Part shown: piece after piece, positions 1 to 64,000 of the stretch | How positions within the stretch are numbered: position 1 is the stretch's first letter | Layout of the letters: each line of letters begins with the position of its first letter | Origin: Escherichia phage REP5 | Length of the DNA: 64,000 nt | Sequence record: OQ174504.1 | Direction: 5' to 3' (one strand) | The notes under the pieces: generated by a model | Told to the model about the DNA's origin: nothing | Database searches by the model: none | Seen by the model: only the letters and a program-made list of their open reading frames with translations | Made by a program: the position numbers and the translations under genes

Positions 1-1424
1 GCAAGCATATACCTTGAGTCAGCGGTAGATTGTGTATAATATCTAGCATCTAAGTTAGAGAAGTCAGAAGGTTGAACTTGACCAGTGATAGCAAAACTCT
101 TGTTAGCCACAATTACTGATGGTTCAAGGGCAATTTGAGTGCCAGAGTAGCTGTTGTTCCAAGTAACCACGTTGGAATTGTTTCCTCCTACACCAATCCA
201 CCATCTAGAGGTGTTTGCGGTGTCAACACCACGGATATACAAAGGCTGATTTTGTGTTAAATTCTTTACAATCAAACCTTCATTGTTAGCAACAATAGTT
301 TGTGTATTCGTGAAAGTATTAGACACATTAAGTTTAGGGAGATTACTCAAAGTTCCTGCTGGGATATATCTAGAATCGATATTAGTCCAATCAGACGGTT
401 GAACTTGACCAGTGATTTTTACAGGCTTGTTGAATGCAGCACCAGACGAGTTTAAGACAATAGAAGTGTCACCTTTGTAATCGTAAAATGTGATATTGTC
501 ATTTGCGTCACCTTTACCAATATACCACAGGTTATTATCTTCGATGTCTTTTGCTAGGATGAACAAAGATTCATTAACAGCTTTATTTTTTAGCACGATA
601 GCAGCAGCATTAGATTTCACACTGATATAGTTACTAAATGTGTTTGCACCACTAAAAGTGTTATTACCAGTTAACTGTGCAAATCTCTGATTAGCTACTG
701 TCTGAGTAAAGTATCTAGCATCTAAGTTAGAGAAGTCAGAAGGTTGAACCTGACCCATGACTCTTAGTGTCTTGTTAAATGACGCTGTTGCGTCAAGGGT
801 TAACATTGAGCCAGTGGTATGATTGTACAGATAAACATTAGTGTTGTTTGCATTTCCCTGTCCAACAGACCACGTTTGCTGGTTATTAGCATCTCTACCC
901 TGAATATATGAAGCTCCTGTGTTAGTTGCTTTCTTAAGAGTTAACTGCTCACCATCAACGACAATTGCTTGCCTAATGTTGAAGTTATTTGTTACAGTCA
1001 ACCTTGCATATCTTGCATCATTCTCTTCATTAGTTCTCAGCCCAAGTTCATTAGGGCTTGGCTTATTCAGAGTATGATAAACAGTTGCCGACCTTGAAGC
1101 ATCTGCAATAGTTAGTCTAAGGCCGTTTGCGTTGATTTTAAAAGTCTTTAAAACATCCCCAATAGTAATCTCAGAAGAGCCTGTTGGGTCAAAGACTGCC
1201 TTACCACCATAAAGTAACTTAACAATCCCTAAGTCACCAGCCATAGTGCTACCAGCAATCTGAACAAATCTTTCAAGTTTAAAAGATGCTAAGAAGTCTT
1301 GATAGGTCATTCGACGGTCTTCATCGCCAAGCATTTCAGGTCTCTTTTTAACCCTGACATGAAGAAGGTCATCTGAACGGATTGTATCGATTGAGTTTAA
1401 TTCACTCAACTTGTAATCTGCCAT
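1..1424 (-). CDS. tail fiber/tailspike-like protein, N-terminal part (start near 1424; continues past window start)
   Basis: Minus-strand ATG at ~1424 with upstream AGGAAA RBS-like motif; open to window edge; internal ~45-bp DNA repeats (42-91 vs 711-760); position beside tail fiber gene. Confidence 0.45.
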   Translation of the reverse strand, partial: MADYKLSELNSIDTIRSDDLLHVRVKKRPEMLGDEDRRMTYQDFLASFKLERFVQIAGSTMAGDLGIVKLLYGGKAVFDPTGSSEITIGDVLKTFKINANGLRLTIADASRSATVYHTLNKPSPNELGLRTNEENDARYARLTVTNNFNIRQAIVVDGEQLTLKKATNTGASYIQGRDANNQQTWSVGQGNANNTNVYLYNHTTGSMLTLDATASFNKTLRVMGQVQPSDFSNLDARYFTQTVANQRFAQLTGNNTFSGANTFSNYISVKSNAAAIVLKNKAVNESLFILAKDIEDNNLWYIGKGDANDNITFYDYKGDTSIVLNSSGAAFNKPVKITGQVQPSDWTNIDSRYIPAGTLSNLPKLNVSNTFTNTQTIVANNEGLIVKNLTQNQPLYIRGVDTANTSRWWIGVGGNNSNVVTWNNSYSGTQIALEPSVIVANKSFAITGQVQPSDFSNLDARYYTQSTADSRYML

Positions 1425-1470
1425 TATAAATTTTCCTCTTAAAAGGGGCTATCAAGCCCCTGTAAAGAAA

Positions 1471-2643
1471 TTAAGCTGTTCTCTGCCATACATACAGGAC
1501 GAAGGATGGCTGTTCAATATTAACTGCCTGACCTCCACCAACACTATTCGTATTACCACTATGTGTATGCTCAGAAGAAGAGACTGTCACAGTACCACTG
1601 TGTGTATGTGAACCAATACCGACTGTGTGGCTGTGAGCACCAATACCGACTGTGTGGCTGTGGTCACCGGATGCACCAGATGTAACACTAAAGCTATGTG
1701 AGTGTGCACCGTCACTAGATGTTCTTGATGTCCTTCTTGCACCGCCACCATCAGAGTCAGCTACAGCATTACCAGTACCATCATTCTCTCTAGGATACAC
1801 ATCATGGTTGTGAGTACCATTTGTGCTTGTGTTACCTGATACATTGTGTGTATGGTTGCCAGTTGTGTTAGTAGCTTTTGTTCCATAGTCAAAAGAGTTG
1901 GTAGTCTTAGTTCCATAGTCAAAAGCTGAGATTGACACAGTTGCATTATGAGTGTGGCCACCACCACTAAGTGATACAGAGTGGGAGTGTTGAGGCATAT
2001 TATTAACTGACAGAGTGACAGTTGAAGCACCAAATACAGAACCTGCTGGTCTTGCATCAGAGGCATAACCAACCAATGCCCTACCTTTTGAAACCAACTC
2101 CCAAGTACCTCCACAAATTAAATATGTAGAAGGATTTGCAGAGTTCATAGAAAGATGGATAGTACCTACTGGATAAGAAGCCTGAACAGCCTTGTACAAG
2201 TTATTTACTGCTCTTGCTGTAGCATACTTATCTGCATCTTCGTTATACAGGTTAGATGTTGTCCAGTTCTGAACATTACTCAAACCAACCTGTGCCTTAG
2301 TTGTATTGTGCGGATTACTCTTATCATTAATATGCTGTTGAACAAGGCTATTAACCTCTTCGGAAGACATAATCTGTAGATTTGCTCTTGCCTCAGCTAC
2401 ATTAACAATATCTGATAAGTTATTTGCAGCAACTAACTGAAGAGCGTTAATAACATTATCTAAACCAATTTGTGTTTTAGTAACACCATGAGGGTTATTT
2501 CTCAGGCTTGAGTGTGGAGCAAGTAATTGCTCAAGAGTGCATCTCTTATCCTCAATACCCTGCTTAAGATGGAAGATATCACTAAGGTCAATTGGTAAGG
2601 CTGCTTGAGGCAAGGCACTAATTTGAATTTCACCTACCGCCAT
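1471..2643 (-). CDS. tail fiber protein with collar-like domain and His-rich HxH repeats
   Basis: 390-aa ORF; duplicated NPHGxTKxQxGLxNV motif; collar-like segment IHLSMNSANPSTYLICGGTWELVSKGRALVG; C-terminal HSHS/HTHN/HSHT repeats. Confidence 0.65.
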   Translation of the reverse strand: MAVGEIQISALPQAALPIDLSDIFHLKQGIEDKRCTLEQLLAPHSSLRNNPHGVTKTQIGLDNVINALQLVAANNLSDIVNVAEARANLQIMSSEEVNSLVQQHINDKSNPHNTTKAQVGLSNVQNWTTSNLYNEDADKYATARAVNNLYKAVQASYPVGTIHLSMNSANPSTYLICGGTWELVSKGRALVGYASDARPAGSVFGASTVTLSVNNMPQHSHSVSLSGGGHTHNATVSISAFDYGTKTTNSFDYGTKATNTTGNHTHNVSGNTSTNGTHNHDVYPRENDGTGNAVADSDGGGARRTSRTSSDGAHSHSFSVTSGASGDHSHTVGIGAHSHTVGIGSHTHSGTVTVSSSEHTHSGNTNSVGGGQAVNIEQPSFVLYVWQRTA

Positions 2644-2645
2644 TA

Positions 2646-10688
<8,043 letters not shown>

Positions 10689-10689
<1 letters not shown>

Positions 10690-10928
10690 TACATTTTTCC
10701 TGCTCTTCTAAGTTCGTTGTAAGCAATTTCCTCTTTATACGACCTCTGAATTTCAAGAAATTGTCTCAATGATAATAAATCAGAGAATGTCATAGCAAAG
10801 AGTTGGTCAAGTGTTTCTTTACACCCTTCCATACCATAAATAGCAAGCACAAATTTCATCTCGTCTGCTTCTTCATAGGTTGCCTCTACAGCAGCATCAG
10901 TCAGTGGTGTCTGTAGAGTGTTACCCAT
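10689..10928 (-). CDS. tail assembly chaperone, frameshift extension (GT-like)
   Basis: 79-aa ORF in -1 frame relative to upstream chaperone ORF; reachable by slip at TTTTTTC. Confidence 0.45.
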
Positions 10929-10930
10929 AT

Positions 10931-11329
10931 TTACTGAGAAGTTAGGCTTTTGAAAATGCTTGCTTCGAAAAAACTTCCGAAGTTTGCCTCCAGCGCAAAT
11001 GCTAAGTAATCAATAAATTCACCATAGTTTGCTTGGAAGTATGTATCAATATTAAGTGGGAAGTCATCAACAGTTGCCCCTTGAAATAACAGGGTAGCCA
11101 TTTCTTCAAGGTTAATTTCTTCAATTCTGTCAAAACAAGCTTCAACAAGTTCTTTAAATGGAACCATTGGAACTTCTTTCTTACCCTTGTCAGTCAGACT
11201 TGACAGCATCTGTGCAAAAGTTGGAACAACAATTTTACCCAACTTCATAGACATCTTAATACCATCTCTTGCCCCAAGCAGAACGATATTTACTTTCTTA
11301 CCATTAATTACTCTAGATTCTGTTTTCAT
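10931..11329 (-). CDS. tail assembly chaperone (G-like)
   Basis: 132-aa ORF between tube and tape measure; in-frame slippery heptamer near 3' end. Confidence 0.5.
   Translation of the reverse strand: MKTESRVINGKKVNIVLLGARDGIKMSMKLGKIVVPTFAQMLSSLTDKGKKEVPMVPFKELVEACFDRIEEINLEEMATLLFQGATVDDFPLNIDTYFQANYGEFIDYLAFALEANFGSFFEASIFKSLTSQ
10967..10973 (-). other. -1 programmed ribosomal frameshift slippery site (T_TTT_TTC)
   Basis: Minus-strand heptamer TTTTTTC in 0-frame codons agt-ttt-ttc; the -1 frame is open through to the downstream MGNTLQ ORF. Confidence 0.45.
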
Positions 11330-11340
11330 TGTGATTCCTT

Positions 11341-11380
11341 AATACTTTTAAAAGAAACAAAAAAGGGGAAGACCTTTTAA
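11341..11380 (-). terminator. rho-independent terminator after tail tube gene
   Basis: Minus-strand hairpin GGGGAGAC/GTCTTCCCC followed by TTTTTGTTTCTTTT. Confidence 0.55.
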
Positions 11381-11402
11381 AGTCTCCCCCTTATAGGATT
11401 TA

Positions 11403-11849
11403 TTAAACACTTGACGCTGGAATTGTAGAAGTATAGTCTAGCTTCTCACAACCAAAAATCCAAGTTTTAGAGTTCTGGTCACGACCAAGTTCAATCTGTG
11501 GTAACTCCTGCAACCAAGCATTAATACCAGTTGCCAGAACAGAGCCTGATGGGTCGTAGATTACGAAGTTAGAAGAGATATCTTCTTCAAGTTCCATATT
11601 GTCTTGTTTAGCTTGAATTGCAGAAAGCATCTGGTTAGAGAGAGAAGTCTGCATTAGCTCAATCTCAATAGTACCTGTCTTGTCTGCATTTCTTGTCAGA
11701 GCAACTTGACCACCTGCACCAACAACTGGTGTGATAAGTGGTGATGTTCTCTGTAGACGTAAGAATGAGTCTGGAGCAAAGCCTTCAATAGCAATGCCAT
11801 TCCAGCTACATACAACGTCTTTAGGGGAATATTGCTGATACATAGCCAT
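11403..11849 (-). CDS. tail tube protein
   Basis: 148-aa ORF directly downstream of sheath gene. Confidence 0.55.
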   Translation of the reverse strand: MAMYQQYSPKDVVCSWNGIAIEGFAPDSFLRLQRTSPLITPVVGAGGQVALTRNADKTGTIEIELMQTSLSNQMLSAIQAKQDNMELEEDISSNFVIYDPSGSVLATGINAWLQELPQIELGRDQNSKTWIFGCEKLDYTSTIPASSV

Positions 11850-11864
11850 TCCAATTTACCTCTA

Positions 11865-13217
11865 TTATTCGTAAGCCACTGTACCTTTCAAGTCAACATC
11901 CAAGATAGCCCCTGCTAAGATACCTGCGAAGGTAACGTCTTTCAGGATACGTGCTTTCTTGTCTGCTAAAGCAACTTGAGAGGCTTTAGGAACATTAACT
12001 GTGTAAGATGACAGGAAGTTTCTGTTGACTGCTCTTTGCAGAGAGGTTTCAATGACTTGACGAATACGAGTAATACCAGTATCATCATAAGTAATCTTAC
12101 CACCCTTCTGGTTAATTAGCAAGTCTCTCAGAGAAGTTTTCAGGTCTGATTCTAACCAGTCAACGCCACGGACGATATCAATCCATTCCCCACCAGAAGT
12201 AATCCCTCTACGAACCACTGGAACACCACCATCAAGGTCAATAAAGTTACAGTGACGTACATCTAAAGCAGACTTCTGAATACTTGTCAGAGGTCTCTGA
12301 TTAGATGGTTGTAGAGAAGCTGCTACACCAGTTAGCTGAGCATTACCCCAAGCAATTGAACCTGCATCATATGGAGCGCCATAAGCAATGTATGCCATCT
12401 CTGGATAGTCTTCTGCTGCTGCGTGATGCCACAAGCAAACTGTGCGAGTATACATACCCTTAGCAAGCTGTGCTGGAACATCATTTGCACCGGCTAATTC
12501 TGTGCCTTGTAGTGCTGTTACATCAGAGTTAGCAGTGAAGAAGATTTTCTTACGAGCCTGAATCTCAGAAGCCATTGCTAAGACAAACTGTTGAGTTCTG
12601 TCTTCTGCTGCAATGAAATACCAGTCAGTAGAATAAGCTTCAATGGCTGCCAGAGCAGTTGCTGCTGTATCGGCAGTTGTACTTGCAATATACACAGTCT
12701 GTGCTGTAGTTGTTACTTTCACAAAGTCATTATCACCAGCTTTGGTAATAATCATTGTGGCAGAAGCACCACTACCAGTTACGTTCACAGAAACCTTATC
12801 TTTGATTGTTGGGTCAGCTTCAATCTGTGTTTTAAACTGTTGCAACACTGTCTCAGCAGTGTCTGAGCTTTTTGCTGTGTACTGGTATGGTTGAGAGATT
12901 CCACCGCCAGCAGCTACAGTAATCGAGTAGTCTGTACTTTCGGTAACGGCATCAGGAATTGATACAGTGTACTGCATAGCACGTCTACCAATATAAAGCT
13001 GAGTTACTTTAGGAGTCTGACTCCAAAGTTGTTTAGCAGCCTTATATGCAGCAGTATTCTCATCGAAATCTTCAGCAACTTCAGTTAAGGAAGTGTAGCC
13101 ACGTACTCTTTCTTCAAAGTTATCTGTTGAAGCTAAGAATAGTGGTAAACCAAAACCTTCTCTTGTAGTTCCTGCGGTGTTCAATGTAATATCTACATTA
13201 ACAATTGGATTCCACAT
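11865..13217 (-). CDS. tail sheath protein
   Basis: 450-aa ORF upstream of tube; size and order typical of contractile tails. Confidence 0.6.
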   Translation of the reverse strand: MWNPIVNVDITLNTAGTTREGFGLPLFLASTDNFEERVRGYTSLTEVAEDFDENTAAYKAAKQLWSQTPKVTQLYIGRRAMQYTVSIPDAVTESTDYSITVAAGGGISQPYQYTAKSSDTAETVLQQFKTQIEADPTIKDKVSVNVTGSGASATMIITKAGDNDFVKVTTTAQTVYIASTTADTAATALAAIEAYSTDWYFIAAEDRTQQFVLAMASEIQARKKIFFTANSDVTALQGTELAGANDVPAQLAKGMYTRTVCLWHHAAAEDYPEMAYIAYGAPYDAGSIAWGNAQLTGVAASLQPSNQRPLTSIQKSALDVRHCNFIDLDGGVPVVRRGITSGGEWIDIVRGVDWLESDLKTSLRDLLINQKGGKITYDDTGITRIRQVIETSLQRAVNRNFLSSYTVNVPKASQVALADKKARILKDVTFAGILAGAILDVDLKGTVAYE

Positions 13218-13817
13218 TTATTTTACCCCTTTGGAGTCTACATCTAGATGGATAATATATTCTGGTGGCTCTTGTCCTTCTTCATAAACTAACTCACCAT
13301 CAACAATGACACGCTCGATAATACTTCCACGTTCATCTTTCAGGACTGAGTTTTTTACAAGAGTTACAACAAGAGGTGCAGAATTTTCGAAATCTGTATT
13401 GAGATAAGTGTAATCATTAGGGATTGCTCCAGTGTCTAATACTGTAGCTCCTGTTTCTTCAAGGATTAAATCTCTGACTGAACTCATCTCTAATCGTTGT
13501 TTAAGCTCAAGCATAATACTGTGAGCACCTTTACCATTCACCGTAATTAATACTGGAATCTGAAAAGCAATTCTGTAGCAAACTACATCATCCTCAACAA
13601 ACTTATCAAGAACCCAACCATAAGGTGTTGCGGCATCTTGACAATATACGGTAATAAATGGCTGGTCAGGTTTTAAACCTTTGTCATTTGAGTTATCAGA
13701 AGGGTAAGCTCTAATTACGTTTGGTCTATTATTCTTATCACGAGCTAGTCTGTGACCAATAACATCCACTAAGGTTCTAACTAGACCTTTTTCAAGTTCT
13801 GCTGTTTCTAACTGCAT
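13218..13817 (-). CDS. neck/tail completion protein
   Basis: 199-aa ORF between head and tail modules. Confidence 0.35.
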   Translation of the reverse strand: MQLETAELEKGLVRTLVDVIGHRLARDKNNRPNVIRAYPSDNSNDKGLKPDQPFITVYCQDAATPYGWVLDKFVEDDVVCYRIAFQIPVLITVNGKGAHSIMLELKQRLEMSSVRDLILEETGATVLDTGAIPNDYTYLNTDFENSAPLVVTLVKNSVLKDERGSIIERVIVDGELVYEEGQEPPEYIIHLDVDSKGVK

Positions 13818-14193
13818 TCATTTTATCCCTTCTAATAATGATATATTCATAATGGGACGTATGGGCTAATTGCTGTGACCAATCCATAGTCATAAATACT
13901 TCATACTCATGACCATCAATCATAACAATATCAGACTCATTCCACTCTACATCATCTGAAGTTCTAAGTTTATATGTAGTATACAGGATTCTTGTATCGG
14001 TTAGCCTAATACCTTCCGGTAAAGCAATCTGTGTACCATTCTTTACAGAACCTTTGATATATGGCTGGATATTACCTTTACAGTTAACCTCCACAATATC
14101 TTGTGAAGCTACCCAATCACCATCATCGTTATAATAACCGTCTTCAGAGACTTTACGCTTTACTACAAAGCTGTGTCTGTTTAAGAGTCTCAT
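13792..14193 (-). CDS. neck/head-tail joining protein
   Basis: 133-aa ORF. Confidence 0.35.
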   Translation of the reverse strand: MRLLNRHSFVVKRKVSEDGYYNDDGDWVASQDIVEVNCKGNIQPYIKGSVKNGTQIALPEGIRLTDTRILYTTYKLRTSDDVEWNESDIVMIDGHEYEVFMTMDWSQQLAHTSHYEYIIIRRDKMNAVRNSRT

Positions 14194-14672
14194 TTCTTAA
14201 TACCCTTCTTAGTAGAAATTTTATAAGCAAGGTTATCTCTTAAGTCACCTGTCTCAACAAGAGGTGCGTTAAAGCCTTTTTTCTTGACTGTGGAAGGTGC
14301 GTTAGGAGGGAGGATAGCAGAATTACCAAAACCTCTTTTAATTGCCTTTTGAGCATTCTTTGCAAATGCTTCTAAGGTATTTGAAGGGTCTGTGTTGAGA
14401 CTGCTAAGTTGCTTATATAGATTCTTCTTAGTCTGCTCTAACAAGGTCTGTTTGTTTAGCATCATAGTGATTTCAAACAACCTACGATATACTTTACCAG
14501 AAGCTGAAGGGACTCCAATAACTTCTTGTAAATACATTAAAGCAGGATAAGAAAAACCAGAGCTATGTTGACCTTGTTCTTGAAAATACCCAACTTGAGC
14601 ATTAGCCGTTTGCAAGTTCTTCATAGCCCCGACTAATTTTGCTCTCGCGGGGTGAATAACCCTTTCAACCAT
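14190..14672 (-). CDS. head completion/neck protein
   Basis: 160-aa ORF. Confidence 0.35.
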   Translation of the reverse strand: MVERVIHPARAKLVGAMKNLQTANAQVGYFQEQGQHSSGFSYPALMYLQEVIGVPSASGKVYRRLFEITMMLNKQTLLEQTKKNLYKQLSSLNTDPSNTLEAFAKNAQKAIKRGFGNSAILPPNAPSTVKKKGFNAPLVETGDLRDNLAYKISTKKGIKK

Positions 14673-15121
14673 TATTCATCTCGCTCGATAATAAATACGC
14701 CATTAACACGGTTGCAGTAATCTCTGCCTTCGTATCTGGCAGCATCACCATATTCTGTGTATTTCTTGACAGAGCAAGGATTATGACGACGCATGTCAAT
14801 ATCACACTGATTAATACCACCTGCATAGGGTAGTCCTGAAACAGAGCTTTTAACAAGGTCGTCATAAACAGCTTTCAGAGACTTGAATCTGGAAGAGTTA
14901 CGTAAATAAACACCACCAACCTTCTCATCTCCCATCTTGGCTACTTGAAAGAGTAAATATTTAAGAGCTTTGATGGCTGCTTTCTTTTCATCCTTTCCAG
15001 ATTCTAGATAGAACCACTCTAGCACAGACTGTTCAATAAGAATTTCATCATTATTGGTGTCTGTGCAGAGGATTCTTACTCTATCAAGAGGGTTATTGGC
15101 TGGGTCGCCTGTATAACACAT
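14672..15121 (-). CDS. head-tail connector/adaptor protein
   Basis: 149-aa ORF directly downstream of capsid gene. Confidence 0.35.
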   Translation of the reverse strand: MCYTGDPANNPLDRVRILCTDTNNDEILIEQSVLEWFYLESGKDEKKAAIKALKYLLFQVAKMGDEKVGGVYLRNSSRFKSLKAVYDDLVKSSVSGLPYAGGINQCDIDMRRHNPCSVKKYTEYGDAARYEGRDYCNRVNGVFIIERDE

Positions 15122-15142
15122 TCATAACCCTCCTTAAGAATA

Positions 15143-16255
15143 TTATTCGCCTTTAGCGTCAGAACGAACGTCTACCAGCAACTGAGGACGAGTACAGTAT
15201 GGCAGCATGTAAGAGTGAGCTTCAAAGTCGATACCTTCGTCACGGTCTTTTTCGTATTCGAATACGTATAGCTCCTGACCAAGTGTATTTGCATAACCCA
15301 TCTTAGGACATGGGCCATATGCTACTTCGAAGATGTTGTTTGCTTCACCCAGCATAGAAACGTTAGGGAAAGCATGACCTACACCTACAGTTCCATCCTG
15401 AGTAACACCATCAATGCTCACCAGAGTGTGAACCTTACCACGCTTGTCTTTGAATTTACCGTTGTACTGGACAAACTTAACACCACCGTAGTAGAAGGTG
15501 TTCATATGAGCCTGAACGCCGTCAGTACCACCAGTTCTCAGAGAACCAGTAATCTGCTGCCAAGCCAGTGGAGTCTGCTGTGCAAGATAAGCGTCACGAA
15601 TCTTAGGATGCTTAACCAGTTTGCTGAAGAATACACGGTCAACAACTACGTGAATTTCTTCACCGTTGATTACAGTGCCAGTCTTAGCTTCGTCTTCCAT
15701 GTGCATACGCAGTTCTTCAATAGAAGCGTCAATGTCAGCATTAGGGTTGTCAAGGTCGAAGTGAATAGTCTTCTTCTCAACGTCGAACTGCTTGTACAGG
15801 TCAGCGTACAGAGTACCACGAGCATCAACAACTTTACCCTTCAGAGCTTGCATAAACAGGAACTCACGAGTAATATCGAACTTGGTACGAATCTTCATCA
15901 GCTTCTTAGCACGTACTACAGCTTCAGTAGTCAGTTCATTTGCAGTGCCTGGCTGACGTACACCCTGAATCTCATCAGGAGTAATGCTTTCAACTTCTTT
16001 GAAGTACATCATTGGGAAGCTGATTTGACGAACACGCTCAGGTGCGCTAGTCTCTGCTTTACGGCTATCGCGGTCTACCGCATCAAGCAAGCTAACATCC
16101 CAATCCGTCAAGTCCATAAGGAAAGTAGTTTGGGTGATTGGTGCTGAACGGAACAGACCTAAGTTGGAAATATACCCATAAGTATTTGGGATAGACTGGA
16201 CTTCACCAGTCAGGTCAGCAAGGAAAAATCTGCTTTTTTCAGAATTAGTCAACAT
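15143..16255 (-). CDS. major capsid protein
   Basis: 370-aa ORF after protease; strong RBS; non-AT-rich codon usage suggesting high expression. Confidence 0.8.
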   Translation of the reverse strand: MLTNSEKSRFFLADLTGEVQSIPNTYGYISNLGLFRSAPITQTTFLMDLTDWDVSLLDAVDRDSRKAETSAPERVRQISFPMMYFKEVESITPDEIQGVRQPGTANELTTEAVVRAKKLMKIRTKFDITREFLFMQALKGKVVDARGTLYADLYKQFDVEKKTIHFDLDNPNADIDASIEELRMHMEDEAKTGTVINGEEIHVVVDRVFFSKLVKHPKIRDAYLAQQTPLAWQQITGSLRTGGTDGVQAHMNTFYYGGVKFVQYNGKFKDKRGKVHTLVSIDGVTQDGTVGVGHAFPNVSMLGEANNIFEVAYGPCPKMGYANTLGQELYVFEYEKDRDEGIDFEAHSYMLPYCTRPQLLVDVRSDAKGE

Positions 16256-16288
16256 TGTAAAATTCTCCAGAATGTCTTATTATTGTTA

Positions 16289-16666
16289 TTACAGGCCAGT
16301 TGGTACGAAATCAATACCTTTAGCAGCCAGAGCTGCCTTGACGCTCTCGGCATTAACACCAGACTCAAGAGTAAGCATGTCTTTCAGTTCTGCGTCGCGG
16401 TAAATACCAACAACTTTCAACTGACCATGATAAGATAGTTGTGAGTCTGCGTAGAAGTTAACGATACATACAGAATCAGCCTGAGCTTCTTGCCCTGCTG
16501 TAACCTTAGTACCATCTGCTTTCAGAACTTCACCTACACGGTATTCTGTTGAAGCAACTGGAGTGTACTCTTTACGAGAGTGGCCTGTTGGGGTAACCTG
16601 TTCCCAAAGAATGATATCATTCAGAGGTTCTCTTTTACCTAACTTAGTAAAACCTTGATATGCCAT
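16289..16666 (-). CDS. head decoration/scaffold-associated protein
   Basis: 125-aa ORF between protease and capsid genes. Confidence 0.4.
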   Translation of the reverse strand: MAYQGFTKLGKREPLNDIILWEQVTPTGHSRKEYTPVASTEYRVGEVLKADGTKVTAGQEAQADSVCIVNFYADSQLSYHGQLKVVGIYRDAELKDMLTLESGVNAESVKAALAAKGIDFVPTGL

Positions 16667-16677
16667 TATTGTGTTCC

Positions 16678-18024
16678 TTATTTGATAAGAGATTTTAGAG
16701 CATTCTGGAGAGCCAGTTTGCGTTGTTCAGCGGTGTCTTCGGAAGCATTCTTAGCTGGTTCTTTTTCTTCTTCAACCAAATCAGCTTCGCCGTCATTACC
16801 CACTTCTTCCATAGCGTTGGAATGTTCAAGAACAGCACCAGCAGTTTCTTTCAGCTTGGTAATTTCTGATTCTTTTTCTTCCATTGCAGAAGCATGGGAT
16901 GCGATAGTTTCATTAAGTTTCTGGTTAGCACCTTCCATAGCATTCATAAACAGAACACTCAGAGGGTTATCAAGACCAGCACCTAAAATAGTCGTTGCAG
17001 CTTCTTTTGCATCAAATCCAAAAGCTTCAGCAGAAGCAGAAATCTTATTAGTCAAATCTGACAAAGCAGCTTCCTGTTCTTTAGCTTTCATTTGAGCAAC
17101 CTGAAGACGCAAAGCTTCTAGTTCTTGCTTTTCTTGTTCAGTCATTTCTTCACCTGAATTGTTAACGTTTAAACTTACAGGAGCCTCTTCAGAACCTTGT
17201 AAGTAATTTAAGAAATCATCTTGAGACATGATTGAGTTAATTAAACCAAGTTCAAGAGCTTCCTGAGCAGAATAAACATTCGCCTCAGTATTCTTTACAG
17301 CTTCTTCAGAGAGATTACGAGATTCAGCCACAAAACCTGTAAAGGTTGCATAGGTATCATTAATTCTCTTTTGAAGTCTTTCTTTGCTTTCTTCTGAGAG
17401 TGCTTGGAATGGTGAACCCATACCTTTAAACTCACCAGCTTTAATGACGTTAATTGTTACGCCATTCTTTTCAAATGCCTTAGTTAATTCCTGATGAACC
17501 ATAATTACACCAATAGAACCAACATCTGCATCTGGTGATGTAATAATTTCTTCAGCAGAAGATGCAAGAGCGTATGCAGCGGAACAAGCGAACTCATCTA
17601 CATAAGCAATAATTTTCTTTTGGCCTCTTGAAGCCATAATGTGACGTGCTAATTCAAAGCAACCTGAAGCTTCACCACCACCAGAATCGATGTGCAGAAC
17701 AATAGTCTTGATTGACTCATCTGCTAAAGCTTCGTCAAAGCCTCTACGCAAACCTTCATAAGAGCTTAATCCACCTGTACACATTGCATCAATGAACGTC
17801 ATACGATGAGTTAAACCACCCATAATAGGGATAATAGCAATGTCATCTTTTACTTTTAAAAGACTTCTTGCGTCACCTTTGGGTTTATCAAAGTTTACTG
17901 CTGCTTGGACATCACCCAGCAATCTGTTATTCACATAAGTTGCTGCTGAGTGAGCTAATGATTCAGTGGCTAGTAAAGGTTGGTTGAATAATCTATCAGC
18001 AAGTCTGAAGATATTCGAACTCAT
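16678..18024 (-). CDS. prohead protease (S49/SppA-like) with scaffold-like C-terminus
   Basis: 448-aa ORF; S49-like segments IVLHIDSGGGEASG and DEFACSAAYALAS; acidic coiled-coil C-terminal half. Confidence 0.7.
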   Translation of the reverse strand: MSSNIFRLADRLFNQPLLATESLAHSAATYVNNRLLGDVQAAVNFDKPKGDARSLLKVKDDIAIIPIMGGLTHRMTFIDAMCTGGLSSYEGLRRGFDEALADESIKTIVLHIDSGGGEASGCFELARHIMASRGQKKIIAYVDEFACSAAYALASSAEEIITSPDADVGSIGVIMVHQELTKAFEKNGVTINVIKAGEFKGMGSPFQALSEESKERLQKRINDTYATFTGFVAESRNLSEEAVKNTEANVYSAQEALELGLINSIMSQDDFLNYLQGSEEAPVSLNVNNSGEEMTEQEKQELEALRLQVAQMKAKEQEAALSDLTNKISASAEAFGFDAKEAATTILGAGLDNPLSVLFMNAMEGANQKLNETIASHASAMEEKESEITKLKETAGAVLEHSNAMEEVGNDGEADLVEEEKEPAKNASEDTAEQRKLALQNALKSLIK

Positions 18025-18035
18025 TTTTACTCACC

Positions 18036-18368
18036 CTATTTGTTTAAATCTACAGAGACTGAAGAGATAACATAGATACCTTCTTCAGCAAAGAATTGAG
18101 GTTTGCTAAGAGCACCAGTTGCCACGCATTTATCGTTAGCATCCCACAAGCTATAGTGTGAGACCGTTGCAGAAGCTGGGACAGTAATGTTAACTGTATC
18201 TTCTGAGGCGATTAAGCCATTATCCGGTTCAGAAAAATAAATAGCCACTGGCTGAGTAACCTTATTTGCTGTAGGGTCTGCCGTTGGGTCTACATTGTGT
18301 AAAATAATAGTCGTTGGGGTTAGCGTGGCGAGGATTTTATTCTTACCATCAATAGTTAATGTTCCCAT
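18036..18368 (-). CDS. head-associated protein
   Basis: 110-aa ORF. Confidence 0.35.
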   Translation of the reverse strand: MGTLTIDGKNKILATLTPTTIILHNVDPTADPTANKVTQPVAIYFSEPDNGLIASEDTVNITVPASATVSHYSLWDANDKCVATGALSKPQFFAEEGIYVISSVSVDLNK

Positions 18369-18868
18369 TAATTAAACCTTACTTTTTGTTTAAGGACTGT
18401 TGAATGGTTACCAGATTCATCTACCACATTTACAATCATATCATATACTTTACCTTTGACAAGTACTTTGTAATCATTTTGTGAAAAAATGTACTCAAGT
18501 CTGTTTGTTTCTTTATTAACTGTCATTGGAGATTGAAATGCAGTATCGAGGGTAATGAAAGCGGCTTCAATGCTATTAACATTGATACGTTTATTCTCGC
18601 AGTTATATAACTTTACACCCAAAAGGCATGAACTGTCAAATGGAATTTTAACAATTTCACTACAATTTCCTGAAATAAACGGTTTTCCACTCATTGGAGC
18701 ATCAAGTAACCTGCAAATAGTGAAAACGTCAGAGGTTCCACCATCACTTACGTAACCTGAAAGGCTGACCCTTGAGCCAGCCTCTACAGATAACTTGTCA
18801 GTAATGATAAGAACACCTCTATATGAATGCACTCGTGTAGCATTTGAAATAGAGATAACTTCAGCCAT
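18368..18868 (-). CDS. head morphogenesis-associated protein
   Basis: 166-aa ORF immediately downstream of portal. Confidence 0.35.
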   Translation of the reverse strand: MAEVISISNATRVHSYRGVLIITDKLSVEAGSRVSLSGYVSDGGTSDVFTICRLLDAPMSGKPFISGNCSEIVKIPFDSSCLLGVKLYNCENKRINVNSIEAAFITLDTAFQSPMTVNKETNRLEYIFSQNDYKVLVKGKVYDMIVNVVDESGNHSTVLKQKVRFN

Positions 18869-20343
18869 TATTTATTTGCCTTATTTGCTGTGCTTGGGTC
18901 TTTCGCTGAAGGTGTCTTTGCAGTACCTTCTCCAGCGGTCTTATAACCATCTCCTGAGCGGCTTTGGCTATTTGGAGAAAGCTTTTCAGATACTGGTTGA
19001 GACTCATCAGCAGGAGGAAGACCAATATGCTCTCTAAGCTTGTTAGATAGCTCTTTGTCAACTTCCAAAGCACCTACTGCAACAGTCTTCTGGATATAAG
19101 AACCAATTGCTTCAAGGTCTGGAGTTTCGATATCATCATAAGTGATTTGTACATGTTCTTCATCGTCCCACATATTAAGAGCATAAGTCTGTGCAACTAA
19201 ATCACGGTTAATTACGTTCTTAATTTGCTTCAGCAGAATATCTACTGACATTGCTAGTAAGCTTGTCTTAGAATCTGCAAGAGAGAATGAACCATATTTT
19301 GACTGACCCATAGCAAGAACATCTGACATAAATGCCATCATAATCTGCTTGGAATATCTGTCAATAATAGAACCTGTATCGTATGCTTTAGCACCCTGTC
19401 TAGAAACTAATGAGAACTCGAAAATATCCTCTTTAGTATCTGGGTCGATATATCTAGGCCAGATTAAACCTGCTCTGTCATTAGCAATCATATCATTAAC
19501 AACAGTTTTGCAGTATTGTACAAAAGCTTTCTTTTCAGGTTCTGCATTTTCATCCAGATAATCTGGTGGTAAACCAATCTTTGGCATACCTACTAAGTCT
19601 CTTGAAACACCAACAGCTTCATACTCTTCAATCTGTACTTTATACTTCCACGGTACATAAGCATTAAGCAATGGTGAACGACCTTCTGGGTTACCATACT
19701 CATCATCATACTTAAACAGCATGAATTTAGCTCGTGGGAGTTTTCTTGTTAGTGGTCTTTCTCCAAGATTAATTGCTCCAGCAATATGTGAAACATTTCT
19801 CAGATTCTGTCTAACACCGGTAACTTTTCTAAAGTCTTCGTCAAAATACCACTTATCGAGTGTTGATTGGTTTCTGATTGGTAACTTAGCCCATCCAATT
19901 AGACCATCATCAAATTTTGACTGGTACTTTCCTTTTTTACCCTGTCGCTTCTTATAAACTTTCTCGTTAACACAAAACCCATAAGTGCAGAATGACATTA
20001 CAGAGTTAATAAAATCTGCCCAATCATGCTCCATGTCATCCATTAAAGAATTAAAGAAGTCTGCCCTTTCAAGCATTTTAGGGTCTTGCTCTTTTCCCTT
20101 TGGAGGTACAAATCTCCAGTTGACTTTTCTGACAAACATCTTAATAATATTTACAGATGCTGCTACAGCAGGGTCACGCATCATTAATTGGAAAGTTTTA
20201 ATACTTTCAGGGAACCTTAGTGCCTGACGAGGTTCTTCATAGATTCTTCCATTCTTAACCTTCAGACCCAAAGAACCTACTTCACCCATTCTAAATGGTG
20301 GTAAGCTTTCTTGTGTTTCTGTAATATCTGCCATTCTTCTCAC
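18868..20343 (-). CDS. portal protein
   Basis: 491-aa ORF directly downstream of large terminase. Confidence 0.7.
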   Translation of the reverse strand: MRRMADITETQESLPPFRMGEVGSLGLKVKNGRIYEEPRQALRFPESIKTFQLMMRDPAVAASVNIIKMFVRKVNWRFVPPKGKEQDPKMLERADFFNSLMDDMEHDWADFINSVMSFCTYGFCVNEKVYKKRQGKKGKYQSKFDDGLIGWAKLPIRNQSTLDKWYFDEDFRKVTGVRQNLRNVSHIAGAINLGERPLTRKLPRAKFMLFKYDDEYGNPEGRSPLLNAYVPWKYKVQIEEYEAVGVSRDLVGMPKIGLPPDYLDENAEPEKKAFVQYCKTVVNDMIANDRAGLIWPRYIDPDTKEDIFEFSLVSRQGAKAYDTGSIIDRYSKQIMMAFMSDVLAMGQSKYGSFSLADSKTSLLAMSVDILLKQIKNVINRDLVAQTYALNMWDDEEHVQITYDDIETPDLEAIGSYIQKTVAVGALEVDKELSNKLREHIGLPPADESQPVSEKLSPNSQSRSGDGYKTAGEGTAKTPSAKDPSTANKANK

Positions 20344-20350
20344 CTAGCTA

Positions 20351-21967
20351 TCAACGTCTAAGCCCCTCATATGGGTTTCCTCTCACTAAGTCTGTGTGAG
20401 CACCCATTGATGGTGGCTTGAATAATTTAACTTCGTTCAGACTGTTGAAAGCATCACTGGTAGCATCCACTTGGTCATCTTTAGTTTTACCATCGCCACA
20501 AAAGCCTTCAAGCTCTTGAAAGTAAGCTTCATTCCAACTACCCCTTAAGACTTTTACAAGTCCAGCTTCAGAAGCAGCAGAAAATCCCGCAAAGCGGGTA
20601 ACTTTATCTTTATTTGTTGGTTTGGCTCTTGCTCGATAACCTTTCTCGGCAAGTTTCCTGATGAGGGATGTTGCGTAGGATTTACCAGCAGCGCCTGGGT
20701 CTTGAGGGATAAAAATACCAGTTCGCTTACCGTCACTTTCAGCAGTCAAATTAATTTGTGTTTCGACTCCGGAGGGTCTATCTCTAAATCTTACTACATC
20801 AATGATATAATAGCAACCGTCTTTTTTAGATTTACCCATCTTAACACCTGCTGTCCAGTCTGGATTAGGGTTAACCTCAGATGGTAAAGTTGCTGCTAAG
20901 TCCCATGCTCTAACATCAAATACATCCTCTGGGAGTGAATCAACAATCTCACACCATTGTCTTTGCCAATAGTTTGAACCTTCTGCACGAGCCTTCCAGT
21001 TACCGAAACGAAGTCTTGCAACGTTTACAGGAGTGTTGTTTTCAAGCTTACCGCGATACTTTGGTTCTAAGAAGTCAAGAATTGGGTTATCATCAATCGT
21101 ACCAGAGATGAAGGTGTATGTTTGAGGAATCTCAAGAGGGAACATTTCAAGAATCTTGTCTCTCTCCCAATCAGAAACCATCACACCATCATTCATTACA
21201 TACCAACGAATACGACCACACTTTTCAGGGTCTGGATAACCTTCTTCATCTAAGAATGGTTCTACCCAATCATAAATAAAATGGTCTCTGTCTGGGTTCA
21301 TGGAAATCTTCATGTATGAATCGCCTTCAGCACCAGAACGTAGACGGGTTTGTAGGTATGAAATCTGTGAAGCAGAGAAGTGTGTACCTTCGTCAAAGTA
21401 AATAGCTGAGTATTCAATACCCTGATGACCTTCAGCGTGCTTTTCAAGTTCTAGGTAGGTGAACTTAATAGTTGCCCCAGAAGGGAATGTGATAGTCATC
21501 TTCTGCTCGTGAGGAACCCCACCAAACTTACCAAATAGTTTCTTTGCAGCAGGCCATAAACCACCTTGTAACTGTGTTGTATTTCGACGGAAATACACAG
21601 CATTATAGTTAGGGTCTTCAATAAATCTTAAAGAGTCCATTAACAATGCAGCAGTTTTACCAGCACCAGCAGCACCACCATAGAGAACCAAGTCAGCATT
21701 AGTATTTAAAAAGACCTCTTGAGAACCCGGTTGAGGGGCTACATAGTTCTTATCAGTCATCAATTTAAAGATGAGGCGAACTTGGTCTGGTGTGTATCTT
21801 AATAAAGTCAGAATTTGAGTTGGAAGGAATTTAGAGGGGTCTTTACCGAATGATTTGATAATTTCTTTTACTTCATCAGAAAGCCCCAACTCTCCAGCTA
21901 GGACTTTCCTAACATCTTCCACTCGCTTCTGCTTAACAGCATTTAAGTCCATTAAGCGCCTCCGCAA
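20351..21967 (-). CDS. terL: terminase large subunit
   Basis: 538-aa ORF with Walker A LYGGAAGAGKTAAL; size and position typical. Confidence 0.9.
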   Translation of the reverse strand: MRRRLMDLNAVKQKRVEDVRKVLAGELGLSDEVKEIIKSFGKDPSKFLPTQILTLLRYTPDQVRLIFKLMTDKNYVAPQPGSQEVFLNTNADLVLYGGAAGAGKTAALLMDSLRFIEDPNYNAVYFRRNTTQLQGGLWPAAKKLFGKFGGVPHEQKMTITFPSGATIKFTYLELEKHAEGHQGIEYSAIYFDEGTHFSASQISYLQTRLRSGAEGDSYMKISMNPDRDHFIYDWVEPFLDEEGYPDPEKCGRIRWYVMNDGVMVSDWERDKILEMFPLEIPQTYTFISGTIDDNPILDFLEPKYRGKLENNTPVNVARLRFGNWKARAEGSNYWQRQWCEIVDSLPEDVFDVRAWDLAATLPSEVNPNPDWTAGVKMGKSKKDGCYYIIDVVRFRDRPSGVETQINLTAESDGKRTGIFIPQDPGAAGKSYATSLIRKLAEKGYRARAKPTNKDKVTRFAGFSAASEAGLVKVLRGSWNEAYFQELEGFCGDGKTKDDQVDATSDAFNSLNEVKLFKPPSMGAHTDLVRGNPYEGLRR

Positions 21968-21973
21968 ATAGAA

Positions 21974-22174
21974 TTATTCAGAGTCTGTAGTAGTCTCTTC
22001 TTTCTTAACTTCGAACTTTGCATCAACAGCATCAAGAAGTGCATCCATAGATGCTTCTTTAATATCAATACCTGTTGCTACAGATAGTCTGTCTGCAATT
22101 GCCATGATAGTATTCTGCATAAACTCTAACTTCTTGTTAGCTTCATAAAGTTCTTTATAAACGTTCTCGCTCAT
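21974..22174 (-). CDS. small protein upstream of terminase
   Basis: 66-aa ORF with RBS. Confidence 0.3.
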   Translation of the reverse strand: MSENVYKELYEANKKLEFMQNTIMAIADRLSVATGIDIKEASMDALLDAVDAKFEVKKEETTTDSE

Positions 22175-22386
22175 TATGTTTTCTCCAAATAATTAATACT
22201 GTTTCCCCTTAAAAAAGACGGCACAGAGACCGTCAAGGAGAAACCACAATGTACGTCAGAGACATACTGTATAAGTCTTCCTATAAAGTATAACTCTGTA
22301 AAAAAGCCCTGTCTAAAAATACTCTTCGGTAGCGAAAGGAAGAATACTTATAGCAGGGCATTATTATTATTTTAATTGAGAGAGAG

Positions 22387-22462
22387 TAAAATAACTTGGA
22401 GAATCCGAAGGGACTCGAACCCTTATAAACCTGTTTTGCAGACAGGCACATATCCATTTCTG
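22387..22462 (-). tRNA. tRNA-Cys (GCA)
   Basis: Manual fold: acceptor GAATCCG/CGGATTC, anticodon stem CCTGT/ACAGG, loop CTGCAAA, T-loop TTCGAGT, encoded CCA. Confidence 0.6.
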
Positions 22463-22466
22463 TCAC

Positions 22467-22559
22467 GGATTCAAATTGGAGGAAGATACCAGACTTGAAC
22501 TGGTACACCGATTTCTCAGCTACTGGCAGTTTAGCAAACTGCTCCCTTACCTTTTAGGG
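22467..22559 (-). tRNA. tRNA-Ser (GCU), type II
   Basis: Acceptor GGAAGAT/ATCTTCC, anticodon stem GCAGT/ACTGC, loop TTGCTAA, long variable arm, CCA. Confidence 0.6.
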
Positions 22560-22570
22560 TTAATCTTCCA

Positions 22571-23305
22571 TTATTTCTGTAATGCGCTCTTCATTTCTGG
22601 TGTTGCAATAGTGTCAATTACACCAGTTTTACAAGCATCATCAAACCAGTCTGGTAAGATACCTGCTAAGAACCCATTGATATTCGTTTTAAGGTACTCT
22701 GCAATAAGGGCAGCTTCTTCTTCAATCATCTGCACAACTTCATCTGCATAAGCTGTAATCTTTGAGATACCTTCATTAATCTTGCTAACAGCTTGGTTAG
22801 CTAAATCAGAAACAGTATCAAGACCTTTATCAATAGCATCTTGTAAGTCACTTAATACATCATTAACACCGTCTAGTGCACTGTTCATCATGTCAATAGC
22901 TTTTTGACCATGTTCTGTAGCAACACCCATAATACCACTGAATGGTGTACAACCAACTTGTTCTCCTGCTGCACCCATAACATTGGAATACCCCTTTGCT
23001 ACCTGCATACGTGATGAAAACTCATCAATAGACTTTTGACCGTAGTCTGTTAGGGTCTTAGTAGTTGCTGTAGTGCTTGTAAGGCTTGTTGTAAAGCTGT
23101 TTAGAAGGACTGTTGTAAGTCCAGCAGCAACAAGTTTCTCCTTCATTGTAGGGTCTGTTACAGAACTAATAGAGCTTACAAGTGATGTAGAAGCAGCTAC
23201 GGTTCCACCGAGGACTGCTGCACCAGTAATAAGTGGGTTAGAAAACCCTTTACCGGTTTTTAAGAGATTAAAAATCTCCTTACCTTGTTCTGTCATCTCT
23301 TTCAT
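22571..23305 (-). CDS. hypothetical protein embedded in tRNA cluster
   Basis: ORF 22571..23368 trimmed to an internal Met to avoid overlap with tRNA-Phe. Confidence 0.35.
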   Translation of the reverse strand: MKEMTEQGKEIFNLLKTGKGFSNPLITGAAVLGGTVAASTSLVSSISSVTDPTMKEKLVAAGLTTVLLNSFTTSLTSTTATTKTLTDYGQKSIDEFSSRMQVAKGYSNVMGAAGEQVGCTPFSGIMGVATEHGQKAIDMMNSALDGVNDVLSDLQDAIDKGLDTVSDLANQAVSKINEGISKITAYADEVVQMIEEEAALIAEYLKTNINGFLAGILPDWFDDACKTGVIDTIATPEMKSALQK

Positions 23306-23323
23306 TAAGCACCTTTGAAATTG

Positions 23324-23398
23324 GTAGTCCAGTGGGATTTGAACCCTCTTCTCATGTTTTTCAGACACGCGCTTTAACCATATAAGCTACTTGGACTA
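23324..23398 (-). tRNA. tRNA-Phe (GAA)
   Basis: Acceptor TAGTCCA/TGGACTA, anticodon stem CGTGT/ACATG, loop CTGAAAA, T-loop TTCAAAT. Confidence 0.55.
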
Positions 23399-23403
23399 TA
23401 AAT

Positions 23404-23479
23404 TGGGGTGACCTACGGGATTTGAACCCGTATAGACCATGTTCACAGCATGGGTCATTACCATTTATGATAAGGCCAC
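23404..23479 (-). tRNA. tRNA-His (GUG)
   Basis: D-stem TCAT/ATGA, anticodon stem CCATG/CATGG, loop CTGTGAA, CCA. Confidence 0.6.
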
Positions 23480-23510
23480 ATTTAAGGATTCTCGTAAGAA
23501 CCCTTAGAAG

Positions 23511-23586
23511 TGGCAGCGGCATAAGGATTTGAACCTTAATAGGACAGCTTCAGAGACTGTTGCATTGCCAGTTATGCTATACCGCT
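23511..23586 (-). tRNA. tRNA-Gln (CUG)
   Basis: D-stem GCAT/ATGC, anticodon stem ACAGT/GCTGT, loop CTCTGAA, T-arm TAAGG-TTCAAAT-CCTTA. Confidence 0.55.
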
Positions 23587-23591
23587 AAATT

Positions 23592-23670
23592 TGGTACTCC
23601 ATATCGGATTCGAACCGATACATAACACAGATTTTAAGTCTGGCCTCTCTGCCAATTGGAGTAATGGAGC
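23592..23670 (-). tRNA. tRNA with anticodon UAA (Leu-type) but short variable arm
   Basis: Anticodon helix CAGA/TCTG with loop CTTAAAA; Leu-like D-arm CCAATTGGCAGAG; A73; T-arm ATCGG-TTCGAAT-CCGAT; no long extra arm. Confidence 0.45.
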
Positions 23671-23672
23671 AT

Positions 23673-23748
23673 TGGCGGGGGATGTTGGAATTGAACCAAC
23701 TTCTTCGATTTCAAAGACCGAGGTTTTAACCTTGTAAACTAATCCCCT
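23673..23748 (-). tRNA. tRNA-Gln (UUG)
   Basis: Anticodon stem TCGGT/ATCGA, loop CTTTGAA, T-arm GTTGG-TTCAATT-CCAAC. Confidence 0.5.
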
Positions 23749-23756
23749 TTAAATCT

Positions 23757-24314
23757 TTACTTTCTCAGTGGATGAATAAAGAATGCCAACATAACTCTTT
23801 CCCTTGAGAATGCTCTTTCTTCTGGGACAACGCTTTTTAGTTTCCATCCAATATAAATTCTCCAGTAAAACTGTTTACCAAAGACTTTAATTGATGGGAT
23901 AAAAGCGAATAATCCCCAAGCATTACTGTTCCACATTAGGAGATAACCAGTCTGATTATCTTCAGGGTCAGAACTTACGTTGATATTACCTTTCCACTTA
24001 GTAACATCTTTTACATCTCTTCCTAATACATGGTAAGAGAAGTTATAAGCTTTGTTTCTCCAGAGCCACCCAACTCTCTGCATATAGACACCAAGCTTAC
24101 CAATCTTTCTAATTTTAGCCCATCGTTTAACGTGACCTTCATCACCATCAATTGGGTTGTCATATGTCTCCATCCATCTGAAGCCGAAAGGTAAGTGTCC
24201 TTTCTTCTCACTGTAAAATGGAACTACGAAAGGTGCTAAGATAACTGCTAAGATTGCTGCAAATGGCTCTAACAAAGCTAATAAAATCCATGAAGCATAC
24301 TTCAAATATCTCAT
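23757..24314 (-). CDS. membrane protein embedded in tRNA cluster
   Basis: 185-aa ORF with hydrophobic N-terminus ILLALLEPFAAILAVILAPFVVPF. Confidence 0.4.
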   Translation of the reverse strand: MRYLKYASWILLALLEPFAAILAVILAPFVVPFYSEKKGHLPFGFRWMETYDNPIDGDEGHVKRWAKIRKIGKLGVYMQRVGWLWRNKAYNFSYHVLGRDVKDVTKWKGNINVSSDPEDNQTGYLLMWNSNAWGLFAFIPSIKVFGKQFYWRIYIGWKLKSVVPEERAFSRERVMLAFFIHPLRK

Positions 24315-24333
24315 CTAAATAGCCTCTTTAAAT

Positions 24334-24409
24334 TGGCGCAGGATAAGGGATTCGAACCCCTATTAACAGCTTCGTAGACTGTTGCTCTATCCATTTGAAC
24401 TAATCCTGC
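24334..24409 (-). tRNA. tRNA-Arg (ACG)
   Basis: Acceptor GCAGGAT/ATCCTGC, anticodon stem ACAGT/GCTGT, loop CTACGAA. Confidence 0.6.
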
Positions 24410-24414
24410 AAAAT

Positions 24415-24492
24415 TGGTGTTCCAAGACGGATTCGAACCGTCACTAGTACAAGGTTTGAGCTTGCATCCTCTGCCAATTGGGATACTGGAAC
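24415..24492 (-). tRNA. tRNA with anticodon CAA (Leu-type) but short variable arm
   Basis: Anticodon stem GCAAG/CTTGT, loop CTCAAAC; D-arm CCAATTGGCAGAGG; A73. Confidence 0.45.
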
Positions 24493-24493
24493 A

Positions 24494-24568
24494 TGGTACT
24501 CACTAAAGGACTTGAACCTTTTTCTTCATCTTGTAAGGGTGGTGTTTTACCATATAAACTAAGCGAGT
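24494..24568 (-). tRNA. tRNA-Val (UAC)-like, weak anticodon stem
   Basis: Loop CTTACAA; anticodon stem CCACC/GATGA has two C-A mismatches; acceptor and T-arm intact. Confidence 0.4.
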
Positions 24569-24571
24569 ATG

Positions 24572-24658
24572 AAAGAGGTCTGAAGTTGTGCCGCTAACTC
24601 AACTCCGTGGAATTTGTTACGGTCTTCAGTTGACACCAGCGGTCTTTCACTTGACCTC
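24572..24658 (-). ncRNA. tRNA-like structured element / possible pseudo-tRNA
   Basis: 7-bp terminal helix AGAGGTC/GACCTCT enclosing ~73 nt with internal hairpins but no canonical T-loop. Confidence 0.2.
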
Positions 24659-24663
24659 TGAAT

Positions 24664-24740
24664 TGGTGCTGCTCACAGGACTCGAACCCGCATTTCCATC
24701 CTTACAAGGGATGTGTAATAGCCAATTATACGAAAGCAGC
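24664..24740 (-). tRNA. tRNA-Thr (UGU)
   Basis: Anticodon stem CATCC/GGATG, loop CTTGTAA. Confidence 0.6.
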
Positions 24741-24747
24741 ATTAATT

Positions 24748-24822
24748 TGGAGCATCCAGAGGGAATCGAACCCTCAACCTCAGTTTGGAAGACTGTAATT
24801 TTCCCGTTTAAACTATGGATGC
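24748..24822 (-). tRNA. tRNA-Gly (UCC)
   Basis: Acceptor GCATCCA/TGGATGC, loop CTTCCAA. Confidence 0.6.
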
Positions 24823-24828
24823 ACTAAT

Positions 24829-24904
24829 TGGTGGAGAAGCAGGGAATTGAACCCTGTACTTAAGTTTGCAAAACTTATGTTTTAACCATGTAAACTACAT
24901 CCCC
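24829..24904 (-). tRNA. tRNA-Ala (UGC)
   Basis: Anticodon stem TAAGT/ACTTA, loop TTTGCAA; G3-U70 wobble pair present. Confidence 0.6.
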
Positions 24905-24910
24905 AATGTC

Positions 24911-24986
24911 TGGTACAGGTGGAGGGAATTGAACCCATCGTCTTACTGATTAAGAGTCAGCCGCATAACCATTTTGCTACACCTGC
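24911..24986 (-). tRNA. tRNA-Lys (CUU)
   Basis: Anticodon stem GCTGA/TCAGT, loop CTCTTAA. Confidence 0.5.
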
Positions 24987-24993
24987 ATTAATT

Positions 24994-25071
24994 TGGTAGG
25001 AGACAAGGGATTCGAACCCTCAAACATCTCGTTCTAAGCGAGATAGGTTTACCAATTACCGTCAATCTCCC
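24994..25071 (-). tRNA. tRNA with anticodon UAG (Leu-type) but short variable arm
   Basis: Anticodon stem TCTCG/CGAGA, loop CTTAGAA; D-arm GTAATTGGTAAAC; A73; 5-nt variable region. Confidence 0.45.
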
Positions 25072-25316
25072 ATTAAGTCTTTTTAGAGAACTTCTAAGAA
25101 CCTAAGCAACAAGGTTCCACAACAAGCTGTAATAACCTTAGAAGCCCTCTAAAAAGACCTAAAAAGGTCTTTGCATAGTCTTGTTTAATCCGGTGACTAG
25201 AACCTTTGGAGAGCTTGATATTATCTCTTCTCCGTGACACCTACTAGGTGTTTTATCAATGTGTACAACAATACACGCGGTATACCAAAGCAACATCCGA
25301 ATGAAGCTTGGCTTTA

Positions 25317-25406
25317 AATCTTATTAGGCGGTAAGTAAAGGAGTCGAACCCTCACCGTATCTCTACAGTGGCAACTGTTTTCAAGACAGTTTGGCTACCA
25401 TTAGCC
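25317..25406 (-). tRNA. tRNA-Ser (UGA), type II
   Basis: Anticodon stem ACTGT/ACAGT, loop CTTGAAA, ~20-nt variable arm, T-loop TTCGACT. Confidence 0.55.
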
Positions 25407-25429
25407 GCTACCTACCCCTAATAAGACTT

Positions 25430-25512
25430 TGGCATGGGACGGAGGAGTTGAACCCCTTTGAAACGGTGTTGGAAGCCGTTGCTCATGCCTTAGAGTCTTA
25501 ACATCGTCCCAT
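25430..25512 (-). tRNA. atypical tRNA-like gene (Gly-UCC-like loop with 2-nt expansion)
   Basis: Acceptor ATGGGAC/GTCCCAT with CCA; T-arm AGGGG-TTCAACT-CCTCC; anticodon helix ACGG/CCGT enclosing 9-nt loop CTTCCAACA. Confidence 0.3.
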
Positions 25513-25644
25513 ACTATAATTCGAAGCTTACCGTATTATCTCAACACTGTAAAGCCCCTTCTCAGATTATTTACATGTTCTGGAAAACATGAGATACAGA
25601 CCACCTCCCTACAGGAAGACCCGCTTAGGTCGTCTAAGTAATCT

Positions 25645-25721
25645 GCTAACTATTTGGCACACCCTACAGGATTCGAACCTGTAACTCAATGATTAGAAGT
25701 CATTTGCTCTGTCCAGTTGAA
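25645..25721 (-). tRNA. tRNA-Arg (UCU)
   Basis: Anticodon stem AATGA/TCATT, loop CTTCTAA. Confidence 0.6.
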
Positions 25722-25934
25722 CTAAGGGTGCATTAATCTTTAAAGACTCTCTTAGAAAGCCCTTAAAGATGCCCACCTTATTAATCATACCGTGGGCTAG
25801 TACGCCAAATTCTTTGATGAGGGATTGGAAGACCTCACTGGTGTTTAGCCTATCAAGCTACTGCCAGAAAAACATTGTCGTTTGCATTTATTTTAAATTT
25901 GCAAAATAGACGCTACGCAACGAAAACTAAGGTT

Positions 25935-25963
25935 ACTATAAAGTGGTCACATCTCAGTGTCAA
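25935..25963 (-). promoter_or_regulatory. sigma70-like promoter inside tRNA cluster
   Basis: Minus-strand TTGACA, 17-nt spacer, TATAGT; points leftward into a ~200-nt leader then tRNA-Arg(UCU). Confidence 0.4.
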
Positions 25964-25978
25964 CAACTTTATTGAAAT

Positions 25979-26054
25979 TGGTACTGTGAGAAGGATTCGA
26001 ACCTTCTGCCTTTCGGTTATCAGCCGAATGCACATCCATATGTGCTTTCACAGC
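25979..26054 (-). tRNA. tRNA-Ile (GAU)
   Basis: D-stem GCAC/GTGC, anticodon stem TTCGG/CCGAA, loop CTGATAA. Confidence 0.6.
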
Positions 26055-26056
26055 TT

Positions 26057-26133
26057 TGGAGGTTCAGATGGGAATCGAACCCACATTCATAGGGCTTATG
26101 AGACCCTTGCATTACCTTATCTGCGACTGAACC
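26057..26133 (-). tRNA. tRNA-Met (CAU)
   Basis: Acceptor GGTTCAG/CTGAACC, anticodon stem AGGGT/GCCCT, loop CTCATAA. Confidence 0.55.
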
Positions 26134-26137
26134 ATTT

Positions 26138-26213
26138 TGGTAGAAGTGGAGGGATTCGAACCCATCGCCTGTCAGATTAAAAGTCTGCCGCATCACCATT
26201 CTGCTACACTTCC
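26138..26213 (-). tRNA. tRNA-Lys (UUU)
   Basis: Anticodon helix GCAG/CTGA-type with loop CTTTTAA; T-loop TTCGAAT; CCA. Confidence 0.55.
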
Positions 26214-26217
26214 ATTA

Positions 26218-26361
26218 AATTATCTTTGTAGATAAGCTACCCAGACTTGCTTAAGGTCTGTAGCGATGTGCCTTGTTGGGTTTAAATCTAGAATTTACCC
26301 TTTCACCCTTTGTGGTCGCATACTCACAGGTAAGCTTAATAACTTATCTACAAAGATAATT
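26218..26361. repeat. 19-bp perfect inverted repeat (AATTATCTTTGTAGATAAG) flanking ~106 bp
   Basis: Left arm 26218-26236 is the exact reverse complement of right arm 26343-26361. Confidence 0.6.
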
Positions 26362-26400
26362 ACCAGACCGTTGTTTATCATCTTAAGTGCTACCATTACA

Positions 26401-26440
26401 CCAACTCGACATCTGCCGAGTGAAGGAATCGAACCTTCAC
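26401..26440 (-). pseudogene. tRNA remnant (3' half only)
   Basis: Intact T-arm GAAGG-TTCGATT-CCTTC and acceptor-like 3' strand, but no complementary 5' acceptor found upstream. Confidence 0.25.
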
Positions 26441-26474
26441 CTTTTCTTTACCGGAGAAATAGATTGTTTAAGTT

Positions 26475-26497
26475 TTGCTGTAAACGGTCTTCTGTAA
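26475..26497. repeat. tRNA-cluster repeat element, copy 1
   Basis: TTGCTGTAAACGGTCTTCTGTAAA. Confidence 0.55.
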
Positions 26498-26563
26498 ATT
26501 TGTTGAGCCAGACCAAGTTTTAAATTTTTCAAAATTAAATTGGCTTGAAATTTTCATACGTTC

Positions 26564-26586
26564 TTGCTGTATTTGGTCTTCTGCTC
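26564..26586. repeat. tRNA-cluster repeat element, copy 2 (diverged)
   Basis: TTGCTGTATTTGGTCTTCTGCTC. Confidence 0.45.
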
Positions 26587-26643
26587 CTTTAAAGAATACT
26601 CGTAAGAACTCTTTAAGGGAGGGGCTAAATAGCCCTCTCAAAA

Positions 26644-26729
26644 TTGGCGGCTACGATGAGACTTGAACTCACATCATCTCCCAATATCCTTTTACGTGGG
26701 AGTATTTTAACCAAATTAAACTACATAAC
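26644..26729 (-). tRNA. type II tRNA, anticodon unresolved (possibly degenerate)
   Basis: 86 nt; acceptor GGTTATG/CGTAGCC with CCA; T-arm GTGAG-TTCAAGT-CTCAT; Leu-like D-arm; anticodon region CACGTAAAA with only a 3-bp stem. Confidence 0.35.
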
Positions 26730-26734
26730 CTTTA

Positions 26735-26822
26735 TTGGTGTGCCGTGTAGGAGTCGAACCTACCGAGTCTCAATGACAAGGGATTTACAGTCCCCACCGC
26801 TACCATCTACGGGATAACGACA
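26735..26822 (-). tRNA. tRNA-Tyr (GUA), type II
   Basis: Anticodon stem GGGGA/TCCCT, loop CTGTAAA, long variable arm, T-arm GTAGG-TTCGACT-CCTAC, CCA. Confidence 0.55.
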
Positions 26823-26830
26823 CATTTAAA

Positions 26831-26906
26831 TTTGCGGTTAGTCAGGGATTCGAACCCTGTGCCATTCGCTTAACAGGCGACCGCACATACCTTATGTGCT
26901 TCCTAA
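26831..26906 (-). tRNA. tRNA-Asn (GUU)
   Basis: D-stem GCAC/GTGC, anticodon stem GTCGC/GCGAA (one mismatch), loop CTGTTAA. Confidence 0.55.
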
Positions 26907-26966
26907 CCATATTTAGTATTACCAGACCGTATCTTTCAATTTTTTCCGCTAAAAATTTGATAAGTG

Positions 26967-26990
26967 TTGCTGTAAACGGTCTTCTGTAAA
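26967..26990. repeat. tRNA-cluster repeat element, copy 3
   Basis: TTGCTGTAAACGGTCTTCTGTAAA, directly abutting the 3' end of the tRNA at 26992. Confidence 0.55.
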
Positions 26991-26991
26991 A

Positions 26992-27068
26992 TTGGAGGCG
27001 GGTGCAGGAGTCGAACCTGCCGATACCATGCTAATGAGACATGTGAGACGCCCTTTCTCTATACCCGC
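26992..27068 (-). tRNA. second CAU-anticodon tRNA (Met, fMet or Ile2)
   Basis: D-stem GAGA/TCTC, anticodon stem CATGT/GCATG, loop CTCATTA; 1-72 mismatch. Confidence 0.5.
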
Positions 27069-27133
27069 AATTCTTAATGACCAGACCAAATCTCTTCTTT
27101 GTCCGATTTACCTTCAGATGAATAAGATTAAGT

Positions 27134-27157
27134 TTGCTGTAATTGGTCTTCTGTCAA
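27134..27157. repeat. tRNA-cluster repeat element, copy 4
   Basis: TTGCTGTAATTGGTCTTCTGTCAA, abutting the 3' end of tRNA-Glu. Confidence 0.5.
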
Positions 27158-27160
27158 AAC

Positions 27161-27238
27161 TGGCGTTCCAGAAGGGATTTGAACCCTCAGATATCCACTT
27201 TGAAAGAGTGGTGACTATACCATTTTGTCTACTGGAAC
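27161..27238 (-). tRNA. tRNA-Glu (UUC)
   Basis: Acceptor GTTCCAG/CTGGAAC, anticodon stem CCACT/AGTGG, loop CTTTCAA. Confidence 0.6.
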
Positions 27239-27245
27239 ATTAATT

Positions 27246-27325
27246 TGGTCTCCGTTGAAGGATTTGAACCCTCGACCCCTTGCTCCCAAAGCAAGTGCTG
27301 CTAAACCAAACTGAGCTAAACGGAG
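27246..27325 (-). tRNA. tRNA-Pro (UGG)
   Basis: Anticodon stem CTTGC/GCAAG, loop TTTGGGA, T-arm GAGGG-TTCAAAT-CCTTC, CCA. Confidence 0.55.
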
Positions 27326-27449
27326 ATAAACTTTTCAAACTCTATGTAACCACTTTAACATTATTTTTTAGTGGTTGTCAAGAACTTTTTTAAAATATTT
27401 TTCAGTATCTTAGAAAAGCTCTCATTTCGTTTCTATGTAGAACATATTA

Positions 27450-27490
27450 AAGGGTATTAAACACATTGTCAATACCCTTTTTAAAACTTT
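27450..27490. terminator. terminator-like hairpin downstream of vWA-like gene
   Basis: Hairpin AGGGTATT...AATACCCT; T-run is clear on plus orientation, weaker on minus. Confidence 0.4.
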
Positions 27491-28906
27491 TTACCAGATG
27501 TAACGGTCAATCGTTACTGCTTTGAGCATTACGCTGATTGGGTCAAACTTCTCACCACCAAGCAGAGCTTTTAAAGTGGCTGGAGAGAACCCTGATACCA
27601 TTGCTACACCGTTATCCTTAACAGATACTTCGCAAGTACCATTACGGTTTGCTAAGTACCAGAATACCAGTTGTGGCATCTCATATCCAGCTTTTTTGTA
27701 CTTACTCTGAATTGCTTCAAAGTTTGTACGACCGTTAGCTCCATCAACCTGATTGAACTCCATATCGGAGAAGATGATAAGCTTACTTGGCATATCTTTC
27801 TGAGTCAAGTTGTTTCTCTTACCTGTCTCAAGGATGCGGTCAAAAGCTGCTTGTAAGTTAGTTGAACCATATTCAACATGTCGCATCACCTGACGGTGAC
27901 GGTTCTTTAAATCGCCACTCAGTTCGATGAAATGAGGGTTTGTTGAATAAACCATTAACTCGTTCTTAAAGCAACCTGTATTGCGTTCTGCTACATACAA
28001 GGCAAGTGATACACCAATATCAAGGGCAGTAATTGAGCCAAAATTCACCCAAGACATTGAACTTGAAACATCAGACATACATAGAATGTTTTCACCCTCT
28101 GCCATCCAGTTTGGTAGTGCTTTCCACTGCTCATTAGCAACATCTGCATTACCATACTTAACAGATTTAATCACATCGTATGGATAAACAGCACCAGCGT
28201 TAATCTTAGTCTCACCCTTTGATAAGGACTCGATGTAAGCTTTGTAACGCTCTCCATCTTTACGGTTAAACAGTTTTTGGTAACGTGCAGCAGCAAGTGA
28301 AGGAATCTTACTGTAGTCAATATTACCAAACTCATTAGCAGAGATTTTTTGCTCAACTGTATCAGATAGTGCAGACAATAGTGTGCGGTACTCTTTCTCA
28401 CTCAAGTTGGCAAACTTGCAGAAACGTTTTACAAACTGCTTATGACGTGGTTTGACTCGTGGTAACCACTTAGCTGCTAAACCTGCTGTTGCAGGGTCTA
28501 GTAAAGCTGCTTCTAAATGTTTGAAGGCATCTGTCTCGAAACGAGTACCTACAAAGATTTTGAAGTCATCAAAACGACCAAGTTCTGCAATCTTATCCAT
28601 AATGCGAAGAACCTGCGTAGGCTCTAAAACTTTATCTTCAATCGCTTGAAGTAAAACAGTTCGGAAAGCTTTACGCTCACCCATACCCTCTCGTACATCT
28701 CGCATATGCAGTAAAATACGAACTGCAACATCAACATCCTCATGCAAAGCTTTGTAGAACAAGTCTGGTAAGATTTCTACATTGCTACGGCTAGAACCAG
28801 CAGCTTTGTAAAAGTCCACAAGAGCAGACATTGATGAAGTATGGTTTACAGCACCATTTTCAGTTCGACCTGCATGAAGGTGCGCATGTTTAAATAACTC
28901 GCTCAT
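27491..28906 (-). CDS. vWA-like (DUF2828-type) protein
   Basis: 471-aa ORF; MIDAS-like DxSxS motif in CMSDVSSSM. Confidence 0.5.
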   Translation of the reverse strand: MSELFKHAHLHAGRTENGAVNHTSSMSALVDFYKAAGSSRSNVEILPDLFYKALHEDVDVAVRILLHMRDVREGMGERKAFRTVLLQAIEDKVLEPTQVLRIMDKIAELGRFDDFKIFVGTRFETDAFKHLEAALLDPATAGLAAKWLPRVKPRHKQFVKRFCKFANLSEKEYRTLLSALSDTVEQKISANEFGNIDYSKIPSLAAARYQKLFNRKDGERYKAYIESLSKGETKINAGAVYPYDVIKSVKYGNADVANEQWKALPNWMAEGENILCMSDVSSSMSWVNFGSITALDIGVSLALYVAERNTGCFKNELMVYSTNPHFIELSGDLKNRHRQVMRHVEYGSTNLQAAFDRILETGKRNNLTQKDMPSKLIIFSDMEFNQVDGANGRTNFEAIQSKYKKAGYEMPQLVFWYLANRNGTCEVSVKDNGVAMVSGFSPATLKALLGGEKFDPISVMLKAVTIDRYIW

Positions 28907-28986
28907 ATTTTACTCTCTTCTCTCATTGTTGTTTGATGTGACAGACTTTAGAGCAACTTTGTAGAGTCTGTCAACACCTTTTAAAA

Positions 28987-29358
28987 TTATTTTTTGAGAG
29001 TCGCTACAGCAGAGAACGTTGGCTTGTTATCTGTCTGAGACTGACCACCATTATCAGGGGTCTTCTTAGTGTCTGCTGCAATCGCTTTCATCTCACCTGC
29101 TGAGTGAGTCATGATAGTTTTACCAGCCTCCATCATCGACTTCAGGTTTACATCGTCAGTCGTTAAACCGAACTCTGCAAGCTTATCAGCGTCCCTTGTA
29201 ACAATCGCCTCAAACAACTTTGCAGCAAACTCAGCAGAATTATCAATGGTCAGTTGAGCTTTTACGAGTGAGCTTTTGTTACGAGAGCCTTTTGGTCTTC
29301 CAGATGGGTTTCCAGACTGGCCTTTTTTAAACTGGCCTTTGTTTGTTCTGTTTTTCAT
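28987..29358 (-). CDS. basic putative DNA-binding protein
   Basis: 123-aa ORF with N-terminal KGQSGNPSGRPKG motif. Confidence 0.45.
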   Translation of the reverse strand: MKNRTNKGQFKKGQSGNPSGRPKGSRNKSSLVKAQLTIDNSAEFAAKLFEAIVTRDADKLAEFGLTTDDVNLKSMMEAGKTIMTHSAGEMKAIAADTKKTPDNGGQSQTDNKPTFSAVATLKK

Positions 29359-29533
29359 TGGTATGCCTCTTATAAGACCTCTTAAAAGGCTTTTAAGATA
29401 AAAGATAGATATCCAGAAAGATATCTGTTTAAATAGCCTTTTTAGAGGAACCTTTTAAGTAATCTTCTAAGTATTTATAAGCCTACACCTTGTCAAGTAC
29501 CTTGTCAACAACTTTTTTAACTTGCAATAGTTC

Positions 29534-29562
29534 TTGACTTGTTGTATGGATTACTGTACCAT
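29534..29562 (+). promoter_or_regulatory. sigma70-like promoter for plus-strand block
   Basis: TTGACT, 17-nt spacer, TACCAT; preceded by direct repeat CCTTGTCAA x2. Confidence 0.3.
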
Positions 29563-29607
29563 CTTACTTAAAGCTGTAGGTCTGCCTTGTTCTACAAAGG
29601 AGACTTA

Positions 29608-29769
29608 ATGAGAAAATCAAATAAACCGAAGAAAGGTAAGAATACCAATCACTGTAAGGAATCAAAAAGGGTAGAATTAATCTACTATTCGTCCTCTGAA
29701 ATTGGTCTGTACCTGTTCTTTCAAAATTACAGAAGACAAGAGGATTATCTATGTGTAGTTCCCAATTAG
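29608..29769 (+). CDS. small basic protein
   Basis: ORF 29587..29769 re-started at the Met preceded by AAGGAG. Confidence 0.3.
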   Translation: MRKSNKPKKGKNTNHCKESKRVELIYYSSSEIGLYLFFQNYRRQEDYLCVVPN

Positions 29770-29977
29770 AAATCGCAGATATTATAGATTTATATCAAAC
29801 TGCAAAGAGTCATGGCTATATAACCTCAATTGGAAAGAATAGTCACTATGATGCTTTGACTGGAATGTATTTCAGGGCAATGGCTCAATCTAGTGAACAA
29901 CACTTAATGGTTTCTTCCAGTGAGTTTACTTCGTTTCTCTATTGCAGCAAAATTATAAACCGCAGGAGAACTGAAAA

Positions 29978-30568
29978 ATGTTAACAGTAAGTTTTAATTA
30001 CAATAGTGATGGCTCTGTATCAATTAATTCACCATATGCAAATGACCTACTTAAAGAGTTAGTAAACCAGTGTGAAAGAGGTCTTCACTATGTTCAAAAT
30101 TCTTTTAAACAGAAAACTATTGCTAATAACTTGATGCGTGTAACAGTGACGACATCGAATCCAAATTATGATATTGATAGTGGAAGCCCTTACTCTTTAG
30201 TGGCTCTTGGAGAGCTAAATCAACTTAAACTTGTATGCCACGACTCAGAAACATTTCTTAAGGTATTTTCCAACCTTATCCATAATAATAAGTACAGCTA
30301 CGTTGATGGTAGTGTAAACTTCTATCCAGCAAACTATACATGCTTGTTGATTGATAATATGGGAAGTGGCAGGATTGAACCTACAGAAATTTCATTTGAT
30401 GTGAACTCTAGTCCAGATGCAGAAACAGGTAAGAACTTTGATATGAGTTACGCATTGTCACTCAGTAAGAAATCCGAGTTCATTGATTATGTCAATGGAT
30501 TTGGTTTTAAGTTTGATGAGAGTATGAATCTTAAAAAACTTAAGAACCTACTTAAGACTAAAGCTTAA
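29978..30568 (+). CDS. hypothetical protein
   Basis: 196-aa ORF; terminator hairpin downstream. Confidence 0.45.
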   Translation: MLTVSFNYNSDGSVSINSPYANDLLKELVNQCERGLHYVQNSFKQKTIANNLMRVTVTTSNPNYDIDSGSPYSLVALGELNQLKLVCHDSETFLKVFSNLIHNNKYSYVDGSVNFYPANYTCLLIDNMGSGRIEPTEISFDVNSSPDAETGKNFDMSYALSLSKKSEFIDYVNGFGFKFDESMNLKKLKNLLKTKA

Positions 30569-30575
30569 GTGTGAA

Positions 30576-30604
30576 TAGGGGCTGATGCCCCTTTAATTAT
30601 TTAT
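30576..30604 (+). terminator. rho-independent terminator
   Basis: AGGGGCTGATGCCCCT followed by T-rich tract. Confidence 0.45.
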
Positions 30605-30760
30605 AAGCACACCCTATAAAGGTAAAAGTGTAAAAGACTTTATTGCTCCCACAACTACACATCAATTCCGTGAAATAGTGAAGTGCGTCATTGTTGGTGA
30701 TGTGTCCCACTATATAAAGTTTATTTTGAGATTAAACGCACATTTAGAGGATAAAAAGAA

Positions 30761-31642
30761 ATGATTAAAGCAAAGACTTACCCAGACTTCAAAGAGTTTG
30801 TAAAAGGTTTTGTTGCAAATGTAAAGGCTGGTAAGAGATATGATTTTAGAACATATCAAGAGGCTATTTTACCGCTTACCTATAGCTCGTATTGGCCTGA
30901 AGCTGATATTGCAGAAGTTAAGAAGTTTGACTATAAACCAGACTATAAAGTTCCATTTAGTGATGAGTTGCTTTACAGCATTGGTGCTCAAATGAGAACT
31001 TCTGACTTCTTCATGGACTTACAATATGCAATTATCAATGGTAAAGACGTTGATACAGTTTATTGTGAATGGCTGGCAAGAGTTAAACCATTCTCAATGT
31101 TGAATGCTAAGTTGAAGGATGCTGTCAAGACACCAGAAATCACTCAGCAACCAACCAATCAAACAGTAAATGAAGGTGGTACACTTACCCTAAGCATTAT
31201 TGCAACCAATGCAACTGGGTATCAATGGAAGAAAGATGGTTCTGACATTCCTTCGGCTACAGAAGCTACCTATAGCAAGTCTGGCGCACTGCCAGCAGAT
31301 GCAGGTTCATACACTTGCGTTGTAACAGGTGCAGGTGGTTCTGTCACTTCCAACCCTGCAACAGTTACTGTGAACGCACTTCCAGTAATCACTCAACAGC
31401 CAACCAATCAAGAAATCAATGAAGGTGAGACCTTAACGCTGAATGTTGTGGCAACAGGTGCAACAGGTTACCAGTGGAAGAAAGGTGAGGAAGACATCCT
31501 CAATGCAACCTCTGCAACTTACACCAAAGAAGGTGCAACTGCTGCTGATTCAGGAAGCTACACCTGTGTAGTTACTGGTGCAGGTGGTTCTGTAACATCT
31601 AACGCAGCAACAGTTACAGTTAATCCAGTAGGAGGGGCATAA
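30761..31642 (+). CDS. protein with two tandem Ig-like repeats
   Basis: 293-aa ORF; two ~80-aa repeats ITQQPTNQ..GATGYQWKK..SYTCVVTGAGGSVTSN..TVTVN; stop overlaps endolysin start. Confidence 0.5.
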   Translation: MIKAKTYPDFKEFVKGFVANVKAGKRYDFRTYQEAILPLTYSSYWPEADIAEVKKFDYKPDYKVPFSDELLYSIGAQMRTSDFFMDLQYAIINGKDVDTVYCEWLARVKPFSMLNAKLKDAVKTPEITQQPTNQTVNEGGTLTLSIIATNATGYQWKKDGSDIPSATEATYSKSGALPADAGSYTCVVTGAGGSVTSNPATVTVNALPVITQQPTNQEINEGETLTLNVVATGATGYQWKKGEEDILNATSATYTKEGATAADSGSYTCVVTGAGGSVTSNAATVTVNPVGGA

Positions 31643-32106
31643 TGCAACTCTCAAGAAAAGGTTTAGAAGCTATTAAGTTCTTTGAAGGCATTAAGCTAGA
31701 GGCTTACGAAGACTCTGCCGGAATCCCAACAATCGGGTATGGTACAATCCGTATTGACGGAAAACCTGTTAAGATGGGTATGAAGATTACCGCTGAACAA
31801 GCTGAACAGTATCTTCTTGCAGATGTTGAAAAGTTCGTTGCAGCAGTGAACAAAGCCATCAAGGTTCCAACTTCTCAGAATGAGTTTGATGCACTTGTAA
31901 GTGAAACATACAACATTGGTATCACAGCTATGCAGGACTCTACATTTATCAAGCGCCACAATGCTGGTAATAAGGTCGGTTGTGCAGAAGCTATGCAGTG
32001 GTGGAACAAGGTTACAGTAAAAGGTAAGAAGGTCACTTCAAACGGCCTGAAAAACAGACGTAGAATGGAAGCTGACATTTATCTTGACAGTGTATATCCA
32101 AAGTAA
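31642..32106 (+). CDS. endolysin (T4-lysozyme-like muramidase, GH24-type)
   Basis: 154-aa ORF; LEAIKFFEG..EAYEDSAGIPTIGYGT..SETYNIG pattern typical of phage lysozymes. Confidence 0.8.
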   Translation: MQLSRKGLEAIKFFEGIKLEAYEDSAGIPTIGYGTIRIDGKPVKMGMKITAEQAEQYLLADVEKFVAAVNKAIKVPTSQNEFDALVSETYNIGITAMQDSTFIKRHNAGNKVGCAEAMQWWNKVTVKGKKVTSNGLKNRRRMEADIYLDSVYPK

Positions 32107-32115
32107 TATCTTCAT

Positions 32116-32143
32116 AGGCTCCTTCGGGAGCCTTTTTTATTTT
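32116..32143 (+). terminator. rho-independent terminator after endolysin
   Basis: GGCTCCTTCGGGAGCC followed by TTTTTTATTTT. Confidence 0.7.
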
Positions 32144-32157
32144 CTAAGGAGAAAACT

Positions 32158-32556
32158 ATGAAACTTTGGGCTAGTGACTTTGGAACTTTTAAGTACACTC
32201 GTAATGGCTCGCTTGTACGCATTGTCGGAAACAATGTGGTTTCAAGAGGTGACAAGGTATATACACGGTTTACTGTAGAGCTTGTTGAGCTGTCGCCTAT
32301 TGAGTCTGTGAACAATGGACTCTTCAAGTTTGAGACTTACAATGTCAATGAACATGGACAATTCAACCCTCTTGGTGAAAGTGGACTTGATATTATTTCA
32401 GAACACCCATTGACAAAAGAGCAACTTGCAAGTTATTATAAAACTGTTCTTGAAAGGCAGTTAGCAACACATGAACAAGAAGCTAACTATCATTTACAAC
32501 ATTGTGAAGCTTTAAGAGCAAAAATCGAACAAGCAGAGAGAGGTTTTTATGAATAA
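32158..32556 (+). CDS. hypothetical protein
   Basis: 132-aa ORF with RBS AAGGAG. Confidence 0.45.
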   Translation: MKLWASDFGTFKYTRNGSLVRIVGNNVVSRGDKVYTRFTVELVELSPIESVNNGLFKFETYNVNEHGQFNPLGESGLDIISEHPLTKEQLASYYKTVLERQLATHEQEANYHLQHCEALRAKIEQAERGFYE

Positions 32557-32944
32557 TAGCAGTCATATCCACGTTAAAGTTGATGTCAGTCGTTACAGTG
32601 AAAATGAAGAATTAGACCTGCAAGATGCTCTTCTCTTTGAGAAGAATGGCAATCTGCATTTGCATTTTGAAGGTACAAACACATATCTCCACAGATGCCG
32701 AGATGATGCCGATGGTTGTCCTGTTTTTGCTTGGTACAATTTAGAGTTTCCTCTTTATGCAATCCATTATCCAGATGGTGGAGAAGACTGGACAACTCAA
32801 TCAATCTTTGATGAGCTTAATGGTGTTCCAGTTGAGCAAGAAGAGCGAGAGCCTGTTGAACTTACCTTCACCTTTATCAAAGAAGAGAAAGTAGGTGACT
32901 TGTCAGTAACTGAAGCAATTCAAGTCTCACAGGTGATTCGTTAA
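32549..32944 (+). CDS. hypothetical protein
   Basis: 131-aa ORF, overlapping start. Confidence 0.4.
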   Translation: MNNSSHIHVKVDVSRYSENEELDLQDALLFEKNGNLHLHFEGTNTYLHRCRDDADGCPVFAWYNLEFPLYAIHYPDGGEDWTTQSIFDELNGVPVEQEEREPVELTFTFIKEEKVGDLSVTEAIQVSQVIR

Positions 32945-33237
32945 TGAGTAAAGTACAGGTTATTTTCCCTATTTGTGACTTCTCACTAGAGCGTGAACTT
33001 GACCTGTACGAAGAAATTACTGACGAAATCATCTGGTCTGTTGTAGAAGAGGCTATCAAGAAACTGTATGGTGGCCTCTTAAATCCATCAAGTAAAAAGC
33101 TCACTACTAAGCAAGTAGCTGATACGTACACTTCATATGATGCCTACAACAAGCCTTTTGAGAACACCTGCTTTGACCTTATGGTAGGTAATAATAAAGT
33201 CAACTATTTCTTCGTCAGAGAGTTTAACGATGAGTAA
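32944..33237 (+). CDS. hypothetical protein
   Basis: 97-aa ORF. Confidence 0.4.
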   Translation: MSKVQVIFPICDFSLERELDLYEEITDEIIWSVVEEAIKKLYGGLLNPSSKKLTTKQVADTYTSYDAYNKPFENTCFDLMVGNNKVNYFFVREFNDE

Positions 33238-33574
33238 GCTCCATGTCACAGTTTACAAAAACTTCTCAGATATTAAAGAGTCTTTAACAAATAAGCTTGA
33301 CATGCAACGGAAAAGACTCTTTTTAATGTACGATATCGACAACTACGACCATCCTAAAGAGTTTAACTACAAAGATGGTACAAAGGTTGTTGAATTTGAA
33401 GATTCTGTAACGGTGTATGTCAAGTATGACTTACCAGCGAAGTATATAGGGATGTTAGAGTATTACATATTCAAACATACAGGTATGCGTGGTGAATCTG
33501 TCAAGATATCTTCTATAGAAGTTTTTGAGAAACCTAACACCCAACTTAAAAAGTATTTAATGAGGAAACTGTAA
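33230..33574 (+). CDS. hypothetical protein
   Basis: 114-aa ORF. Confidence 0.4.
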   Translation: MSKLHVTVYKNFSDIKESLTNKLDMQRKRLFLMYDIDNYDHPKEFNYKDGTKVVEFEDSVTVYVKYDLPAKYIGMLEYYIFKHTGMRGESVKISSIEVFEKPNTQLKKYLMRKL

Positions 33575-34155
33575 TGTCCGAAGAGCAACAGAATATCACT
33601 CCACAAGTAACACTGGTACAGCATTTTGGAAACATTGAAGGGTGTATTGCACTTTTTCAGCCAAGTATTAACTCTCCCGCAAAAGTTTGTAAGTTGACTA
33701 TGAATGTCAACAATATCAGTGTTTGTCTTGTTGATGAAGTTCAGTACTTCAAGTTCAATGACAGAGAAGTTGATGCAGCTTTGTTGAAGTATCGTGCAAA
33801 TCTCGAAAAAGACATTGACCACAAAGAGCTTGTAACACTGTTTGGTGACCTTCACAAGCTTCTTGAAAAGGTTATGAAGCGTACATACTACATGAACAAC
33901 GGTTCAATTATCACCACTTTGATTTCACCATGTATTTCAGAGCCAATTTTAACTGATGATGGTGGCTACTACGTGGTAGCATCAGCAGACTCTGATTGGT
34001 GGATGAAGAACACAGCACTTAAAACTGTGATTGAGGCTATCCGTGAACACATACCTTCATTCAGCCCGTGGAAAGGCAAAAGTGATGATTTCATTGCACT
34101 ATTGAGTGAAGAGAGTAACAAGCGCAGTGCATTGCTGCCTAAAAAATACTCTTGA
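33574..34155 (+). CDS. hypothetical protein
   Basis: 193-aa ORF. Confidence 0.4.
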   Translation: MSEEQQNITPQVTLVQHFGNIEGCIALFQPSINSPAKVCKLTMNVNNISVCLVDEVQYFKFNDREVDAALLKYRANLEKDIDHKELVTLFGDLHKLLEKVMKRTYYMNNGSIITTLISPCISEPILTDDGGYYVVASADSDWWMKNTALKTVIEAIREHIPSFSPWKGKSDDFIALLSEESNKRSALLPKKYS

Positions 34156-34238
34156 CCGAGTATACAACACTGGTTATGATGGGAGCTATCGAGAGGTAGT
34201 TCCCTTTTTAGTTTCTAGATAAGAGACATGGTAAAAGA

Positions 34239-34457
34239 ATGAAAAAACTAACTACAGTTGAAGATTACTACAAACTGTCCCTGTTAGAACAGTATCGTAG
34301 GAGCCAGAATATCAGAAAATGCTATGGTAAACACGCTGAAGGTGACTTTTACCGTTGCTACGATGCAGATTTAAAAGGTGTAACACCTAGAGGGAAAGTC
34401 CTGCAAAGACTTGTTGACCTTGAGTGGAACAAACGATTGAGAGGGGTTGGGAAATGA
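34239..34457 (+). CDS. hypothetical protein
   Basis: 72-aa ORF. Confidence 0.35.
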   Translation: MKKLTTVEDYYKLSLLEQYRRSQNIRKCYGKHAEGDFYRCYDADLKGVTPRGKVLQRLVDLEWNKRLRGVGK

Positions 34458-34957
34458 TTTACGAAGAAAGATACAAGATAGATTATCAGAAGACTGGTCA
34501 TCACACTTCACTAAGAGTAACCAAACCAAATGGGGATACTGGTATCATAGCACATTTTGGTGGTGATTATTGGTACGGCACAGGTTGCTTTGAAGGCTAC
34601 ACTCAAGAATACTTAAAAGCTTTCTACAGAGACTTTACAAATGACTACAACAGGGTTGTTGAAGAGAAGAATAAGTGCATTAAGCATGAATACCATGCCA
34701 GAGGTTGTCTGAATATTGTTATGATACTGGTTTTCTTCTTAGCAACATTACTAGCCGTATCAGCAATCAGCTACATAGCTCAAGACTTGACCATTACACA
34801 GATTACTGCAAAGGTACATGATGTTTGGTACTTGTATGCTGTTCCTTTAGCTGGTATCATCATCTCACTAATGAGGTTCAGAGTTCATAAGAAACGACTT
34901 AAGGACTCTGAGGTTAAACTTGAAGAGGTAAGTAAAGAATGCAACCTACAATTATAG
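34424..34957 (+). CDS. membrane protein
   Basis: 177-aa ORF with TM segment IVMILVFFLATLLAVSAISYIA. Confidence 0.4.
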   Translation: MEQTIERGWEMIYEERYKIDYQKTGHHTSLRVTKPNGDTGIIAHFGGDYWYGTGCFEGYTQEYLKAFYRDFTNDYNRVVEEKNKCIKHEYHARGCLNIVMILVFFLATLLAVSAISYIAQDLTITQITAKVHDVWYLYAVPLAGIIISLMRFRVHKKRLKDSEVKLEEVSKECNLQL

Positions 34958-35033
34958 CTGTATGTGTTCGTTTTGCAATCGCTGAAATGATTAACAAGGC
35001 AATCTTAAAAGATGCCTATGGAGAGACTAAGTA

Positions 35034-35258
35034 ATGATTAAGACACCTGTACCAATTTTTGGATTTCCTTCTATAGAAGAGTTTAAAGTTTATCTTGACA
35101 AAAACTTCTACAATGAGCAGCCTGTTACTCTGCTGAAGAGTGACTTATCAGAGCTTCTTGATATGGTTATCAAGGCAACTCCTGAGAAGGAGCCTGAACA
35201 GAAAGCTGAGAAGAAGACCAGTAAGAAATCTGATAAGAAGACTGAAAAGTCTGAGTAA
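35034..35258 (+). CDS. hypothetical protein with Lys/Glu-rich tail
   Basis: 74-aa ORF. Confidence 0.35.
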   Translation: MIKTPVPIFGFPSIEEFKVYLDKNFYNEQPVTLLKSDLSELLDMVIKATPEKEPEQKAEKKTSKKSDKKTEKSE

Positions 35259-35311
35259 GAACTTGAGGGGTTACTTGATAGCCCCTTTGTAGAAACTTAG
35301 AAGGTAGCGAA

Positions 35312-35740
35312 ATGAAAGAGCATGTAGGTAAAGAGCTTGACATTGTAGATGCAAAGACACAGAGATATATAACTACTGTTAAGTTTCTTGGAATTAGTGA
35401 TATGAGTGATTTTTATCCTCTCCACTGCATAGTGCTAGACAAATTTGAGGTTTGTGGTATTAATTTTAATGAGGATAACTTTATAAGCTTTGATAAGGAC
35501 GGTTTCTGGCGTGGTAAGAACCACCCTCAAGCAAATGATTTTGATATGCGTCTAGTGATACCACAAAAAGGTAACCAACAAAACGTAAAAGATATCCTTG
35601 TAGAAGCCTATGCAGAAGGTATAATAGATGTTGTGAATGATGTTGAAAAAGCTTTAAAACTCATCATGCCACATTTAGAATCTGGAAAGCTGACTTTAGA
35701 GATGCTTAATAGGGTTATTCGGAGAGCTTATGAAAATTAA
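35312..35740 (+). CDS. hypothetical protein
   Basis: 142-aa ORF. Confidence 0.4.
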   Translation: MKEHVGKELDIVDAKTQRYITTVKFLGISDMSDFYPLHCIVLDKFEVCGINFNEDNFISFDKDGFWRGKNHPQANDFDMRLVIPQKGNQQNVKDILVEAYAEGIIDVVNDVEKALKLIMPHLESGKLTLEMLNRVIRRAYEN

Positions 35741-36269
35741 AGAAGTTGAAGGTAACTATCTAGTCCTTGATTGGAGTGATGTTCAAGAAGCACTCTCCAA
35801 AGAGAGTCTTAGCATACTAGAGCAACTTATCTTCTCAGTACGGCATATCAGAGAAGTTAAAAATGGTAAAGAGCCACTTGAAGGAATCTTTGTAGAGAAG
35901 TCTTATCCGTTCTATGAAGACACCTTGCAGAAAGTTAAAATGTACTTTAAACAGAAGAACCGTAAAGTGGTCACTATGGTATCTCTTGGTGGACAGAGTA
36001 TGTCTGTGATGGAAGATATCAACCCTAAGAGACCGAGTAAAGGCGTTTGTATAAAAATCACAGGACATGAAGAGTATATCTCAGTGGATGACTTTAGTGC
36101 ATTCTGTAATGGGTCTTGTGTCTTTAATGGTTTTCACTATGATATCCGAGTATACCCAATCAAGGGAGATGATATCATGATGCAGGTATTCGATAACAAC
36201 AATGGATTCACTCATTTTTATCAGACAACCAAGTCATCACTGAAGACAGTTCTGGAAACACTGATTTAA
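35730..36269 (+). CDS. hypothetical protein
   Basis: 179-aa ORF; terminator downstream. Confidence 0.4.
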   Translation: MKIKEVEGNYLVLDWSDVQEALSKESLSILEQLIFSVRHIREVKNGKEPLEGIFVEKSYPFYEDTLQKVKMYFKQKNRKVVTMVSLGGQSMSVMEDINPKRPSKGVCIKITGHEEYISVDDFSAFCNGSCVFNGFHYDIRVYPIKGDDIMMQVFDNNNGFTHFYQTTKSSLKTVLETLI

Positions 36270-36280
36270 AATATCTTAAG

Positions 36281-36308
36281 AGCCTCCTTAATTGGGGGCT
36301 TTTTATTG
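36281..36308 (+). terminator. rho-independent terminator ending plus-strand block
   Basis: AGCCTCCTTAATTGGGGGCT followed by TTTTATT. Confidence 0.6.
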
Positions 36309-37920
36309 AGTAAAATTTACGAAATTTATATTTTTTATAAAATTTTATCGGTTGTCCCAACCTCTGGGTCACCATCATATGTGAATAAAAATATCTATCC
36401 TTCTTAACAACCTTCTTAATCTTACTCTCTATATATAGTTATATAGTACTATATAGTATCTTAGTATCTATCTAGTGGTCTTAATAGCCCTCTGTATAAG
36501 CCTTCTAACAAGCCCTCTAACAATCCTTCTAAACACTCTTCTAACAAGCCTTCTTAACAACCTATACAATCACCTTAACCATCTCTCTATACCCTCTTAG
36601 AAGCTCCTATACACCTCTTAATCTCTAGGTTACCTGTGTTACTTAACAGTAACCCATTATGTCAGCTATGTTACCCTCTATAGGTGTTCACTAGGTATTA
36701 CTAAGCCTCTATATAGACTGTTTTAACAAACTTAACAGGAATATCTTTACAGACCTTATCTCACAAGGTCTAACACGGTACTAACAAGGTATCTTATAAG
36801 CCTGTTTATGCCTGTATTTTTAAAAGACTGTCTAGGTAATTATTCAGAATTTTAAAATTTTTATAAAATAGGACTATCAAGTCATTTTTTAGGGTCTTTG
36901 AAGGAACTCAAAAATATCTGTAGAAGATGTATATCTGCTTGGTAGCCCTTAACAGCTCCCTTACAAGTACTTTGCAAAATTTTAAAATATCCTTAACAAT
37001 CTCTTAACAACTCTCTCAAGCTTTTAACATCTCTTTAGAGGTCTTAACAGATTCTTAACAGAACTAACAAGGCTGTAACAAGTTCTTAACAGTCAATACA
37101 TGGTCTTTACAGAGTCTTAACAGATGACTAACAAGAGCTAACAAGTTAATTTTTAAGAGTTATTTTGTTAAGATAATTAACAAGTTCCTAACAAGTGTTT
37201 AATCTTTTTAACAAGCTATTAACATGGTCACTATCTCTGGTCTTATCGTTCCCTTTCTTTCTTAGTGATTCTCTAAACATACCTCTTAAAAGCCCTCTAT
37301 AGCTCTTTGTAAGCTCTTTTAAGCCTCTTCCTAGTAATTACACCCCAACTATACAGACACCTATTTATAAGGCTTTACAGGAGCTTTAAAGGCTATGTCA
37401 AAGACTCTTACAAGGCTTTTACATGATTTTAACAGAGATTTAACAAGGGGCTAACAAGTCTCTAACAAGTGCCTTAAAAGCATAACTATGTAGGGATTGT
37501 TAAGAAATTGTTAAGAAAATGTTAAGGGGGCTAGCATTTACGTAACTTTTAAGCTACTTCAAAGTAACTTTATAGCCCCTATAACATACTTTTAAGACAC
37601 TATCAAGCCCTTTTTAATAGTTCACAAGATAGCTAACGAGATGATAAAGCTTACACCCTTATAAGGTTCTTTTAAGGCTCTAGAAAGCTCTATAAAGGGC
37701 TTTTTAAAGGGAGTTAATGCAATCCCTTAAGTTGGGTTGATAAGGCTGTTATAGGGCTTTATAGAGCGTTTAAATGGTTGCCCTTCCCTTTCGGGTTATG
37801 GGCTTATATTTAAGTTGATTTGATAAAAGGCTATAGGGTAGACTATAGAGTTATTGCTTTTTAAGGTCTGATAAGATTCTGGAAAGGAAAGGGAAAGGGT
37901 TGTATAAGGGATTTGATAAG
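36300..37920. repeat. 1.6-kb ORF-free repeat-dense region (TTAACAR / CTAACAAG family plus AT-rich TATA runs)
   Basis: No ORF of 60 aa or more on either strand; roughly 18 TTAACA and 9 CTAACAAG copies counted by eye between 36400 and 37460; CTATAGGG/TTTTAAGG/GGAAAGGG-type repeats 37500-37900. Confidence 0.7.
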
Positions 37921-37921
37921 A

Positions 37922-37946
37922 CGTAAAAAAGCCCCTATGAGGGGCT
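37922..37946 (-). terminator. rho-independent terminator ending the small-gene cluster
   Basis: Minus-strand hairpin AGCCCCTCATAGGGGCT followed by TTTTTT. Confidence 0.6.
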
Positions 37947-37964
37947 GTATAAAGGTATCTGGGG

Positions 37965-38234
37965 CTATTTAGCCCCGTTGCGTCGATTAGTTAGTGCCTT
38001 CTTTGTCGTAGTACAGGGAGACAATTTTTCTCCCCAATAGTGATAAGTATAACCATCCTTGAGAACTTCTTGTTTTGTTTCCTCCCAGAACTTTTCTGAA
38101 GGATTATAGCCTTTGATAGTCTGACTGATAAGACCTTTCACCATTTCAAAGGCGTTATCAGTTCCTACAATGTCAAATTTAACATCCAGAGAGGAAAAAC
38201 CGAACTCGTTAGCAGTAGCGCGGATAGTTGCCAT
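37965..38234 (-). CDS. hypothetical small protein
   Basis: 89-aa ORF with cassette-type RBS. Confidence 0.45.
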   Translation of the reverse strand: MATIRATANEFGFSSLDVKFDIVGTDNAFEMVKGLISQTIKGYNPSEKFWEETKQEVLKDGYTYHYWGEKLSPCTTTKKALTNRRNGAK

Positions 38235-38300
38235 TTTTGAATCTCCTAGTTTAAGGGTTTTACTTAGTGGGGAAGGTCATTCCCTCCCCGTTGATTGACA
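38235..38300 (-). promoter_or_regulatory. repeated upstream cassette, copy 1 (class A hairpin)
   Basis: CTTAAACTAGGAGATTCAAAA-ATG core; hairpin GGGGAGGGAATGACCTTCCCC; upstream TTGACG-17-TAAATT. Confidence 0.5.
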
Positions 38301-38302
38301 AT

Positions 38303-38833
38303 TTACAGATTTTTGATTGTCTCGTCAATATCTTTTTCAATATCTTTTAAAGTTTTTTCTAAGTTCTTGATATTGAAAGATAAGCCTTCTCCCAGTGTCT
38401 TAGAGTAACCACTAGGACGTGAGTTATATAATTCGATTTCTTCCACTTCGAAGAGACTAACCAACTCACCGCTTACACTGTAAGCCATAGAAACAGTATT
38501 TACAGGGGCTTTATAGAACTTGTTTAAGGTCTTGATAGAACGCTCATAAGCCATTTTATAACCATTTAAAAGGTTTTTAACATGATTACGAACGTTTTTA
38601 CACTCATCTAAGTAAAGCCCTAAAAACATCGGGAGAAGTTCCGCGACAGCTTGCATAAAGTGAGAGACTACAACAGTAGAAACATTACGACGATGAACGT
38701 AATAAGCCCCGTTTTCTGATTTGGTGATGGTTGCAAAGTGTACACCATTGCAGAGAAATTCGTATGTGTCTTTTACAGGTTTAGACATTACAGCATTTGA
38801 ACGAATGAAGTTGATAGCTTTGAACTTGTTCAT
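38303..38833 (-). CDS. hypothetical protein
   Basis: 176-aa ORF with cassette-type RBS. Confidence 0.45.
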   Translation of the reverse strand: MNKFKAINFIRSNAVMSKPVKDTYEFLCNGVHFATITKSENGAYYVHRRNVSTVVVSHFMQAVAELLPMFLGLYLDECKNVRNHVKNLLNGYKMAYERSIKTLNKFYKAPVNTVSMAYSVSGELVSLFEVEEIELYNSRPSGYSKTLGEGLSFNIKNLEKTLKDIEKDIDETIKNL

Positions 38834-38930
38834 TTTTGAATCTCCTAGTTTAAGGATTTTATTCAGTGGGGAAGGTCATTCCCTCCCCGTTGATTAGTAA
38901 TTTACTTGTTTTGATATCTGATTGCAAGCA
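38834..38930 (-). promoter_or_regulatory. repeated upstream cassette, copy 2 (class A)
   Basis: Same RBS core and hairpin; TTGCAA-17-TAAATT upstream. Confidence 0.5.
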
Positions 38931-39057
38931 ATTTTTTAAGTTTATCTTTAAAGAAATCTTTTAAGTGAATCCCTTTAAGATAAACCCCCTCGAACAAAGT
39001 TACCAATGTCAAGAGGGATTGTCAACACTTTTTTAGAAGTTTTTTGTAAGTTCTTGA

Positions 39058-39399
39058 TTAGCTTATAAATATTTTTTCAGGTTTTACGTAGCTGATACGT
39101 TGATTTTTTAGCAGGTCATCCCAGATTAGCGCGGCAATATGAGAATAGCCGGATTCACGTAGAAGCTTCATTGCTTTACATCTCGTTTCAAAGCGGGTTG
39201 CATAGTGCTCACTATTTAAAACCGTTTTAATCCCTTCGTTGTCTGTATGGATAATCTGCATCACTTGGAAGGGGCTTGCTTCCTCGCCTTTATTCCATTG
39301 CTCAAAGTATTTTAGGCACTGCATAGGTGTCATCTTGTCGCTTACTTGGGTTGACCAAGATGAATCCGGTTTATTGGTAATTACAGTTACGTGAGCCAT
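39058..39399 (-). CDS. hypothetical protein
   Basis: ORF 39058..39444 re-started at the Met following the cassette RBS (MAHVTVI...). Confidence 0.4.
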   Translation of the reverse strand: MAHVTVITNKPDSSWSTQVSDKMTPMQCLKYFEQWNKGEEASPFQVMQIIHTDNEGIKTVLNSEHYATRFETRCKAMKLLRESGYSHIAALIWDDLLKNQRISYVKPEKIFIS

Positions 39400-39485
39400 T
39401 TTAGAATCTCCTAGTTTAAGGGTTTTATGTAGTGGGGGGGTCATTACCTCCAGTTGATTAGTAATTTACAGATTTTTATCCGGCT
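39400..39485 (-). promoter_or_regulatory. repeated upstream cassette, copy 3 (class A variant)
   Basis: CTTAAACTAGGAGATTCTAAA-ATG; hairpin GGAGGTAATGACCCCCCC. Confidence 0.45.
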
Positions 39486-39488
39486 TGT

Positions 39489-39722
39489 CTAGTCTTTTTC
39501 TATGATAATTTCATCTTGTCCGTCAACACTGTCAAAATAAACGCCGTCGCTGTCTTCTGTCTTAAAGTAACACTGAATGTCATCACTGGCGGGGTAGTCT
39601 TGTCTTGCTATCTGGCAAACCTGAATGGCATTTTCTTTACTCCCTGTAAACTCCCCAAGCTCTTCGAAATCACATGAATGGCCATTACAAATAGAAAGGA
39701 TGAGGTAAACGGTTGTAAGCAT
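39489..39722 (-). CDS. hypothetical small Cys-containing protein
   Basis: 77-aa ORF; different upstream hairpin (GCCCCTTGTAGGGGC). Confidence 0.4.
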   Translation of the reverse strand: MLTTVYLILSICNGHSCDFEELGEFTGSKENAIQVCQIARQDYPASDDIQCYFKTEDSDGVYFDSVDGQDEIIIEKD

Positions 39723-39788
39723 GATTAAAGCCCCCTAAAAGCCCCTACAAGGGGCTGAATAGTGTTTATAAGGTGATTGCATAGGTTT

Positions 39789-40331
39789 TTATAAAAAGCT
39801 CTTTAAATCCTCTTCTGCGATGTTTCCCGTTAGTGTGTCCATGATGTCACAAAAAACCTGAATGCTGTCCGACTGCTGAACACTTTTAGCAAGTAGTTCT
39901 AATGTCTCATCAAGATAATTCATATTTGGGTTATCCAATGAAGGGAGACAAAAAGGCGAAAACATCGCATTAAACTCAGTTACGTAAACCTTTTTAATCC
40001 AATTTAAATCGAAGTATTCCGTAAAACTTGCCACGTTCGCCATATTATCACAAGAATAATCATCATTTAACTCATCTTCTGGAATATCAAGTTCCAAGAT
40101 AACAATATTTTGGGTTTTCATCTGGAAAGCTGCGGTGATGGCGGCATTGCCCAGAGCTTGCTGGATACCTTCAGAGATTATCTCTTCCTCATCGTCGCCA
40201 TAGATTTTATTTTCTGGATAAACGTAAAAATTCCCATCCATATCCGAACAATTCCATGCACCTGATGGCTTATCACCGTTATTAATCAGGTTGCAGAAGT
40301 TTTCTTGAGTAGTACCGTGAAAGCATTTCAT
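39789..40331 (-). CDS. hypothetical acidic protein
   Basis: 180-aa ORF with cassette-type RBS. Confidence 0.45.
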   Translation of the reverse strand: MKCFHGTTQENFCNLINNGDKPSGAWNCSDMDGNFYVYPENKIYGDDEEEIISEGIQQALGNAAITAAFQMKTQNIVILELDIPEDELNDDYSCDNMANVASFTEYFDLNWIKKVYVTEFNAMFSPFCLPSLDNPNMNYLDETLELLAKSVQQSDSIQVFCDIMDTLTGNIAEEDLKSFL

Positions 40332-40418
40332 TTTTGAATCTCCTAGTTTAAGGATTTAGTGGTAAAGCTCTTTATCTGGGGTTTACTTTATCGAACTATA
40401 AACCCCTTGTAAAGTACT
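40332..40418 (-). promoter_or_regulatory. repeated upstream cassette, copy 4 (class B hairpin)
   Basis: RBS core plus hairpin GGGGTTTATAGTTCGATAAAGTAAACCCC and AAAGTACTTT palindrome. Confidence 0.5.
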
Positions 40419-40622
40419 TTATTTGTTATTTTTGACAACTTTTAAAACTGCACGGTAACCTAAGCAATACGAATCACCGAAGAGAGACCGACCCATGAAG
40501 GAGTCCTCTGTAATATCTTTCGCCGTGACGGTTTTTTCTACGCCGTGAAAGAGAACTACATCACCAACTTTAATATCTTTGATGTGCGTTGTTTCAATGG
40601 TTAAACCGTTAATAATAGCCAT
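40419..40622 (-). CDS. hypothetical small protein
   Basis: 67-aa ORF, starts MAII. Confidence 0.4.
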   Translation of the reverse strand: MAIINGLTIETTHIKDIKVGDVVLFHGVEKTVTAKDITEDSFMGRSLFGDSYCLGYRAVLKVVKNNK

Positions 40623-40715
40623 TTTTGAATCTCCTAGTTTAAGGGTTTTTATTTAGTGGGGAAGTCATTTCCTCCCCGTTGATGTGTAATTTAATCTATC
40701 TAAAAACCAGTGTCA
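40623..40715 (-). promoter_or_regulatory. repeated upstream cassette, copy 5 (class A)
   Basis: RBS core plus hairpin GGGGAGGAAATGACTTCCCC. Confidence 0.5.
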
Positions 40716-40724
40716 AGAAAATTT

Positions 40725-41129
40725 TTAAAGTTCTGCATAAATTGCATCGCAGATATTACGGAAATCGTGATTTGGCAAATTACGCTGCAACCAAGTGGCG
40801 AAAAAGTCAGCGATTGCATAATTAGCATCATACTCAACGGATAGCCATACTTTCACGGCGAATCTAAACATTTTTAAATCAAGCTCTTTATTCATTACCT
40901 TAGATTTGCCCAACATGTCGGCCATTTCGTATTGTGCACCGTCTAGCGTGATACCTGCTGCAACGTCAGCCAGTGAGTTTTTTACGCTTTCAACGTCTAA
41001 GATAACACTTTGAATCTTCCCAATAATGTTGTGCAATGTTTCATCTGGTGCTGATGACGTAATAACATTAATCCGGTTAACGGTCAAACGTGCTTTTAAG
41101 ATTGATAATTCACGGTTATTAATAGCCAT
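40725..41129 (-). CDS. hypothetical protein
   Basis: 134-aa ORF, starts MAIN. Confidence 0.45.
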   Translation of the reverse strand: MAINNRELSILKARLTVNRINVITSSAPDETLHNIIGKIQSVILDVESVKNSLADVAAGITLDGAQYEMADMLGKSKVMNKELDLKMFRFAVKVWLSVEYDANYAIADFFATWLQRNLPNHDFRNICDAIYAEL

Positions 41130-41214
41130 TTTTGAATCTCCAATTTAGGATTTAGTGGTAAAGCTCTTTATCTGTGGATTAAGGTAACAACTTTTAAACC
41201 CCTTGTAAAGTACT
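41130..41214 (-). promoter_or_regulatory. repeated upstream cassette, copy 6 (class B variant)
   Basis: CCTAAATTGGAGATTCAAAA-ATG plus AAAGAGCTTTACCACTAAATCC block. Confidence 0.45.
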
Positions 41215-41487
41215 TTACACTAAATGCAGCTTTTTACCTTTTACCATGATGTAACTTGATGCGCTATTGCTGTAAACATCCTGATAAATTCTGCGCAAAC
41301 GTCCTTCGTAGTATACTTTCCAACTAGTTGGAATCTTTTTACCGTATCCGGTAGCAGTTTTTTGGAATCCTGCAAGTTGCCAATCCAAAATATGCTGTTC
41401 AGCTTGTAAATCCTCGAAGTGCATTACACCGTTCACGTAGTGGCGTAGGGTTACGTTTAAGGTGCGACCGTTGTTAGTAGTATGCAT
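41215..41487 (-). CDS. hypothetical small protein
   Basis: 90-aa ORF. Confidence 0.4.
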   Translation of the reverse strand: MHTTNNGRTLNVTLRHYVNGVMHFEDLQAEQHILDWQLAGFQKTATGYGKKIPTSWKVYYEGRLRRIYQDVYSNSASSYIMVKGKKLHLV

Positions 41488-41573
41488 TTTGAATCTCCTA
41501 GTTTAAGAGCTTTATGTAGTGGGAGGTGATGACCTCCCGTTGATTAGTAATTTACTTGTTTTTAAAATCAAAA
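41488..41573 (-). promoter_or_regulatory. repeated upstream cassette, copy 7 (class A variant)
   Basis: RBS core plus perfect hairpin GGGAGGTCATCACCTCCC. Confidence 0.45.
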
Positions 41574-41906
41574 TCAAGAAAAATTTTTTCGTTTGTTCAG
41601 TTCTTGAACAATTACAGCGTAGTAGTCTTTTAAGTCACTGATATTTAAAGCATTTATCAGGGAATTATAATCATCGACTAACTGAAAATCCTCTTTGAAG
41701 ATGTCACTAATCTGGTAGGTTTTCGCTTTAAATCTGAAGCTCATTTCTAGCCGCTTTATTTGCTCATCACTGAGGCGCCCTAGAAAGCTTTCTACAAGGT
41801 TATTGCTAACCTGCTGTGTGATTGCCTTACTTGCCAGATTATAGGCTTTATATGCCTTATATAGTGCCAGAATGGCTATGATTGCGGTGATGCCAGTCAT
41901 TAGCAT
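41574..41906 (-). CDS. hypothetical membrane-anchored protein
   Basis: 110-aa ORF with hydrophobic N-terminus; overlaps upstream gene (no own cassette). Confidence 0.4.
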   Translation of the reverse strand: MLMTGITAIIAILALYKAYKAYNLASKAITQQVSNNLVESFLGRLSDEQIKRLEMSFRFKAKTYQISDIFKEDFQLVDDYNSLINALNISDLKDYYAVIVQELNKRKNFS

Positions 41907-42196
41907 GGTGTTACCTCTTTTTGTGAGATTTTGCCATTTACAGTTATCTCATAGGATTCTAATAAGTCACTTTTAGACTTTACTGGACTTTTAAAAGTAT
42001 TATCGTAAATATTGACTTGCAATACAGGTTTTTTATACTCCCTGCAACTATTCCATAAACAAATCACTACACGACGGCCTTTTATTTTGCCGTGTAACCA
42101 TTCCATAACATCATGATTATTTCTTGATGTTTCAATGAAATCAATTTTGTTGAGTAACTTGCTTAGATTTTCACGGACTTTATTTGATAATTTCAT
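41900..42196 (-). CDS. hypothetical small protein
   Basis: 98-aa ORF with cassette-type RBS. Confidence 0.4.
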   Translation of the reverse strand: MKLSNKVRENLSKLLNKIDFIETSRNNHDVMEWLHGKIKGRRVVICLWNSCREYKKPVLQVNIYDNTFKSPVKSKSDLLESYEITVNGKISQKEVTPC

Positions 42197-42284
42197 TTTA
42201 GAATCTCCAGTTTAGGATTTAGTGGTAAAGCTCTTTATCTGGGGCTTAAGATATCAGCTTTTAAGCCCCCTGTAAAGTACTTTA
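42197..42284 (-). promoter_or_regulatory. repeated upstream cassette, copy 8 (class B)
   Basis: RBS core plus hairpin GGGGCTTAAAAGCTGATATCTTAAGCCCC. Confidence 0.5.
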
Positions 42285-42542
42285 TCAGATTAAATTGCCA
42301 GTTAATGATAAGTGCATTTTATAGCCTTGCTTAGTGAATACGTTCACTTTACCGAGTGTTTCCACACCTTTAAAAAGGTTGTTTGAACTATGTTTTAAGA
42401 TTAAACGTTTATCAACCTTTACGCCCCATCTTACAGCAGATTTTTTCCCGTTGTCAATCACTTTCCCGCATAACTTTTTAGCCATAACGCGAGCGTCATC
42501 ACGAGTTTTTGCAGAAATTACAACGTTTTTGATAATAGCCAT
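42285..42542 (-). CDS. hypothetical small basic protein
   Basis: 85-aa ORF, starts MAII. Confidence 0.4.
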   Translation of the reverse strand: MAIIKNVVISAKTRDDARVMAKKLCGKVIDNGKKSAVRWGVKVDKRLILKHSSNNLFKGVETLGKVNVFTKQGYKMHLSLTGNLI

Positions 42543-42630
42543 TTTTGAATCTCCAATTTAGGATTTAGTGGTAAAGCTCTTTATCTGGGGCTTACTTTAT
42601 CGAACTATAAGCCCCTTGTAAAGTACTTTA
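42543..42630 (-). promoter_or_regulatory. repeated upstream cassette, copy 9 (class B)
   Basis: Near-identical to copy 4 (hairpin GGGGCTTATAGTTCGATAAAGTAAGCCCC). Confidence 0.5.
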
Positions 42631-43011
42631 TTAGTTAATTTTGAAAATTGTCACATAACCATCACTGCCGATTATTTGAGACACTCCAGCTTTTTCCACT
42701 TGATAGCCCATATTTTCAAGATGATAAACAGCATCATCGTAACCATATGCGCCGCCCTGATAACGTCTCTTATTGCATTTTATCAGGTTTTTACCACGTC
42801 CAGCAAGCGCATTCAGTACGGCTTTTTCACTTGAAAGAGTACCGTCTAACATGGTTGCCGTGTAATGGTTAATCCTGTTACCATTTACGTCATATTTAAA
42901 ATTGAATGCGTGAACAACAATCAATTTGCCGTTAAATTTTTCATCAAGTGACTTCTCCAGTGCGTTGCGGAAGTTGTCTTTGTTGATGAATTTCGGTGCA
43001 CGATAAGCCAT
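42631..43011 (-). CDS. hypothetical protein
   Basis: 126-aa ORF. Confidence 0.45.
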   Translation of the reverse strand: MAYRAPKFINKDNFRNALEKSLDEKFNGKLIVVHAFNFKYDVNGNRINHYTATMLDGTLSSEKAVLNALAGRGKNLIKCNKRRYQGGAYGYDDAVYHLENMGYQVEKAGVSQIIGSDGYVTIFKIN

Positions 43012-43100
43012 TTTTGAATCTCCTAGTTTAAGGTTAGTTAATAAAGCTCTTTATCTGGGGCTTAAGATACCAACTTTTAAGCCCCCTGTAAAGTACTTTA
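43012..43100 (-). promoter_or_regulatory. repeated upstream cassette, copy 10 (class B)
   Basis: RBS core plus hairpin GGGGCTTAAAAGTTGGTATCTTAAGCCCC. Confidence 0.5.
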
Positions 43101-43307
43101 TTAGATTTCGTAGTAGTAAACTGCTGTCTGTCTTATGTGCTTTCTTGTGATTCTCGTAAGGTAGCAATTAGAATTTATAGCCGTTTCTACATGGTTGCAA
43201 TAGTCAGTTTCTGATATCCTAGTCCATACGTCACAAATTTTCATGTAGAAACGTTTTACATCTGTATCAACGTTGGTTGTAACCATCAATTCACGGCAGT
43301 AAGTCAT
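43101..43307 (-). CDS. hypothetical small Cys-rich protein
   Basis: 68-aa ORF, first gene of the cluster. Confidence 0.4.
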   Translation of the reverse strand: MTYCRELMVTTNVDTDVKRFYMKICDVWTRISETDYCNHVETAINSNCYLTRITRKHIRQTAVYYYEI

Positions 43308-43348
43308 TTTTCAGTTCTCCAGTTTAGGAAGTGGGCTTGTCGCCCCGT

Positions 43349-43377
43349 CTGATGCAGATACTATAAAAACCCGTTCA
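43349..43377 (-). promoter_or_regulatory. sigma70-like promoter for the small-gene cluster
   Basis: Minus-strand TTGACT, 17-nt spacer, TAGTAT, with AT-rich upstream tract; ~40 nt upstream of first gene. Confidence 0.35.
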
Positions 43378-43565
43378 AGGAGTCAATAAAAATTTTAAAA
43401 ATATTTTTGGCAAAAATGTAATGAAACGGGCGCACGCGACTACCACAAAACAGAACTACAATCAAGAATTATTTTTCAATCCGCTACAAATTTTTATGTT
43501 GACTTTTCTTTTCAGATGTGGTAGCCTCGTGAGAAATGGCGACATCCCCACCTACACCCACCTAC

Positions 43566-43742
43566 CTGCACAATTCTAAAATGATTTTTCTTGCCCGACC
43601 TGATTTTTATCTGCACGTTTTGAAAATGAAAAAGCTCTTTGGAGATTACCTGCACAGTTTGAAAATGAATTTTCTCTTTGGAGTTCAAAATTCTCTCTAC
43701 AGATTTCTCTATAGAAATCTACCTGCACAATCCTGAAATGAA
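43566..43742. repeat. four ~20-bp direct repeats CTGCAC(A/G)NTTNTGAAAATGA(A/T)
   Basis: Copies at 43566, 43611, 43650, 43723; CTCTTTGGAG also recurs twice between them. Confidence 0.6.
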
Positions 43743-43814
43743 AAAGCCCTCCTTACCTGAAAAATTTACCAGATAAGAAAGGCTTAACCTATTGTGAATA
43801 TCCTACAGAGTTTC

Positions 43815-44600
43815 TTAGTTATTTGCGTCTAAGAAGGTAACTTCTGGTGAAGAGAAGATTGCCCCAATATCCTCATCAGTTCTTGCATAGATGTAGGCAT
43901 CTGCATCACTGCCAAATGTTACTGCAATCCTGTGATTGCTCTTCGACAGGTGGGTAACTAGAGCGTTACTTAGAGACATCTTTTCAACCGGAGGGTTACT
44001 TTGATGTACCTTACCTTTTCTTCGTCTGAAGAGGGTAACTGCATTATCTGAGAACACTGCTACGCCTGCAAAGTATTCTGGTTCACAGTAGTTCTTCCAA
44101 CCTGAGTGTAACTCATTATACATTTTTGCTTCATAGACATACAGATAAACATCTACACTCTTCATTGCCTGATTAATGATAACTGTGACAGCTTGAGGGT
44201 CAAGTCCACCGATACCTGCGCCAATCATAGGTAACCCAACTTTCTTCAACTGATTAACTTCACAGTATCTGTTAAGTTGCTTCAAAGATGACTCTAAAGC
44301 ACTGTAACGGGCATCTTTACCAGTCTTAAGCTGAGTGTAAAGATTAGCTATACGACCTTGTTTTAAACGCGCTACAGAGAAATTACCTAGTAAATTTTCA
44401 CAGGGTTTGTGGCCTATACCACCTGCATACAGATAAACTTCTGTATCGGTCTCATATGCTTTTGGGTAAAGTTTAGAAATCTTAGCAGCGATACCTGCAC
44501 CCATTAAGTTCATACAGTTGCAACCGTGACCAATGATATCAAACTTACCCTTATCAAATGCGGAGAAGATATCCCCATTGATGATTTTTACAATACCCAT
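43815..44600 (-). CDS. macro-domain (ADP-ribose-binding/processing) protein
   Basis: 261-aa ORF; N-terminal IVKIINGDIFSAF..DIIGHGCNCMNLMGAGIAAKI resembles macro-domain P-loop region. Confidence 0.5.
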   Translation of the reverse strand: MGIVKIINGDIFSAFDKGKFDIIGHGCNCMNLMGAGIAAKISKLYPKAYETDTEVYLYAGGIGHKPCENLLGNFSVARLKQGRIANLYTQLKTGKDARYSALESSLKQLNRYCEVNQLKKVGLPMIGAGIGGLDPQAVTVIINQAMKSVDVYLYVYEAKMYNELHSGWKNYCEPEYFAGVAVFSDNAVTLFRRRKGKVHQSNPPVEKMSLSNALVTHLSKSNHRIAVTFGSDADAYIYARTDEDIGAIFSSPEVTFLDANN

Positions 44601-44801
44601 TTAGCATCTCTCCCAAGATTCTTTATCTTCTGAAGGTTTTACACGTTGCCCTTCGTGGTCTACCCAGATACATCCACAACCTTCACAAATTACTGGCATT
44701 GCATAGCCAGCTTTAAAGTCATCTTCAGTGATAAGACCTTTTAAGTCACCTGTATCACGTCCGAACATTTCAATAGAACAGTCTTTGCAGAAGTCAGCCA
44801 T
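44601..44801 (-). CDS. zinc-ribbon-like small protein
   Basis: 66-aa ORF with CKDC ... CEGCGC cysteine pairs. Confidence 0.4.
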   Translation of the reverse strand: MADFCKDCSIEMFGRDTGDLKGLITEDDFKAGYAMPVICEGCGCIWVDHEGQRVKPSEDKESWERC

Positions 44802-44813
44802 ATAATATATACC

Positions 44814-45041
44814 TTATAGTTCAGTTTCTCGTAATTCTTTACCTTCATCATAGAAGCATTTATAGAATGTGTCTATAGAGATTCTGGCAAAGGTAAGGTC
44901 TTCAAAGTATTCTTCTGGAGTTATCCCTGTAAAGCTAAAACTACCGAGACTGTAAAATGGTATCACTGTGTCGTGACTCACGAAAACACATGCTGACGTG
45001 ACTTCTCCAGTATCTTTGTCAATTACCTCTAGAGCTTTCAT
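44814..45041 (-). CDS. hypothetical small protein
   Basis: 75-aa ORF. Confidence 0.35.
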   Translation of the reverse strand: MKALEVIDKDTGEVTSACVFVSHDTVIPFYSLGSFSFTGITPEEYFEDLTFARISIDTFYKCFYDEGKELRETEL

Positions 45042-45342
45042 AGCTTACCTTTTCGGTTAGTTCATATAAATCAACATGCTCAATACTGTCAATGTTGATA
45101 TCAATCTTTTTGAAACGCTCCATCACTTCGTTGTCAGTCATCCATATCAGACACCAATGATTCTGGATGGATTCTTCAAGAAGGTCAACACAATCTTTAA
45201 AGGTTTTTGTATCACTTCTTGTCCCTACTACTGCGATTGTTCCATATAGCCACTTACCATTGCCATAGGTTACCTGTGCTACACCAACTTCTTTATCGTT
45301 CTCATAGTAAACGGCTACAAAGTCTCTTCCATTAATCTGCAT
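45019..45342 (-). CDS. hypothetical protein
   Basis: 107-aa ORF. Confidence 0.4.
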   Translation of the reverse strand: MQINGRDFVAVYYENDKEVGVAQVTYGNGKWLYGTIAVVGTRSDTKTFKDCVDLLEESIQNHWCLIWMTDNEVMERFKKIDINIDSIEHVDLYELTEKVSYESSRGN

Positions 45343-45344
45343 AG

Positions 45345-45614
45345 TTACTTCCTCGTTTTTAGAACTGCTAAGATTTCTTTAGAGTCTGGTAAGAACCATG
45401 TGTAGTGATTCTCTTTGATTTCTGGATGAGTGTCAACCTTTATTTTGCACTCTTTACCAACATGCTTAAGCTGTGCTGTGACACCTTGCATAAAGATATG
45501 ACACATCACATTATCCATAACGGTTGGTGAAAAATCAAACCGCATATAAGTTTCTTTTGGTCGTGGTAGCAGTAAGTACCCTTCTACATAGAAAGTGTCT
45601 TCATTCTCTGTCAT
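45345..45614 (-). CDS. hypothetical protein
   Basis: 89-aa ORF. Confidence 0.4.
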   Translation of the reverse strand: MTENEDTFYVEGYLLLPRPKETYMRFDFSPTVMDNVMCHIFMQGVTAQLKHVGKECKIKVDTHPEIKENHYTWFLPDSKEILAVLKTRK

Positions 45615-45880
45615 TGCTGTTTGTTTCCTAATAAAATCATATCAATAAGGTTATTAGCTTTGATTGTGCACTGGTAAAAACCATCACGATAAAACTCAAG
45701 GGCTGCTGCTACATCACTGCCTGTGCTCCCTTTGATAGTATACCGTGATTCTTCTTGAGTGTACTTATCACTCTCACTTACTTGGGAGTTTTTGAATGTA
45801 CTGTTCACTTTGTTCGTTGAACACCCTGACATAATTATCAGTAACACAAACATTATAAAATTCTGGCTTAGTTTTTTCAT
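45611..45880 (-). CDS. lipoprotein, o-spanin-like
   Basis: 89-aa ORF; signal peptide with lipobox-like IIMSGC; start overlaps 3' end of upstream membrane-protein gene in another frame. Confidence 0.35.
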   Translation of the reverse strand: MKKLSQNFIMFVLLIIMSGCSTNKVNSTFKNSQVSESDKYTQEESRYTIKGSTGSDVAAALEFYRDGFYQCTIKANNLIDMILLGNKQQ

Positions 45881-46121
45881 ATGTTAGTACCTCTTTTGTA
45901 TGCTTATTCTTAGCAAGCACATCTTTCAAATCATTTTTGTAATTGGTGCTCAGTGTGACTAAACCTTCCTGATAAGCATCTTTAGCAACACTTATTAGCT
46001 TCTCATTATTTAGCTCAGCTTCAGCAACTTGATAGTCTCTGTAAGAGTATCCTCCCCAGACACCTGCTCCAACTAAGAAAACAATTATGAAAGTAGCTTG
46101 ACAAAACTCTTTAAATGTCAT
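45774..46121 (-). CDS. membrane-anchored protein, i-spanin-like
   Basis: 115-aa ORF; N-terminal TM FIIVFLVGAGVWGGYSY then charged helical region; RBS AGGAG. Confidence 0.4.
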   Translation of the reverse strand: MTFKEFCQATFIIVFLVGAGVWGGYSYRDYQVAEAELNNEKLISVAKDAYQEGLVTLSTNYKNDLKDVLAKNKHTKEVLTYEKTKPEFYNVCVTDNYVRVFNEQSEQYIQKLPSK

Positions 46122-46140
46122 TTAACAATCTCCTGAAATG

Positions 46141-46164
46141 AAAAAAGGCTCCCGAAGGAGCCTG
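46141..46164 (-). terminator. rho-independent terminator
   Basis: Minus-strand hairpin GGCTCCTTCGGGAGCC followed by TTTTTT. Confidence 0.6.
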
Positions 46165-46168
46165 TGTA

Positions 46169-46981
46169 TTATTCTTGACTGTAATAGTTGACAAGTGAAA
46201 TCGCTTGATTCATCAACAACTTATCAGCCTGTGCTCCGCGACCAGCTTGTAATGCCAGTTGGTATACCTCTGTAACATATTTGTTAGACATACCTTCACA
46301 GTAGTCATTATAGTCTTCCCAAAAGGAAAATGCAGCATCACCATATAGGCGTAGTGTAATTAACATTGCTGCACGAATCCCAGAAGAATATTTCCGTTTT
46401 GCGTTTACTACACCTTTAAGCTGTACTTCAAGAGAATCAATTTGTTCCAGCTCATTTTTAAAGTCGTTAAGATATTTAACTGTTTCAGTGTTAGATACTT
46501 GTTGTACACCGTAGTATGCAGCAACATACTTAATAGCAGTTGCCCAAGATGCTTTCATCAGTTCTGACTCTGGGTTGAAAGAAATCATCTTCATATTTCC
46601 GTAATAAACTTCTGAAGGTTTTTCTCTTGCTAACTCAGAGTCAAAATGAGTGTACAAATCTGTGACATCCAATATGGAGTTCACATGGTATATAACTACA
46701 ATCAAGTTTTCTGGTCGTGTCAGGTTACCAACTTTCCATGCCTCTCGACGTGAGTGCCCATCAATGATGAACAGTGAACTGCCGAACTTAGCCACATGGA
46801 CTACTGTTTGGTCTGGTGATACGTCACCATTAAGGTGTTTACTTTTCAGACGCTTAAGTGTATTTCGTTGACGAGGGTTTTCTTTGTAACGTTTTTCATT
46901 AAGAAAATCCTCGACACTGATAATCTTAGTGTGAATTTTAACAACCTTGCCATTCAGTGCTACATTGATGCTGTTTGCCAT
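46169..46981 (-). CDS. ParB-like N-terminal domain protein
   Basis: 270-aa ORF; KENPRQR (box-I-like) and IIDGHSRREAW (GxxRxxA-like) motifs. Confidence 0.5.
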   Translation of the reverse strand: MANSINVALNGKVVKIHTKIISVEDFLNEKRYKENPRQRNTLKRLKSKHLNGDVSPDQTVVHVAKFGSSLFIIDGHSRREAWKVGNLTRPENLIVVIYHVNSILDVTDLYTHFDSELAREKPSEVYYGNMKMISFNPESELMKASWATAIKYVAAYYGVQQVSNTETVKYLNDFKNELEQIDSLEVQLKGVVNAKRKYSSGIRAAMLITLRLYGDAAFSFWEDYNDYCEGMSNKYVTEVYQLALQAGRGAQADKLLMNQAISLVNYYSQE

Positions 46982-46992
46982 AACTTGATACC

Positions 46993-47877
46993 TTAGTTGT
47001 GGATAATTACTTCGTTAATATCTTTGCTTCTCTGTGCATGTATTGTGTATGAATGGCTAACCTCTGTCAAGTTAAAATTTTCAGGAATTAGTTTTGCCCA
47101 TCCATCCCACTGAGAGTTTGACATCAAAACTTTAGAGCCTAACTCCCCCCAAGAAATCATATCTTCGCATAATTTTACAGACATCTCAATGTCAAACTTT
47201 GCACCATATTTCTGGTTGGTGTTGATATACGGGGGGTCACAGTAAATAACTGTGCCTTCTCCATGTTTTATGTCAACCCTGTCATAAGGTTCACTGCTAA
47301 GTATTACCCTCTCATCAGTGATAAAACTGTAGAACGCGGATAGTGATTCTTTAGTTTTTGTGAAGAAAATCTCTTCTTCCAGTAAATACCCACAAGGTGT
47401 TGCATAGTGACCTTTCATCTCTTTAGTAGTCTGCCATACACCACCAAAACTTAGTTTTTGAAGGAAAAACTGTCTGGCGTAGTACCTGTAGTCATATGCT
47501 CCCTCTTCACCAAGCAAAAGAAGTTCCTCTCTTACACTGTAATACATTTTATAGCGTAGACGGTTATGACGCTGGCCTTTCACGGCATACTCTTCCTGCA
47601 TAGGTAAGGCTAAGTACCTCTTTGACAAGTACTCAAATTCTTCCATGAAGTTCTCATAGTCATCTCTGAAAGTTGTGTAAAGACCTATAATATGTTTATT
47701 TATCTCATTAATAAACACTTTTGCCTCTGGATATCTGTTATAAGCCCATATAGCTACTGAACCACCACCTGAAAACAGGTCATAGAAGTTTGTACAGTTG
47801 TCTGGAAAGACACCTAAACGCTCATACTCTTTTAATATTCTTGTTTTACCACCAAGATATTTGAACATCGGCTTCAT
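46993..47877 (-). CDS. dam: DNA N6-adenine methyltransferase (Dam-like)
   Basis: 294-aa ORF; motif I FSGGGSV and motif IV DPPY. Confidence 0.75.
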   Translation of the reverse strand: MKPMFKYLGGKTRILKEYERLGVFPDNCTNFYDLFSGGGSVAIWAYNRYPEAKVFINEINKHIIGLYTTFRDDYENFMEEFEYLSKRYLALPMQEEYAVKGQRHNRLRYKMYYSVREELLLLGEEGAYDYRYYARQFFLQKLSFGGVWQTTKEMKGHYATPCGYLLEEEIFFTKTKESLSAFYSFITDERVILSSEPYDRVDIKHGEGTVIYCDPPYINTNQKYGAKFDIEMSVKLCEDMISWGELGSKVLMSNSQWDGWAKLIPENFNLTEVSHSYTIHAQRSKDINEVIIHN

Positions 47878-47894
47878 TAATACTCCTTGAAATT

Positions 47895-47918
47895 TAAAAA
47901 GGCTCCCGAAGGAGCCTG
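47895..47918 (-). terminator. rho-independent terminator
   Basis: Minus-strand hairpin GGCTCCTTCGGGAGCC followed by TTTTT. Confidence 0.6.
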
Positions 47919-47928
47919 TATCTTAACC

Positions 47929-48393
47929 TTAACCGAGGACTTTAGCAAGGATATTCGCAGCCATCGAAGAAGCTTTTGCAGCAGCAACTACGCCAGCTTT
48001 GACAGTGCTATCCTTAATAGCAGATACCGTTGCAGCATCAGTAAAGAGATAAGTGATTGTTTTAGAACCACTTGTAAAGGAAAGCATAAGAGTAGTTTCC
48101 AGATTGAAAGAGCGATACGGAGCACCTTCTTTAACGATACCTTCAGCACCTAACTCTGAAGCCTTACCCATATCATAGATAGTCATCAGGTTTTCTTTGT
48201 GTGCAGTCGTTGAACCAGCACCTTTTACGTGTTTTTTAACATTCAACAATGCACGATATTCACGAATGCTGCCATCAGCTTTTACATTAACAGCACGGAA
48301 GATTTTACCCTCAAAGTTGCTCTTGATAATGTTACGAACTACTTCAGATTTGTTTTCCGTAACGTCCAGTGCTACCGTAATGATATTGTTCAT
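47929..48393 (-). CDS. hypothetical protein
   Basis: 154-aa ORF with RBS. Confidence 0.4.
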   Translation of the reverse strand: MNNIITVALDVTENKSEVVRNIIKSNFEGKIFRAVNVKADGSIREYRALLNVKKHVKGAGSTTAHKENLMTIYDMGKASELGAEGIVKEGAPYRSFNLETTLMLSFTSGSKTITYLFTDAATVSAIKDSTVKAGVVAAAKASSMAANILAKVLG

Positions 48394-48402
48394 AAGTTTC
48401 TC

Positions 48403-49098
48403 TCAATGTTTAACTAACATGGTTTTGATGTGTGGAAGGATTCTGTTAACCTTCTGAACATTCTTCTCTGTATCTTCTATAAAACATACTATATTAAAGT
48501 AAGGAAGAATGCAAGACTGAATCATCCTAACCTTTAAACTTTCTGCACTTAGGGAATTTGTTCCAAAGCCACGCATAAAAAGCAAGTAATCATGCTCTAT
48601 ATTGTGTCTTAAAAACATCTCAGTAGGTATTCTCTGAGTCTCACCTCTTGCTGTCAAGAACCCAACGGCTGCATGATTTGCAATTGCATCAATGATGTGG
48701 AAAACATATGTTGGTTTTGCTCTTACAGCATCAAGTAAGTTGGTGTACTGTGAAAATGACCCATCAGTCAACTCTGCTGAGTAAGCTTCGTGATTAAAAT
48801 ATGTTAGAACACCATCAATATCTGCTAGGATAAGATTTCCTTTCTCTACAAGGTCTTTATTGACTATGACTAGGCTATCACGTCTTACACCTATGGCTTT
48901 CCCAGTCTCTTTATCGACAACATTCACAATTGGCTCCGGTGTGTGGAACTCTTCGAGTGAACATACAACTTCTCTTGCAGTGTCTTCAAAATCCCTACAC
49001 TGTTCTGGAGTCCATACACAGGAATCAAGACCTAACTCATGAGGATGTAAGTCGTAAGCATGACACAGTACTTCATCAGACTTTTTTAATTTTTTCAT
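48403..49098 (-). CDS. HAD-superfamily phosphatase-like protein
   Basis: 231-aa ORF; motif ILADIDGVLT. Confidence 0.5.
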   Translation of the reverse strand: MKKLKKSDEVLCHAYDLHPHELGLDSCVWTPEQCRDFEDTAREVVCSLEEFHTPEPIVNVVDKETGKAIGVRRDSLVIVNKDLVEKGNLILADIDGVLTYFNHEAYSAELTDGSFSQYTNLLDAVRAKPTYVFHIIDAIANHAAVGFLTARGETQRIPTEMFLRHNIEHDYLLFMRGFGTNSLSAESLKVRMIQSCILPYFNIVCFIEDTEKNVQKVNRILPHIKTMLVKH

Positions 49099-49624
49099 GG
49101 TTTACCTTAGAAATGTTTGTTGCAAATTCACATTGAGCAATGACTTTCATGTTGTTATAGACATCTTGAGAATATTTCTTAGCTTTAGGGATTTTGTACG
49201 AATACCCAGCATTATATGATGCTAAAACTTTTTGTAAAGTCTTCTTTGACTTTGGCTGACCATGCACCTTTGTCCAAAACTCAAGCTCTTTGTGAGTTTC
49301 CTTCGCAGCATAATCAAAGTCTCTTAAGAGTTTCTTTTTAGCCACATTAGGGCTAATTTTGTTACGCTTTACAACAGTCTTCAAGTGATTCTGGAAAATA
49401 CCATAATCATGTGTCTTTTTATTCTCTACCTTCAGACCTAACTCTGACTCTTGTAAGGCTATAGCAGCTAGAGTGATACCCCAACCTTTACCCATGTTGT
49501 TCTCACCATACTGGTAAGCTTTTAACATGTTTACTTTTTGGCTAATTGATAGCTCTGGGCAGTCAACTGCATAAGATAAGTGTGCTGTAAACATTAAGCA
49601 CAAACCTAGAATCAATTTCTTCAT
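49076..49624 (-). CDS. secreted protein, possible lytic transglycosylase-like
   Basis: 182-aa ORF; N-terminal signal peptide; AIALQESELG resembles SLT catalytic region (weak). Confidence 0.4.
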   Translation of the reverse strand: MKKLILGLCLMFTAHLSYAVDCPELSISQKVNMLKAYQYGENNMGKGWGITLAAIALQESELGLKVENKKTHDYGIFQNHLKTVVKRNKISPNVAKKKLLRDFDYAAKETHKELEFWTKVHGQPKSKKTLQKVLASYNAGYSYKIPKAKKYSQDVYNNMKVIAQCEFATNISKVNHEKIKKV

Positions 49625-49683
49625 TGGTTCTCCTGTTTAGTTTATCGTGACAACAATTATACAGCACTCTGCACAAAATACAA

Positions 49684-49710
49684 ATAAAAAAGGCCGCCGA
49701 AGCAGCCTTT
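49684..49710 (-). terminator. rho-independent terminator after rIIB-like gene
   Basis: Minus-strand hairpin AGGCTGCTTCGGCGGCCT followed by TTTTTTATTT. Confidence 0.55.
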
Positions 49711-49724
49711 TAAGAAATTACTTA

Positions 49725-50834
49725 TTAGATTTCACGTTTACGCTGAGAGATAAGTTCACCAGCAGTGCCAACGATGACATGCAAAGCTTCAGTCTTGCCA
49801 TCCCATGCTTTCAGTACTTTACGTTGATTATCAACGATTGCTGCAACTTCATAACGAGACGAGCGCATCTTCATATCGTTGTAATCAGTTGGTACGGATA
49901 CAACGTCTCGTGGATGGACACGAACCTTCAGAATTGTATCACCTGAGAAGTAACGAACATAATCCCAAGCACCAACGTGAAGACCTTGAGAGCAAGTCAC
50001 GTTACGGTTATTATCAACCATCCAACGTGGCATTTCTACAATGTTACCCAAATCATTAGGTACTTTGCAGGTGCGGGAGTCAACCAGCTTGCCTTCACGA
50101 GTAGAGACTTTCTTCCAACCAATGATGTAGCCTTCTTCATCAATTTCAACATCAAGGTGAGATATGAATCCCCAAAGTTGTTCTACAGAATCTTTAGATG
50201 GGTTTTCCATCAGTTTTTCGAAGAACATTACAAGTCGTTCAAAACCTTTATCACCAGTCTTCATCATGTGAAGTATACGGTCAACCAGAGTAGAACGCAT
50301 CTCAACAGCACCGTAGAATAGCTTATCACCTTTGATTGTGATAGCTCCCTGCGTGAAGTTTTCGATAGACTTACGAATGTTCATCAGTTCAAAGGCTTTC
50401 TTGAACTCACCTTTCACAACATGAACTACAATCTCTTGATAGTTCGGATGAGTAGACTCAACAATTTCAGATTCTGAACCGTAAGTCATAATTACAGAGT
50501 CACCAGTAATCATGTACTCAATCTTGTCATCTTTCTGCATAGCTTCGTGCAGTTTATTTACTGGAGCTTTCTGTACAGAATCTTTAACAACCTTTTCAAC
50601 TGGTTTGTCAGCTTTCTTTTTAAAGGTCTTAGCAACTTGCTTCAAAGTCTTCGTAGCTGGTGTAGAAGTTACCTTCTTATTCCCTTTTAATGTTGCTTCA
50701 TGACGCTCTACAGCACGACCGACTGAACGGGTTGAAGTATTAAATTTCTGTGCAATAGCTGTTTTAGTCAGCTTACCTTCTTTAACCAGTTTGTAAATTT
50801 CTGCGTCAATCTGTGCTTTAGTTTTAGTAGTCAT
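49725..50834 (-). CDS. rIIB: rIIB-like protein
   Basis: 369-aa ORF directly downstream of rIIA-like gene; size and order. Confidence 0.55.
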   Translation of the reverse strand: MTTKTKAQIDAEIYKLVKEGKLTKTAIAQKFNTSTRSVGRAVERHEATLKGNKKVTSTPATKTLKQVAKTFKKKADKPVEKVVKDSVQKAPVNKLHEAMQKDDKIEYMITGDSVIMTYGSESEIVESTHPNYQEIVVHVVKGEFKKAFELMNIRKSIENFTQGAITIKGDKLFYGAVEMRSTLVDRILHMMKTGDKGFERLVMFFEKLMENPSKDSVEQLWGFISHLDVEIDEEGYIIGWKKVSTREGKLVDSRTCKVPNDLGNIVEMPRWMVDNNRNVTCSQGLHVGAWDYVRYFSGDTILKVRVHPRDVVSVPTDYNDMKMRSSRYEVAAIVDNQRKVLKAWDGKTEALHVIVGTAGELISQRKREI

Positions 50835-50913
50835 CTTATTACTCTCTCTTGTTAGTTAATAAATCATTTTGTGAGGATATTCTAAGGGGCTTTGAAGCCC
50901 CTTGTCAAACACT

Positions 50914-53280
50914 TTAATCGTAAATTGTAGTCCCTTCTGGAACACACTTCACATCAAAGCCCAAGAACTTGCTCACTTCGATGGGTGACACTTTATTCCA
51001 ATCTAAATGAGAAAGCAAGAAGTTTTCTTGTTTTCTTTTTGAAAGATAGTTTGTCACCTTAATAACCATACGGTCACCAGCTTTTTTGATTTTCTTGTAC
51101 AGCTTTGTATCGTTGTCAAGGCATTCTTTCAAAGTTTGCAACCTGCTAACAGTGTAAGTGTATGCAAACGGTGCAGCAACGTATTGGATTTTACCAAACA
51201 TTGCCTCAACAGCATCTTCATTACCTTCTAAGAAGATAGTTTTATTTGTGTCTCGTGAATAGCAATAACCACGAGAAATCTTCCTGTTATTGAACGTAAA
51301 GTTTCTGGCAATAATCCAATTGCTTGTAAGGTCAAGGACACCATTCATATAGATACGTGTCATATACCTGTTATGGTTAATCCAGTGAACATCAGTTAAG
51401 CTGTCGTTCAAGAGCTTCTCATCTACTTCAATCCAGTCTTCTGGTATCTTTTTCCAATTTGCTTTTCGGAAAACATATACTGTCTTTCCAATGACATTGG
51501 CAACTGACTTAGCTACATCTTCTGGAGATGAGCAAAAACATTCGCCATCAACTGTGTCGCCTACTGCCTTAATATAAAGCTGAGGCTCTTCAATCGTATC
51601 TAAGTCTTCTGACACCTCTTTGTATGAAGCTACACCTTCTGCTGGAACAGCTTTCCAAAGTTTTACAACACCTCTTACAGCTTCTTTACGCTGATAATGA
51701 TGTTCATTATCAGACATCTTAACAATCTTTAACAAGCTTTTATCAAGTTTGTGCAGATTGATTAAGTCGTCTAACTCTTTCTCTGTAGAGAATACAAAGA
51801 CAATACCATTATATCTGTGAAACATACTCGACTCACTGGCATAGTCTCGACATGCACCACGCAAGATTTGATTGCGTCCTACAGTCTTCTCAGTACCGTT
51901 TTTATTGCGACGGTCATTGATAACAAACAAAAACTGTTCAATTTGGCTTTTGCGCATTGCACCAAAGATATTGAACATACTTGCCTCTTGAGTGTAGGAA
52001 AGTGATGTTGCACGAATCTTACTCTCTAAAGAGTTGAACTTGACATAAGCAACTGGGTCATAAAGATAATCTACTTTAGGGATGTTGTTTCCGTTCCTAT
52101 CAACCTTAATATTACCTTTACCGTCACGTTCATAAATGACTGAGCCGTCTTCTGCGTAGATAATTCCACGACGAATGTTTAGTAATTCTTCTTCCAGAGA
52201 ATCAAGCTTAACACCTCCCCACTCTAACTTTGGACACACAGCATTAAACATCTCTCGTGAGTTCAAACGTAACTCAGCATAAGCCTGTGCAGCATCCATG
52301 AGTGTAGGTTGACTGTTAACTTTCTTGATAACATCCTTTGTAATTGCTTCAGTTATCTTTTTAGTAGCCTCGATGATAACATTTTTTGTCGTGTCATTCA
52401 TCTGCAATGCTTCACGAGAAGCTGCAATAGCAACTGAACCAATAGGCATGTAGATGTTTACAAGGTCTACGCTCCTACGGAAAAACTCTGGCAAGACTTT
52501 GAAGAAATCATCACCAAGTAACGCTTCCATGTTAACTGGATAGGCAATATTACCCATCACCACATTGAATTCTGTCCTGTTACTACTAGAGCGCCAGCTT
52601 TGCTTATGAATCATGGCATCATAAACACCTTCTTCACGGGCAATGACATTCATATCTGCTAATACATCATCGTATACAATGTTGCTTTCTGGTTTTACAG
52701 TGAAGTATGAGTATACGTTACCAGCTTCTTCAAAGAACTTTGAAATACGGTGGTCAGCAACTGCTACACGTACAGCTAAACCATTAGGCTCTTTTGTTGG
52801 GTTAGTGGTCAGCTTAGTTACTTGAGGGATACCATTCTCAAGATAAACAGAGTACTTGTTAACAACACCATCAACATAGCTAGACACTGTGAATGACTGA
52901 GCAATTGCAAATGGAGATTTTGAACCAATACCCATTGCACCAATGTAGTCATTAGAGTCATTCTTCGTAGAAGCCCCGTAATTTAGATACAAACTCATAA
53001 CTTTATCATGAGTCAATCCAGTTCCAAAATCACGAACTTCGAAGTAAGGCTCAAAACGAGTAGGTAAATGCACATGGAATGGGATGTTCTCTTTTCCAGC
53101 TTCTTTCTGAGCATCTACTGCGTTACATGACAGTTCACGAATAACTGCCCTTTCTTTAAAGGTATACACACCAGAACTCAAAAGGCTGAACATTTCAGGT
53201 GTCATTGTAATCTGTGCTTGAGACGTCTCTAAAGAAGTTGAACTCTTAATCACTTCTGCGTGGTTGTTTACCATGCGCAT
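50914..53280 (-). CDS. rIIA: rIIA-like protein (GHKL ATPase fold)
   Basis: 788-aa ORF; N-box-like ELSCNAVDA and G1-like DFGTGL motifs. Confidence 0.65.
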   Translation of the reverse strand: MRMVNNHAEVIKSSTSLETSQAQITMTPEMFSLLSSGVYTFKERAVIRELSCNAVDAQKEAGKENIPFHVHLPTRFEPYFEVRDFGTGLTHDKVMSLYLNYGASTKNDSNDYIGAMGIGSKSPFAIAQSFTVSSYVDGVVNKYSVYLENGIPQVTKLTTNPTKEPNGLAVRVAVADHRISKFFEEAGNVYSYFTVKPESNIVYDDVLADMNVIAREEGVYDAMIHKQSWRSSSNRTEFNVVMGNIAYPVNMEALLGDDFFKVLPEFFRRSVDLVNIYMPIGSVAIAASREALQMNDTTKNVIIEATKKITEAITKDVIKKVNSQPTLMDAAQAYAELRLNSREMFNAVCPKLEWGGVKLDSLEEELLNIRRGIIYAEDGSVIYERDGKGNIKVDRNGNNIPKVDYLYDPVAYVKFNSLESKIRATSLSYTQEASMFNIFGAMRKSQIEQFLFVINDRRNKNGTEKTVGRNQILRGACRDYASESSMFHRYNGIVFVFSTEKELDDLINLHKLDKSLLKIVKMSDNEHHYQRKEAVRGVVKLWKAVPAEGVASYKEVSEDLDTIEEPQLYIKAVGDTVDGECFCSSPEDVAKSVANVIGKTVYVFRKANWKKIPEDWIEVDEKLLNDSLTDVHWINHNRYMTRIYMNGVLDLTSNWIIARNFTFNNRKISRGYCYSRDTNKTIFLEGNEDAVEAMFGKIQYVAAPFAYTYTVSRLQTLKECLDNDTKLYKKIKKAGDRMVIKVTNYLSKRKQENFLLSHLDWNKVSPIEVSKFLGFDVKCVPEGTTIYD

Positions 53281-53308
53281 AATACTTTCCTCTTAGTTTA
53301 CTGTTAAA

Positions 53309-53485
53309 TTACTTATTAAACATTTTACCAGAACCACCACAAATAGGGCAACAACCTGCTCTTGTATACCCTTCTCCGTTACAGTAGTCACACTTTTTGT
53401 GTTCTGCAAAGTACTTACAAAGAAGGCAAACAAATATTGCTACACTACCAAGTGACAGTAAAATTTCTATCCAATATGCTTGCAT
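53309..53485 (-). CDS. small membrane/zinc-ribbon protein (below ORF-track cutoff)
   Basis: 58-codon ORF with RBS GAGGTGA; predicted MQAYWIEILLSLGSVAIFVCLL...CDYC...CPIC. Confidence 0.3.
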   Translation of the reverse strand: MQAYWIEILLSLGSVAIFVCLLCKYFAEHKKCDYCNGEGYTRAGCCPICGGSGKMFNK

Positions 53486-53802
53486 GACTCACCTCTCATG
53501 TTTTTGTAAAGGATAAAGCTTCTGTCATGAACGATACTTGTAGATACTGCAAAGTTACTTTCAAGCATCTGTTTATTTGGATTGTAGAAGCTTTCTTTGA
53601 ACTCGTCAAGTGCAAATTGGTGATTGTCTGGAAGACCTTTTACACAGACCTTTATTGTGATTGCTGCTGCAATCTTACCAGTCAGTTCTTCTTTAGCCGC
53701 TACTAAAATTTTGTTAAGGAACTTATGACCATCTTCAGGCTTCTTGATGTTCTCCCAACGTTCTTCTAAGACAATGTTGATGTTCATCTCTTTGATTTTC
53801 AT
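53467..53802 (-). CDS. hypothetical protein
   Basis: 111-aa ORF. Confidence 0.4.
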   Translation of the reverse strand: MKIKEMNINIVLEERWENIKKPEDGHKFLNKILVAAKEELTGKIAAAITIKVCVKGLPDNHQFALDEFKESFYNPNKQMLESNFAVSTSIVHDRSFILYKNMRGESCKHIG

Positions 53803-53817
53803 AGTTTTCTCCAGAAA

Positions 53818-53842
53818 TTAAAAAGGCTCCCGTAGGAGCCTC
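53818..53842 (-). terminator. rho-independent terminator
   Basis: Minus-strand hairpin GGCTCCTACGGGAGCC followed by TTTTT. Confidence 0.6.
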
Positions 53843-53855
53843 TTATCATATACTT

Positions 53856-55637
53856 TTAAAGCTGCTTGTCAATATTATTTCGAATATCACCAAGAGTTGT
53901 GTAGCCGAACTGCTCAGAGTCGCTAAAGACTAGACGTAAAGCACAAGCTGGATGTTCAAGTGCATCTGCAAAGCTCTGGAACCCATAGCCATCTACAGCT
54001 TTCAGATTTTCACCATCCCACATAGGTGCTACACCACCAAAAGCAGACTTCTTAACACCGCTATCTGTTTTAGGGTCTTTTGCAAGCATAATCTCTTTAC
54101 CACCAATGCTTGCAAGAGTTGCTTTGACAGCAAATGCAAAGGTATCACGAGTCATGTACTGGTAAGTGTAAGAACCCACACCAAACACTACGTTAGAGCT
54201 TGCAAAACCCATTTCATACAAACGCTTCAGGATTTCGTTTGCACGTTCCAACGTGATAGAGTCACCATAAATAAGGCCAATGTGTTCATCCAGTACCTTA
54301 AAACCTTTAGAGTTGATAGTCCCTCCAAAGATGTTATACAAGGTCTTAATAGCCCCATCAATCTCTGCTACAGGACGTGTTACAACGTTTGCAGAACCAA
54401 CCATATAAGCGTTTTTCAACATCACTGTATCAGCAACTTCAAAGTCTTCTCTGTCAACAACCATTTCGTAGCCTTCTGACAGTAGCCATCCAGCAATACC
54501 ATAATTGATGTTTTCAAGCTTCATGTTCAGGACGGTGCTCAGCATTGTATCACTAGCTTCCAGCTTGCTAAGATGTTCGTAATAAGCCTTTTTAGCACAC
54601 TCTAAATGGATTGCTTTGTATCCTGTGACAATATGTACAGGGTCTCCAGAGTCAGGACGAATTACCAGTTTACCATCACGTTCCATAATCTCTTTACGGA
54701 GTTCTGGTAATATAACTGATACAGTTCTCCAGAAGTTATAAGTATCTGAAACAACACTTGCAATACCAGTTGGGTAAGTTTCTGTTAAGAAACGACGGAA
54801 GGTTTGTAACTCACCTTTAAAACGTCTTTCTTCTTCAATCAACTCATTACCACCTTCCCAAGCAATGTTTGCACACATTACAGAGTGTTCAGTGGCTGGT
54901 ACAGAGCTACCAATATCAGAGATTGGGTAGGACTGTCCATAGATTCGTTTAGCCGTGTATACAGCAGGGAAGCTATCAGTCCCTTTAAAGCTGGTTAAGT
55001 GACCTACAGCATTAAATGCGTCATCAGTAAAGCCAGACATACCACGCATAGCAAAGTCATGGCACTGATAAGGCAAATGTAAGTCATTGTCACAAGTAAG
55101 GTCAGACCACTTCTTACAAATACGTTTGTAGTGCAATGCAATAGTTGCAATGGTACAAGCCTTCCAAATCTCAGCAGAGAAAGCATCTTCCAGATAACCT
55201 GCTACCCAATGGAAACCTGAAACAGTGTTCTGGAAGACAATCATTGGTACACGCATCGGAACAACTGTACCTTCTTCTACAGCGTATACTTCAACTGGTA
55301 GATAACCTAAGTCGTGAAGTGCTTCCCAATGCTCTCGACCGATAGCATCTTTACCTAGAACACCATTCATGACTTCTAAGATTTCGTCAACGGCTTCTTT
55401 TTTATCACGTTCAAAGAAAGTGGCGTTCCAGTGGTCTATCAAGTAATCTTTAACAAAACGTTGAATACCAAAAGCTACTACACCGTCAATTGCTAAAGGA
55501 CTGTTAAACCATTTATCACTACGTGGTGTCAGGTTCAACATAAGATATTGCGTAGCATCTGGATACTGATATATATGTGATGCCTTGTAAGCATCTGCAT
55601 TAAGACCTGCTGGTACTGCATAAAGTGATTTAGTCAT
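53856..55637 (-). CDS. nadV: nicotinamide phosphoribosyltransferase family protein (NadV/NAMPT-like; possibly a NARP1 Namat)
   Basis: 593-aa ORF; size and sequence character of NAMPT family (by recall); directly downstream of Prs-like gene. Confidence 0.7.
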   Translation of the reverse strand: MTKSLYAVPAGLNADAYKASHIYQYPDATQYLMLNLTPRSDKWFNSPLAIDGVVAFGIQRFVKDYLIDHWNATFFERDKKEAVDEILEVMNGVLGKDAIGREHWEALHDLGYLPVEVYAVEEGTVVPMRVPMIVFQNTVSGFHWVAGYLEDAFSAEIWKACTIATIALHYKRICKKWSDLTCDNDLHLPYQCHDFAMRGMSGFTDDAFNAVGHLTSFKGTDSFPAVYTAKRIYGQSYPISDIGSSVPATEHSVMCANIAWEGGNELIEEERRFKGELQTFRRFLTETYPTGIASVVSDTYNFWRTVSVILPELRKEIMERDGKLVIRPDSGDPVHIVTGYKAIHLECAKKAYYEHLSKLEASDTMLSTVLNMKLENINYGIAGWLLSEGYEMVVDREDFEVADTVMLKNAYMVGSANVVTRPVAEIDGAIKTLYNIFGGTINSKGFKVLDEHIGLIYGDSITLERANEILKRLYEMGFASSNVVFGVGSYTYQYMTRDTFAFAVKATLASIGGKEIMLAKDPKTDSGVKKSAFGGVAPMWDGENLKAVDGYGFQSFADALEHPACALRLVFSDSEQFGYTTLGDIRNNIDKQL

Positions 55638-55649
55638 CTTTTAATCTCT

Positions 55650-55675
55650 CTCAAAATGGGGCTTTTAAGCCCCTA
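55650..55675 (-). terminator. intergenic hairpin between Prs-like and NAMPT-like genes
   Basis: GGGGCTTAAAAGCCCC followed by ATTTT; may be attenuator rather than full terminator. Confidence 0.35.
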
Positions 55676-55682
55676 TAAACTT

Positions 55683-56582
55683 TCAATCAAGGTTTGCTAC
55701 AGTAACTTGACTATAATGTGTTAAGCTACGGTCTTTAGCTTCTCCTAAAGAGTTTGTAGTGTAGATGTGGTCAATACCATTGTCAAGTAAGTTTTCAACA
55801 CCTTTAGAGAAAATACCATGAGTTACATAGAGTTCCACACGTTTTGCACCTGCTTCACGTAGGTGTTTAGCTGCCTCTACGAAGGTTCGACCACCATCAC
55901 AGATATCATCAAGAATCATAACAGTTTTATCTGTCAAATCAACATCATCAAGGATTCGCATACCAGTAATTTCACCAGTCTTAAGGTTACGTACTTTAGA
56001 CATTGTGATATATGGTTTATCCACCTCTTTAGCAGTCTCTGCAATCTTCTTAGAAGCACCTGCATCTGGGGCTACTAAGTAATCAACCAGTGGGTCATTT
56101 GCATAGTGGACTGCAATTTCCTTTTGAGAAATACTCTGGAAGCAGTTAAACAGGTTATCTGATACATAACTGTGAGGGTCAACGGCACAGACTGCATCAA
56201 AACCCATTGCATTAACCTGTTGTGCAAACACTTTCAAAGCTGCTGCATCACCTTTAAACATGTGACGGTCATAACGTGCATTTGGCAAATAGTAAAAGAT
56301 AGCAGTCTTCATAGCAAACTTATGAGGTACTAAATCATCAATTGCCTCTTTAGCAAGTGCCACAGCAAATAATGTGTCCTTGTCATAACCTTTCACAATC
56401 ATAATCACATTGTTGATAGACGATGCTGCATAAGCAGTAAAATCAACAAGCTCTTGTGAAAAATGTCCACCAATCTCACCAGAAGGGAATTGGATGATGT
56501 TAAACTCTTCTTCATGAGTTCCTTTAGTCGGTGAATGAACTGTAACACGGATAGATGTTTTCATAGTTTCTCTCTTAGTCAA
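55683..56582 (-). CDS. prs: ribose-phosphate pyrophosphokinase family protein (Prs-like; possibly a NARP1 Adps)
   Basis: 299-aa ORF; PRPP-binding loop ILDDICDGGRT. Confidence 0.75.
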   Translation of the reverse strand: MTKRETMKTSIRVTVHSPTKGTHEEEFNIIQFPSGEIGGHFSQELVDFTAYAASSINNVIMIVKGYDKDTLFAVALAKEAIDDLVPHKFAMKTAIFYYLPNARYDRHMFKGDAAALKVFAQQVNAMGFDAVCAVDPHSYVSDNLFNCFQSISQKEIAVHYANDPLVDYLVAPDAGASKKIAETAKEVDKPYITMSKVRNLKTGEITGMRILDDVDLTDKTVMILDDICDGGRTFVEAAKHLREAGAKRVELYVTHGIFSKGVENLLDNGIDHIYTTNSLGEAKDRSLTHYSQVTVANLD

Positions 56583-56853
56583 AAGTTACGTTTGTTACTG
56601 CCATTGCAGATTTGCATTTTGCAGGGTCTACAACGTGATAAAGTACACTACAGTTACCTGTGCTGTCTGGTACAGGCTTTACCCATTGATGCTTTATAGT
56701 TGGCTCTCCTAAGTCTTTGTAAGAACCATCTGTAAAGTTGTTTACCATCTCAAGTGCAATTGGTTCTGGAACATGACCACGTATCATGTACATTTCACAA
56801 CCATTACCGCCTTCACTGACTAATGGTAAAATCTCCCACTTCTCTTTAGCCAT
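56575..56853 (-). CDS. hypothetical protein
   Basis: 92-aa ORF. Confidence 0.4.
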   Translation of the reverse strand: MAKEKWEILPLVSEGGNGCEMYMIRGHVPEPIALEMVNNFTDGSYKDLGEPTIKHQWVKPVPDSTGNCSVLYHVVDPAKCKSAMAVTNVTFD

Positions 56854-57361
56854 TGTAAGTTGCCCTATAAACTGTCTCGAACTTCAACAGGAGAGATATT
56901 GCCAAATCTGTATAGTTGTTGTCAAGCACATCTGGCATATTATTTTTGATATATTTCTCTTGTTCTTCATAGGTCATCTTAGGGATACTTAGGAGGCTAT
57001 CCCCTTGCTTCTGGTTATCAAGTTTAGTCTGAATAAACCAGTTTGCACAGTGATGCTCACCACCCTTTGTAACAGGTTTGTAGTGGCCTAATGTGAAGGA
57101 TTGACTACCTGTGTATCTGCAAAGTTTATTGAGTACCGTAATGGTGTTCTTCACAACAAAACATTCATACAGGTTGTCTATGGTGTAGTGTGGGTAATAT
57201 CGGAATAGTGCTCTTTCACGAGTACTCTCACGATTCCAGAGAACCATATGATTAGAGTTAGAAGGGTCGTATTGGTGGGAGTCAATGAACTCTTGACGTT
57301 CCTCAAAGCTAAGTCTTAACACTGACATTGCAGCAGAACGTTTTAGGTTTGACAGATACAT
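56846..57361 (-). CDS. hypothetical protein with HNH-like motif
   Basis: 171-aa ORF; HYKPVTKGGEHHCANW resembles HNH core (weak). Confidence 0.35.
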   Translation of the reverse strand: MYLSNLKRSAAMSVLRLSFEERQEFIDSHQYDPSNSNHMVLWNRESTRERALFRYYPHYTIDNLYECFVVKNTITVLNKLCRYTGSQSFTLGHYKPVTKGGEHHCANWFIQTKLDNQKQGDSLLSIPKMTYEEQEKYIKNNMPDVLDNNYTDLAISLLLKFETVYRATYNG

Positions 57362-57371
57362 TTTATCTCCA

Positions 57372-57400
57372 AAATAAAAAGGGAACCTTTACAGTTCCCC
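57372..57400 (-). terminator. rho-independent terminator
   Basis: Minus-strand hairpin GGGAACTGTAAAGGTTCCC followed by TTTTTATTTT. Confidence 0.6.
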
Positions 57401-57412
57401 TATAGTATCTGT

Positions 57413-57733
57413 TTACTGAGCTACTTTCAAGATACTTGTGAATGAAATCTCACTCTCATCCATAAACTCTTTTGCTTCTCCAGTAACTTTTACAAAGTTA
57501 TCTAGGCAGATAATCTTCTTATCTTTCTTGCTGTAGGTTAGCTTAACCTTTTCAATATCTTTCTTAGAGCTTTCCTCTCCATTGAAGAGTTTTACAGCCT
57601 CTTTGAATGGTAGATATGAGCCGTCATTATCACTAATGAACCCTGTGCCACAATAGTAGTAGTTATACTCTTTAGCCATAAACTTGCACAGTACGAAAAT
57701 CTGTAATTTACGAGTGTTATAAACTTTGCTCAT
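57413..57733 (-). CDS. hypothetical protein
   Basis: 106-aa ORF. Confidence 0.4.
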   Translation of the reverse strand: MSKVYNTRKLQIFVLCKFMAKEYNYYYCGTGFISDNDGSYLPFKEAVKLFNGEESSKKDIEKVKLTYSKKDKKIICLDNFVKVTGEAKEFMDESEISFTSILKVAQ

Positions 57734-57735
57734 GA

Positions 57736-57993
57736 TTATTTAGCCTTCTTGTTACGTTTACGGTTACGAGCTTTCTTAGCTGCTCGTTTAATAGCTGCTG
57801 CACCAGACGGACGGTGGGCTTGTTTCTTACCACCTTTGCCACGGCCTACATAGATACTTTTCATAATCTCATTAGCCAGCTTCTCATCCATCTTAAAGTT
57901 CTGCATAAGATGAGTCACATCAACACCAGTGAGCATACCTAGTGATGCCAGTGCTGCTTTTACTTTTGATTTAAAACTGTTCCAGAGTCCCAT
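57736..57993 (-). CDS. small basic protein
   Basis: 85-aa ORF with Lys/Arg-rich C-terminus. Confidence 0.4.
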   Translation of the reverse strand: MGLWNSFKSKVKAALASLGMLTGVDVTHLMQNFKMDEKLANEIMKSIYVGRGKGGKKQAHRPSGAAAIKRAAKKARNRKRNKKAK

Positions 57994-58265
57994 TTCGTAT
58001 CTCTCTCAATCTTTTCACAAAATGTTTTAAGTTCTTCTTCAGTGACACCAACAATACTATCACCGACGTTTAAATTTGTTTTGTAGAATATTGTGTAATG
58101 GCCTTTGCCAACAACTTCGAATGTTCCAGCTTTCTCAATCTCTGCTAAAGCTTCCATTCCAACATTACCGAAGAGTGAGTTTGTATACTTTTTCCACTCA
58201 TCGAGGAGTTCGGTCTTAACCTTATAAGTGCCTAACAAAGCACTGTTAAAAGAGATAATCATCAT
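57960..58265 (-). CDS. hypothetical protein (start uncertain)
   Basis: ORF 57960..58418 trimmed to an internal Met so it does not overlap nrdG. Confidence 0.3.
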   Translation of the reverse strand: MMIISFNSALLGTYKVKTELLDEWKKYTNSLFGNVGMEALAEIEKAGTFEVVGKGHYTIFYKTNLNVGDSIVGVTEEELKTFCEKIERDTKWDSGTVLNQK

Positions 58266-58299
58266 CTCACCCTTTCCGTAGCCAATTTTACGACGAGAT

Positions 58300-58785
58300 T
58301 TACTCTGCTCGCCACTGACAATCACCTTGCCACCCATACTCTTTTCTCCAGAGGTTTTGGTTATCAGAACCACGATATGGTTTAACTGTTGGTTTAGATG
58401 AATCATACTTACCATCAATCACCACGTCAACATATTTCATTACATCTAGGTGAATTTTTTCGTGTAACTGAAAACCTGTCCAGAGCCATATAGTCTTCTC
58501 TGGGTAAACAGTTTTAACACGTTTGCATATGTCTGTAACCTCTTGAATATTTCTATCATCCAGAGGTTCTCCACCAAGTATTGACAAACCACTGACAGCA
58601 TTATCACCCATTAGCTGGATGATTCCGTAGAGGTTTGCATAAGTGAACACTTTACCAGCATTAAACTTCCAAGACTCCCTGTTAAAGCAACCTTCACAGT
58701 GATGTTTACAGCCAGCTACGAAGAGGCTTACACGAACCCCTTCACCATTAGCTGTGTCAAATGGTCTAATCTCCATGTAATTCAT
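58300..58785 (-). CDS. nrdG: anaerobic ribonucleotide reductase activating protein
   Basis: 161-aa ORF; radical-SAM cluster motif CKHHCEGC. Confidence 0.8.
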   Translation of the reverse strand: MNYMEIRPFDTANGEGVRVSLFVAGCKHHCEGCFNRESWKFNAGKVFTYANLYGIIQLMGDNAVSGLSILGGEPLDDRNIQEVTDICKRVKTVYPEKTIWLWTGFQLHEKIHLDVMKYVDVVIDGKYDSSKPTVKPYRGSDNQNLWRKEYGWQGDCQWRAE

Positions 58786-58794
58786 CTAGTTACC

Positions 58795-59094
58795 TCACCA
58801 ATACATATAAGTGTTCTTAGCGGCTTTCTTTGGAGACTTGCTATCAATGTCAAAGTCTTCATCTAAGAAGGATGTCTTAGAAAGCTGCCTGATTTGTGTT
58901 CTTGTAAGACGTTTAGTAGCCTTCTTAATCTCTCTACAAGGCTGACTTGTGAAGTCGTAAGAGCCACCTTTTCTGGACATCATATCAGAGTGGTAGTAGA
59001 CCTCTGAAGCATTTTCTCTGTTACGTACCTCATTTCTCCACTCATAGAGTCCATGAACGTTCTTTAAACCTTTTCTTCGAATTGTTTTACTCAT
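58795..59094 (-). CDS. hypothetical protein
   Basis: 99-aa ORF. Confidence 0.4.
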   Translation of the reverse strand: MSKTIRRKGLKNVHGLYEWRNEVRNRENASEVYYHSDMMSRKGGSYDFTSQPCREIKKATKRLTRTQIRQLSKTSFLDEDFDIDSKSPKKAAKNTYMYW

Positions 59095-59486
59095 TCAAAC
59101 ACCACCTGACAAGGAACCTGTTTAGTAATAAATTCTTCACAGTGTTCTTTAATGAAGTTTTGTAATGGTACACAGTCTTGTGCACAAGTCATTAGCATAA
59201 TGTACTCTGGATTCATAATATTTTCAAGACTGTAGAAGACAACATCGTTAGATAGTTCATGACCGTCTTCTTCAGACCAAGTTCCAGTGACTACAGCTAA
59301 TTTGTCAAGCAATTCATTAGGTAATGCTACACCATCTTCTACAGAATCACTTAGAACATTGTCACTGATGTACAATGTGAAGACCGTGTGGAATGTTGAG
59401 TACCTTACGTGATTCTTTTCGCAAGAGCCACACTCTGAGGCGTAATCTTTAAGCCACTCTAACTGTTTTTGGTTTAACTTCATCAT
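59091..59486 (-). CDS. hypothetical protein
   Basis: 131-aa ORF. Confidence 0.4.
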   Translation of the reverse strand: MMKLNQKQLEWLKDYASECGSCEKNHVRYSTFHTVFTLYISDNVLSDSVEDGVALPNELLDKLAVVTGTWSEEDGHELSNDVVFYSLENIMNPEYIMLMTCAQDCVPLQNFIKEHCEEFITKQVPCQVVFE

Positions 59487-59698
59487 AATTTCACCTTAGT
59501 TGGTAATGCACTGAATGCTATAGCTAACCCTAAAAATGGTTTGAAACATGACCATAAATCCATCTGACCATGATATGAGAAACTCCATTGTGGGTCTGAA
59601 AAACCCCATACCATAATGCTAACCCCAAAGAAGAAGACTGTTATATGTAGTATGGGTATCAATACTTTTAAGAGTGTTGTCATTGTTAATTCCACCAT
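59483..59698 (-). CDS. small membrane protein
   Basis: 71-aa ORF with two hydrophobic segments. Confidence 0.35.
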   Translation of the reverse strand: MVELTMTTLLKVLIPILHITVFFFGVSIMVWGFSDPQWSFSYHGQMDLWSCFKPFLGLAIAFSALPTKVKL

Positions 59699-60072
59699 AT
59701 AGTTTTACCATTATCACATGTGTAAAGATACTCTACAGAAGTTTGTGGGACAAGTATAGTGGTGCTACCACTAAGTACACTCACAAAATGAGTAACCTCA
59801 CGATGCTGATGAGTTTTTACACAATTGTTTGCCTCCATCCATATCACAGTTTTGTATGAATAGAATACCGCCAAGACACAAAGTGTAATAACTCCAACTA
59901 TCATGGCAAACTCAGGCAAAAAATCTGACTGTATGATGTCTCTAAATCGCATTATTCCAAGAATAAATAAGATTATCAGACATACAATCCCACAAACTGC
60001 TACATAAAGCCACAAGTCCATAATGTAACTCCAAATAAAAAGGTGATGTAAGCCTATCAAGACCCACATCAC
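59686..60072 (-). CDS. multi-pass membrane protein
   Basis: 128-aa ORF with 3-4 hydrophobic segments. Confidence 0.4.
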   Translation of the reverse strand: MMWVLIGLHHLFIWSYIMDLWLYVAVCGIVCLIILFILGIMRFRDIIQSDFLPEFAMIVGVITLCVLAVFYSYKTVIWMEANNCVKTHQHREVTHFVSVLSGSTTILVPQTSVEYLYTCDNGKTIWWN

Positions 60073-60083
60073 CTTGTCAAGTT

Positions 60084-61031
60084 TTACATAGAAACCCTAT
60101 CCTTAATTTCTGCCATCTTAGCGTCATTCATTCGAGACTGACCTTTAATTTTTGTGAATGACAAGTACCCACACACCCTGTTAATCACAGAGATATCATG
60201 TGAATGGCAAACCTCACATTCTTCAACATCAGCCTTTGGTCTGTGACCACAATGTTCACAGATTGCTAAGTCAAAGTTAAGTCCTTGATAAAAACCTTTC
60301 AACATCCCTCTTGTAATACAACTTTTAAGTGCTGATAAGTTTTCTGGATTAGCTACCCTTACATACTGGATTCTTCCGCCTCTACAGATATGGAAGAAGG
60401 GTTCTTCTAAGTCCTGCTTCTCAAATGGTGTAATATCTGCTGCAACATTCATATGGAAACTGTTTGTAAAGTATTCCTTATCAGAAACACCTTTGATAAC
60501 ACCAAACATATCTCTGAACTGTTTTAGCTGAGTCCCACAAAGTGATTCTGCTGGAGTGCCATAGACTGCATATAAGAAACCGTCTTCATTTTTAAACTCT
60601 TCAGTTTTCATGTTGATGTATTCCAGAACATCGTATGCAAAACTACAGCTTCCAACTTCATGAAGTCGTTTACCTTCAGCAAGAACAGATAGCTCATCAA
60701 GCGCAGTAACCCCAAAAGAAGCTGTGAAGGACTTCACAATATCCCAACCAACCCTGTCAGTAGGCTTCTTAGTTCCTTTATACAGACCACCTTGTGTAAA
60801 TGCAAGAGGGTTAGAACTTGCTGGCATATTAGCAATCATTTCGTAACGTTTCTTGTGGAAGTTGCGAATCATCTCTAGGTACTTATCAAGCTCTTTCCAG
60901 AAATCTAAACCATTCTCTTTAGAGTACTGGTAAATCATTGGCAAGTTCAAAGATACAGCACCAATGTTGGCACGACCTACATAAAACTCTTCACCATATT
61001 CGTTATGGTATGGTGATAAAAATGCTCTACA
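60084..61031 (-). CDS. nrdD: anaerobic ribonucleoside-triphosphate reductase, exon 2
   Basis: Begins CRAFL...GRANIGAVSLNLP; C-terminal zinc ribbon CEHC..CEVC and glycyl-radical motif RVCGYLS. Confidence 0.75.
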   Translation of the reverse strand, partial: CRAFLSPYHNEYGEEFYVGRANIGAVSLNLPMIYQYSKENGLDFWKELDKYLEMIRNFHKKRYEMIANMPASSNPLAFTQGGLYKGTKKPTDRVGWDIVKSFTASFGVTALDELSVLAEGKRLHEVGSCSFAYDVLEYINMKTEEFKNEDGFLYAVYGTPAESLCGTQLKQFRDMFGVIKGVSDKEYFTNSFHMNVAADITPFEKQDLEEPFFHICRGGRIQYVRVANPENLSALKSCITRGMLKGFYQGLNFDLAICEHCGHRPKADVEECEVCHSHDISVINRVCGYLSFTKIKGQSRMNDAKMAEIKDRVSM

Positions 61032-61347
61032 CTTGTTGTTCAGGTAAGTTCGCTAAGCTTACCCCGCTTTATTCAAGCTGCTTACTGTCGCCAGTAAGTC
61101 CAGACTATATCTTCTACTTATTTCTAAGTAGCGTACCATTTCGAGTCGCTTGACCCTACACCGCTACATTCATCACGGTTAGTCGTTCGGCATTTAGATG
61201 TATTCAAACTCATATTCGAAGTTATTTGGCATGTAAGACCCCTATGTTGTATAGTTTCTTACATCGTACATCATTTAGCACAGGATTGTCTACATCTGTA
61301 GAGTTTCCCTGTTTAGGCACGTTTTAGATGAGCTATAGAGCTTGTTA
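61032..61347 (-). other. group I intron (ORF-less) in nrdD
   Basis: 316 nt between exons; P/Q/R/S-like elements TGCCTAAACAGGGAAA, AATCCTGTGC, GAACGACTAACC, AAGATATAGTC; P9-like hairpin CTTACTG-GCGA-CAGTAAG; 5' exon ends in U, intron ends in G. Confidence 0.65.
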
Positions 61348-62544
61348 ACCCATCGGCGAAATAACCTTGCCAGAACGCTCAAAAGCTTCTGCTACAGCAC
61401 CATGACCAGATACACTTAAGAAGTCTGGATACATTGCTTTAGAACAACACTCAATAGCTTTACTGTACAGGTGGCCTTGACAGATATTCTCATTGTGTCT
61501 CTTCTGGTCATAAATATAAACCAGTTTAGGGAATACAACAGGCTTCTTGCTCTTACCTTGTCCATTCATACGAACATCTAGGAGAGTACTTGCAATCATG
61601 TATTGCAGTCGGTTGTCTTCATTAGACATGTCTGAGTCAAGTAACCCAAATGTCAAAGTTGTGAATGCAAAATCCCCACGACTACAAGGTACAGTATTTA
61701 GTTTCATTTCAAGTGACTGGAAACCTTGAGTTAGCTCAATCTGTAGCTGCTCCATGACATAATTGTGGTGATGTTCTTTAGGAATACCATAAGATGCTGC
61801 TTTCTCAGCATGATAGCGTAGAGACTTCTTAGCATACGGTACAAGTACCTTATCAATCTCTGCTAAAGTAAAGCCACCAAATTGCTGTGCAGTTGCTGAA
61901 AGTACTACGTCACCAATAACCTGTAAGGCTGATAGTACAGATTTAGGTTCACAGTATTCAATGCCAGACATTTCAAAGCCACCTTTCAGTACTTTACCAA
62001 TGTCAAACAGGCAACAGTTGATACCACCAAAAATTAGGTCTCTTAAATCATGGATATAGATAAACCCTTTTTCAATGGCTTCCAATTCCTCTGGTGTTAA
62101 ATGGTACTGTTTAAAGATTTCTTTAGTCAGGTAACCACGGATAATTGAACCTTTCGTAGAAATTAAACTGCTGTCAAAGTTAGCATTTTCACGGTCACCT
62201 AAGAAGAGTGTATCTTTAGTCTTCTGGTAGAGTTCATCCCAGTTTTGAGCAACCTCTTTACGGTAATTTCTATATGTTGAGTAAGACTCATAAATCTCGT
62301 GATTGACTTCTGCCAAAGCACCCTCAACAATACTGTGAATATCATTTACTGAAACGAGTAAATTATTCTGCTTAGTAGATTTTACCAGAATCCTCATAAA
62401 TGCTGACTCAAGAGCTTGAGTAACATCTGGTGGAAGCTCTTTATAACCAACTCTGTTAGCTGACTTTGTGACTGCTGCTAAAACTTTTTTGATATCAGGT
62501 TCTTCAAGTGAGCCATTCTTTTTAATAATCTGTACTTTGTTCAT
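61348..62544 (-). CDS. nrdD: anaerobic ribonucleoside-triphosphate reductase, exon 1 (ATP-cone N-terminus)
   Basis: N-terminal ATP-cone-like VQIIKKNGSLEEPDIKKV; exon ends ...VISPMG before intron. Confidence 0.75.
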
Positions 62545-62561
62545 TATTGCCCCTTTACATG

Positions 62562-62586
62562 CTAAAAAGGTCTCCGAAGAGACCCT
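62562..62586 (-). terminator. rho-independent terminator
   Basis: Minus-strand hairpin GGTCTCTTCGGAGACC followed by TTTTT. Confidence 0.6.
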
Positions 62587-62592
62587 TTCATT

Positions 62593-62799
62593 TTAAATCT
62601 TTTTAGAAAACTTCGCAAAGAGTTCTCTTAGTTTTTCAGTGATGCCAAGATGTATCTCTAGGATTTCAAATATAACCCATAGTAACATGACTCCAAACAA
62701 CAAACCTTGTTTAAAGTCAGTAAATAGGTTAGCAATAAGCATACCAATTACAATAACTGGTGCATCAATAACCAAACCTTCCCAAAGGCGTTTAAGCAT
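62593..62799 (-). CDS. small two-TM membrane protein
   Basis: 68-aa ORF. Confidence 0.35.
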   Translation of the reverse strand: MLKRLWEGLVIDAPVIVIGMLIANLFTDFKQGLLFGVMLLWVIFEILEIHLGITEKLRELFAKFSKKI

Positions 62800-63034
62800 T
62801 ATTCACCTCTGCCATAAAATTCTGTAGCGTCCCAACAGGTTTTAGGTTTTGTCCATCAGTTTTCATGATGAATGGCATCTGACGAACTGGCATCTGTGCA
62901 ATGTCCATTAGTTCCGATAGCTCATAGTCCTGCCCTAACATTCTCACAACATGGTCAATACCACGAGCTTTTGCAAAATTCTTTGCAGTCTCACACTGAG
63001 GGCATCCAGTTTTGGAGTAAATTACATAAGTCAT
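62792..63034 (-). CDS. nrdH: glutaredoxin/NrdH-like redoxin
   Basis: 80-aa ORF with N-terminal CPQC; sits between nrdB and nrdD. Confidence 0.55.
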   Translation of the reverse strand: MTYVIYSKTGCPQCETAKNFAKARGIDHVVRMLGQDYELSELMDIAQMPVRQMPFIMKTDGQNLKPVGTLQNFMAEVNNA

Positions 63035-64000
63035 TAAGGAACCTCTAAAAATCCACTATTCAAATCATCTACAACAGTATTCAATAGGTACGCACCGTTC
63101 TGTTGCTCCTGATTAGCATTCTGCTCTTTATCAATTTCCATCTTCTTAATCATGTACTTCAAAGGTGGTTCTTTAGGAGCTACAAAATCTCTGGGAATGC
63201 CAAACATATCATACAGTGGGGCAGCATTATAGTAAACCCACTCATGAAGAAGCTTTGTATTTAAGCCAACTACAGCACGTCCTTCGGAGAAGATATAATA
63301 CGACCATTTCTCTTCACTTTCAACTACTTCATCCAAGATTACTTTAATCTCTGGAAGAATTTGTTGAAAAGCTTTCTGCCACTCATCATCTCTCAAAGTT
63401 TCTTTTAAAACTTCAATATCAATTTTAGTGTGGAGGATTTCATCAAGCATAATCTTCTGCACAGCTTGAGCAATACCCTGAAATTTATCTTGAGCATCAA
63501 GTGCAAAAGTACATGCAAAGGATGCCATAAAAGATATACCTTCCAGTGCAGTCACTGCAAATAGACCTTTCAGAATCACTTTATGGAAGTGTAAAGGGTC
63601 TTTGTCCAGAAGTGAATCACGGACATAACTCAGACGGTAGTTTATACCTTCATCCAGTAATTCTTCAAGAACACGATTCACAGTTTTTAATCGGTCTTGC
63701 ACAGCAACATTCTGGTTAATCTCATCTAAGATTGTTTCAGGGTTTTTAATACATTGCCTTACAATCTCTGAGTAAGTAAGAGCATGTAGGTTTTCAATCT
63801 CAGACTGCTTCATGATTGCAGTTGCATAAATGTCATCAGAGATAAAGGGTGCAAAGGCAAATGCCAAGCTCTTAGCAACTTGAGTATCTGCTTCCCACTG
63901 CCACTTAAGAATCTCAAGCATTACACCTGACATTGATGCTGGGACACTCTCAAAATCAAGACGTGATTGTTCAAAAGGGAACTCATCTTCTGACCAGTCT
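63034..64000 (-). CDS. nrdB: ribonucleotide reductase small subunit (beta), 5'-truncated at window end
   Basis: Open to window edge; E..H...Y pattern (SEIENLHALTY) and second ExxH (MLDEILH) consistent with di-iron/tyrosyl site. Confidence 0.65.
   Translation of the reverse strand, partial: DWSEDEFPFEQSRLDFESVPASMSGVMLEILKWQWEADTQVAKSLAFAFAPFISDDIYATAIMKQSEIENLHALTYSEIVRQCIKNPETILDEINQNVAVQDRLKTVNRVLEELLDEGINYRLSYVRDSLLDKDPLHFHKVILKGLFAVTALEGISFMASFACTFALDAQDKFQGIAQAVQKIMLDEILHTKIDIEVLKETLRDDEWQKAFQQILPEIKVILDEVVESEEKWSYYIFSEGRAVVGLNTKLLHEWVYYNAAPLYDMFGIPRDFVAPKEPPLKYMIKKMEIDKEQNANQEQQNGAYLLNTVVDDLNSGFLEVP

What the first reader, a model, noticed from the sequence alone, without database searches (positions are those of the whole stretch)
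36300..37920. 1.6-kb ORF-free, repeat-saturated locus at a convergent strand switch
The rest of the genome is tightly packed, yet about 1.6 kb here has no ORF of 60 aa or more on either strand. The stretch is filled with degenerate short repeats: (C/T)TAACA(A/G) and CTAACAAG (roughly 18 and 9 copies by eye between 36400 and 37460, often phased about 10-12 bp apart, e.g. 36500-36560 and 37000-37200), TATA-type runs at 36300-36480, and a second flavour (CTATAGGG, TTTTAAGG, GGAAAGGG) at 37500-37900. It is bracketed by a plus-strand terminator (36281-36308) and a minus-strand terminator (37922-37946). Candidates are a replication origin or iteron field, a binding array for a phage DNA-binding protein (partition- or packaging-like), or a source of non-coding RNA.
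Basis: seen in the sequence. Interest (0 to 1): 0.75.

Follow-up and report, generated by a model that had tools for sequence, protein, structure and literature searches.

The report
Phage genome ends: terminal repeat region
The gene-free, repeat-filled stretch is where this Felix O1-like phage's linear DNA begins and ends: a roughly 590-bp terminal repeat packed with evenly spaced short motifs that probably guide cutting and packaging of the genome. The terminal repeat is a known feature of this phage group, but the motifs have not been described in the papers I could search.

Summary
Window 36270-37964 has no ORF of 60 aa or more. It holds 26 YTAACAR motifs, against 1.2 expected from shuffles, and is flanked by convergent terminators.

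The window is Escherichia phage REP6 (Felixounavirus). The deposited record is opened elsewhere, which hides that this locus contains the physical genome ends.

- **Ends mapped by homology.** Seven related records map an end to window 36941 (one to 36942) or 37531; four of them carry identical sequence at both ends. That makes 36941-37531 the 591-bp direct terminal repeat (DTR).
- **Experimental support.** In UAB_Phi87 the same conserved boundaries lie 614 bp apart. Its measured DTR is 608 bp.
- **Motif behaviour inside the DTR.** TAACA cores are more conserved than their spacers (97% vs 87%) and stay in helical phase. DTR length varies in 11-bp steps.
- **Architecture across the subfamily.** Direct motif copies fill the DTR and three inverted copies abut the right end. 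This holds in six Ounavirinae lineages. A Hafnia phage uses TCTTTACA instead.

Best reading: a concatemer-junction and packaging region whose motif arrays bind an unidentified phage factor. No small terminase is recognisable. An origin or a non-coding RNA is not excluded.

The DTR is known for the genus. I found no description of the arrays. Interest is moderate to low.

The parts
36281..36308 (+). Intrinsic terminator ending the rightward operon (last gene 35730-36269).
   Evidence: Stem 36284-36298 followed by CTTTTTATTG. Folds at -15.2 kcal/mol. Conserved in relatives.
36310..36345 (.). AT-rich block 1 (about 25% GC). It is partly deleted in some relatives and is 76% identical to block 2.
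   Evidence: Direct repeat D13. Alignment gaps in allfine and ECP2307. GC 0.25.
36392..36790 (+). Left flank outside the DTR. It holds a TATATAG run (36430-36476), a 12-bp CTTCTAACAAGC tandem array (36486-36566, copy number variable) and scattered TAACA pairs (36723/36732, 36771/36782). TAACA occurs 10 times in the left flank as counted over 36300-36940.
   Evidence: TAACA 10 against 1.4 +/- 1.2 in shuffles of 36300-36940. Copy-number indels among relatives. Shares 8-mers with the DTR in direct orientation, z = 6.5.
36632..36663 (.). 32-bp insertion specific to REP6, containing the palindrome GTTACTTAACAGTAAC.
   Evidence: Absent from the six relatives shown. The 36630-36659 window is only 0.19 conserved across 20 relatives.
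36836..36870 (.). AT-rich block 2 (TTTTAAAATTTTTATAAAATAG). Highly conserved, including in Mooglevirus.
   Evidence: Conservation 0.96. Invariant in HP1.
36926..36940 (.). Conserved block just outside the left terminus (GATGTATATCTGCTT|). Candidate left cleavage and recognition site.
   Evidence: Boundary pattern ATATCTGCTT|GGTAGCCC found (up to 2 mismatches allowed) in all 31 loci searched, 26 of which also show the right boundary; 27 of these loci were retrieved with a pattern overlapping it. TGT..ATAT is retained in Kolesnikvirus, Arno162 and Zyzzx.
36941..37531 (.). Direct terminal repeat equivalent, 591 bp. 36941 is the first base of the virion left end and 37531 the last base of the right end.
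   Evidence: Four records carry identical sequence at both ends: ECP2307 592 bp, SPJ41 613 bp, I14.1 581 bp, HP1 570 bp. All four map to exactly these positions. pEP20, EcSzw_1 and NBEco004 start or end at the same place. HP1 annotates a repeat_region at both ends. UAB_Phi87 is 614 bp boundary to boundary, against 608 bp measured.
36960..36988 (+). Sigma-70-like promoter candidate pointing into the DTR: CTTACA, 17 nt, TAAAAT. It overlaps the most conserved block of the locus (TTTGCAAAATnTTAAnATATC).
   Evidence: 9 of 12 matches. The block and a matching -35/-10 arrangement are kept in HP1, SUSP2, MM7, SB18, Arno162 and Zyzzx. Function not shown.
36948..37226 (+). Main array: 16 direct CTTAACA(A/G)-type motifs spaced 9-11, 20, 31 or 39-44 bp apart.
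   Evidence: TAACA starts listed. Cores are 97.4% conserved against 87.2 +/- 2.6% for random placements, z = 4. Phase coherence peaks at 10-10.5 bp, R = 0.63-0.66.
37428..37469 (+). Second direct array: four TTAACA/CTAACAAG copies at exactly 11-bp spacing.
37497..37526 (-). Three inverted motif copies (TTGTTAAGAAA x3, 11-bp period) ending 5 nt from the right terminus. They form an inverted repeat with 36982-37010.
   Evidence: TRF 95% match. Inverted repeat I2, 86% complementary over 29 nt. The triple inverted copy next to the right end is conserved in HP1, SUSP2, MM7, SB18 and Arno162.
37532..37546 (.). Conserved block just outside the right terminus (|TAGCATTTACGTAAC). Candidate right cleavage and recognition site.
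   Evidence: Pattern GGGGGC|TAGCATTTACG found, with a few substitutions, in 26 of 31 loci. GGCTA..CGTAA is kept in Kolesnikvirus.
37532..37920 (.). Right flank outside the DTR. It carries the second motif family (TWWARRG: TTTTAAGG, CTATAGGG, GATAAGG) in both orientations, plus a GGAAAG run at 37881-37899.
   Evidence: 14 against 3.4 +/- 1.8, and 12 against 2.2 +/- 1.5 for the complement. TRF rows. In MM7 the equivalent flank carries CTTAGAAG repeats.
37769..37815 (+). Conserved two-tier hairpin (core GCCC-TT-CCC-TTTC-GGG-TTAT-GGGC, 37780-37803) followed by TTATATTT. Possibly a weak + strand terminator or a DNA-level structure.
   Evidence: -16.1 and -15.7 kcal/mol in the two haplotypes. The second haplotype (GCCA...TGGC, CCCC/GGGG) keeps pairing through changes on both sides. 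Only two haplotypes exist, so the covariation evidence is thin.
37922..37946 (-). Intrinsic terminator ending the leftward operon (last gene 37965-38234, homologue of Felix O1 gp23).
   Evidence: Stem 37946-37930 followed by TTTTTT. -11.7 kcal/mol. The stem is kept while the loop varies in relatives.

Best explanation
The locus is the physical end region of the phage chromosome.

**What it is.** REP6 is a Felix O1-like myovirus whose virion DNA is linear with a short exact direct terminal repeat. The GenBank record was opened elsewhere, so both ends and the repeat sit in the middle of the window. The DTR is 36941-37531 (591 bp). On its left are 670 bp, and on its right 430 bp, of non-coding DNA into which the two convergent operons terminate.

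**How it most likely works (inferred from the T7 paradigm).**
- Replication produces concatemers that carry one DTR copy per junction.
- The terminase (TerL at window 20351-21967) recognises the two conserved boundary sites and cuts at 36940|36941 and 37531|37532.
- The DTR is duplicated so that each packaged genome carries it at both ends.

**Role of the motif arrays (inferred).** The CTTAACA(A/G) motifs comprise about 20 direct copies in the DTR, more in the left flank, and three inverted copies abutting the right end. They are in helical phase. The most likely reading is a one-face binding platform for a sequence-specific phage factor that positions or assembles the cutting and packaging complex, or synapses the two repeats. 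That factor would stand in for the small terminase subunit these phages appear to lack.

**Confidence by step.**
- Identity as terminus plus DTR: about 0.9.
- Arrays are protein-binding sites under selection: about 0.7.
- Their job is terminus recognition or packaging: about 0.45.
For: **Shown here**
- The window is REP6 1-64000 at 100% identity.
- Four related records with identical sequence at both ends (570-613 bp) map their ends to exactly 36941 and 37531. Three more records start or end there. HP1 annotates these ends as repeat_region.
- Both boundary sequences were found, with at most a few substitutions, in 26 of 31 loci searched. Both boundaries are recognisably homologous in five other Ounavirinae lineages, and the left one also in Hafnia phage Zyzzx.
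- In UAB_Phi87 the boundaries are 614 bp apart.
- TAACA cores inside the DTR are 97.4% conserved against 87.2 +/- 2.6% for random placements (z = 4, 0 of 20000 permutations).
- Motif spacing is coherent at 10-10.5 bp.
- DTR-equivalent lengths of 567-658 bp are quantised by 11 bp (R = 0.74, Rayleigh p about 1e-4).
- Erwinia phage MM7 has a 444-bp DTR filled with TCTTAACA, with three inverted copies at the same end.
- Hafnia phage Zyzzx has the same layout but uses TCTTTACA at 10-bp spacing.
- TerL is present (Terminase_6N/6C). No small terminase is recognisable.

**From papers**
- UAB_Phi87 has a 608-bp DTR, shown by Bal31 digestion and run-off sequencing, and its TerL falls in a Felix O1-type DTR clade (PMC4837284).
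- Pr103Blw has a 581-bp DTR by PhageTerm (PMC8303462).
- PhageTerm reported direct terminal repeats for all six Philippine coliphages, four of them felixounaviruses (PMC11737134).
- Felix O1 has only a TerL (PMC3185647).
Against: - No reads or virion DNA of REP6 itself were available, so its termini are inferred by homology only.
- The measured UAB_Phi87 DTR (608 bp) differs by 6 bp from the boundary-to-boundary distance (614 bp).
- MM7's deposited ends sit 2-3 nt away from the aligned REP6 positions. The exact cut sites are therefore uncertain by a few bases.
- Nothing shows which protein binds the motifs, or that any does.
- The distance from terminus to nearest motif differs between the two ends (9 nt against 7 nt). 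A simple symmetric cutting model is therefore not established.
- Eleven-base-pair tandem arrays also expand and contract by slippage, so length quantisation may reflect mutation rather than selection.
- An origin or a transcript could share the same DNA.
Confidence: 0.7

Rival explanations
1. Replication origin. The phased short repeats are iterons for a phage initiator or primase-helicase, and the AT-rich blocks (36310-36345, 36836-36870) are unwinding elements. This could coexist with the DTR.
For: Direct repeats lie in helical phase. Two homologous AT-rich blocks each sit upstream of an array (D13). The whole locus is strongly conserved. Small TTAACA arrays with 11-bp spacing occur in many unrelated viral contigs and look iteron-like.
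Against: There is only one strict DnaA-box match and no IHF consensus. The flanking genes match only families of unknown function. Cumulative GC skew follows gene orientation, not this locus. Motif copies abut both cleavage sites in opposite orientation, which an origin does not explain.
Confidence: 0.15
2. Non-coding transcription unit. A promoter at the left end of the DTR (36960-36988, + strand) drives an RNA of about 0.8 kb made of CUUAACA repeats, ending at the hairpin 37769-37815. Alternatively, transcription or RNA polymerase pausing across the junction is itself part of end processing, as at the T7 concatemer junction.
For: The promoter-like site scores 9 of 12. Its -35/-10 arrangement and the TTTGCAAAAT block are conserved across six lineages. 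The hairpin is conserved in two haplotypes that both keep pairing, and is followed by a T-rich run on the + strand only. TAA in every repeat blocks translation.
Against: No Rfam family matches. The region has 17 promoter-like hits against 9.9 +/- 3.1 in shuffles, and the motif itself resembles a -35 hexamer, so false positives are expected. The hairpin's U-tract is weak. No expression data were found.
Confidence: 0.15
3. Host-factor array. TTAACA and TTTACA are one-mismatch copies of the sigma-70 -35 hexamer TTGACA, and TAACARnnnnTTR is one mismatch from the IHF consensus. The arrays would therefore load host RNA polymerase, sigma or a nucleoid protein onto the incoming DNA ends.
For: Both motif variants in the subfamily keep TTnACA. 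There are seven TAACARNNNNTTR matches in the locus, at 4.1 per kb against 0.25 per kb across the window.
Against: No canonical IHF site is present. The -10 position downstream of array copies lacks the critical final T (sequence inspection). The resemblance is the only evidence. Nothing explains the inverted triple at the right end.
Confidence: 0.08
4. Functionless spacer. This would be slippage-prone low-complexity DNA tolerated between two operon ends.
For: Copy number varies by 11-12-bp units between relatives.
Against: Identity is 85-94% across Felixounavirus and 78-81% to Mooglevirus and Suspvirus. Motif cores are more conserved than spacers. The architecture is retained in genera where most of the sequence no longer aligns.
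Confidence: 0.03

Closest known systems
Short exact direct terminal repeats of Felix O1-like phages (UAB_Phi87 608 bp, Pr103Blw 581 bp; Felix O1 and FO1a said to be similar)
   Same: Same genus, homologous sequence and the same conserved boundaries. The length (591 bp) falls in the same range.
   Different: REP6's record neither annotates the DTR nor is opened at it. The papers I could read report DTR length only. They do not report its genomic position between ORF23 and ORF24, nor the motif arrays inside it.
Phage T7/T3 concatemer junction: 160-bp terminal repetition flanked by arrays of short imperfect repeats, with pac signals and an RNA polymerase pause site (my own knowledge of Dunn & Studier 1983, Chung & Hinkle 1990, Zhang & Studier 2004; not retrieved here)
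   Same: A short exact DTR in a non-coding region, with arrays of 7-8-bp motifs at roughly one helical turn next to the repeat. The DTR must be duplicated during concatemer processing. An inverted repeat could form a hairpin or panhandle intermediate (I2).
   Different: The phage is an unrelated myovirus with a T4-type TerL. The motifs lie mostly inside the DTR rather than only beside it. There is no phage RNA polymerase and no recognisable small terminase. The genes point toward the ends rather than away from the left end.
pac and cos recognition sites built from repeated short elements (P1 pac hexamers, lambda cosB R sites, SPP1 pacL/pacR) (my own knowledge)
   Same: Multiple short, phased protein-binding elements lie next to a terminase cleavage point.
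   Different: Those phages use headful or cohesive-end packaging with a known TerS or Nu1. P1 elements contain GATC, which is absent here. This locus has about 30 copies spread over roughly 1.1 kb (36404-37526).
Iteron-type origins (lambda ori, P4 ori/crr octamers) (my own knowledge)
   Same: Phased direct repeats beside AT-rich DNA. P4 uses an 8-bp unit.
   Different: No initiator gene lies adjacent and there are no DnaA or IHF sites. The locus coincides with the genome termini.
Repeat-rich non-coding part of the phage T5 long terminal repeat (proposed injection-stop signal) (my own knowledge)
   Same: A non-coding, repeat-dense segment inside a terminal repeat.
   Different: The T5 repeat is 10 kb and carries pre-early genes. 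Two-step injection is not known for Felix O1-like phages. No sequence similarity was tested.

Membership tests
Ounavirinae short exact DTR (genome terminus) | The sequence is present once at each end of the virion DNA | not testable with these tools
   No REP6 reads or virion DNA were available. The inference is by homology only.
Ounavirinae short exact DTR (genome terminus) | Homologous positions are the deposited or experimentally determined termini in relatives | tested here: met
   Ends of ECP2307, SPJ41, I14.1 and HP1 map to 36941 and 37531. pEP20, EcSzw_1 and NBEco004 agree. UAB_Phi87 is 614 bp against 608 bp measured.
Ounavirinae short exact DTR (genome terminus) | Boundary sequences conserved | tested here: met
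   ATATCTGCTT|GGTAGCCC and GGGGGC|TAGCATTTACG were found, with at most a few substitutions, in 26 of 31 loci. They are recognisable in other genera.
Ounavirinae short exact DTR (genome terminus) | Large terminase of the Felix O1-type DTR clade | tested here: inconclusive
   TerL with Terminase_6N/6C lies at 20351-21967. No phylogeny was run. The clade assignment rests on PMC4837284 and on genus membership.
Iteron-type replication origin | Several direct repeats in helical phase | tested here: met
Iteron-type replication origin | Adjacent AT-rich unwinding element | tested here: inconclusive
   AT-rich blocks lie at 36310-36345 and 36836-36870.
Iteron-type replication origin | Initiator gene adjacent, or host DnaA/IHF sites | tested here: not met
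   Flanking proteins match only PHROGs of unknown function. There is one strict DnaA-box match and no IHF consensus.
Iteron-type replication origin | Replication initiates here | not testable with these tools
   Needs marker-frequency analysis or 2D gels.
T7-type concatemer junction | Short exact terminal repeat flanked by short-repeat arrays | tested here: met
   Arrays lie in both flanks and inside the DTR.
T7-type concatemer junction | Two-subunit terminase (gp18/gp19-like) and dependence on phage RNA polymerase | tested here: not met
   No TerS was found. PMC3185647 reports that genes modifying the host RNA polymerase are absent from Felix O1; I did not scan the window for a phage RNA polymerase.
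Described RNA family (Rfam 15) | Match at or near the gathering score | tested here: not met
   The only hit is Phe_leader at 24 bits against a 55-bit cut-off, E = 0.39, lying over the upstream terminator.
P1-type pac site | Dam-methylatable GATC-containing hexamers flanking the cut; headful packaging | tested here: not met
   GATC count is zero in the whole window. The exact DTR implies packaging that is not headful.

The most novel reading that the evidence does not exclude
The phased CTTAACA arrays are the loading platform for a so far unidentified sequence-specific terminus or packaging protein. This would apply across a whole phage subfamily that lacks a recognisable small terminase. The three inverted copies at the right end and the direct copies at the left end would direct opposite-strand cuts that generate the DTR. 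The A-to-T switch to CTTTACA in a Hafnia phage would mark co-evolution with that protein. A variant of this reading is that a conserved promoter in the DTR makes a repeat RNA that takes part in end processing.
Probability: 0.35. Interest if true: 0.55.

Novelty: new member of a known kind. Interest (0 to 1): 0.38.

Why it matters
**Practical value.** REP6 and most of the roughly 250 related GenBank records are opened arbitrarily and do not mark their true ends. The two conserved boundary sequences found here let anyone place the DTR in a felixounavirus genome without read data. For REP6 this predicts virion DNA of 87,152 + 591 bp. That helps annotation, engineering and genome rebooting of phages widely used for Salmonella and E. 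coli diagnostics and biocontrol.

**Biological value.** Felix O1-like phages have no known small terminase, and how they recognise their ends is unknown. A conserved, helically phased motif array with an inverted triple at one terminus, plus a natural motif variant, gives a concrete and testable handle on that question.

**Limits.** This is not a new kind of element. Terminal repeats with neighbouring short-repeat arrays have been known since T7.

Tried and rejected
- **Hidden coding frame.** Rejected. Internal ORFs are 41 aa or shorter. Relatives differ by indels of 1, 10, 11, 22 and 32 nt.
- **Known RNA family.** No match.
- **DnaA, IHF, Chi or GATC sites as origin or host-factor marks.** None enriched.
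- **Flanks as mirror images around the DTR.** Rejected. Left flank against the reverse complement of the right flank shares no more k-mers than shuffles do (z = 0.2-0.7). The left flank resembles the DTR in direct orientation instead (z = 6.5).
- **Small terminase search.** The 66-aa ORF upstream of TerL and the 95-residue N-terminal extension of TerL give no informative family match.
- **The neighbouring gene as the array binder.** It is the homologue of Felix O1 gp23, a 9.7-kDa virion protein. This is unsupported: the protein appears acidic by eye and has no domain match.
- **Is the motif array unique to Ounavirinae?** Scanning IMG/VR for three TTAACA copies at 11-bp spacing was not decisive. 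More than 100 unrelated contigs have small arrays of 3-8 copies. Only Ounavirinae contigs have 11 or more.
- **PC79-13's 127-bp 'repeat_region'.** This looks like an assembly overlap, not the true DTR.
- **Literature.** Searches for a description of these arrays, or for the T7 short-repeat arrays, found nothing usable.
- **DNA curvature.** Not computed, because I had no reliable parameter set.
Full report
**1. What the window is.** A megablast of 36200-38000 finds Escherichia phage REP6 (OQ174505.1) at 100% identity with identical coordinates. It also finds 256 related phage records, nearly all Felixounavirus. REP6's own annotation has a + strand operon ending at 36269 and a - strand operon ending at 37965, with nothing in between. 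Other records leave the same gap empty or mark only automatic 'repeat_region' and terminator features.

**2.
- No ORF of 60 aa or more lies inside the locus.
- YTAACAR occurs 26 times on the + strand and 3 times on the - strand in 36300-37920. Elsewhere in the window the density is about 0.5 per kb. Dinucleotide shuffles give 1.2 +/- 1.1.
- CTAACAAG occurs 9 times against 0.08 expected.
- No other 300-nt window in the 64 kb holds four or more copies.
- TRF and the repeat finder report 11- and 12-bp arrays and many inverted pairs.
- The second motif family in 37532-37920 is also enriched, in both orientations.
- Both bracketing terminators are found.

**3. What it is: the genome ends.** Many related records begin or end inside this locus. 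I fetched both ends of five of them.
- Four carry identical sequence at both ends: ECP2307 (592 bp), SPJ41 (613 bp), I14.1 (581 bp) and the Mooglevirus HP1 (570 bp). HP1 annotates these as repeat_region.
- All four map their left end to window 36941 and their right end to window 37531.
- Three further records (pEP20, EcSzw_1, NBEco004) start or end at the same positions, within 1 nt.
- The sequences across the two boundaries are ...GATGTATATCTGCTT|GGTAGCCCTTAACA... and ...AATGTTAAGGGGGC|TAGCATTTACGTAAC.... Both boundary patterns were found, with at most a few substitutions, in 26 of 31 loci searched.

*Published support.*
- Bardina et al. showed by Bal31 digestion and run-off sequencing that the Felix O1-like phage UAB_Phi87 has a 608-bp DTR. 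They also showed that its terminase falls in a Felix O1-type DTR clade (PMC4837284). In the UAB_Phi87 record the two conserved boundaries are 614 bp apart.
- PhageTerm gave 581 bp for Pr103Blw (PMC8303462).
- PhageTerm also reported direct terminal repeats for the six Philippine coliphages, four of them felixounaviruses (PMC11737134).

I therefore assign window 36941-37531 (591 bp) as REP6's DTR. This is an inference by homology, because no REP6 reads were available.

In Felix O1 itself the locus lies between ORF23 and ORF24. The Felix O1 genome paper inferred short terminal repeats. It did not place them and does not mention these arrays.

**4. Anatomy.**
- *Left flank (36270-36940).* It contains the terminator, an AT-rich block, a TATATAG run, a variable 12-bp CTTCTAACAAGC array, a 32-bp insertion specific to REP6, scattered TAACA pairs and a second, highly conserved AT-rich block.
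- *DTR.* It starts 9 nt before the first TAACA. It carries 16 direct copies up to 37224, then a motif-poor centre that resembles the right flank. Four copies at exact 11-bp spacing follow (37430-37467). Three inverted copies (37497-37526) end 5 nt from the right terminus.
- *Right flank (37532-37964).* It has the TWWARRG family, a conserved two-tier hairpin (37769-37815) and the - strand terminator.

**5. Evidence that the motifs are functional.**
- In a 21-sequence alignment, TAACA cores inside the DTR are 97.4% conserved against 87.2 +/- 2.6% for random placements (z = 4, 0 of 20000 permutations). Conservation falls to 0.76-0.85 in the spacers.
- In the left flank the cores look less conserved only because whole units come and go.
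- Pairwise spacings are coherent at 10-10.5 bp (R = 0.63-0.66), so the copies sit on one face of the helix.
- DTR-equivalent lengths across 31 genomes (567-658 bp) fall into classes 11 bp apart (R = 0.74, p about 1e-4). This could reflect slippage, selection for phase, or both.

**6. Conservation beyond the genus.**
- A sensitive search finds short matches in Erwinia, Pectobacterium and Hafnia phages, all in equivalent gene-free convergent gaps.
- Erwinia phage MM7 has a 444-bp DTR filled with TCTTAACA in the same orientation relative to the flanking genes. Three inverted copies lie next to the same end, and a different repeat (CTTAGAAG) fills the right flank.
- SB18 and Arno162 have homologous boundaries about 440-447 bp apart.
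- Hafnia phage Zyzzx keeps the left boundary and the TTTGCAAAAT block, but its array motif is TCTTTACA at 10-bp spacing.
- In a multi-genus alignment the best-conserved elements are TGT..ATAT outside the left end, TTTGCAAAATnTTAAnATATC about 30 nt inside it, and the three inverted motif copies plus GGCTA at the right end.

Keeping the layout while the motif changes by one base is what one expects of binding sites for a phage-encoded factor.

**7. Mechanism.**
- *Shown:* the items in sections 2-6.
- *Inferred from the T7 paradigm (my own knowledge):* concatemers carry one DTR per junction. The terminase cuts at the two boundaries, and the repeat is duplicated by synthesis.
- The opposite orientation of the motif copies just inside the two ends fits recognition by the same factor on opposite strands. 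It also makes a 29-nt, 86% complementary inverted repeat between 36982-37010 and 37497-37525, which could pair in a single-stranded intermediate.
- TerL is at 20351-21967. No small terminase could be recognised, in line with the Felix O1 paper. The array-binding factor is therefore unknown.
- The distances from terminus to nearest motif (9 nt and 7 nt) and the 2-3-nt offsets in MM7 mean the exact cutting geometry is not settled.

**8. Rivals.**
- *Origin.* Phased repeats beside AT-rich blocks fit. There are no DnaA or IHF sites and no recognisable initiator nearby, and skew is uninformative.
- *Non-coding RNA.* A promoter-like site (36960-36988, + strand) is conserved across genera. A conserved hairpin with a weak T-run lies about 810 nt downstream of its predicted start. 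There is no Rfam match and no expression data.
- *Host-factor binding.* The motifs are near-matches to the -35 hexamer and to the IHF consensus. This rests on resemblance only.
- *Junk spacer.* Contradicted by the conservation.

None of the first three excludes the DTR assignment.

**9. Known or new.** The DTR of Felix O1-like phages is established. REP6's is an unannotated instance of it. I found no description of the motif arrays or of the boundary sequences in the papers I could search. That corpus is incomplete. The closest analogue is the T7 concatemer junction with its flanking short-repeat arrays. Membership in that family fails on the terminase and RNA polymerase features. I rate the finding as a new member of a known kind, of moderate to low interest. 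Its useful lead is toward how a subfamily without a small terminase recognises its ends.

Noticed in passing
window 1-64000: GATC is completely absent: 0 sites against about 224 expected from base composition. GGCC, CCGG, GCGC and CGCG are also three- to six-fold depleted. The lack of GATC is already reported for the genus (VpaE1, PMC4690856; Alf5, PMC5477317).
   Followed up: partly
window 37769-37815 (+): A conserved two-tier hairpin (-16 kcal/mol) lies in the right flank, followed by TTATATTT. Two haplotypes among relatives both keep pairing (GCCC/GGGC against GCCA/TGGC). Its role is unknown: a terminator or a DNA structure. MM7 has a comparable hairpin about 300 nt past its right terminus.
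   Followed up: partly
window 37965-38234 (-): The gene next to the right flank is the homologue (82% identity) of Felix O1 gp23, a 9.7-kDa protein found in virions by proteomics. In REP6 its last roughly 10 residues differ and the protein is 7 aa longer. It has no domain match.
   Followed up: partly
window 36632-36663: A 32-bp insertion found only in REP6 among 21 aligned genomes. It contains the palindrome GTTACTTAACAGTAAC.
   Followed up: no
L016 (Hafnia phage Zyzzx MW749004) 2090-2430: The equivalent terminal region uses TCTTTACA at 10-bp spacing, often in pairs, instead of TCTTAACA at 11 bp. This is a natural specificity variant of the array.
   Followed up: partly
L049-L119 (IMG/VR contigs): More than 100 unrelated viral contigs carry small arrays (3-8 copies) of TTAACA at 11-bp spacing. 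One recurrent form, TTTAACAAAACTTTAACATTTCTTTAACAC, occurs in several AT-rich contigs. It is unclear what these are.
   Followed up: no
window 61081-61462 (-): Rfam group I intron match (53.6 bits, just above the 50-bit gathering score). A split nrdD interrupted by a homing-endonuclease gene is reported for the genus (PMC4837284); I did not check which gene holds this match.
   Followed up: no
window 22397-27325 (-): A cluster of 25 tRNA genes lies directly upstream of the TerL gene region.
   Followed up: no
L012/L013 (PP892526.1) and L006/L007 (OR687644.2): Two record problems. PP892526 (vB_EcoM_I14.1, 89 kb, Felix O1-like sequence) carries a Tequintavirus taxonomy line. OR687644 (PC79-13) is labelled circular, and its 127-bp end 'repeat_region' looks like an assembly overlap rather than the true DTR.
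   Followed up: no

Follow-up and report, generated by a model that had tools for sequence, protein, structure and literature searches.

The 64,000-nucleotide stretch of DNA analyzed here (the window) belongs to Escherichia phage REP5 (OQ174504.1), a Felix O1-like myovirus of the genus Felixounavirus. It includes 13 consecutive small early genes, g1 to g13, that occupy the minus strand from 43307 to 37965. The sequence of this array is identical to that of REP6 (OQ174505.1), in which all 13 genes are annotated as hypothetical proteins. Eleven of the genes follow a copy of a cassette of about 90 bp consisting of a predicted promoter, a stem-loop and a ribosome site. The two GC-rich hairpin types that the original prediction placed upstream of a shared core are both present: five cassettes are class A (upstream of the gene starts at 41487, 40622, 39399, 38833 and 38234), five are class B (43011, 42542, 42196, 41129 and 40331), and the one before the first gene is a variant. 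All copies lie within one 5.4-kb array; nhmmer profiles of the two classes matched only this array in the 87,152-bp genome, and blastn found the cassettes in Ounavirinae only. Parts of the repeats had been noted previously in the Felix O1 and Mordin genome papers. A separate, conserved array of four repeats is located just upstream of the gene cluster. The features are as follows.

43744-43785, minus strand: predicted terminator-like hairpin with T-run (intrinsic type) that ends the upstream unit after the phosphatase gene; t13 of Felix O1 (PMC3185647 Table 2)
37965-43386, minus strand: whole array, 13 small genes and 11 upstream cassettes, transcribed from high to low coordinates
43305-43386, minus strand: entry cassette before g1, A-like variant; TTGACT, 17 nt, TATAGT (43386-43358); small hairpin GGGC-gacaa-GCCC (about 43346-43333); core CCTAAACTGGAGAACTGAAAAATG (43328-43305)
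43009-43100, minus strand: class B before g2; TTTACA-17-TATCTT (43092-43064); hairpin (43085-43057), lower stem TAAAGTACTTTA / TAAAGAGCTTTA; core (43032-43009)
42540-42630, minus strand: class B before g3; TTTACA-17-TAAAGT (42622-42594); hairpin (42615-42587)
42194-42284, minus strand: class B before g4; TTTACA-17-TATCTT (42276-42248); hairpin (42269-42241)
41574-42196, minus strand: g4 and g5, overlapping pair with no cassette between them, translationally coupled
41485-41577, minus strand: class A before g6; TTGATT-17-TAAATT (41577-41549); hairpin GGGAGGTCATCACCTCCC (41538-41521)
41127-41217, minus strand: class B before g7; TTTACA-17-TACCTT (41209-41181)
40620-40716, minus strand: class A before g8; TTGACA-17-TAAATT (40716-40688); hairpin GGGGAGGAAATGACTTCCCC (about 40677-40658)
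40329-40421, minus strand: class B before g9; TTTACA-17-TAAAGT (40413-40385); hairpin GGGGTTTA...TAAACCCC (40406-40378)
39789-40331, minus strand: g9, 180 aa, equivalent to Bas63 gp107; cargo, predicted ADP-ribosyltransferase-like fold
39489-40331, minus strand: g9 and g10, no cassette between them; 66-nt spacer with hairpin AGCCCCTTGTAGGGGCT (39755-39739)
39397-39491, minus strand: class A before g11; TAGACA-17-TAAATT (39491-39463)
38831-38927, minus strand: class A before g12; TTGCAA-17-TAAATT (38927-38899); hairpin GGGGAGGGAATGACCTTCCCC (38888-38868)
38232-38328, minus strand: class A before g13; TTGACG-17-TAAATT (38328-38300), the -10 hexamer containing the g12 stop codon; exact copy of the g12 hairpin (38289-38269)
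37930-37946, minus strand: predicted terminator-like hairpin AGCCCCTCATAGGGGCT then TTTTTT (intrinsic type) that ends the array

Good predicted terminators are found only at the two ends of the array. The predicted promoter at its head, TTGACT-17-TATAGT, is a strong consensus one, and the -10 elements of the cassettes are weak (TAAATT, TATCTT, TAAAGT). In many relatives the entry promoter comes with a complete class A hairpin and would act directly on g2.

The core, CCTTAAACT(A)GGAGATTCAAAAATG, is located ahead of 11 of the 13 genes, as had been claimed for a sequence of about 25 nt, with ten full copies and one variant. Its exact form CTTAAACTAGGAGATTCAAAAATG has seven occurrences (at most three mismatches) and the form TAAAYTGGAGATTCWAAAATG three more, all on the minus strand between 38232 and 43032, where none is expected by chance; g1 (start 43307) has the weaker variant CCTAAACTGGAGAACTGAAAAATG. 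The two genes that lack the core are g5, which overlaps g4, and g10. The proposed extension of the similarity into the first codons holds for the six of 11 cassettes that are followed by ATGGC (Met-Ala) and is thus only partly general. The final 25 to 45 nt are common to all cassettes and form a near-identical leader that is rich in AU and has a strong Shine-Dalgarno site, GGAG, 8 nt ahead of the ATG.

Comparison of the cassettes of 23 relatives, which provided 88 unique class A and 113 unique class B copies, shows a sigma-70 promoter signature in both classes, which we treat as predicted promoters. The TTGNNN-17-TAAATT pair described in the original prediction is found in all five class A cassettes of the window as TTGNNN or TAGACA, a 17-nt spacer and TAAATT, followed by the hairpin. 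Of the 88 copies, 72 have TAAATT; the -35 element is T99 T82 G99 A74 C60 A66, the sequence of the 17-nt spacer varies, and an A-rich tract lies upstream of the promoter. In class B, TTTACA is invariant (100%), and 17 nt past it there is a hexamer TAnnnT (T 94%, A 94%, n, n, n, T 96%) inside the hairpin loop; its three middle positions are near-random, the loops fall into at least six sequence families, and a G is found at position -14 in 87%. This class B combination of TTTACA, 17 nt and TAnnnT in the loop had escaped the original prediction. A simple promoter scan flagged all five class B and three class A copies. The searched literature yielded no transcript mapping for any of the Ounavirinae, and the cassette promoters and start sites are predictions from sequence.

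RNA folding predicted nine of the 11 hairpins to be stable, the degenerate copies in REP6 being those before g7 (upper hairpin GGGGTTTAA...TTAATCCAC; z -0.72) and g11 (TGGAGGTAATGACCCCCCC, 39452-39434; z +0.62). Stem z-scores were between -3 and -4.4 in eight of the 11 copies, and the intact g13 hairpin reached only -1.4. In each class B copy the palindrome AAAGTACTTT adjoins the hairpin GGGG(C/T)TTA...TAA(G/A)CCCC. The palindrome in fact serves as the 5' arm of an extended lower stem, missed at first. Class B thereby folds into an interrupted hairpin of about 23 bp, with some 11 bp in the lower stem, 8-9 bp in the upper stem and a 3x3 internal loop between them. Of the cells in 48 diverse class B copies, 97.2% were paired (31-57% in slid controls), three pairs were changed on both sides, and the covariation score was 0.099 versus 0.056 for shuffles, none of 500 shuffles reaching 0.099. 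The hairpins of the g9 and g3 cassettes differ by one compensatory C-G to U-A change. In a distant group the AAAGTACTTT palindrome is not kept (AAAGTGCTTT, AAATTGCTTT) while the downstream-arm pairing is, including G-C to U-A double changes. The hairpins are retained, with a few compensatory changes, out to Erwinia phage phiEa21-4, where the design persists as GGTGTTTA...TAAGCACC, and across genera the conservation of the non-coding cassettes equals or exceeds that of the coding DNA beside them. No U-tract follows either class of hairpin, and none of the cassette hairpins was flagged in the terminator scan, which makes doubtful a terminator role like that of the promoter-early stem-loop (PeSL) cassettes of T4-type phages.

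The 13 proteins represent 13 separate families in an all-against-all BLAST comparison, and the ten that were scanned against PHROGs matched ten different PHROGs; therefore the genes of the array are not detectable paralogues. The statement that none has an obvious fold stands insofar as none of the 13 reached the Pfam threshold, but it does not extend to g9, whose structural model looks like an ADP-ribosyltransferase. With the sole exception of g9, a host-takeover or anti-defence role for the cargo genes is a guess.

The original prediction regarded the cassettes as recombination modules, and the gene maps of the 23 relatives and Felix O1 agree with it: strict collinearity fails, and the relatives differ by cassette-plus-gene units with junctions inside cassettes. 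Felix O1, at nine genes, has the smallest set and the largest comprises about 20 called ORFs, the units gained or lost being x12, x14, x17, x24, x22, x39, g1, g3, g8 and g12. Most gains, losses and allele swaps have their junction within a cassette, and at most junctions the flanking alignments overlap by 20-110 bp within a single REP6 cassette. The loss of g8 joins its class A cassette directly to the ATG of g9, and in Felix O1 the same cassette is joined to g11. The hairpin of the g4 cassette is of the type that precedes x12 in relatives having this gene, and in those without it g4 usually has the x12-type hairpin. The gene x17 is found before, after or in place of g8, one relative has a tandem duplication of the class B cassette with g3 (99.5% identity), and divergent g9 and g13 alleles start directly after the cassette. 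Where there is no cassette the junctions are almost always kept, that of g4/g5 being unbroken in 22 of 23 relatives and that of g9/g10 in 23 of 23. A few indels have no cassette boundaries (x18, x21, and the g12-g13 deletions in the relatives L012 and L017), and selection against gene-disrupting events would by itself bias the surviving junctions to intergenic DNA.

Comparison of identities across slots and genomes revealed no within-genome homogenization of the cassettes. Identity (class A / class B) was 0.72 / 0.83 for different slots of the same genome, 0.73 / 0.83 for different slots of different genomes, and 0.82 / 0.88, above both, for the same slot in different genomes. Recombination between cassettes would thus be occasional, and these sequence comparisons make it more likely that their similarity is kept by functional selection.

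We consider it probable that each cassette is a self-contained expression signal and that the cassettes are the sites at which genes are gained, lost and swapped. Each would combine a host sigma-70-type promoter, a GC-rich stem-loop and an AU-rich leader with the Shine-Dalgarno site. In class B the stem-loop would be located between the -35 (TTTACA) and the -10 (TGnTAnnnT), the latter within the loop, so transcripts from a class B promoter would not include the hairpin; the full interrupted hairpin of about 23 bp would form only in read-through RNA from the upstream gene. In class A the putative promoter (TTGACA-like, 17 nt, TAAATT) comes first and the hairpin begins about 10 nt past the -10, so that a transcript started at this cassette would carry it at its very 5' end, where a stem-loop would be expected to stabilize the mRNA. 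The ten to twenty units of about 90 bp in direct orientation may serve as substrates for homologous recombination, either in a single genome or between Ounavirinae (the Felix O1 subfamily) that co-infect a cell. Single genes could in this way be deleted, inserted, duplicated, reordered or replaced with no damage to their neighbors, each retaining or gaining a complete expression signal.

A different possibility is that there are no internal promoters and the array is one polycistronic early message initiated at 43386-43358. The hairpins would be RNA processing or stability elements, class B as T7-type RNase III sites and class A as protective stems after cleavage; the core would be a translation-initiation enhancer similar to the start-associated sequences (SAS) of mycobacteriophages, and recombination between repeats a passive side effect. 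The T7 early region includes the RNase III processing sites R0.3 to R1.3, and the class B fold, in which both helices are conserved with compensatory changes, has what we take to be the general shape of these sites, which separate each early cistron. The T7 sites are hairpins interrupted by an internal loop and about two helical turns long; each lies between consecutive early cistrons, with a strong ribosome-binding site after it. They lie, however, in proven polycistronic RNA and contain no promoter, whereas among the cassettes only class B has the required helix length and its cleavage is hypothetical. The strong promoter at the head of the array and the terminators at its two ends also suit a single message, and the Mordin genome announcement drew the parallel between the 26-bp core and SAS elements (PMC4611695). 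SAS and extended SAS of cluster K mycobacteriophages (Pope et al. 2011, PMC3203893) are likewise short, asymmetric conserved sequences with a Shine-Dalgarno core, found a few nucleotides before the ATG in many non-structural genes that belong to different families, with an inverted repeat just upstream in about half of the copies. Yet their sequence is different (GGGATAGGAGCCC), they are scattered across half a genome, and the arms of extended SAS do not support RNA pairing, nor has a promoter been recognized there; the cassette arms do pair (97% of cells) and the promoter pattern is evident. A single message also leaves unexplained why the loop T and A are 94% conserved 17 nt past an invariant TTTACA while their neighbors are free, as well as the class A TTGACA-like and TAAATT elements kept across a variable spacer, with an upstream A-tract. 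RT-PCR in Felix O1, in which neighboring array genes peak at 5 min or 25 min (PMC3185647), is in line with separate expression signals and counts weakly against a single message. We consider this explanation unlikely; the two readings are not exclusive, as internal promoters and the processing of read-through RNA might occur together.

It is less probable still that the cassettes are operators through which a phage or host protein, either a DNA-binding regulator or a RegA-like translational repressor, shuts off the whole early array, the hairpin arms and the AAAGTACTTT palindrome being binding sites instead of RNA structure. The core is conserved well beyond Shine-Dalgarno needs, the four-repeat array lies just upstream, and for the cluster K extended inverted repeats the authors favored protein binding (PMC3203893). 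No candidate binding protein was identified, however, the palindrome is lost in the distant group while the downstream-arm pairing persists, and RNA polymerase itself accounts more simply for the promoter-like pattern. As for the cassettes being functionless leftovers of tandem duplication of one ancestral gene with its upstream region, with no recombination role, their single orientation, roughly gene-sized spacing and the recent duplication in one relative would fit, but the lack of detectable paralogy among the cargo, a conservation across genera equal to or better than that of coding DNA, and its position-specific, promoter-like character make this very improbable.

The closest known counterparts of self-contained, exchangeable cassettes are compared here with those of the array. 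PeSLs have been described in the T4-type phages RB49/phi1, PST and nt-1 (Arbiol et al. 2010, PMC2839356; Comeau et al. 2014, PMC4122927), and the likeness to them suggested originally is supported by both architecture and evolutionary behavior. The cassettes fit the published definition (PMC2839356): an upstream stop codon in an AT-rich stretch, sigma-70-like -35 and -10 elements, a GGGG...CCCC stem-loop, a Shine-Dalgarno site and the ATG. Both are composite conserved intergenic units of about 100 bp, located in a plastic early region directly 5' of small ORFan genes. The stem-loop lies either just past the -10, as in class A here, or between it and the -35, as in class B, and both kinds of unit bound insertions, deletions and replacements between related phages. 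On the other hand, there is no detectable sequence similarity, and PeSLs comprise about 50 loosely similar copies in several hyperplastic regions, whereas here only two discrete, highly stereotyped classes occupy a single array, the 25-45-nt leader is nearly identical in every copy, class B has an extra conserved lower stem, and the stems lack a following U-tract. Promoter activity, terminator activity and mini-circles have been demonstrated for PeSLs, while the present cassettes are known from their sequence. Morons and integron cassettes are also single accessory genes with their own expression signals that join or leave a fixed genomic platform, but morons are not known to rely on conserved repeats at their flanks, and integrons require both an integrase and attC sites. 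The junctions seen here resemble the outcome of plain homologous recombination between repeats and so imply no recombinase of that kind. Cassette-bounded gene turnover is known in T4-type phages and had not been described previously for this phage subfamily.

The array in the window consists of 13 consecutive minus-strand ORFs (g1 to g13, from 43307 to 37965) coding for proteins of 67-180 aa, every one of them annotated as hypothetical, and 11 cassettes are located before 11 of these hypothetical genes. Escherichia phage REP6 (OQ174505.1, 87,152 bp; Ounavirinae, Felixounavirus) is 100% identical to the window and has the same coordinates. The core, CTTAAACTAGGAGATTCAAAAATG, was found in seven copies at three or fewer mismatches, all within the array block (0 expected by chance), while a near variant, TAAAYTGGAGATTCWAAAATG, accounts for three further copies that are also confined to the array block, and g1 is preceded by a weaker version. 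These copies bear out the original prediction that 11 of the 13 genes share this leader, whose consensus form is CCTTAAACT(A)GGAGATTCAAAA; the genes without it are g5, which overlaps g4, and g10. In all copies the cassette ends at its 3' side with GGAG, 8 nt, and ATG. Profiles generated from the REP6 copies and used to search the whole 87-kb genome recovered five cassettes of class A, five of class B and no other match.

Location and organization of the two cassette types
Class A cassettes: minus strand, before g6, g8, g11, g12 and g13
Class A, 5' part: A-rich tract; TTGNNN or TAGACA; 17-nt spacer; TAAATT; about 10 nt ending in ATCAAC
Class A, 3' part: hairpin GGGGAGGG-loop-CCTTCCCC; ACTAAATAAAACC; core
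Class B cassettes: minus strand, before g2, g3, g4, g7 and g9
Class B, 5' part: stop codon of the upstream gene; TAAAGTACTTTA; CA plus one variable base
Class B, middle: GGGG(C/T)TTA; loop of 11-13 nt; TAA(G/A)CCCC; AGA
Class B, 3' part: TAAAGAGCTTTA; CCACTAAATCC; core

The sole near-miss of the profile search was an element outside the array with loose similarity to class B (window 50855-50917, minus strand; TAAAGTGTTTGACA-aGGGGCTTcaaAGCCCCt-TAGAAT). It is located between the genes coding for proteins of 788 and 369 aa, lacks the core leader, and includes a GC hairpin enclosed by a promoter-like pair (50917-50855; TTGACA, 18 nt, TAGAAT). It may be that this phage makes wider use of hairpins within promoters.

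The cassettes were compared in 28 loci collected using the upstream phosphatase gene as anchor, plus those of VpaE1, REP9, Bas63, Mordin, phiEa21-4 and Felix O1. The -35 sequence TTTACA is invariant in the 113 unique class B copies, and the hexamer found exactly 17 nt after it has T in 94%, A in 94%, three almost random middle positions, and T in 96% of the copies, with G at -14 in 87%. This pattern is kept across at least six loop sequences (TATCTT, TAAAGT, TAAGAT, TAGTAT, TACAGT and TACCAT), and the hexamer looks like an extended -10 element located within the hairpin loop. The 88 unique class A copies show an A-rich tract followed by a -35 sequence with the profile T99 T82 G99 A74 C60 A66, a variable spacer, and a -10 sequence that is TAAATT in 72 of them. 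A promoter scan of the window agreed with these sigma-70-like hexamers defined by conservation. Transcription from class B would be expected to start about 7 nt past TAnnnT, at the A of CCCCAGATAAAG, and from class A in ATCAAC, about 7 nt past TAAATT and 3-5 nt ahead of the hairpin, with the consequence that the class A hairpin would cap the 5' end of the transcript. Stem-loops at the 5' terminus stabilize RNA in E. coli. No transcript maps or transcript ends for Felix O1-like phages (Ounavirinae) were found in the literature searched. According to end-point RT-PCR data, the array genes of Felix O1 peak at either 5 or 25 min and both cassette classes are represented at both times; cassette class was rejected as the determinant of expression time in this phage, as it does not correlate with the 5- or 25-min peaks.

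When folded as RNA, class B has a predicted lower stem of about 11 pairs, joined through a 3x3 internal loop to an upper stem of 8-9 pairs, with energies of -23 to -28 kcal/mol and z-scores of about -3 to -4, and class A gives a stem of 7-8 pairs; the hairpins before g7 and g11 are degenerate in REP6. The AAAGTACTTT sequence previously noticed next to the class B hairpin is indeed present, not as a separate palindrome but as the 5' arm of the lower stem. Among 48 diverse class B copies, 97.2% of the cells in the arms pair and three pairs are altered on both sides; a G-C to U-A double change is found in the lower stem of eight copies and in the upper stem of the three phiEa21-4 copies. The covariation score was 0.099 as compared to 0.056 in shuffled alignments, none of 500 of which reached it, and slid controls were only 31-57% paired. 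Class A stems vary in sequence among the relatives and almost all stay stable. In REP6 the g12 unit has identical class A hairpins on its two sides. Conservation of the cassettes is equal to or slightly higher than that of the neighboring coding DNA. Assignment of the hairpins to a known RNA family was rejected, as the Rfam covariance models gave no match at E ≤ 1 in the region 36200-44000.

The hairpins were also considered as intrinsic (rho-independent) terminators, a role rejected because they are devoid of a U-tract: the sequences that follow them are ACUAAAUA in class A and AGAUAAAG or CCACUAAA in class B, no U-run is found after either type, and a terminator scan flagged no cassette hairpin. 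Hairpins resembling intrinsic terminators were detected only at 43785-43744 and 37946-37930, bracketing the array. In phage RB49 one of the stem-loops of the promoter-early stem-loop (PeSL) cassettes lowered the expression of lacZ as much as rrnB T1 did (PMC2839356). For the stem-loops described here, a terminator role appears doubtful.

Gene-order maps of the relatives show one backbone in which individual units are gained or missing. The array of Felix O1 has nine genes with the structure g1 [B] x12 [B] g4 g5 [A] g6 [B] g7 [A] g11 [A] g12 [A] g13. REP6 lacks x12, a gene that 16 loci carry between g3 and g4. In 11 loci g12 and g13 are separated by x14; x24 occupies a slot between g5 and g6, x22, x39 and x41 one before g11, and x17 is found before, after or in place of g8, while g1, g3, g8 and g12 are each absent from some loci. 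Strict collinearity of the relatives, which would speak against recombination modules, is thus not what we found: units come and go and the junctions are mostly in the cassettes. When the junctions were mapped by chained blastn of the array regions, in most cases the two flanking alignments shared 20-110 bp inside one REP6 cassette, as is characteristic of direct repeats that have recombined. In loci that have lost g8, the class A cassette of this gene is joined to the ATG of g9, and in Felix O1 to g11. Where x12 is absent, g4 usually has the x12-type hairpin, indicating that the crossover took place within the 3' part that the cassettes share. One of the relatives, L025, has a tandem duplication of the unit composed of a class B cassette and g3 (7000-7865; 437 bp, 99.5% identical) as well as two class B cassettes that adjoin each other without an intervening gene. 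The duplication is either a fresh product of unequal crossover or re-integration or an assembly artefact; together with the back-to-back cassettes it would be compatible with, though it is not proof of, the formation of small circular DNAs (mini-circles) by recombination between adjacent units, as in PeSLs.

Divergent alleles of g9 and g13 start right after a well-conserved cassette, and g2, g8, g9, g11 and x17 can each be preceded by either class. Purifying selection by itself would be enough to enrich junctions in intergenic regions, and a few of the gain or loss events are not bounded by cassettes. The junctions that have no cassette are intact in 22 of 23 loci (g4/g5) and in all 23 (g9/g10), and 9 of the 10 that carry one are polymorphic. 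Homogenization within a genome, by concerted evolution or gene conversion, was not detected: cassettes of the same genome are no more alike than those of different genomes, and as a consequence cassette exchange is episodic and the similarity is probably held by function. Paralogy of the cargo genes was rejected. A transposition of x23 to a second slot was rejected as a recent movement since its two copies are only distant homologues.

A blastn search (word size 11) of 50,697 phage records detected class B in 274 and class A in 245 of them, at about five places in each. The records, apart from two, belong to the Ounavirinae (Felixounavirus, Mooglevirus and Suspvirus, with Erwinia Kolesnikvirus including class B only), the exceptions being mislabelled records assigned to Staphylococcus and Campylobacter phages. 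The former, GU169904.1 ("Staphylococcus phage SA1", 147 kb), includes 80% of the Felix O1-type region described here, with an identity of 89.7%, and both are probably chimeric or contaminated. In phiEa21-4 the design is the same with altered stems and the core CCCTTATAAAGGAATCAAA. The repeats had been noticed before. The genome paper of Felix O1 lists without comment direct repeats of 57 and 39 bp, corresponding to portions of class B and class A, respectively, and states that the source of the downstream promoters is unknown (PMC3185647). The Mordin announcement describes a 26-bp repeat upstream of eight genes and likens it to the start-associated sequences (SAS) of mycobacteriophages (PMC4611695; PMC3203893). 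No paper linking the Felix O1-type repeats to PeSLs was found in the literature searched.

The resemblance to the PeSL recombination modules of T4-type phages that had been pointed out in the original prediction appears well founded in both architecture and evolutionary behavior. As in PeSLs, small ORFan genes in an early region that is variable (hyperplastic) are directly preceded by a conserved intergenic unit, which has sigma-70-like -35 and -10 hexamers and an AT-rich stretch upstream, recognized here at the sequence level only. A GC-rich stem-loop, often GGGG...CCCC, lies between, overlaps or adjoins the hexamers: in class B it is between -35 and -10 and overlaps -10, and in class A it is about 10 nt past -10. 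A Shine-Dalgarno site and the start codon close the unit at its 3' end, and the end points of indels or replacements between close relatives fall in the units, as most junctions do here. In all features accessible to sequence analysis the array agrees with the published description of PeSLs, except for terminator function, which is doubtful, and sequence relatedness, which is absent, since neither class matched any T4-type phage among the 50,697 records. As the matches are essentially restricted to the Ounavirinae, the resemblance is an analogy or else a homology too old to detect. The SAS is a 13-bp consensus, GGGATAGGAGCCC, located 3-7 bp upstream of start codons; the array core differs from it and has only the position and the AGGAG element in common. 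The extended SAS are imperfect 17-bp inverted repeats without RNA pairing, whereas the arms of the array hairpins pair in 97% of the cells and show double-sided changes. T7-type RNase III sites, inter-cistron hairpins of about 20 bp or more, resemble class B (11 + 8 pairs around a 3x3 loop) but not class A, in which the stem has just 7-8 pairs. Our comparison indicates that a PeSL-type system is present in a second phage subfamily.

With respect to the cargo, none of the 13 proteins reached the Pfam threshold, and neither did any of six accessory proteins. The first 10 of the 13 all fell in PHROGs families of unknown function. A PDB sequence search with g9, a 180-aa protein that is gp107 in Bas63 and has a predicted ADP-ribosyltransferase-like fold, found nothing; its residues H5, Y36/Y38 and E80 show no or almost no variation. 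These observations hint, weakly but consistently, that one or more of the cargo genes code for a host-modifying enzyme.

Other elements were observed in and around the array. Between the phosphatase terminator and the first array promoter (window 43563-43741, minus strand) the motif TCATTTYnAAnnTGTGCAG(G/A)TA is present in four direct copies, at +77, +150, +189 and +234 nt past the phosphatase stop codon. The motif is unique to this location within the 87-kb genome, and the number, spacing and sequence of the repeats are kept in nearly all of 29 Ounavirinae loci, including a group of about 65% identity; they may serve as iterons or as an array to which a regulator protein binds. The unusually long (224-nt) spacer between g11 and g12 includes a 36-aa ORF with a TTG start (window 38902-39012, minus strand) and a TTGACA, 17 nt, TAACTT pair at 39025-38997. 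The C-terminus of this ORF, ...DKLKKLLAIRYQNK, resembles the end of x21, ...DKLFDKKLLAIQNQNK, a 46-aa membrane-like gene found in the same slot in three relatives (L023, L025 and L026), and the ORF is probably a decayed remnant. In Felix O1 (NC_005282.1; locus L036, 2984-3301) the annotated start of ORF19 (Felix01p037) is an ATG located within the hairpin of the class A cassette (ATGACCTTCCC), and in all other phages the orthologue starts 45 nt further downstream, after the core; the annotation of this start codon is probably wrong. About 1.6 kb between the end of the array and a convergent plus-strand unit ending at 36269 (window 36270-37930) has no ORF of at least 100 aa.

A joint reading that we regard as unlikely in its entirety is that class B, acting as a dual insulator, and class A, acting as a stabilizer, make up an integrase-free gene-cassette platform throughout the Ounavirinae. 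The 90 bp of class B would start a fresh transcript from a promoter hidden in the hairpin loop and, in RNA coming from upstream, would fold into a roughly 23-bp T7-like RNase III substrate, so that read-through RNA would be cut away; if true, each gene would be transcriptionally and post-transcriptionally autonomous. Class A would act as a 5'-hairpin stabilizer. Such a platform would swap single host-takeover or anti-defence genes, possibly via mini-circles.

Until now, T4-type phages were the only ones for which shuffling of small early genes by repeated promoter and stem-loop units had been documented. Occurrence of this design, in the absence of sequence similarity, in a second myovirus subfamily, which spans Felix O1, Bas63, Mordin, SUSP1 and phiEa21-4 and for which about 260 genomes are available, suggests a general, convergent way to keep an exchangeable toolbox of accessory genes. 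The cassettes explain repeats left uninterpreted by two genome papers, provide predicted promoters for this phage group, and correct start-codon annotations. For engineering they are natural landing pads for gene insertion, in a genus in wide use for Salmonella and E. coli biocontrol, and the variable cargo that they pinpoint is where host-range and anti-defence functions should be sought.

Follow-up and report, generated by a model that had tools for sequence, protein, structure and literature searches.

Conserved bipartite direct repeats beside the macro-domain gene of Felix O1-like phages are predicted recognition sites for a DNA-binding protein

Introduction

What is the function of four degenerate direct repeats that lie in an intergenic region of a Felix O1-like phage, between a macro-domain gene and the promoter of a cluster of small genes? 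An earlier note on the 64-kb stretch of phage DNA analyzed here (the window) suggested that they could be an operator or iteron array for a phage or host regulator. Felix O1-like phages, classic typing phages of Salmonella, also find wide use in biocontrol. Nevertheless, the Felix O1 genome paper left the timing of transcription, and its passage through many terminators, unexplained (PMC3185647), and our literature search found no transcriptome of a Felix O1-like phage. Here, we confirm that the repeats are real and non-coding, and we suggest, from sequence comparison, that they are most likely docking sites on the DNA for a protein that controls early genes.

Results

The array occupies a gap between a terminator and a promoter

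Judging from its near-identity to REP6 and REP7, the window is a Felixounavirus (Felix O1-like, Ounavirinae). The repeats are contained in a 507-bp intergenic stretch (43308-43814) that is 100% identical to that of Escherichia phage REP6, at the same coordinates. What sets the window apart from REP6 is a 1.8-kb insert at 46.2-47.9 kb, which encodes a ParB-like ORF and a Dam-type methylase. Since REP6 lacks this insert and its intergenic region is identical, neither of the two genes is needed for the array. With this insert, the window resembles REP7, which is slightly larger.

The genes around the array are on the minus strand. On one side of the gap is the macro-domain gene (43815-44600, minus strand), whose identity, already proposed as the flank of the repeats, is borne out by a Pfam match (PF01661, Macro, E=7e-8). 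It is followed by a strong rho-independent terminator (43785-43744, minus strand) with a 17-pair stem and then TTTTTCATTT; because the stem includes G-U pairs, this terminator is specific to the minus strand. On the other side, a promoter scan returned the sigma70-like promoter of the small-gene cluster, TTGACT-17-TAGTAT (43386-43358, minus strand). Downstream of it, the REP6 annotation has 13 small CDS, from 43307 to 37965, in agreement with the 13-gene cluster described before. The earlier note had located this promoter at 43349-43377, with the repeats just upstream; a promoter is indeed found near there, but the repeats are 180-380 bp upstream of it rather than next to it.

Several other elements share the gap with the repeats. 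An invariant A/T tract, AAAAATATTTTTAAAA (43393-43408), is located directly upstream of the small-gene promoter, and a nearly invariant A/T-rich block, TCAAGAATTATTTTTCAATCCGCTACAAATTTTT.TGTTGACTTTT (43460-43508), shows changes that are not codon-like. The GC content is 20-28% (72-80% A+T) at 43350-43424 and 43450-43499, segments that double as the UP-element regions of two promoters. A candidate promoter facing the repeats, TTGACT-17-TAGCCT with a TG at -15/-14 (43499-43527, plus strand), falls short of the 4-of-6 rule that the scan applies to the -10 element; the four clustered sites are downstream of it. Directly before the first unit, a C-rich decamer, CCCACCTACA, is repeated 1.9 times (43547-43565, plus strand), and the wV8, Moogle, and Kolesnik types have a block with a G-run in its place.

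The repeats share a rare two-part motif

The core of each repeat is an 18-base motif in two parts, TGCAC and AAATGA, separated by seven variable bases and followed by a 5-bp A/T run. Four co-oriented copies are present on the plus strand, at 43567, 43612, 43651, and 43724. Unit 1 (43567-43584, TGCAC-AATTCTA-AAATGA) continues with TTTTT and the box CTTGCCCGACC, unit 2 (43612-43629, TGCAC-GTTTTGA-AAATGA) with AAAAG and the box CTCTTTGGAG (43635-43644), and unit 3 (43651-43668, TGCAC-AGTTTGA-AAATGA) with ATTTT and a second CTCTTTGGAG (43674-43683). Unit 4 (43724-43741, TGCAC-AATCCTG-AAATGA) abuts the macro-gene terminator, and its AAATGA + AAAAAG half is complementary to the T-tract of that terminator. 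The repeat of about 20 bp that had been described exists, but the full unit is longer, about 36-39 bp, and can be written as (TA)CC-TGCAC-N7-AAATGA-W5-(G/T)C with a box after it that depends on the lineage; in two window units, this box is CTCTTTGGAG.

With up to two mismatches allowed, CTGCACRNTYYTRAAATGA matches the 64-kb window exactly four times (43566, 43611, 43650, and 43723, all on the plus strand), at the four positions noted before. Shuffled sequences predict 0.07 matches, and none of 100 shuffles reached four, which means that the similarity exceeds the level expected by chance from AT-rich sequence. A repeat search recovered a single family of four copies of 29 nt with a spacing of 45/39/73, consistent with the 39-73 bp reported previously, and TRF detected a 39-nt period in the array. 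The second sequence said to recur in two of the spacers, CTCTTTGGAG, is likewise found at 43635 and 43674, with just one further occurrence in the window (0.19 expected). The window units share 63-86% identity with the reference copy. In its exact form, the pattern TGCAC-N7-AAATRAW occurs five times in the window, always on the plus strand, compared with 0.09 expected, and it has no occurrence in the other 23 kb of REP6.

The two conserved blocks of a unit are 12-13 bp apart, which corresponds to about one helical turn. Between units, the spacing is 37-45 and 73-83 bp, lacks helical phasing, and differs between genera, with cumulative turns of 4.29/8.0/14.95 in Felix-type phages vs 3.71/7.24/10.76 in Kolesnikvirus.

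The motif is conserved across the Ounavirinae

Our collection from GenBank phages and IMG/VR contigs comprises 49 arrays (40 distinct), and further ones were present in metagenome contigs. The location of the array is shared by Felixounavirus, Suspvirus, Mooglevirus, Kolesnikvirus, and an uncultured 88-kb lineage (L086), with 3 to 5 copies; in all cases collected, the array is positioned just past the 3' end of the macro gene and its orientation is unchanged. Felixounavirus, Suspvirus, and Mooglevirus have four units, with a spacing of 45/39/73 or 45/41/75, Kolesnikvirus (Erwinia, Salmonella) has four at 39/37/37, and the L086 lineage has five. Three-copy variants such as BPSELC-1, pSJ21, and finno are without unit 3, and one three-unit phage shows a deletion of exactly one 39-bp unit.

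When the window is compared with the Erwinia phages by blastn, alignment within the 507-bp intergenic region is limited to the array. Across 94 distinct units from five lineages, TGCAC and AAATGA carry 1.7-2.0 bits per position, as opposed to 0.7-1.3 bits in the 7-bp spacer. The gap between the half-motifs is constant at 7 bp; the N7 sequence is merely A/T-biased, and both it and the spacers between units drift. In 20 distinct Felix-type arrays, 3 columns out of 44 are variable in the cores vs 40 out of 85 outside them. The run after AAATGA flips between A5 and T5 from unit to unit and consists of A/T only throughout, which suggests that a property of the DNA is being kept and not an RNA sequence. 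Furthermore, the sister contigs L232 and L233 show the decay of one unit where another has improved, a turnover expected of redundant functional sites.

We also considered a general link of the array to macro genes and rejected it, as the 79 loci examined around relatives of the macro gene in other groups of phages include just 2 with an array, and both (L232 and L233) are of the L086 lineage. The metagenome scan returned only Ounavirinae-type arrays plus chance or coding repeats. In the L086 lineage, the array adjoins eleven TGTTAA repeats at a spacing of 9-11 bp, the periodicity of the DNA helix. These form a smaller array of the same hexamer that characterizes a repeat field at 36.4-37.9 kb in the window, and their position beside the TGCAC array hints at a possible joint action of both repeat systems on DNA.

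A fifth site overlaps a promoter beside rIIB

The fifth exact occurrence is an orphan site, TGCAC-AAAATAC-AAATAA followed by AAAAGG (49670-49687, plus strand), in the same orientation as the array. It is located directly past the rho-independent terminator (49688-49711, minus strand) of the gene at 49725-50834, which is rIIB by correspondence with the REP6 annotation, and it straddles the -35 element of a minus-strand promoter, TTGnnn-16-TATAAT, whose TATAAT is at 49661-49656. The earlier note had overlooked this site, which overlaps a promoter.

The orphan site was seen in every Felix- or Moogle-type locus that extends that far. Its N7 sequence depends on the lineage (AAAATAC, ATTTTTC, AAATCAC, or AGATTGC); TGCAC, AAATAA, and the -10 element are fixed. 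Read on the minus strand, the N7 region gives the TTGnnn of the -35 element, and the conserved TATAAT comes about 7 nt past GTGCAG. As such, the two halves of the motif bracket the -35 element of a real-looking promoter. The site mirrors unit 4, in that its AAATRA + A-run half complements the T-tract of the terminator, and both have GTGCAG 7 bp further on, on the minus strand. Since part of the motif is also the terminator T-tract in these two copies, some of the conservation there has another cause.

We rejected the idea that the repeats represent a class of promoters, because on neither strand do the units have a -10 element at a constant distance. The combination of GTGCAG with a downstream -10 element was also discarded as a general promoter feature of this genome, given that GTGCAG followed by TAnnnT has an intergenic context at the orphan site only.

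The array is neither coding nor a structured RNA

The repeats could in principle belong to a small protein-coding gene that encodes a repetitive peptide such as YLHxxKM, an explanation to which we assign a minimal probability. In most phages, the plus-strand frame CTG CAC ... AAA ATG stays open over 46-110 codons, and database records annotate ORFs here (wV8 gene 13 and SP116 ORF19 on the minus strand, EcSzw2_16 and Moogle gp115 on the plus strand). However, these ORFs are on strands and in frames that differ from record to record, with no visible ribosome-binding site. Substitutions among 20 distinct arrays are spread evenly over the three codon positions (14/14/14), indels of -2, +2, +4, and +10 nt disrupt every frame between lineages, the Sf18 type does not have the start codon, and the frame differs in wV8 and Moogle. 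The array is not coding, and several database records misannotate it as small proteins. A structured non-coding RNA was rejected as well. On the plus strand, the fold of the array is at the level of shuffles (z = +0.16 for the window and +0.28 for MM7), and the lower value on the minus strand (z = -2.46) is explained by the terminator together with one palindrome. When the alignment was folded, no covarying pairs appeared within units on either strand, the covariation term was positive on both, and only the minus-strand terminator behaved as a real helix. The search of Rfam gave no match at the gathering threshold nor at E<=1.

Very improbable, though above a coding function, is that the repeats are either a functionless leftover of a local tandem duplication of terminator-proximal sequence or similar by chance as A/T-rich DNA. 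The head-to-tail arrangement of the units, the 39-nt period, the copy number of 3 to 5, and a further unit start (TTACCTG) that is the left arm of the terminator are all consistent with duplication. Chance similarity is excluded by the shuffles described above (4 copies vs 0.07 expected). Duplication without function would also have to account for half-motifs that are invariant across genera in otherwise unalignable intergenic surroundings with a variable N7, for the independent orphan copy with the same pattern of conservation, and for the turnover of units in L232 and L233, which is as for redundant functional sites. A genome end or packaging site was rejected, because the terminal repeat of UAB_Phi87, 608 bp long and mapped by experiment (PMC4837284), corresponds to 23548-24155 of the window. 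The record of Andreotti, a short one of 83 kb, starts inside the array. Finally, a mimic derived from the host was rejected, as a pattern scan for tandem TGCAC-N7-AAATGA in 185,579 species genomes gave none in Enterobacterales, and blastn of the array gave nothing relevant in 5,426 Escherichia coli genomes or 72,556 plasmids.

Discussion

Weighing a transcribed RNA and a replication origin

The main rival to a site on the DNA, unlikely in our estimate, is that the array forms the body of a plus-strand non-coding RNA. Such an RNA would be unstructured and would carry four tandem UGCAC-N7-AAAUGA repeats that titrate an RNA-binding protein or endoribonuclease, for instance in the shape of a type III antitoxin (a ToxI or pseudo-ToxI decoy). 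Evidence for transcription comes from Kolesnikvirus, in which a sigma70 promoter matching at 10 of 12 positions (TTGACG-18-TATACT), with an A/T tract, points at the array. After this promoter is a leader hairpin that is 97% paired, has two compensatory pairs and G-U pairs valid on the plus strand only, and has a covariation score reached by 1 of 500 shuffles. The window-type haplotype also keeps TTGACT, TG, T-12, A-11, and T-7, with a varying spacer (TTGACT-17-TGnTAnnnT). In lineages with a promoter that faces the array, the repeats may thus be transcribed and may act at the RNA level. Furthermore, all units are co-oriented, their lengths of 37-45 nt are within the 31-62 nt of type III antitoxin repeats (PMC3401426), and every unit contains AAAU or GAAAU, compared with the ToxN cleavage motifs AA^AU and GAA^AU (PMC8860590). 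On the other hand, the G-rich haplotypes of wV8, Moogle, and Suspvirus are without a usable -10 element (TAAGAG or TAATAG, no TG), and so is the orphan site without a plus-strand promoter. The hairpin after unit 4 has its G-U pairs on the minus strand and no U-tract on the plus strand; without a plus-strand terminator, the end of the RNA would be undefined, and its transcription would continue into the macro gene in antisense. On the plus strand, neither a toxin gene nor any other gene is downstream, the next gene being the convergent macro gene. The plus strand, as described above, folds no better than shuffles, with no covarying pairs in the units, A5 and U5 interchange within units, and the unit lengths are irregular in Felix-type phages (45/39/73). 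The genome and plasmid scans, moreover, gave no similar array. The stronger proposal, that the array is a standing, subfamily-wide analogue of pseudo-ToxI, transcribed as an unstructured decoy RNA that soaks up a host endoribonuclease or RNA-binding defence protein, is improbable. If it were true, the orphan copy would be a cis-acting protective tag. To our knowledge, a pseudo-ToxI decoy has so far been encountered solely as a laboratory escape route, in phage PhiTE.

It is also rather improbable that the phage replicates from an origin whose iterons are these repeats, to which an initiator would bind, so that the A/T-rich flank melts and the promoters activate or prime replication. This explanation would account for four co-oriented, asymmetric repeats that are unique in the genome, for the segments of 72-80% A+T at 43350-43424 and 43450-43499, for the back-to-back promoters beside the array, and for the second array with 9-11-bp periodicity in the distant lineage. 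However, no initiator-like or Rep-like domain was found in nearby ORFs, the irregular spacing of 37-83 bp differs from the roughly two-turn spacing of known iterons, and the A/T-rich DNA is equally well explained by promoter UP elements. Around the orphan site, 6 kb from the array, nothing resembles an origin. GC skew was rejected as an origin marker, since it merely follows the direction of transcription. In addition, the window has an ORF-free field of 1.6 kb at 36380-37960 that is packed with 11-bp-periodic TAACAAG-type repeats and is a much better candidate for an origin or nucleoprotein structure. Because this field fits better, an origin at the array becomes less likely. A link between the array and the repeat family of this field within the window was rejected, as CTCTAYAG, of which two copies are found between units 3 and 4, fits only a degenerate form of that family, one too frequent in the window (1.68/kb) for the match to be significant.

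Predicted recognition sites for a DNA-binding protein

The reading that we prefer, docking sites on the DNA, starts from direct observations, namely a motif that is rare, deeply conserved, and neither coding nor structured RNA. From these, we infer an action as DNA, the binding of a protein, and a direction of regulation. Specifically, we propose that the five copies are predicted binding sites of one sequence-specific DNA-binding protein, placed where a terminator is followed by a promoter, at two points of the long leftward transcription unit, and we give this proposal an even chance of being correct.

The putative reader, a protein encoded by the phage or the host, would recognize a single 18-bp asymmetric bipartite sequence, TGCAC-N7-AAAT(G/A)A plus an A/T run, on duplex DNA. 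A monomer with two DNA-reading heads could contact both blocks, which are about one helical turn apart. AraC/XylS-type regulators and iteron-binding Rep proteins are monomers that bind in this manner, through two DNA-reading heads. The five co-oriented sites are at the junction between rIIB and the next gene and at the junction between the macro gene and the 13 small genes. At the first of these, the half-motifs flank the -35 element, which means that a bound protein would either compete with RNA polymerase, leading to repression, or replace the -35 contact. At the second, the four clustered sites may allow multiple molecules of this factor to load upstream of the small-gene promoter; the loaded factor could set the timing of transcription of the 13-gene cluster or insulate the cluster from the upstream unit. 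Thus, the sites are predicted to help time early transcription or to insulate it.

As for the initial suggestion of an operator or iteron array, what stands is a rare, conserved, bipartite motif that resembles a recognition site, is non-coding, and has no RNA structure. What does not fit is the distance of 180-380 bp from the small-gene promoter, which is too far for a classical operator, a spacing unlike that of iterons, and the outcome of the search for an initiator gene nearby, which found none. A search of 30 neighboring ORFs against Pfam and PHROGs found no DNA-binding domain. The sole annotated regulator is a distant HTH_3 protein (REP6 82563-82862), and HTH_3 proteins usually read palindromes.

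These predictions offer a concrete handle on transcription timing in Felix O1-like phages, in the form of a five-site motif that is present throughout the subfamily. The motif could be used as bait for its factor and as a target of mutations that test the timing of early genes. It should also be considered in phage engineering, because the intergenic region looks like a tempting insertion site.

Comparison with known systems

The type III antitoxin arrays (ToxI, CptI, and TenpI) and the pseudo-ToxI of PhiTE (PMC3475682, PMC3401426) resemble the array in consisting of tandem, non-coding repeats of about 36-45 nt. They further share an A-rich stretch with AAAU, a hairpin after the repeats, a lytic myovirus as carrier, and a promoter before the repeats, which is seen here in Kolesnikvirus. 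The array differs from them in that no toxin gene follows, the next gene is convergent, and the hairpin is on the other strand. Pseudoknot-type covariation is absent, the units are only 63-86% alike and unequal in length, and no bacterial counterpart was found. As regards a constant unit length within 31-62 nt, the spacing is 37-39 nt in Kolesnikvirus and 45/39/73 in the window.

The iterons of theta origins (lambda ori with its O protein, and P1, F, and R6K with Rep) are similar in that they comprise 4-5 co-oriented, asymmetric repeats of about 18-20 bp, adjoin promoters and A/T-rich DNA, and occur nowhere else in the replicon. Unlike these iterons, the array has an irregular, long spacing (37-83 bp) and no adjacent initiator gene.

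Among regulators, the marbox of MarA, SoxS, and Rob has the consensus AYnGCACnnWnnRYYAAAYn, and XylS sites are direct repeats of TGCA-N6-GGNTA. Sites of the AraC/XylS family are like the units in being asymmetric, 18-20 bp long, and composed of two short blocks with about 7 A/T-rich bp between them; the first block is GCAC or TGCA, the second is A-rich, and direct repeats are used. However, the A-rich block of our units is 1 bp closer to GCAC, and the marbox does not have their extra invariant bases, the T before GCAC and the TGA after AAA. The earlier note had pointed to known regulator sites for comparison, and here the marbox failed, since the units agree at 8-10 of its 14 specified positions, equal to the best background positions of the same intergenic region. 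By this comparison, the resemblance to MarA/SoxS/Rob sites is one of architecture only.

The Bacillus phage phi29 has four binding sites for protein p4, located between A2b/A2c and A3, which are divergent promoters. As in the array, a single intergenic control region of a lytic phage contains a cluster of several short, A/T-rich sites, flanked by sigma-A or sigma70 promoters of opposite orientation, and transcription depends on the host polymerase, with no phage RNA polymerase. The phi29 sites are inverted repeats that are read by a dimer and overlap the promoters, in contrast to the asymmetric direct repeats described here, which are 180-380 bp away, and we recognized no p4-like gene in this phage. 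Our literature search found no description of the TGCAC-N7-AAATGA motif. Altogether, the motif is best read as newly described and its copies as predicted members of a familiar class, the clustered recognition sites of phage control regions.

Sequence modules around the TGCAC array

The segment immediately ahead of unit 1 of the TGCAC array (four TGCAC-N7-AAATGA repeats, window 43567-43741, + strand) is occupied by one of two alternative modules. In the window, this segment (43505-43565) is C-rich and carries 1.9 copies of CCCACCTACA, whereas the relatives wV8 and Moogle and the Kolesnik types carry a G-run block (e.g., GGGGAGAGGGGGAGTAAGAGGGGGAGAGGGG) that could form a G-quadruplex on the + strand. 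Neither module is a simple inversion of the other. In Erwinia phage MM7 (a Kolesnikvirus; L017:792-822) and its relatives, the + strand promoter that faces the array is separated from it by a hairpin; in a sample of only two haplotypes, this hairpin shows two compensatory pair changes and G-U pairs valid on the + strand only. Within the array itself, a perfect palindrome with 8-bp arms (AGATTTCT-CTAT-AGAAATCT, window 43701-43720) sits in the long gap that separates unit 3 from unit 4; it is only partially conserved in other phages.

The motif also occurs outside the array. An orphan fifth copy (window 49670-49687), kept in Felix- and Moogle-type phages, lies directly 3' of the rIIB terminator and straddles the -35 element of a TTGnnn-16-TATAAT promoter serving the next gene (49076-49624), which encodes an SLT-like putative lipoprotein.

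A repeat field, a distant lineage and an insert

The + block and the small-gene cluster converge on a nearly ORF-free field of about 1.6 kb (window 36380-37960), crowded with CTTAACAAG and TAACA(A/G)-type repeats, most commonly spaced by 11 bp. TAACAAG reaches a density of 8.2/kb here versus 0.11/kb elsewhere, positions 37497-37528 hold a cluster of TTGTTAAG in inverted orientation, and the annotation of the near-identical phage REP6 has no feature in the matching region. We consider this field a candidate origin or nucleoprotein platform.

In a distant, uncultured Ounavirinae-like lineage, a five-unit TGCAC array immediately adjoins eleven TGTTAA-type repeats spaced by 9-11 bp (contig L086:608-760, IMGVR_UViG_3300045988_063805). 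In the sister contig L233, single TGCAC units decay while another improves. Relative to REP6, the window carries an insert of about 1.8 kb (46169-47877) with a gene for a D12-class adenine methylase and a 270-aa ORF. This ORF belongs to phrog_2615 and looked ParB-like by eye; a Pfam search with it returned no match. L086 also has a methylase gene, which adjoins the macro gene.

Other genome features

A cluster of 25 tRNA genes occupies 22397-27325 on the - strand. The 608-bp terminal repeat that was mapped by experiment in the relative UAB_Phi87 (PMC4837284) falls inside this cluster, at 23548-24155, so this is probably where the genome has its physical ends. On the same strand, Rfam RF00028 identifies a group I intron at 61081-61462 (53.6 bits), beside an ORF (61345-62544) that is the positional counterpart of the REP6 NrdD-like anaerobic ribonucleotide reductase gene. 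Finally, short intergenic cassettes in the small-gene cluster (window 43012-43100 and other gaps) place a GC-rich hairpin inside a promoter spacer (TTTACA-GGGGGCTTAA...TTAAGCCCC-TATCTT); they match the direct repeats that the wV8 annotation marks and that are listed for Felix O1.

Follow-up and report, generated by a model that had tools for sequence, protein, structure and literature searches.

The analysed window is a 64,000-nucleotide stretch from Escherichia phage REP5 (OQ174504.1), a Felixounavirus genome that exhibits 99.6% identity to Escherichia phage REP7, 99.4% to REP6 and 92–94% to approximately 200 other Felix-O1-like phages across bases 43000–46000. A complete ORF in this region encodes a macro protein that is composed of an N-terminal macro domain, a short linker helix and a C-terminal domain (Table 1). 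The protein is identical to the REP6 gene product annotated as phosphatase (WBY53489.1) and is matched by the phrog_335 "phosphatase" profile (E 8e-111), while homologous genes in GenBank are labelled "phosphatase", "macro domain-containing protein" or "O-acetyl-ADP-ribose deacetylase". Since the macro domain is already present in GenBank annotation, its identification is not itself new. No discussion of the Felix-type macro protein was found in the searched literature, and a search for Felix O1 together with macro domains likewise returned nothing specific. The ORF is not a chance reading frame: 80% or more of its product aligns in 257 phage records, and the macro part exhibits a dN/dS of approximately 0.04 within Felixounavirus.

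Table 1. Features of the macro gene locus and the NARP1-like genes in the REP5 window, numbered from the first base of the window
Feature	Coordinates	Strand	Basis
NARP1-like pair	53856..56582	-	ORFs; NCBIfam PRK09198 and ribP_PPkin matches; REP6 annotation
Adps-like Prs	55683..56582	-	Member of the NARP1-like pair
Namat-like NAMPT	53856..55637	-	Member of the NARP1-like pair
Upstream zinc-ribbon ORF, 66 aa	44601..44801
Shine-Dalgarno-like GGGAGAG, 7 nt 5' of the macro gene ATG	44608..44614	-	Sequence reading
Two-domain macro protein ORF, complete, 261 aa and stop	43815..44600	-	ATG to stop, ORF list
Macro domain, residues 1–157	44130..44600	-	Pfam PF01661, Foldseek, BLASTP to T4 Tk.4/AdfM, dN/dS
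H25-G-C-N28-C...M33-G-A-G-I-A38, N-terminal motif and phosphate-binding GxG loop	44487..44528	-	19 two-domain relatives
N86-L-Y-T-Q90 strand end, then 10-residue loop Q90–Y99	44304..44345	-	At the TARG1 K84 / DarG K80 catalytic-loop position
P124-M-I-G-A-G-I-G-G-L-D134, second ADP-ribose-binding loop	44199..44231	-	Aligned with TARG1 PRIGCGLDRLQ
Linker helix, residues 158–167	44100..44129	-	DSSP on the AF2 model
C-terminal domain, residues 168–261, predicted six or seven beta-strands and one helix	43818..44099	-	AF2; Ounavirinae only
Terminator-like hairpin, 17 pairs, then T-run; 30 nt past the macro stop codon	43744..43785	-	Consensus scan, pattern match only

The macro gene is the last member of a co-directional cluster that runs from the NARP1-like genes through rIIA, rIIB, pnk, the spanins and several small ORFs. 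A 500-bp intergenic region follows the terminator-like hairpin and leads into a block of small accessory ORFs; an Rfam scan of the repeats in this intergenic region gave nothing meaningful. The first-pass annotation had placed the gene at the head of this accessory block, which holds if one follows transcription, since coordinates fall along the minus strand. The hairpin and the 500-bp gap nevertheless separate the gene from the block, and it is better regarded as closing the rIIA-rIIB-pnk-spanin cluster. Its neighbours are small phage ORFs without a Pfam match, no darT gene adjoins it, and the locus is phage-borne. The Shine-Dalgarno-like sequence of the macro gene falls within the 3' end of the preceding zinc-ribbon ORF, which was considered as a conserved partner and rejected, because one distant relative has a non-homologous CxxC...CxxC ORF at this position and the position is empty of such an ORF in another relative and in Kolesnikvirus.

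The N-terminal macro domain had first been proposed from the signature GDIF...DIIGHGCNCMNLMGAGIAAKI, which corresponds to residues 9–41 of the protein, and the sequence profiles and the AF2 fold agree on this assignment for residues 1–157. The Pfam Macro profile (PF01661; cut-off 22 bits) reaches 32.8 bits (E 7e-8) over residues 25–141, covering profile positions 2–117 of 118, and sequence searches of the PDB return TARG1/OARD1, the DarG macrodomains and Poa1p. DarG models are the sole matches in PADLOC and NCBIfam, with the alignment confined to the macro part: NF048014 scores 50.7 bits against an equivalog cut-off of 250 and aligns at profile positions 4–153 of 338 only, and PDLC02990 aligns at positions 17–147 of 329. 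The full-length AF2 model (pLDDT 84.9, pTM 0.84) was compared with known structures using Foldseek, which identified 210 PDB matches at E <= 0.001 and gave a probability of 1.00 to the macro structures of TARG1, DarG, nsP3 and Poa1p. These matches include TARG1 4j5r (E 1e-8, TM 0.79 normalised by target length), DarG of T. aquaticus (5m3e) and M. tuberculosis (5m3i), Poa1p 6lfr, and the alphavirus (nsP3) and coronavirus macro domains. The best structural matches are DarG (5M31/5M3E/5M3I) and TARG1/OARD1 (4J5R), with TM-scores of 0.75–0.80 normalised by target length. Residues 1–157 are modelled as a three-layer alpha/beta/alpha macro fold.

Three motifs of the macro domain are conserved in 19 two-domain relatives. 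In the N-terminal motif H25, G26, N28, C29, M33, G34, A35, G36 and A38 are invariant, and C27 and I37 are nearly so; the equivalent sequences are HGCNC...MGSGVA in T4 Tk.4 and HSCNC...WGGGIA in Poa1p. The NLYTQ motif is invariant throughout, as are P124, G127-A128-G129-I130, G132, L133 and D134 of the second ADP-ribose-binding loop. H25-G-C-N-C, M33-G-A-G-I-A, NLYTQ and the P124–D134 loop define a phage Poa1p-like macro family. The K84/D125 dyad of TARG1 is not kept in the REP5 protein, in which Gln90 aligns with K84 and Gly131 with D125, and a conserved Asp134 is located three residues downstream. Across the whole Tk.4/Adpp family, the residue aligned with the catalytic Lys (TARG1 K84, DarG K80) is Gln, and because of this replacement the chemistry of the REP5 domain cannot be TARG1-like. 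The strong purifying selection on the macro part fits an active enzyme.

The C-terminal extension of approximately 90 aa described by the first-pass annotation spans about 90–100 aa, is predicted to be folded (pLDDT 81–89 in the AF2 model) and is under purifying selection (omega approximately 0.3). The domain does not match any Pfam family, and only its own orthologs were returned by phmmer against 1.8 billion representatives and by a profile search of 5.8 billion proteins. No PDB chain is similar, and Foldseek did not identify any BFVD model beyond the same orthologs. The domain is found in 246 records of the phage collection, and the members listed all belong to Ounavirinae or to unclassified Felix-like phages. 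Kolesnikvirus encodes a 260-aa ortholog of the full protein, and more distant two-domain relatives are found on syntenic metagenomic phage contigs; profile-profile comparison indicates that the divergent C-terminal domains are homologous to each other (probability 96%). A C-terminal extension of at least 90 aa is present in none of the 66 homologs from outside Ounavirinae.

The two domains evolve at different rates. Mean pairwise identity is 58% for the macro domain versus 30% for the C-terminal domain, which is the lower of the two in all 171 pairs, and dN/dS is 0.04 versus 0.28 as a ratio of means, or 0.03 versus 0.30 as the median of pairs. The C-terminal domain therefore evolves approximately 7–10 times faster than the macro domain while still under purifying selection. 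This Ounavirinae-specific, fast-evolving domain with no detectable relative is newly described here; it is apparently an orphan fold and a candidate for directing the enzyme to a toxin or substrate. Its charge is not conserved, with pI values between 4.7 and 9.6 among the homologs, and a simple basic DNA-binding module is therefore not supported. A DarG-like DarT-binding domain is also not supported, since the DarG HMMs align to the macro part alone and there is no PDB match. A role in targeting or partner binding is inferred from how selection acts on the domain and by analogy to DarG, in which, as in the REP5 protein, a second domain follows the N-terminal macro domain.

The NAD+ module that had been noted in the same phage is specifically a NARP1 pair (NARP1 as defined in bioRxiv 10.1101/2024.02.11.579819), located approximately 9 kb upstream of the macro gene and encoding Adps-like and Namat-like proteins. 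The macro gene lies outside the NARP1 operon, approximately 9.3 kb and at least 17 genes downstream of Namat/Adps on the same strand. In Felixounavirus and Kolesnikvirus alike, the macro gene accompanies NARP1 in the same synteny, and every Ounavirinae genome checked has the two together.

Phage macro domains have only recently been tied to defence systems, namely AdfM to DarTG2 and Adpp to aRES. In T4, tk.4 was the single HIDEN-SEQ match on a DarTG2 host, and a clean tk.4 knockout is sensitive to DarTG2, a genetic result; the gene was named adfM, for anti-DarT factor macrodomain (bioRxiv 10.1101/2025.11.20.689424). In Vibrio phage Gary, the macro protein Adpp is encoded inside the NARP1 operon; the purified protein dephosphorylates ADPR-1''P to ADPR, and the three-gene NARP1 operon then overcomes aRES (bioRxiv 10.64898/2026.01.28.702374). 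The earlier suggestion that the REP5 protein removes ADP-ribosyl marks or degrades ADP-ribose derivatives fits these 2025–2026 experiments on its two closest characterised phage relatives. A further phage macro protein countering DarTG2, PhiKZ gp104, is also named AdfM and is DarG-like with the catalytic Lys kept (PMC13309987). It is a single-domain protein of a different macro lineage and exhibits 25% identity (26.6 bits) to the REP5 protein.

BLASTP analysis of the REP5 macro domain gave its highest score, among the reference sequences compared directly, to T4 Tk.4 (83 bits, 34–35% identity, E 2e-24, residues 3–157), which was confirmed as tk.4 by gene order; uncharacterised phage relatives, for example from Kolesnikvirus, score higher. 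The NARP1-adjacent macro protein of JG004 scores 74 bits and Gary Adpp 53 bits (27% identity, E 5e-13), and a NARP1-adjacent macro protein of an Acinetobacter phage matches T4 Tk.4 at 85 bits. The Tk.4-like and Adpp-like proteins form one family that is not cleanly split by BLAST. A neighbour-joining tree contains a monophyletic Ounavirinae clade that is sister to a T4-like clade. In 150 bootstrap replicates the monophyly of Ounavirinae is recovered at 79%, and the sister relation to the T4-like clade is weak, at 27–47%. Because of this weak bootstrap support, the choice between AdfM and Adpp leans on a loop indel and on gene context.

The informative indel is the loop that follows the NxYxQ strand, by the ribose 1'' position, at TARG1 K84. 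This loop is 10 residues long in the Ounavirinae proteins, in T4 Tk.4 and its T4-like relatives and in TARG1 (QLKTGKDARY in REP5 versus QFQPGPNFEY in Tk.4), and 12 residues long in DarG. It reaches 17 residues in Gary Adpp and in yeast Poa1p, the latter sequence verified against 6LFQ, and ranges from 14 to 17 residues in 11 distinct NARP1-adjacent macro proteins, Gary included, taken from Table S1 of bioRxiv 10.64898/2026.01.28.702374. The 13–17-residue signature for Adpp was derived in the present analysis and is not an established criterion, and since the DarG loop has 12 residues, a DNA substrate cannot be strictly read off from the length of the loop. The gene context of 64 distinct single-domain IMG/VR homologs was also compared, and Adps or Namat homologs are found within 10 kb of 1 of the 31 short-loop proteins versus 9 of the 33 long-loop proteins (Fisher p = 0.013). 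Loop length appears to separate the AdfM and Adpp functional types, which is a new observation from these alignments, and the signature could be tested as a means of predicting substrate class for thousands of macro proteins in phages.

The placement of the REP5 macro protein next to T4 AdfM rather than Adpp or DarG, also proposed here for the first time, is suggested by this comparison. Both REP5 and T4 encode a phage Poa1p-like macro domain in which the HGCNC and NLYTQ motifs are identical, Gln stands in place of TARG1 K84, and the PxIGAGIG motif and the 10-residue loop are shared, and in both phages the gene is found among early or accessory genes. T4 Tk.4 is a 155-aa single-domain protein, whereas the 261-aa REP5 protein has the extra C-terminal domain of approximately 95 aa, along with an 8-residue insertion after helix 1 and a replacement of the GGxW Trp (GGLDP); T4 also has no NARP1 nearby, while REP5 does. 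Gary Adpp and yeast Poa1p (6LFQ) share the H-x-C-N-C, MGxGIA, N-x-Y-x-Q and PxIGxG motifs with REP5, but differ in having GQ and HQC where REP5 has TQ and HGC and a loop of 17 rather than 10 residues.

The macro gene is best, though tentatively, read as encoding an anti-defence ADP-ribosyl hydrolase of the T4 Tk.4 (AdfM) type that acts against DarTG2, an assignment given slightly less than an even chance of being correct. Two glycine-rich loops of the macro domain, MGAGIA and IGAGIGG, would bind the ADP-ribose moiety, and the domain would then cut the bond at ribose C1''. Its likeliest substrate would be the ADP-ribose that the host toxin DarT2 places on thymidine of single-stranded phage DNA, and removal of this group would give back a replicable template together with free ADP-ribose, which could be recycled to NAD+ by the NARP1 enzymes of the phage. 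The Ounavirinae-specific C-terminal domain, which is under much weaker constraint, would steer the enzyme to a partner or substrate, for example the toxin, a replisome component or DNA, and probably would not contribute to catalysis. Several points count against the AdfM type: the catalytic Lys of DarG, TARG1 and the PhiKZ-type AdfM is missing, the conserved GGDW Trp is replaced (GGLDP), sequence does not cleanly divide Tk.4-like from Adpp-like proteins, the bootstrap values for the T4-like grouping are low, and the 12-residue DarG loop weakens loop length as a guide to substrate. With its AdfM-like sequence and loop in a NARP1-bearing phage, the REP5 macro protein lends itself to asking whether a single Poa1p-like macro enzyme can remove ADP-ribose from DNA and also provide ADPR for rebuilding NAD+.

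The main competing explanation is that the protein is an Adpp-type ADPR-1''-phosphate phosphatase within a dispersed NARP1-AP pathway, converting the ADPR-1''P produced by RES-domain NAD+ phosphorylases (the aRES defence, RES toxins) to ADPR, from which Adps and Namat would form NAD+. The protein belongs to the same Poa1p-like family as Gary Adpp, whose purified form acts on ADPR-1''P and whose operon overcomes aRES, and aRES systems are known in E. coli, Klebsiella and Enterobacter (bioRxiv 10.64898/2026.01.28.702374). It scores higher still against other NARP1-adjacent proteins, such as that of JG004, its public annotation is "phosphatase", and REP5 encodes Adps and Namat on the strand of the macro gene, with a synteny kept in both Felixounavirus and Kolesnikvirus. 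However, the search definition of the Adpp study calls for a macro gene no more than two genes from Adps and Namat, and that of REP5 lies past rIIA/rIIB, pnk and the spanins; Escherichia phages are absent from the supplementary tables of that study (bioRxiv 10.64898/2026.01.28.702374). The protein also lacks the 13–17-residue loop of Poa1p and of all NARP1-adjacent macro proteins examined, it carries a C-terminal domain found in no Adpp, and its short-loop relatives, such as T4 Tk.4, are encoded in phages without NARP1 nearby. An Adpp function is less likely than the AdfM type but is a serious rival to it. The co-occurrence of NARP1 and the macro gene in all Ounavirinae checked is equally compatible with an Adpp role and is uninformative as a discriminator from AdfM, because all of these genomes have both. 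The two activities could also coexist in one enzyme.

Activity on another ADP-ribose conjugate is unlikely, the candidates being Thoeris-type cyclic or histidine-ADPR signals, ADP-ribosylated RNA (CmdTAC-like) or proteins, and O-acetyl-ADPR. The macro domain superfamily as a whole acts on all of these conjugates. In a comparative genomics survey, soluble ADPR derivatives were argued to be the main targets of macro domains in phages (PMC9503650), and RyDEP provides a precedent for an ADPR-releasing enzyme that feeds NARP1 (bioRxiv 10.64898/2026.05.28.727677). Against this, no characterised member of the phage Poa1p-like family has these activities, the closest acting against DarTG2 and aRES, and the O-acetyl-ADP-ribose deacetylase label that some GenBank records carry is an automatic transfer from OARD1/TARG1. 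It is far less probable again that the protein is an eraser for a phage-encoded ADP-ribosyltransferase, as proposed for T4 Alt/ModA/ModB: macro and ART genes often occur together in myoviruses (PMC9503650), but an ADP-ribosyltransferase is annotated nowhere in the near-identical REP6 genome, in an annotation where many ORFs are hypothetical.

A more speculative extension of the AdfM-type reading, itself improbable, draws on the analogy with two-part antitoxins. The C-terminal domain of DarG, which is unrelated to that of REP5, binds DarT. The REP5 protein may be a convergent mimic of such an antitoxin, in which an ADP-ribose-removing macro domain is joined to a fast-evolving domain that binds a host effector directly, either DarT2 or an aRES-type NADase, with the two alleles at the locus tracking different host toxin variants and the released ADP-ribose recycled by NARP1. 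If true, this would link the reversal of DNA ADP-ribosylation to the reconstitution of NAD+.

Felixounaviruses are widely applied against E. coli and Salmonella in therapy and biocontrol, so that any defences the macro gene neutralises would bear on host-range prediction. The locus is dimorphic, a feature newly described here. A metagenomic Felixounavirus contig exhibits 93–95% identity to REP5 on both flanks of the macro gene, with the similarity collapsing 143 nt into the gene and returning only downstream of it, and its macro product (P0009) exhibits 42% identity overall to the REP5 protein. Two such deeply diverged alleles in genomes that are otherwise 93–95% identical fit an arms-race locus. 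The phage collection does not contain intermediates between the alleles; type 1 is found in approximately 200 of its records and type 2 in 13 Felixounavirus records, which exhibit at least 95% identity among themselves.

Within the macro-domain gene of REP5, which encodes a 261-aa two-domain protein, lies the breakpoint of an allelic replacement that extends past the end of the gene. The REP5 sequence represents the type 1 allele; the type 2 allele is found on the metagenomic Felixounavirus contig L006, and its product (P0009) is 42% identical in a surrounding backbone of 93-95% identity. Thirteen GenBank Felixounaviruses, BPS17L1, Si3, finno and ECML-1 among them, also have the type 2 allele; no intermediates between the two alleles were seen among the GenBank Felixounaviruses. 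The stop codon of the zinc-ribbon ORF upstream directly adjoins the ATG of the macro gene. The distant relative L004 has a non-homologous 63-aa CxxC...CxxC ORF in its place, and no CxxC...CxxC ORF is present at this position in L005, another relative, or in Kolesnikvirus.

The intergenic region following the macro gene contains direct repeats that read TACCTGCACAnTTTGAAAATGA...CTCTTTGGAG, with three matches to the core motif observed in the window versus 0.01 expected. The repeats have no further copies elsewhere in the 64-kb window and no match in Rfam. Further downstream, a near-identical cassette precedes each of four small accessory ORFs and is composed, in order, of TAAAGTAC, a predicted -35 element (TTTACA), a predicted -10 element (GGGGGCTTAAAAGTTGnTATCTT) flanked on both sides by an inverted repeat, AAGCCCC, a common 5' leader, GGAG and the ATG. 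The cassette is a predicted promoter/operator/leader module, of which each of the four genes thus has a copy to itself. A fifth spacer (41488-41573) has only the 3' part of the cassette in common.

Features of the macro gene region and of other accessory loci (window positions unless stated)
Feature	Position	Strand	Remarks
tRNA cluster	22397-27325	minus	25 tRNA genes
Accessory ORF region	40725-43420	minus	includes four ~88-nt cassettes
Cassette copy	41130-41214	minus	~88 nt
Cassette copy	42197-42284	minus	~88 nt
Cassette copy	42543-42630	minus	~88 nt
Cassette copy	43012-43100	minus	~88 nt
Direct repeats	43563-43756		four, 29-38 nt; 500-bp intergenic region
Type 2 allele	L006 8143-8934		replaced stretch, window 44458 to ~43629
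Zinc-ribbon ORF	44601-44801	minus	66 aa, CxxC...CxxC; phrog_2210
Segment absent from REP6	46169-47877	minus	1.7 kb; 270-aa ORF and DNA methyltransferase
NARP1-like pair	53856-56582	minus	adjacent genes; annotation and layout

Two phage macro proteins share the name AdfM (anti-DarT factor macrodomain) in the literature: PhiKZ gp104 (PMC13309987) and T4 Tk.4 (bioRxiv 10.1101/2025.11.20.689424). The two are not orthologous and show little similarity to one another. PhiKZ gp104 is DarG-like and retains the catalytic Lys, whereas T4 Tk.4 is Poa1p-like with Gln in place of this residue.

The tRNA cluster is broken up by two small ORFs. Two more odd tRNA-like features (26414-26544 and 26645-26730) are annotated in the near-identical genome REP6; ARAGORN called neither of them in the window. 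The 1.7-kb segment is missing in REP6 and found in HMD-P8 and in distant relatives; its 270-aa ORF matches phrog_2615 and the second gene encodes a predicted D12-class (Dam-like) N6-adenine DNA methyltransferase (PF02086, E 2e-23). Genes annotated as ribose-phosphate pyrophosphokinase and nicotinamide phosphoribosyltransferase lie side by side, and the layout of the pair is that of the phage NAD+ reconstitution pathway NARP1 (Adps and Namat). Kolesnikvirus keeps the NARP1-like pair at the same position.
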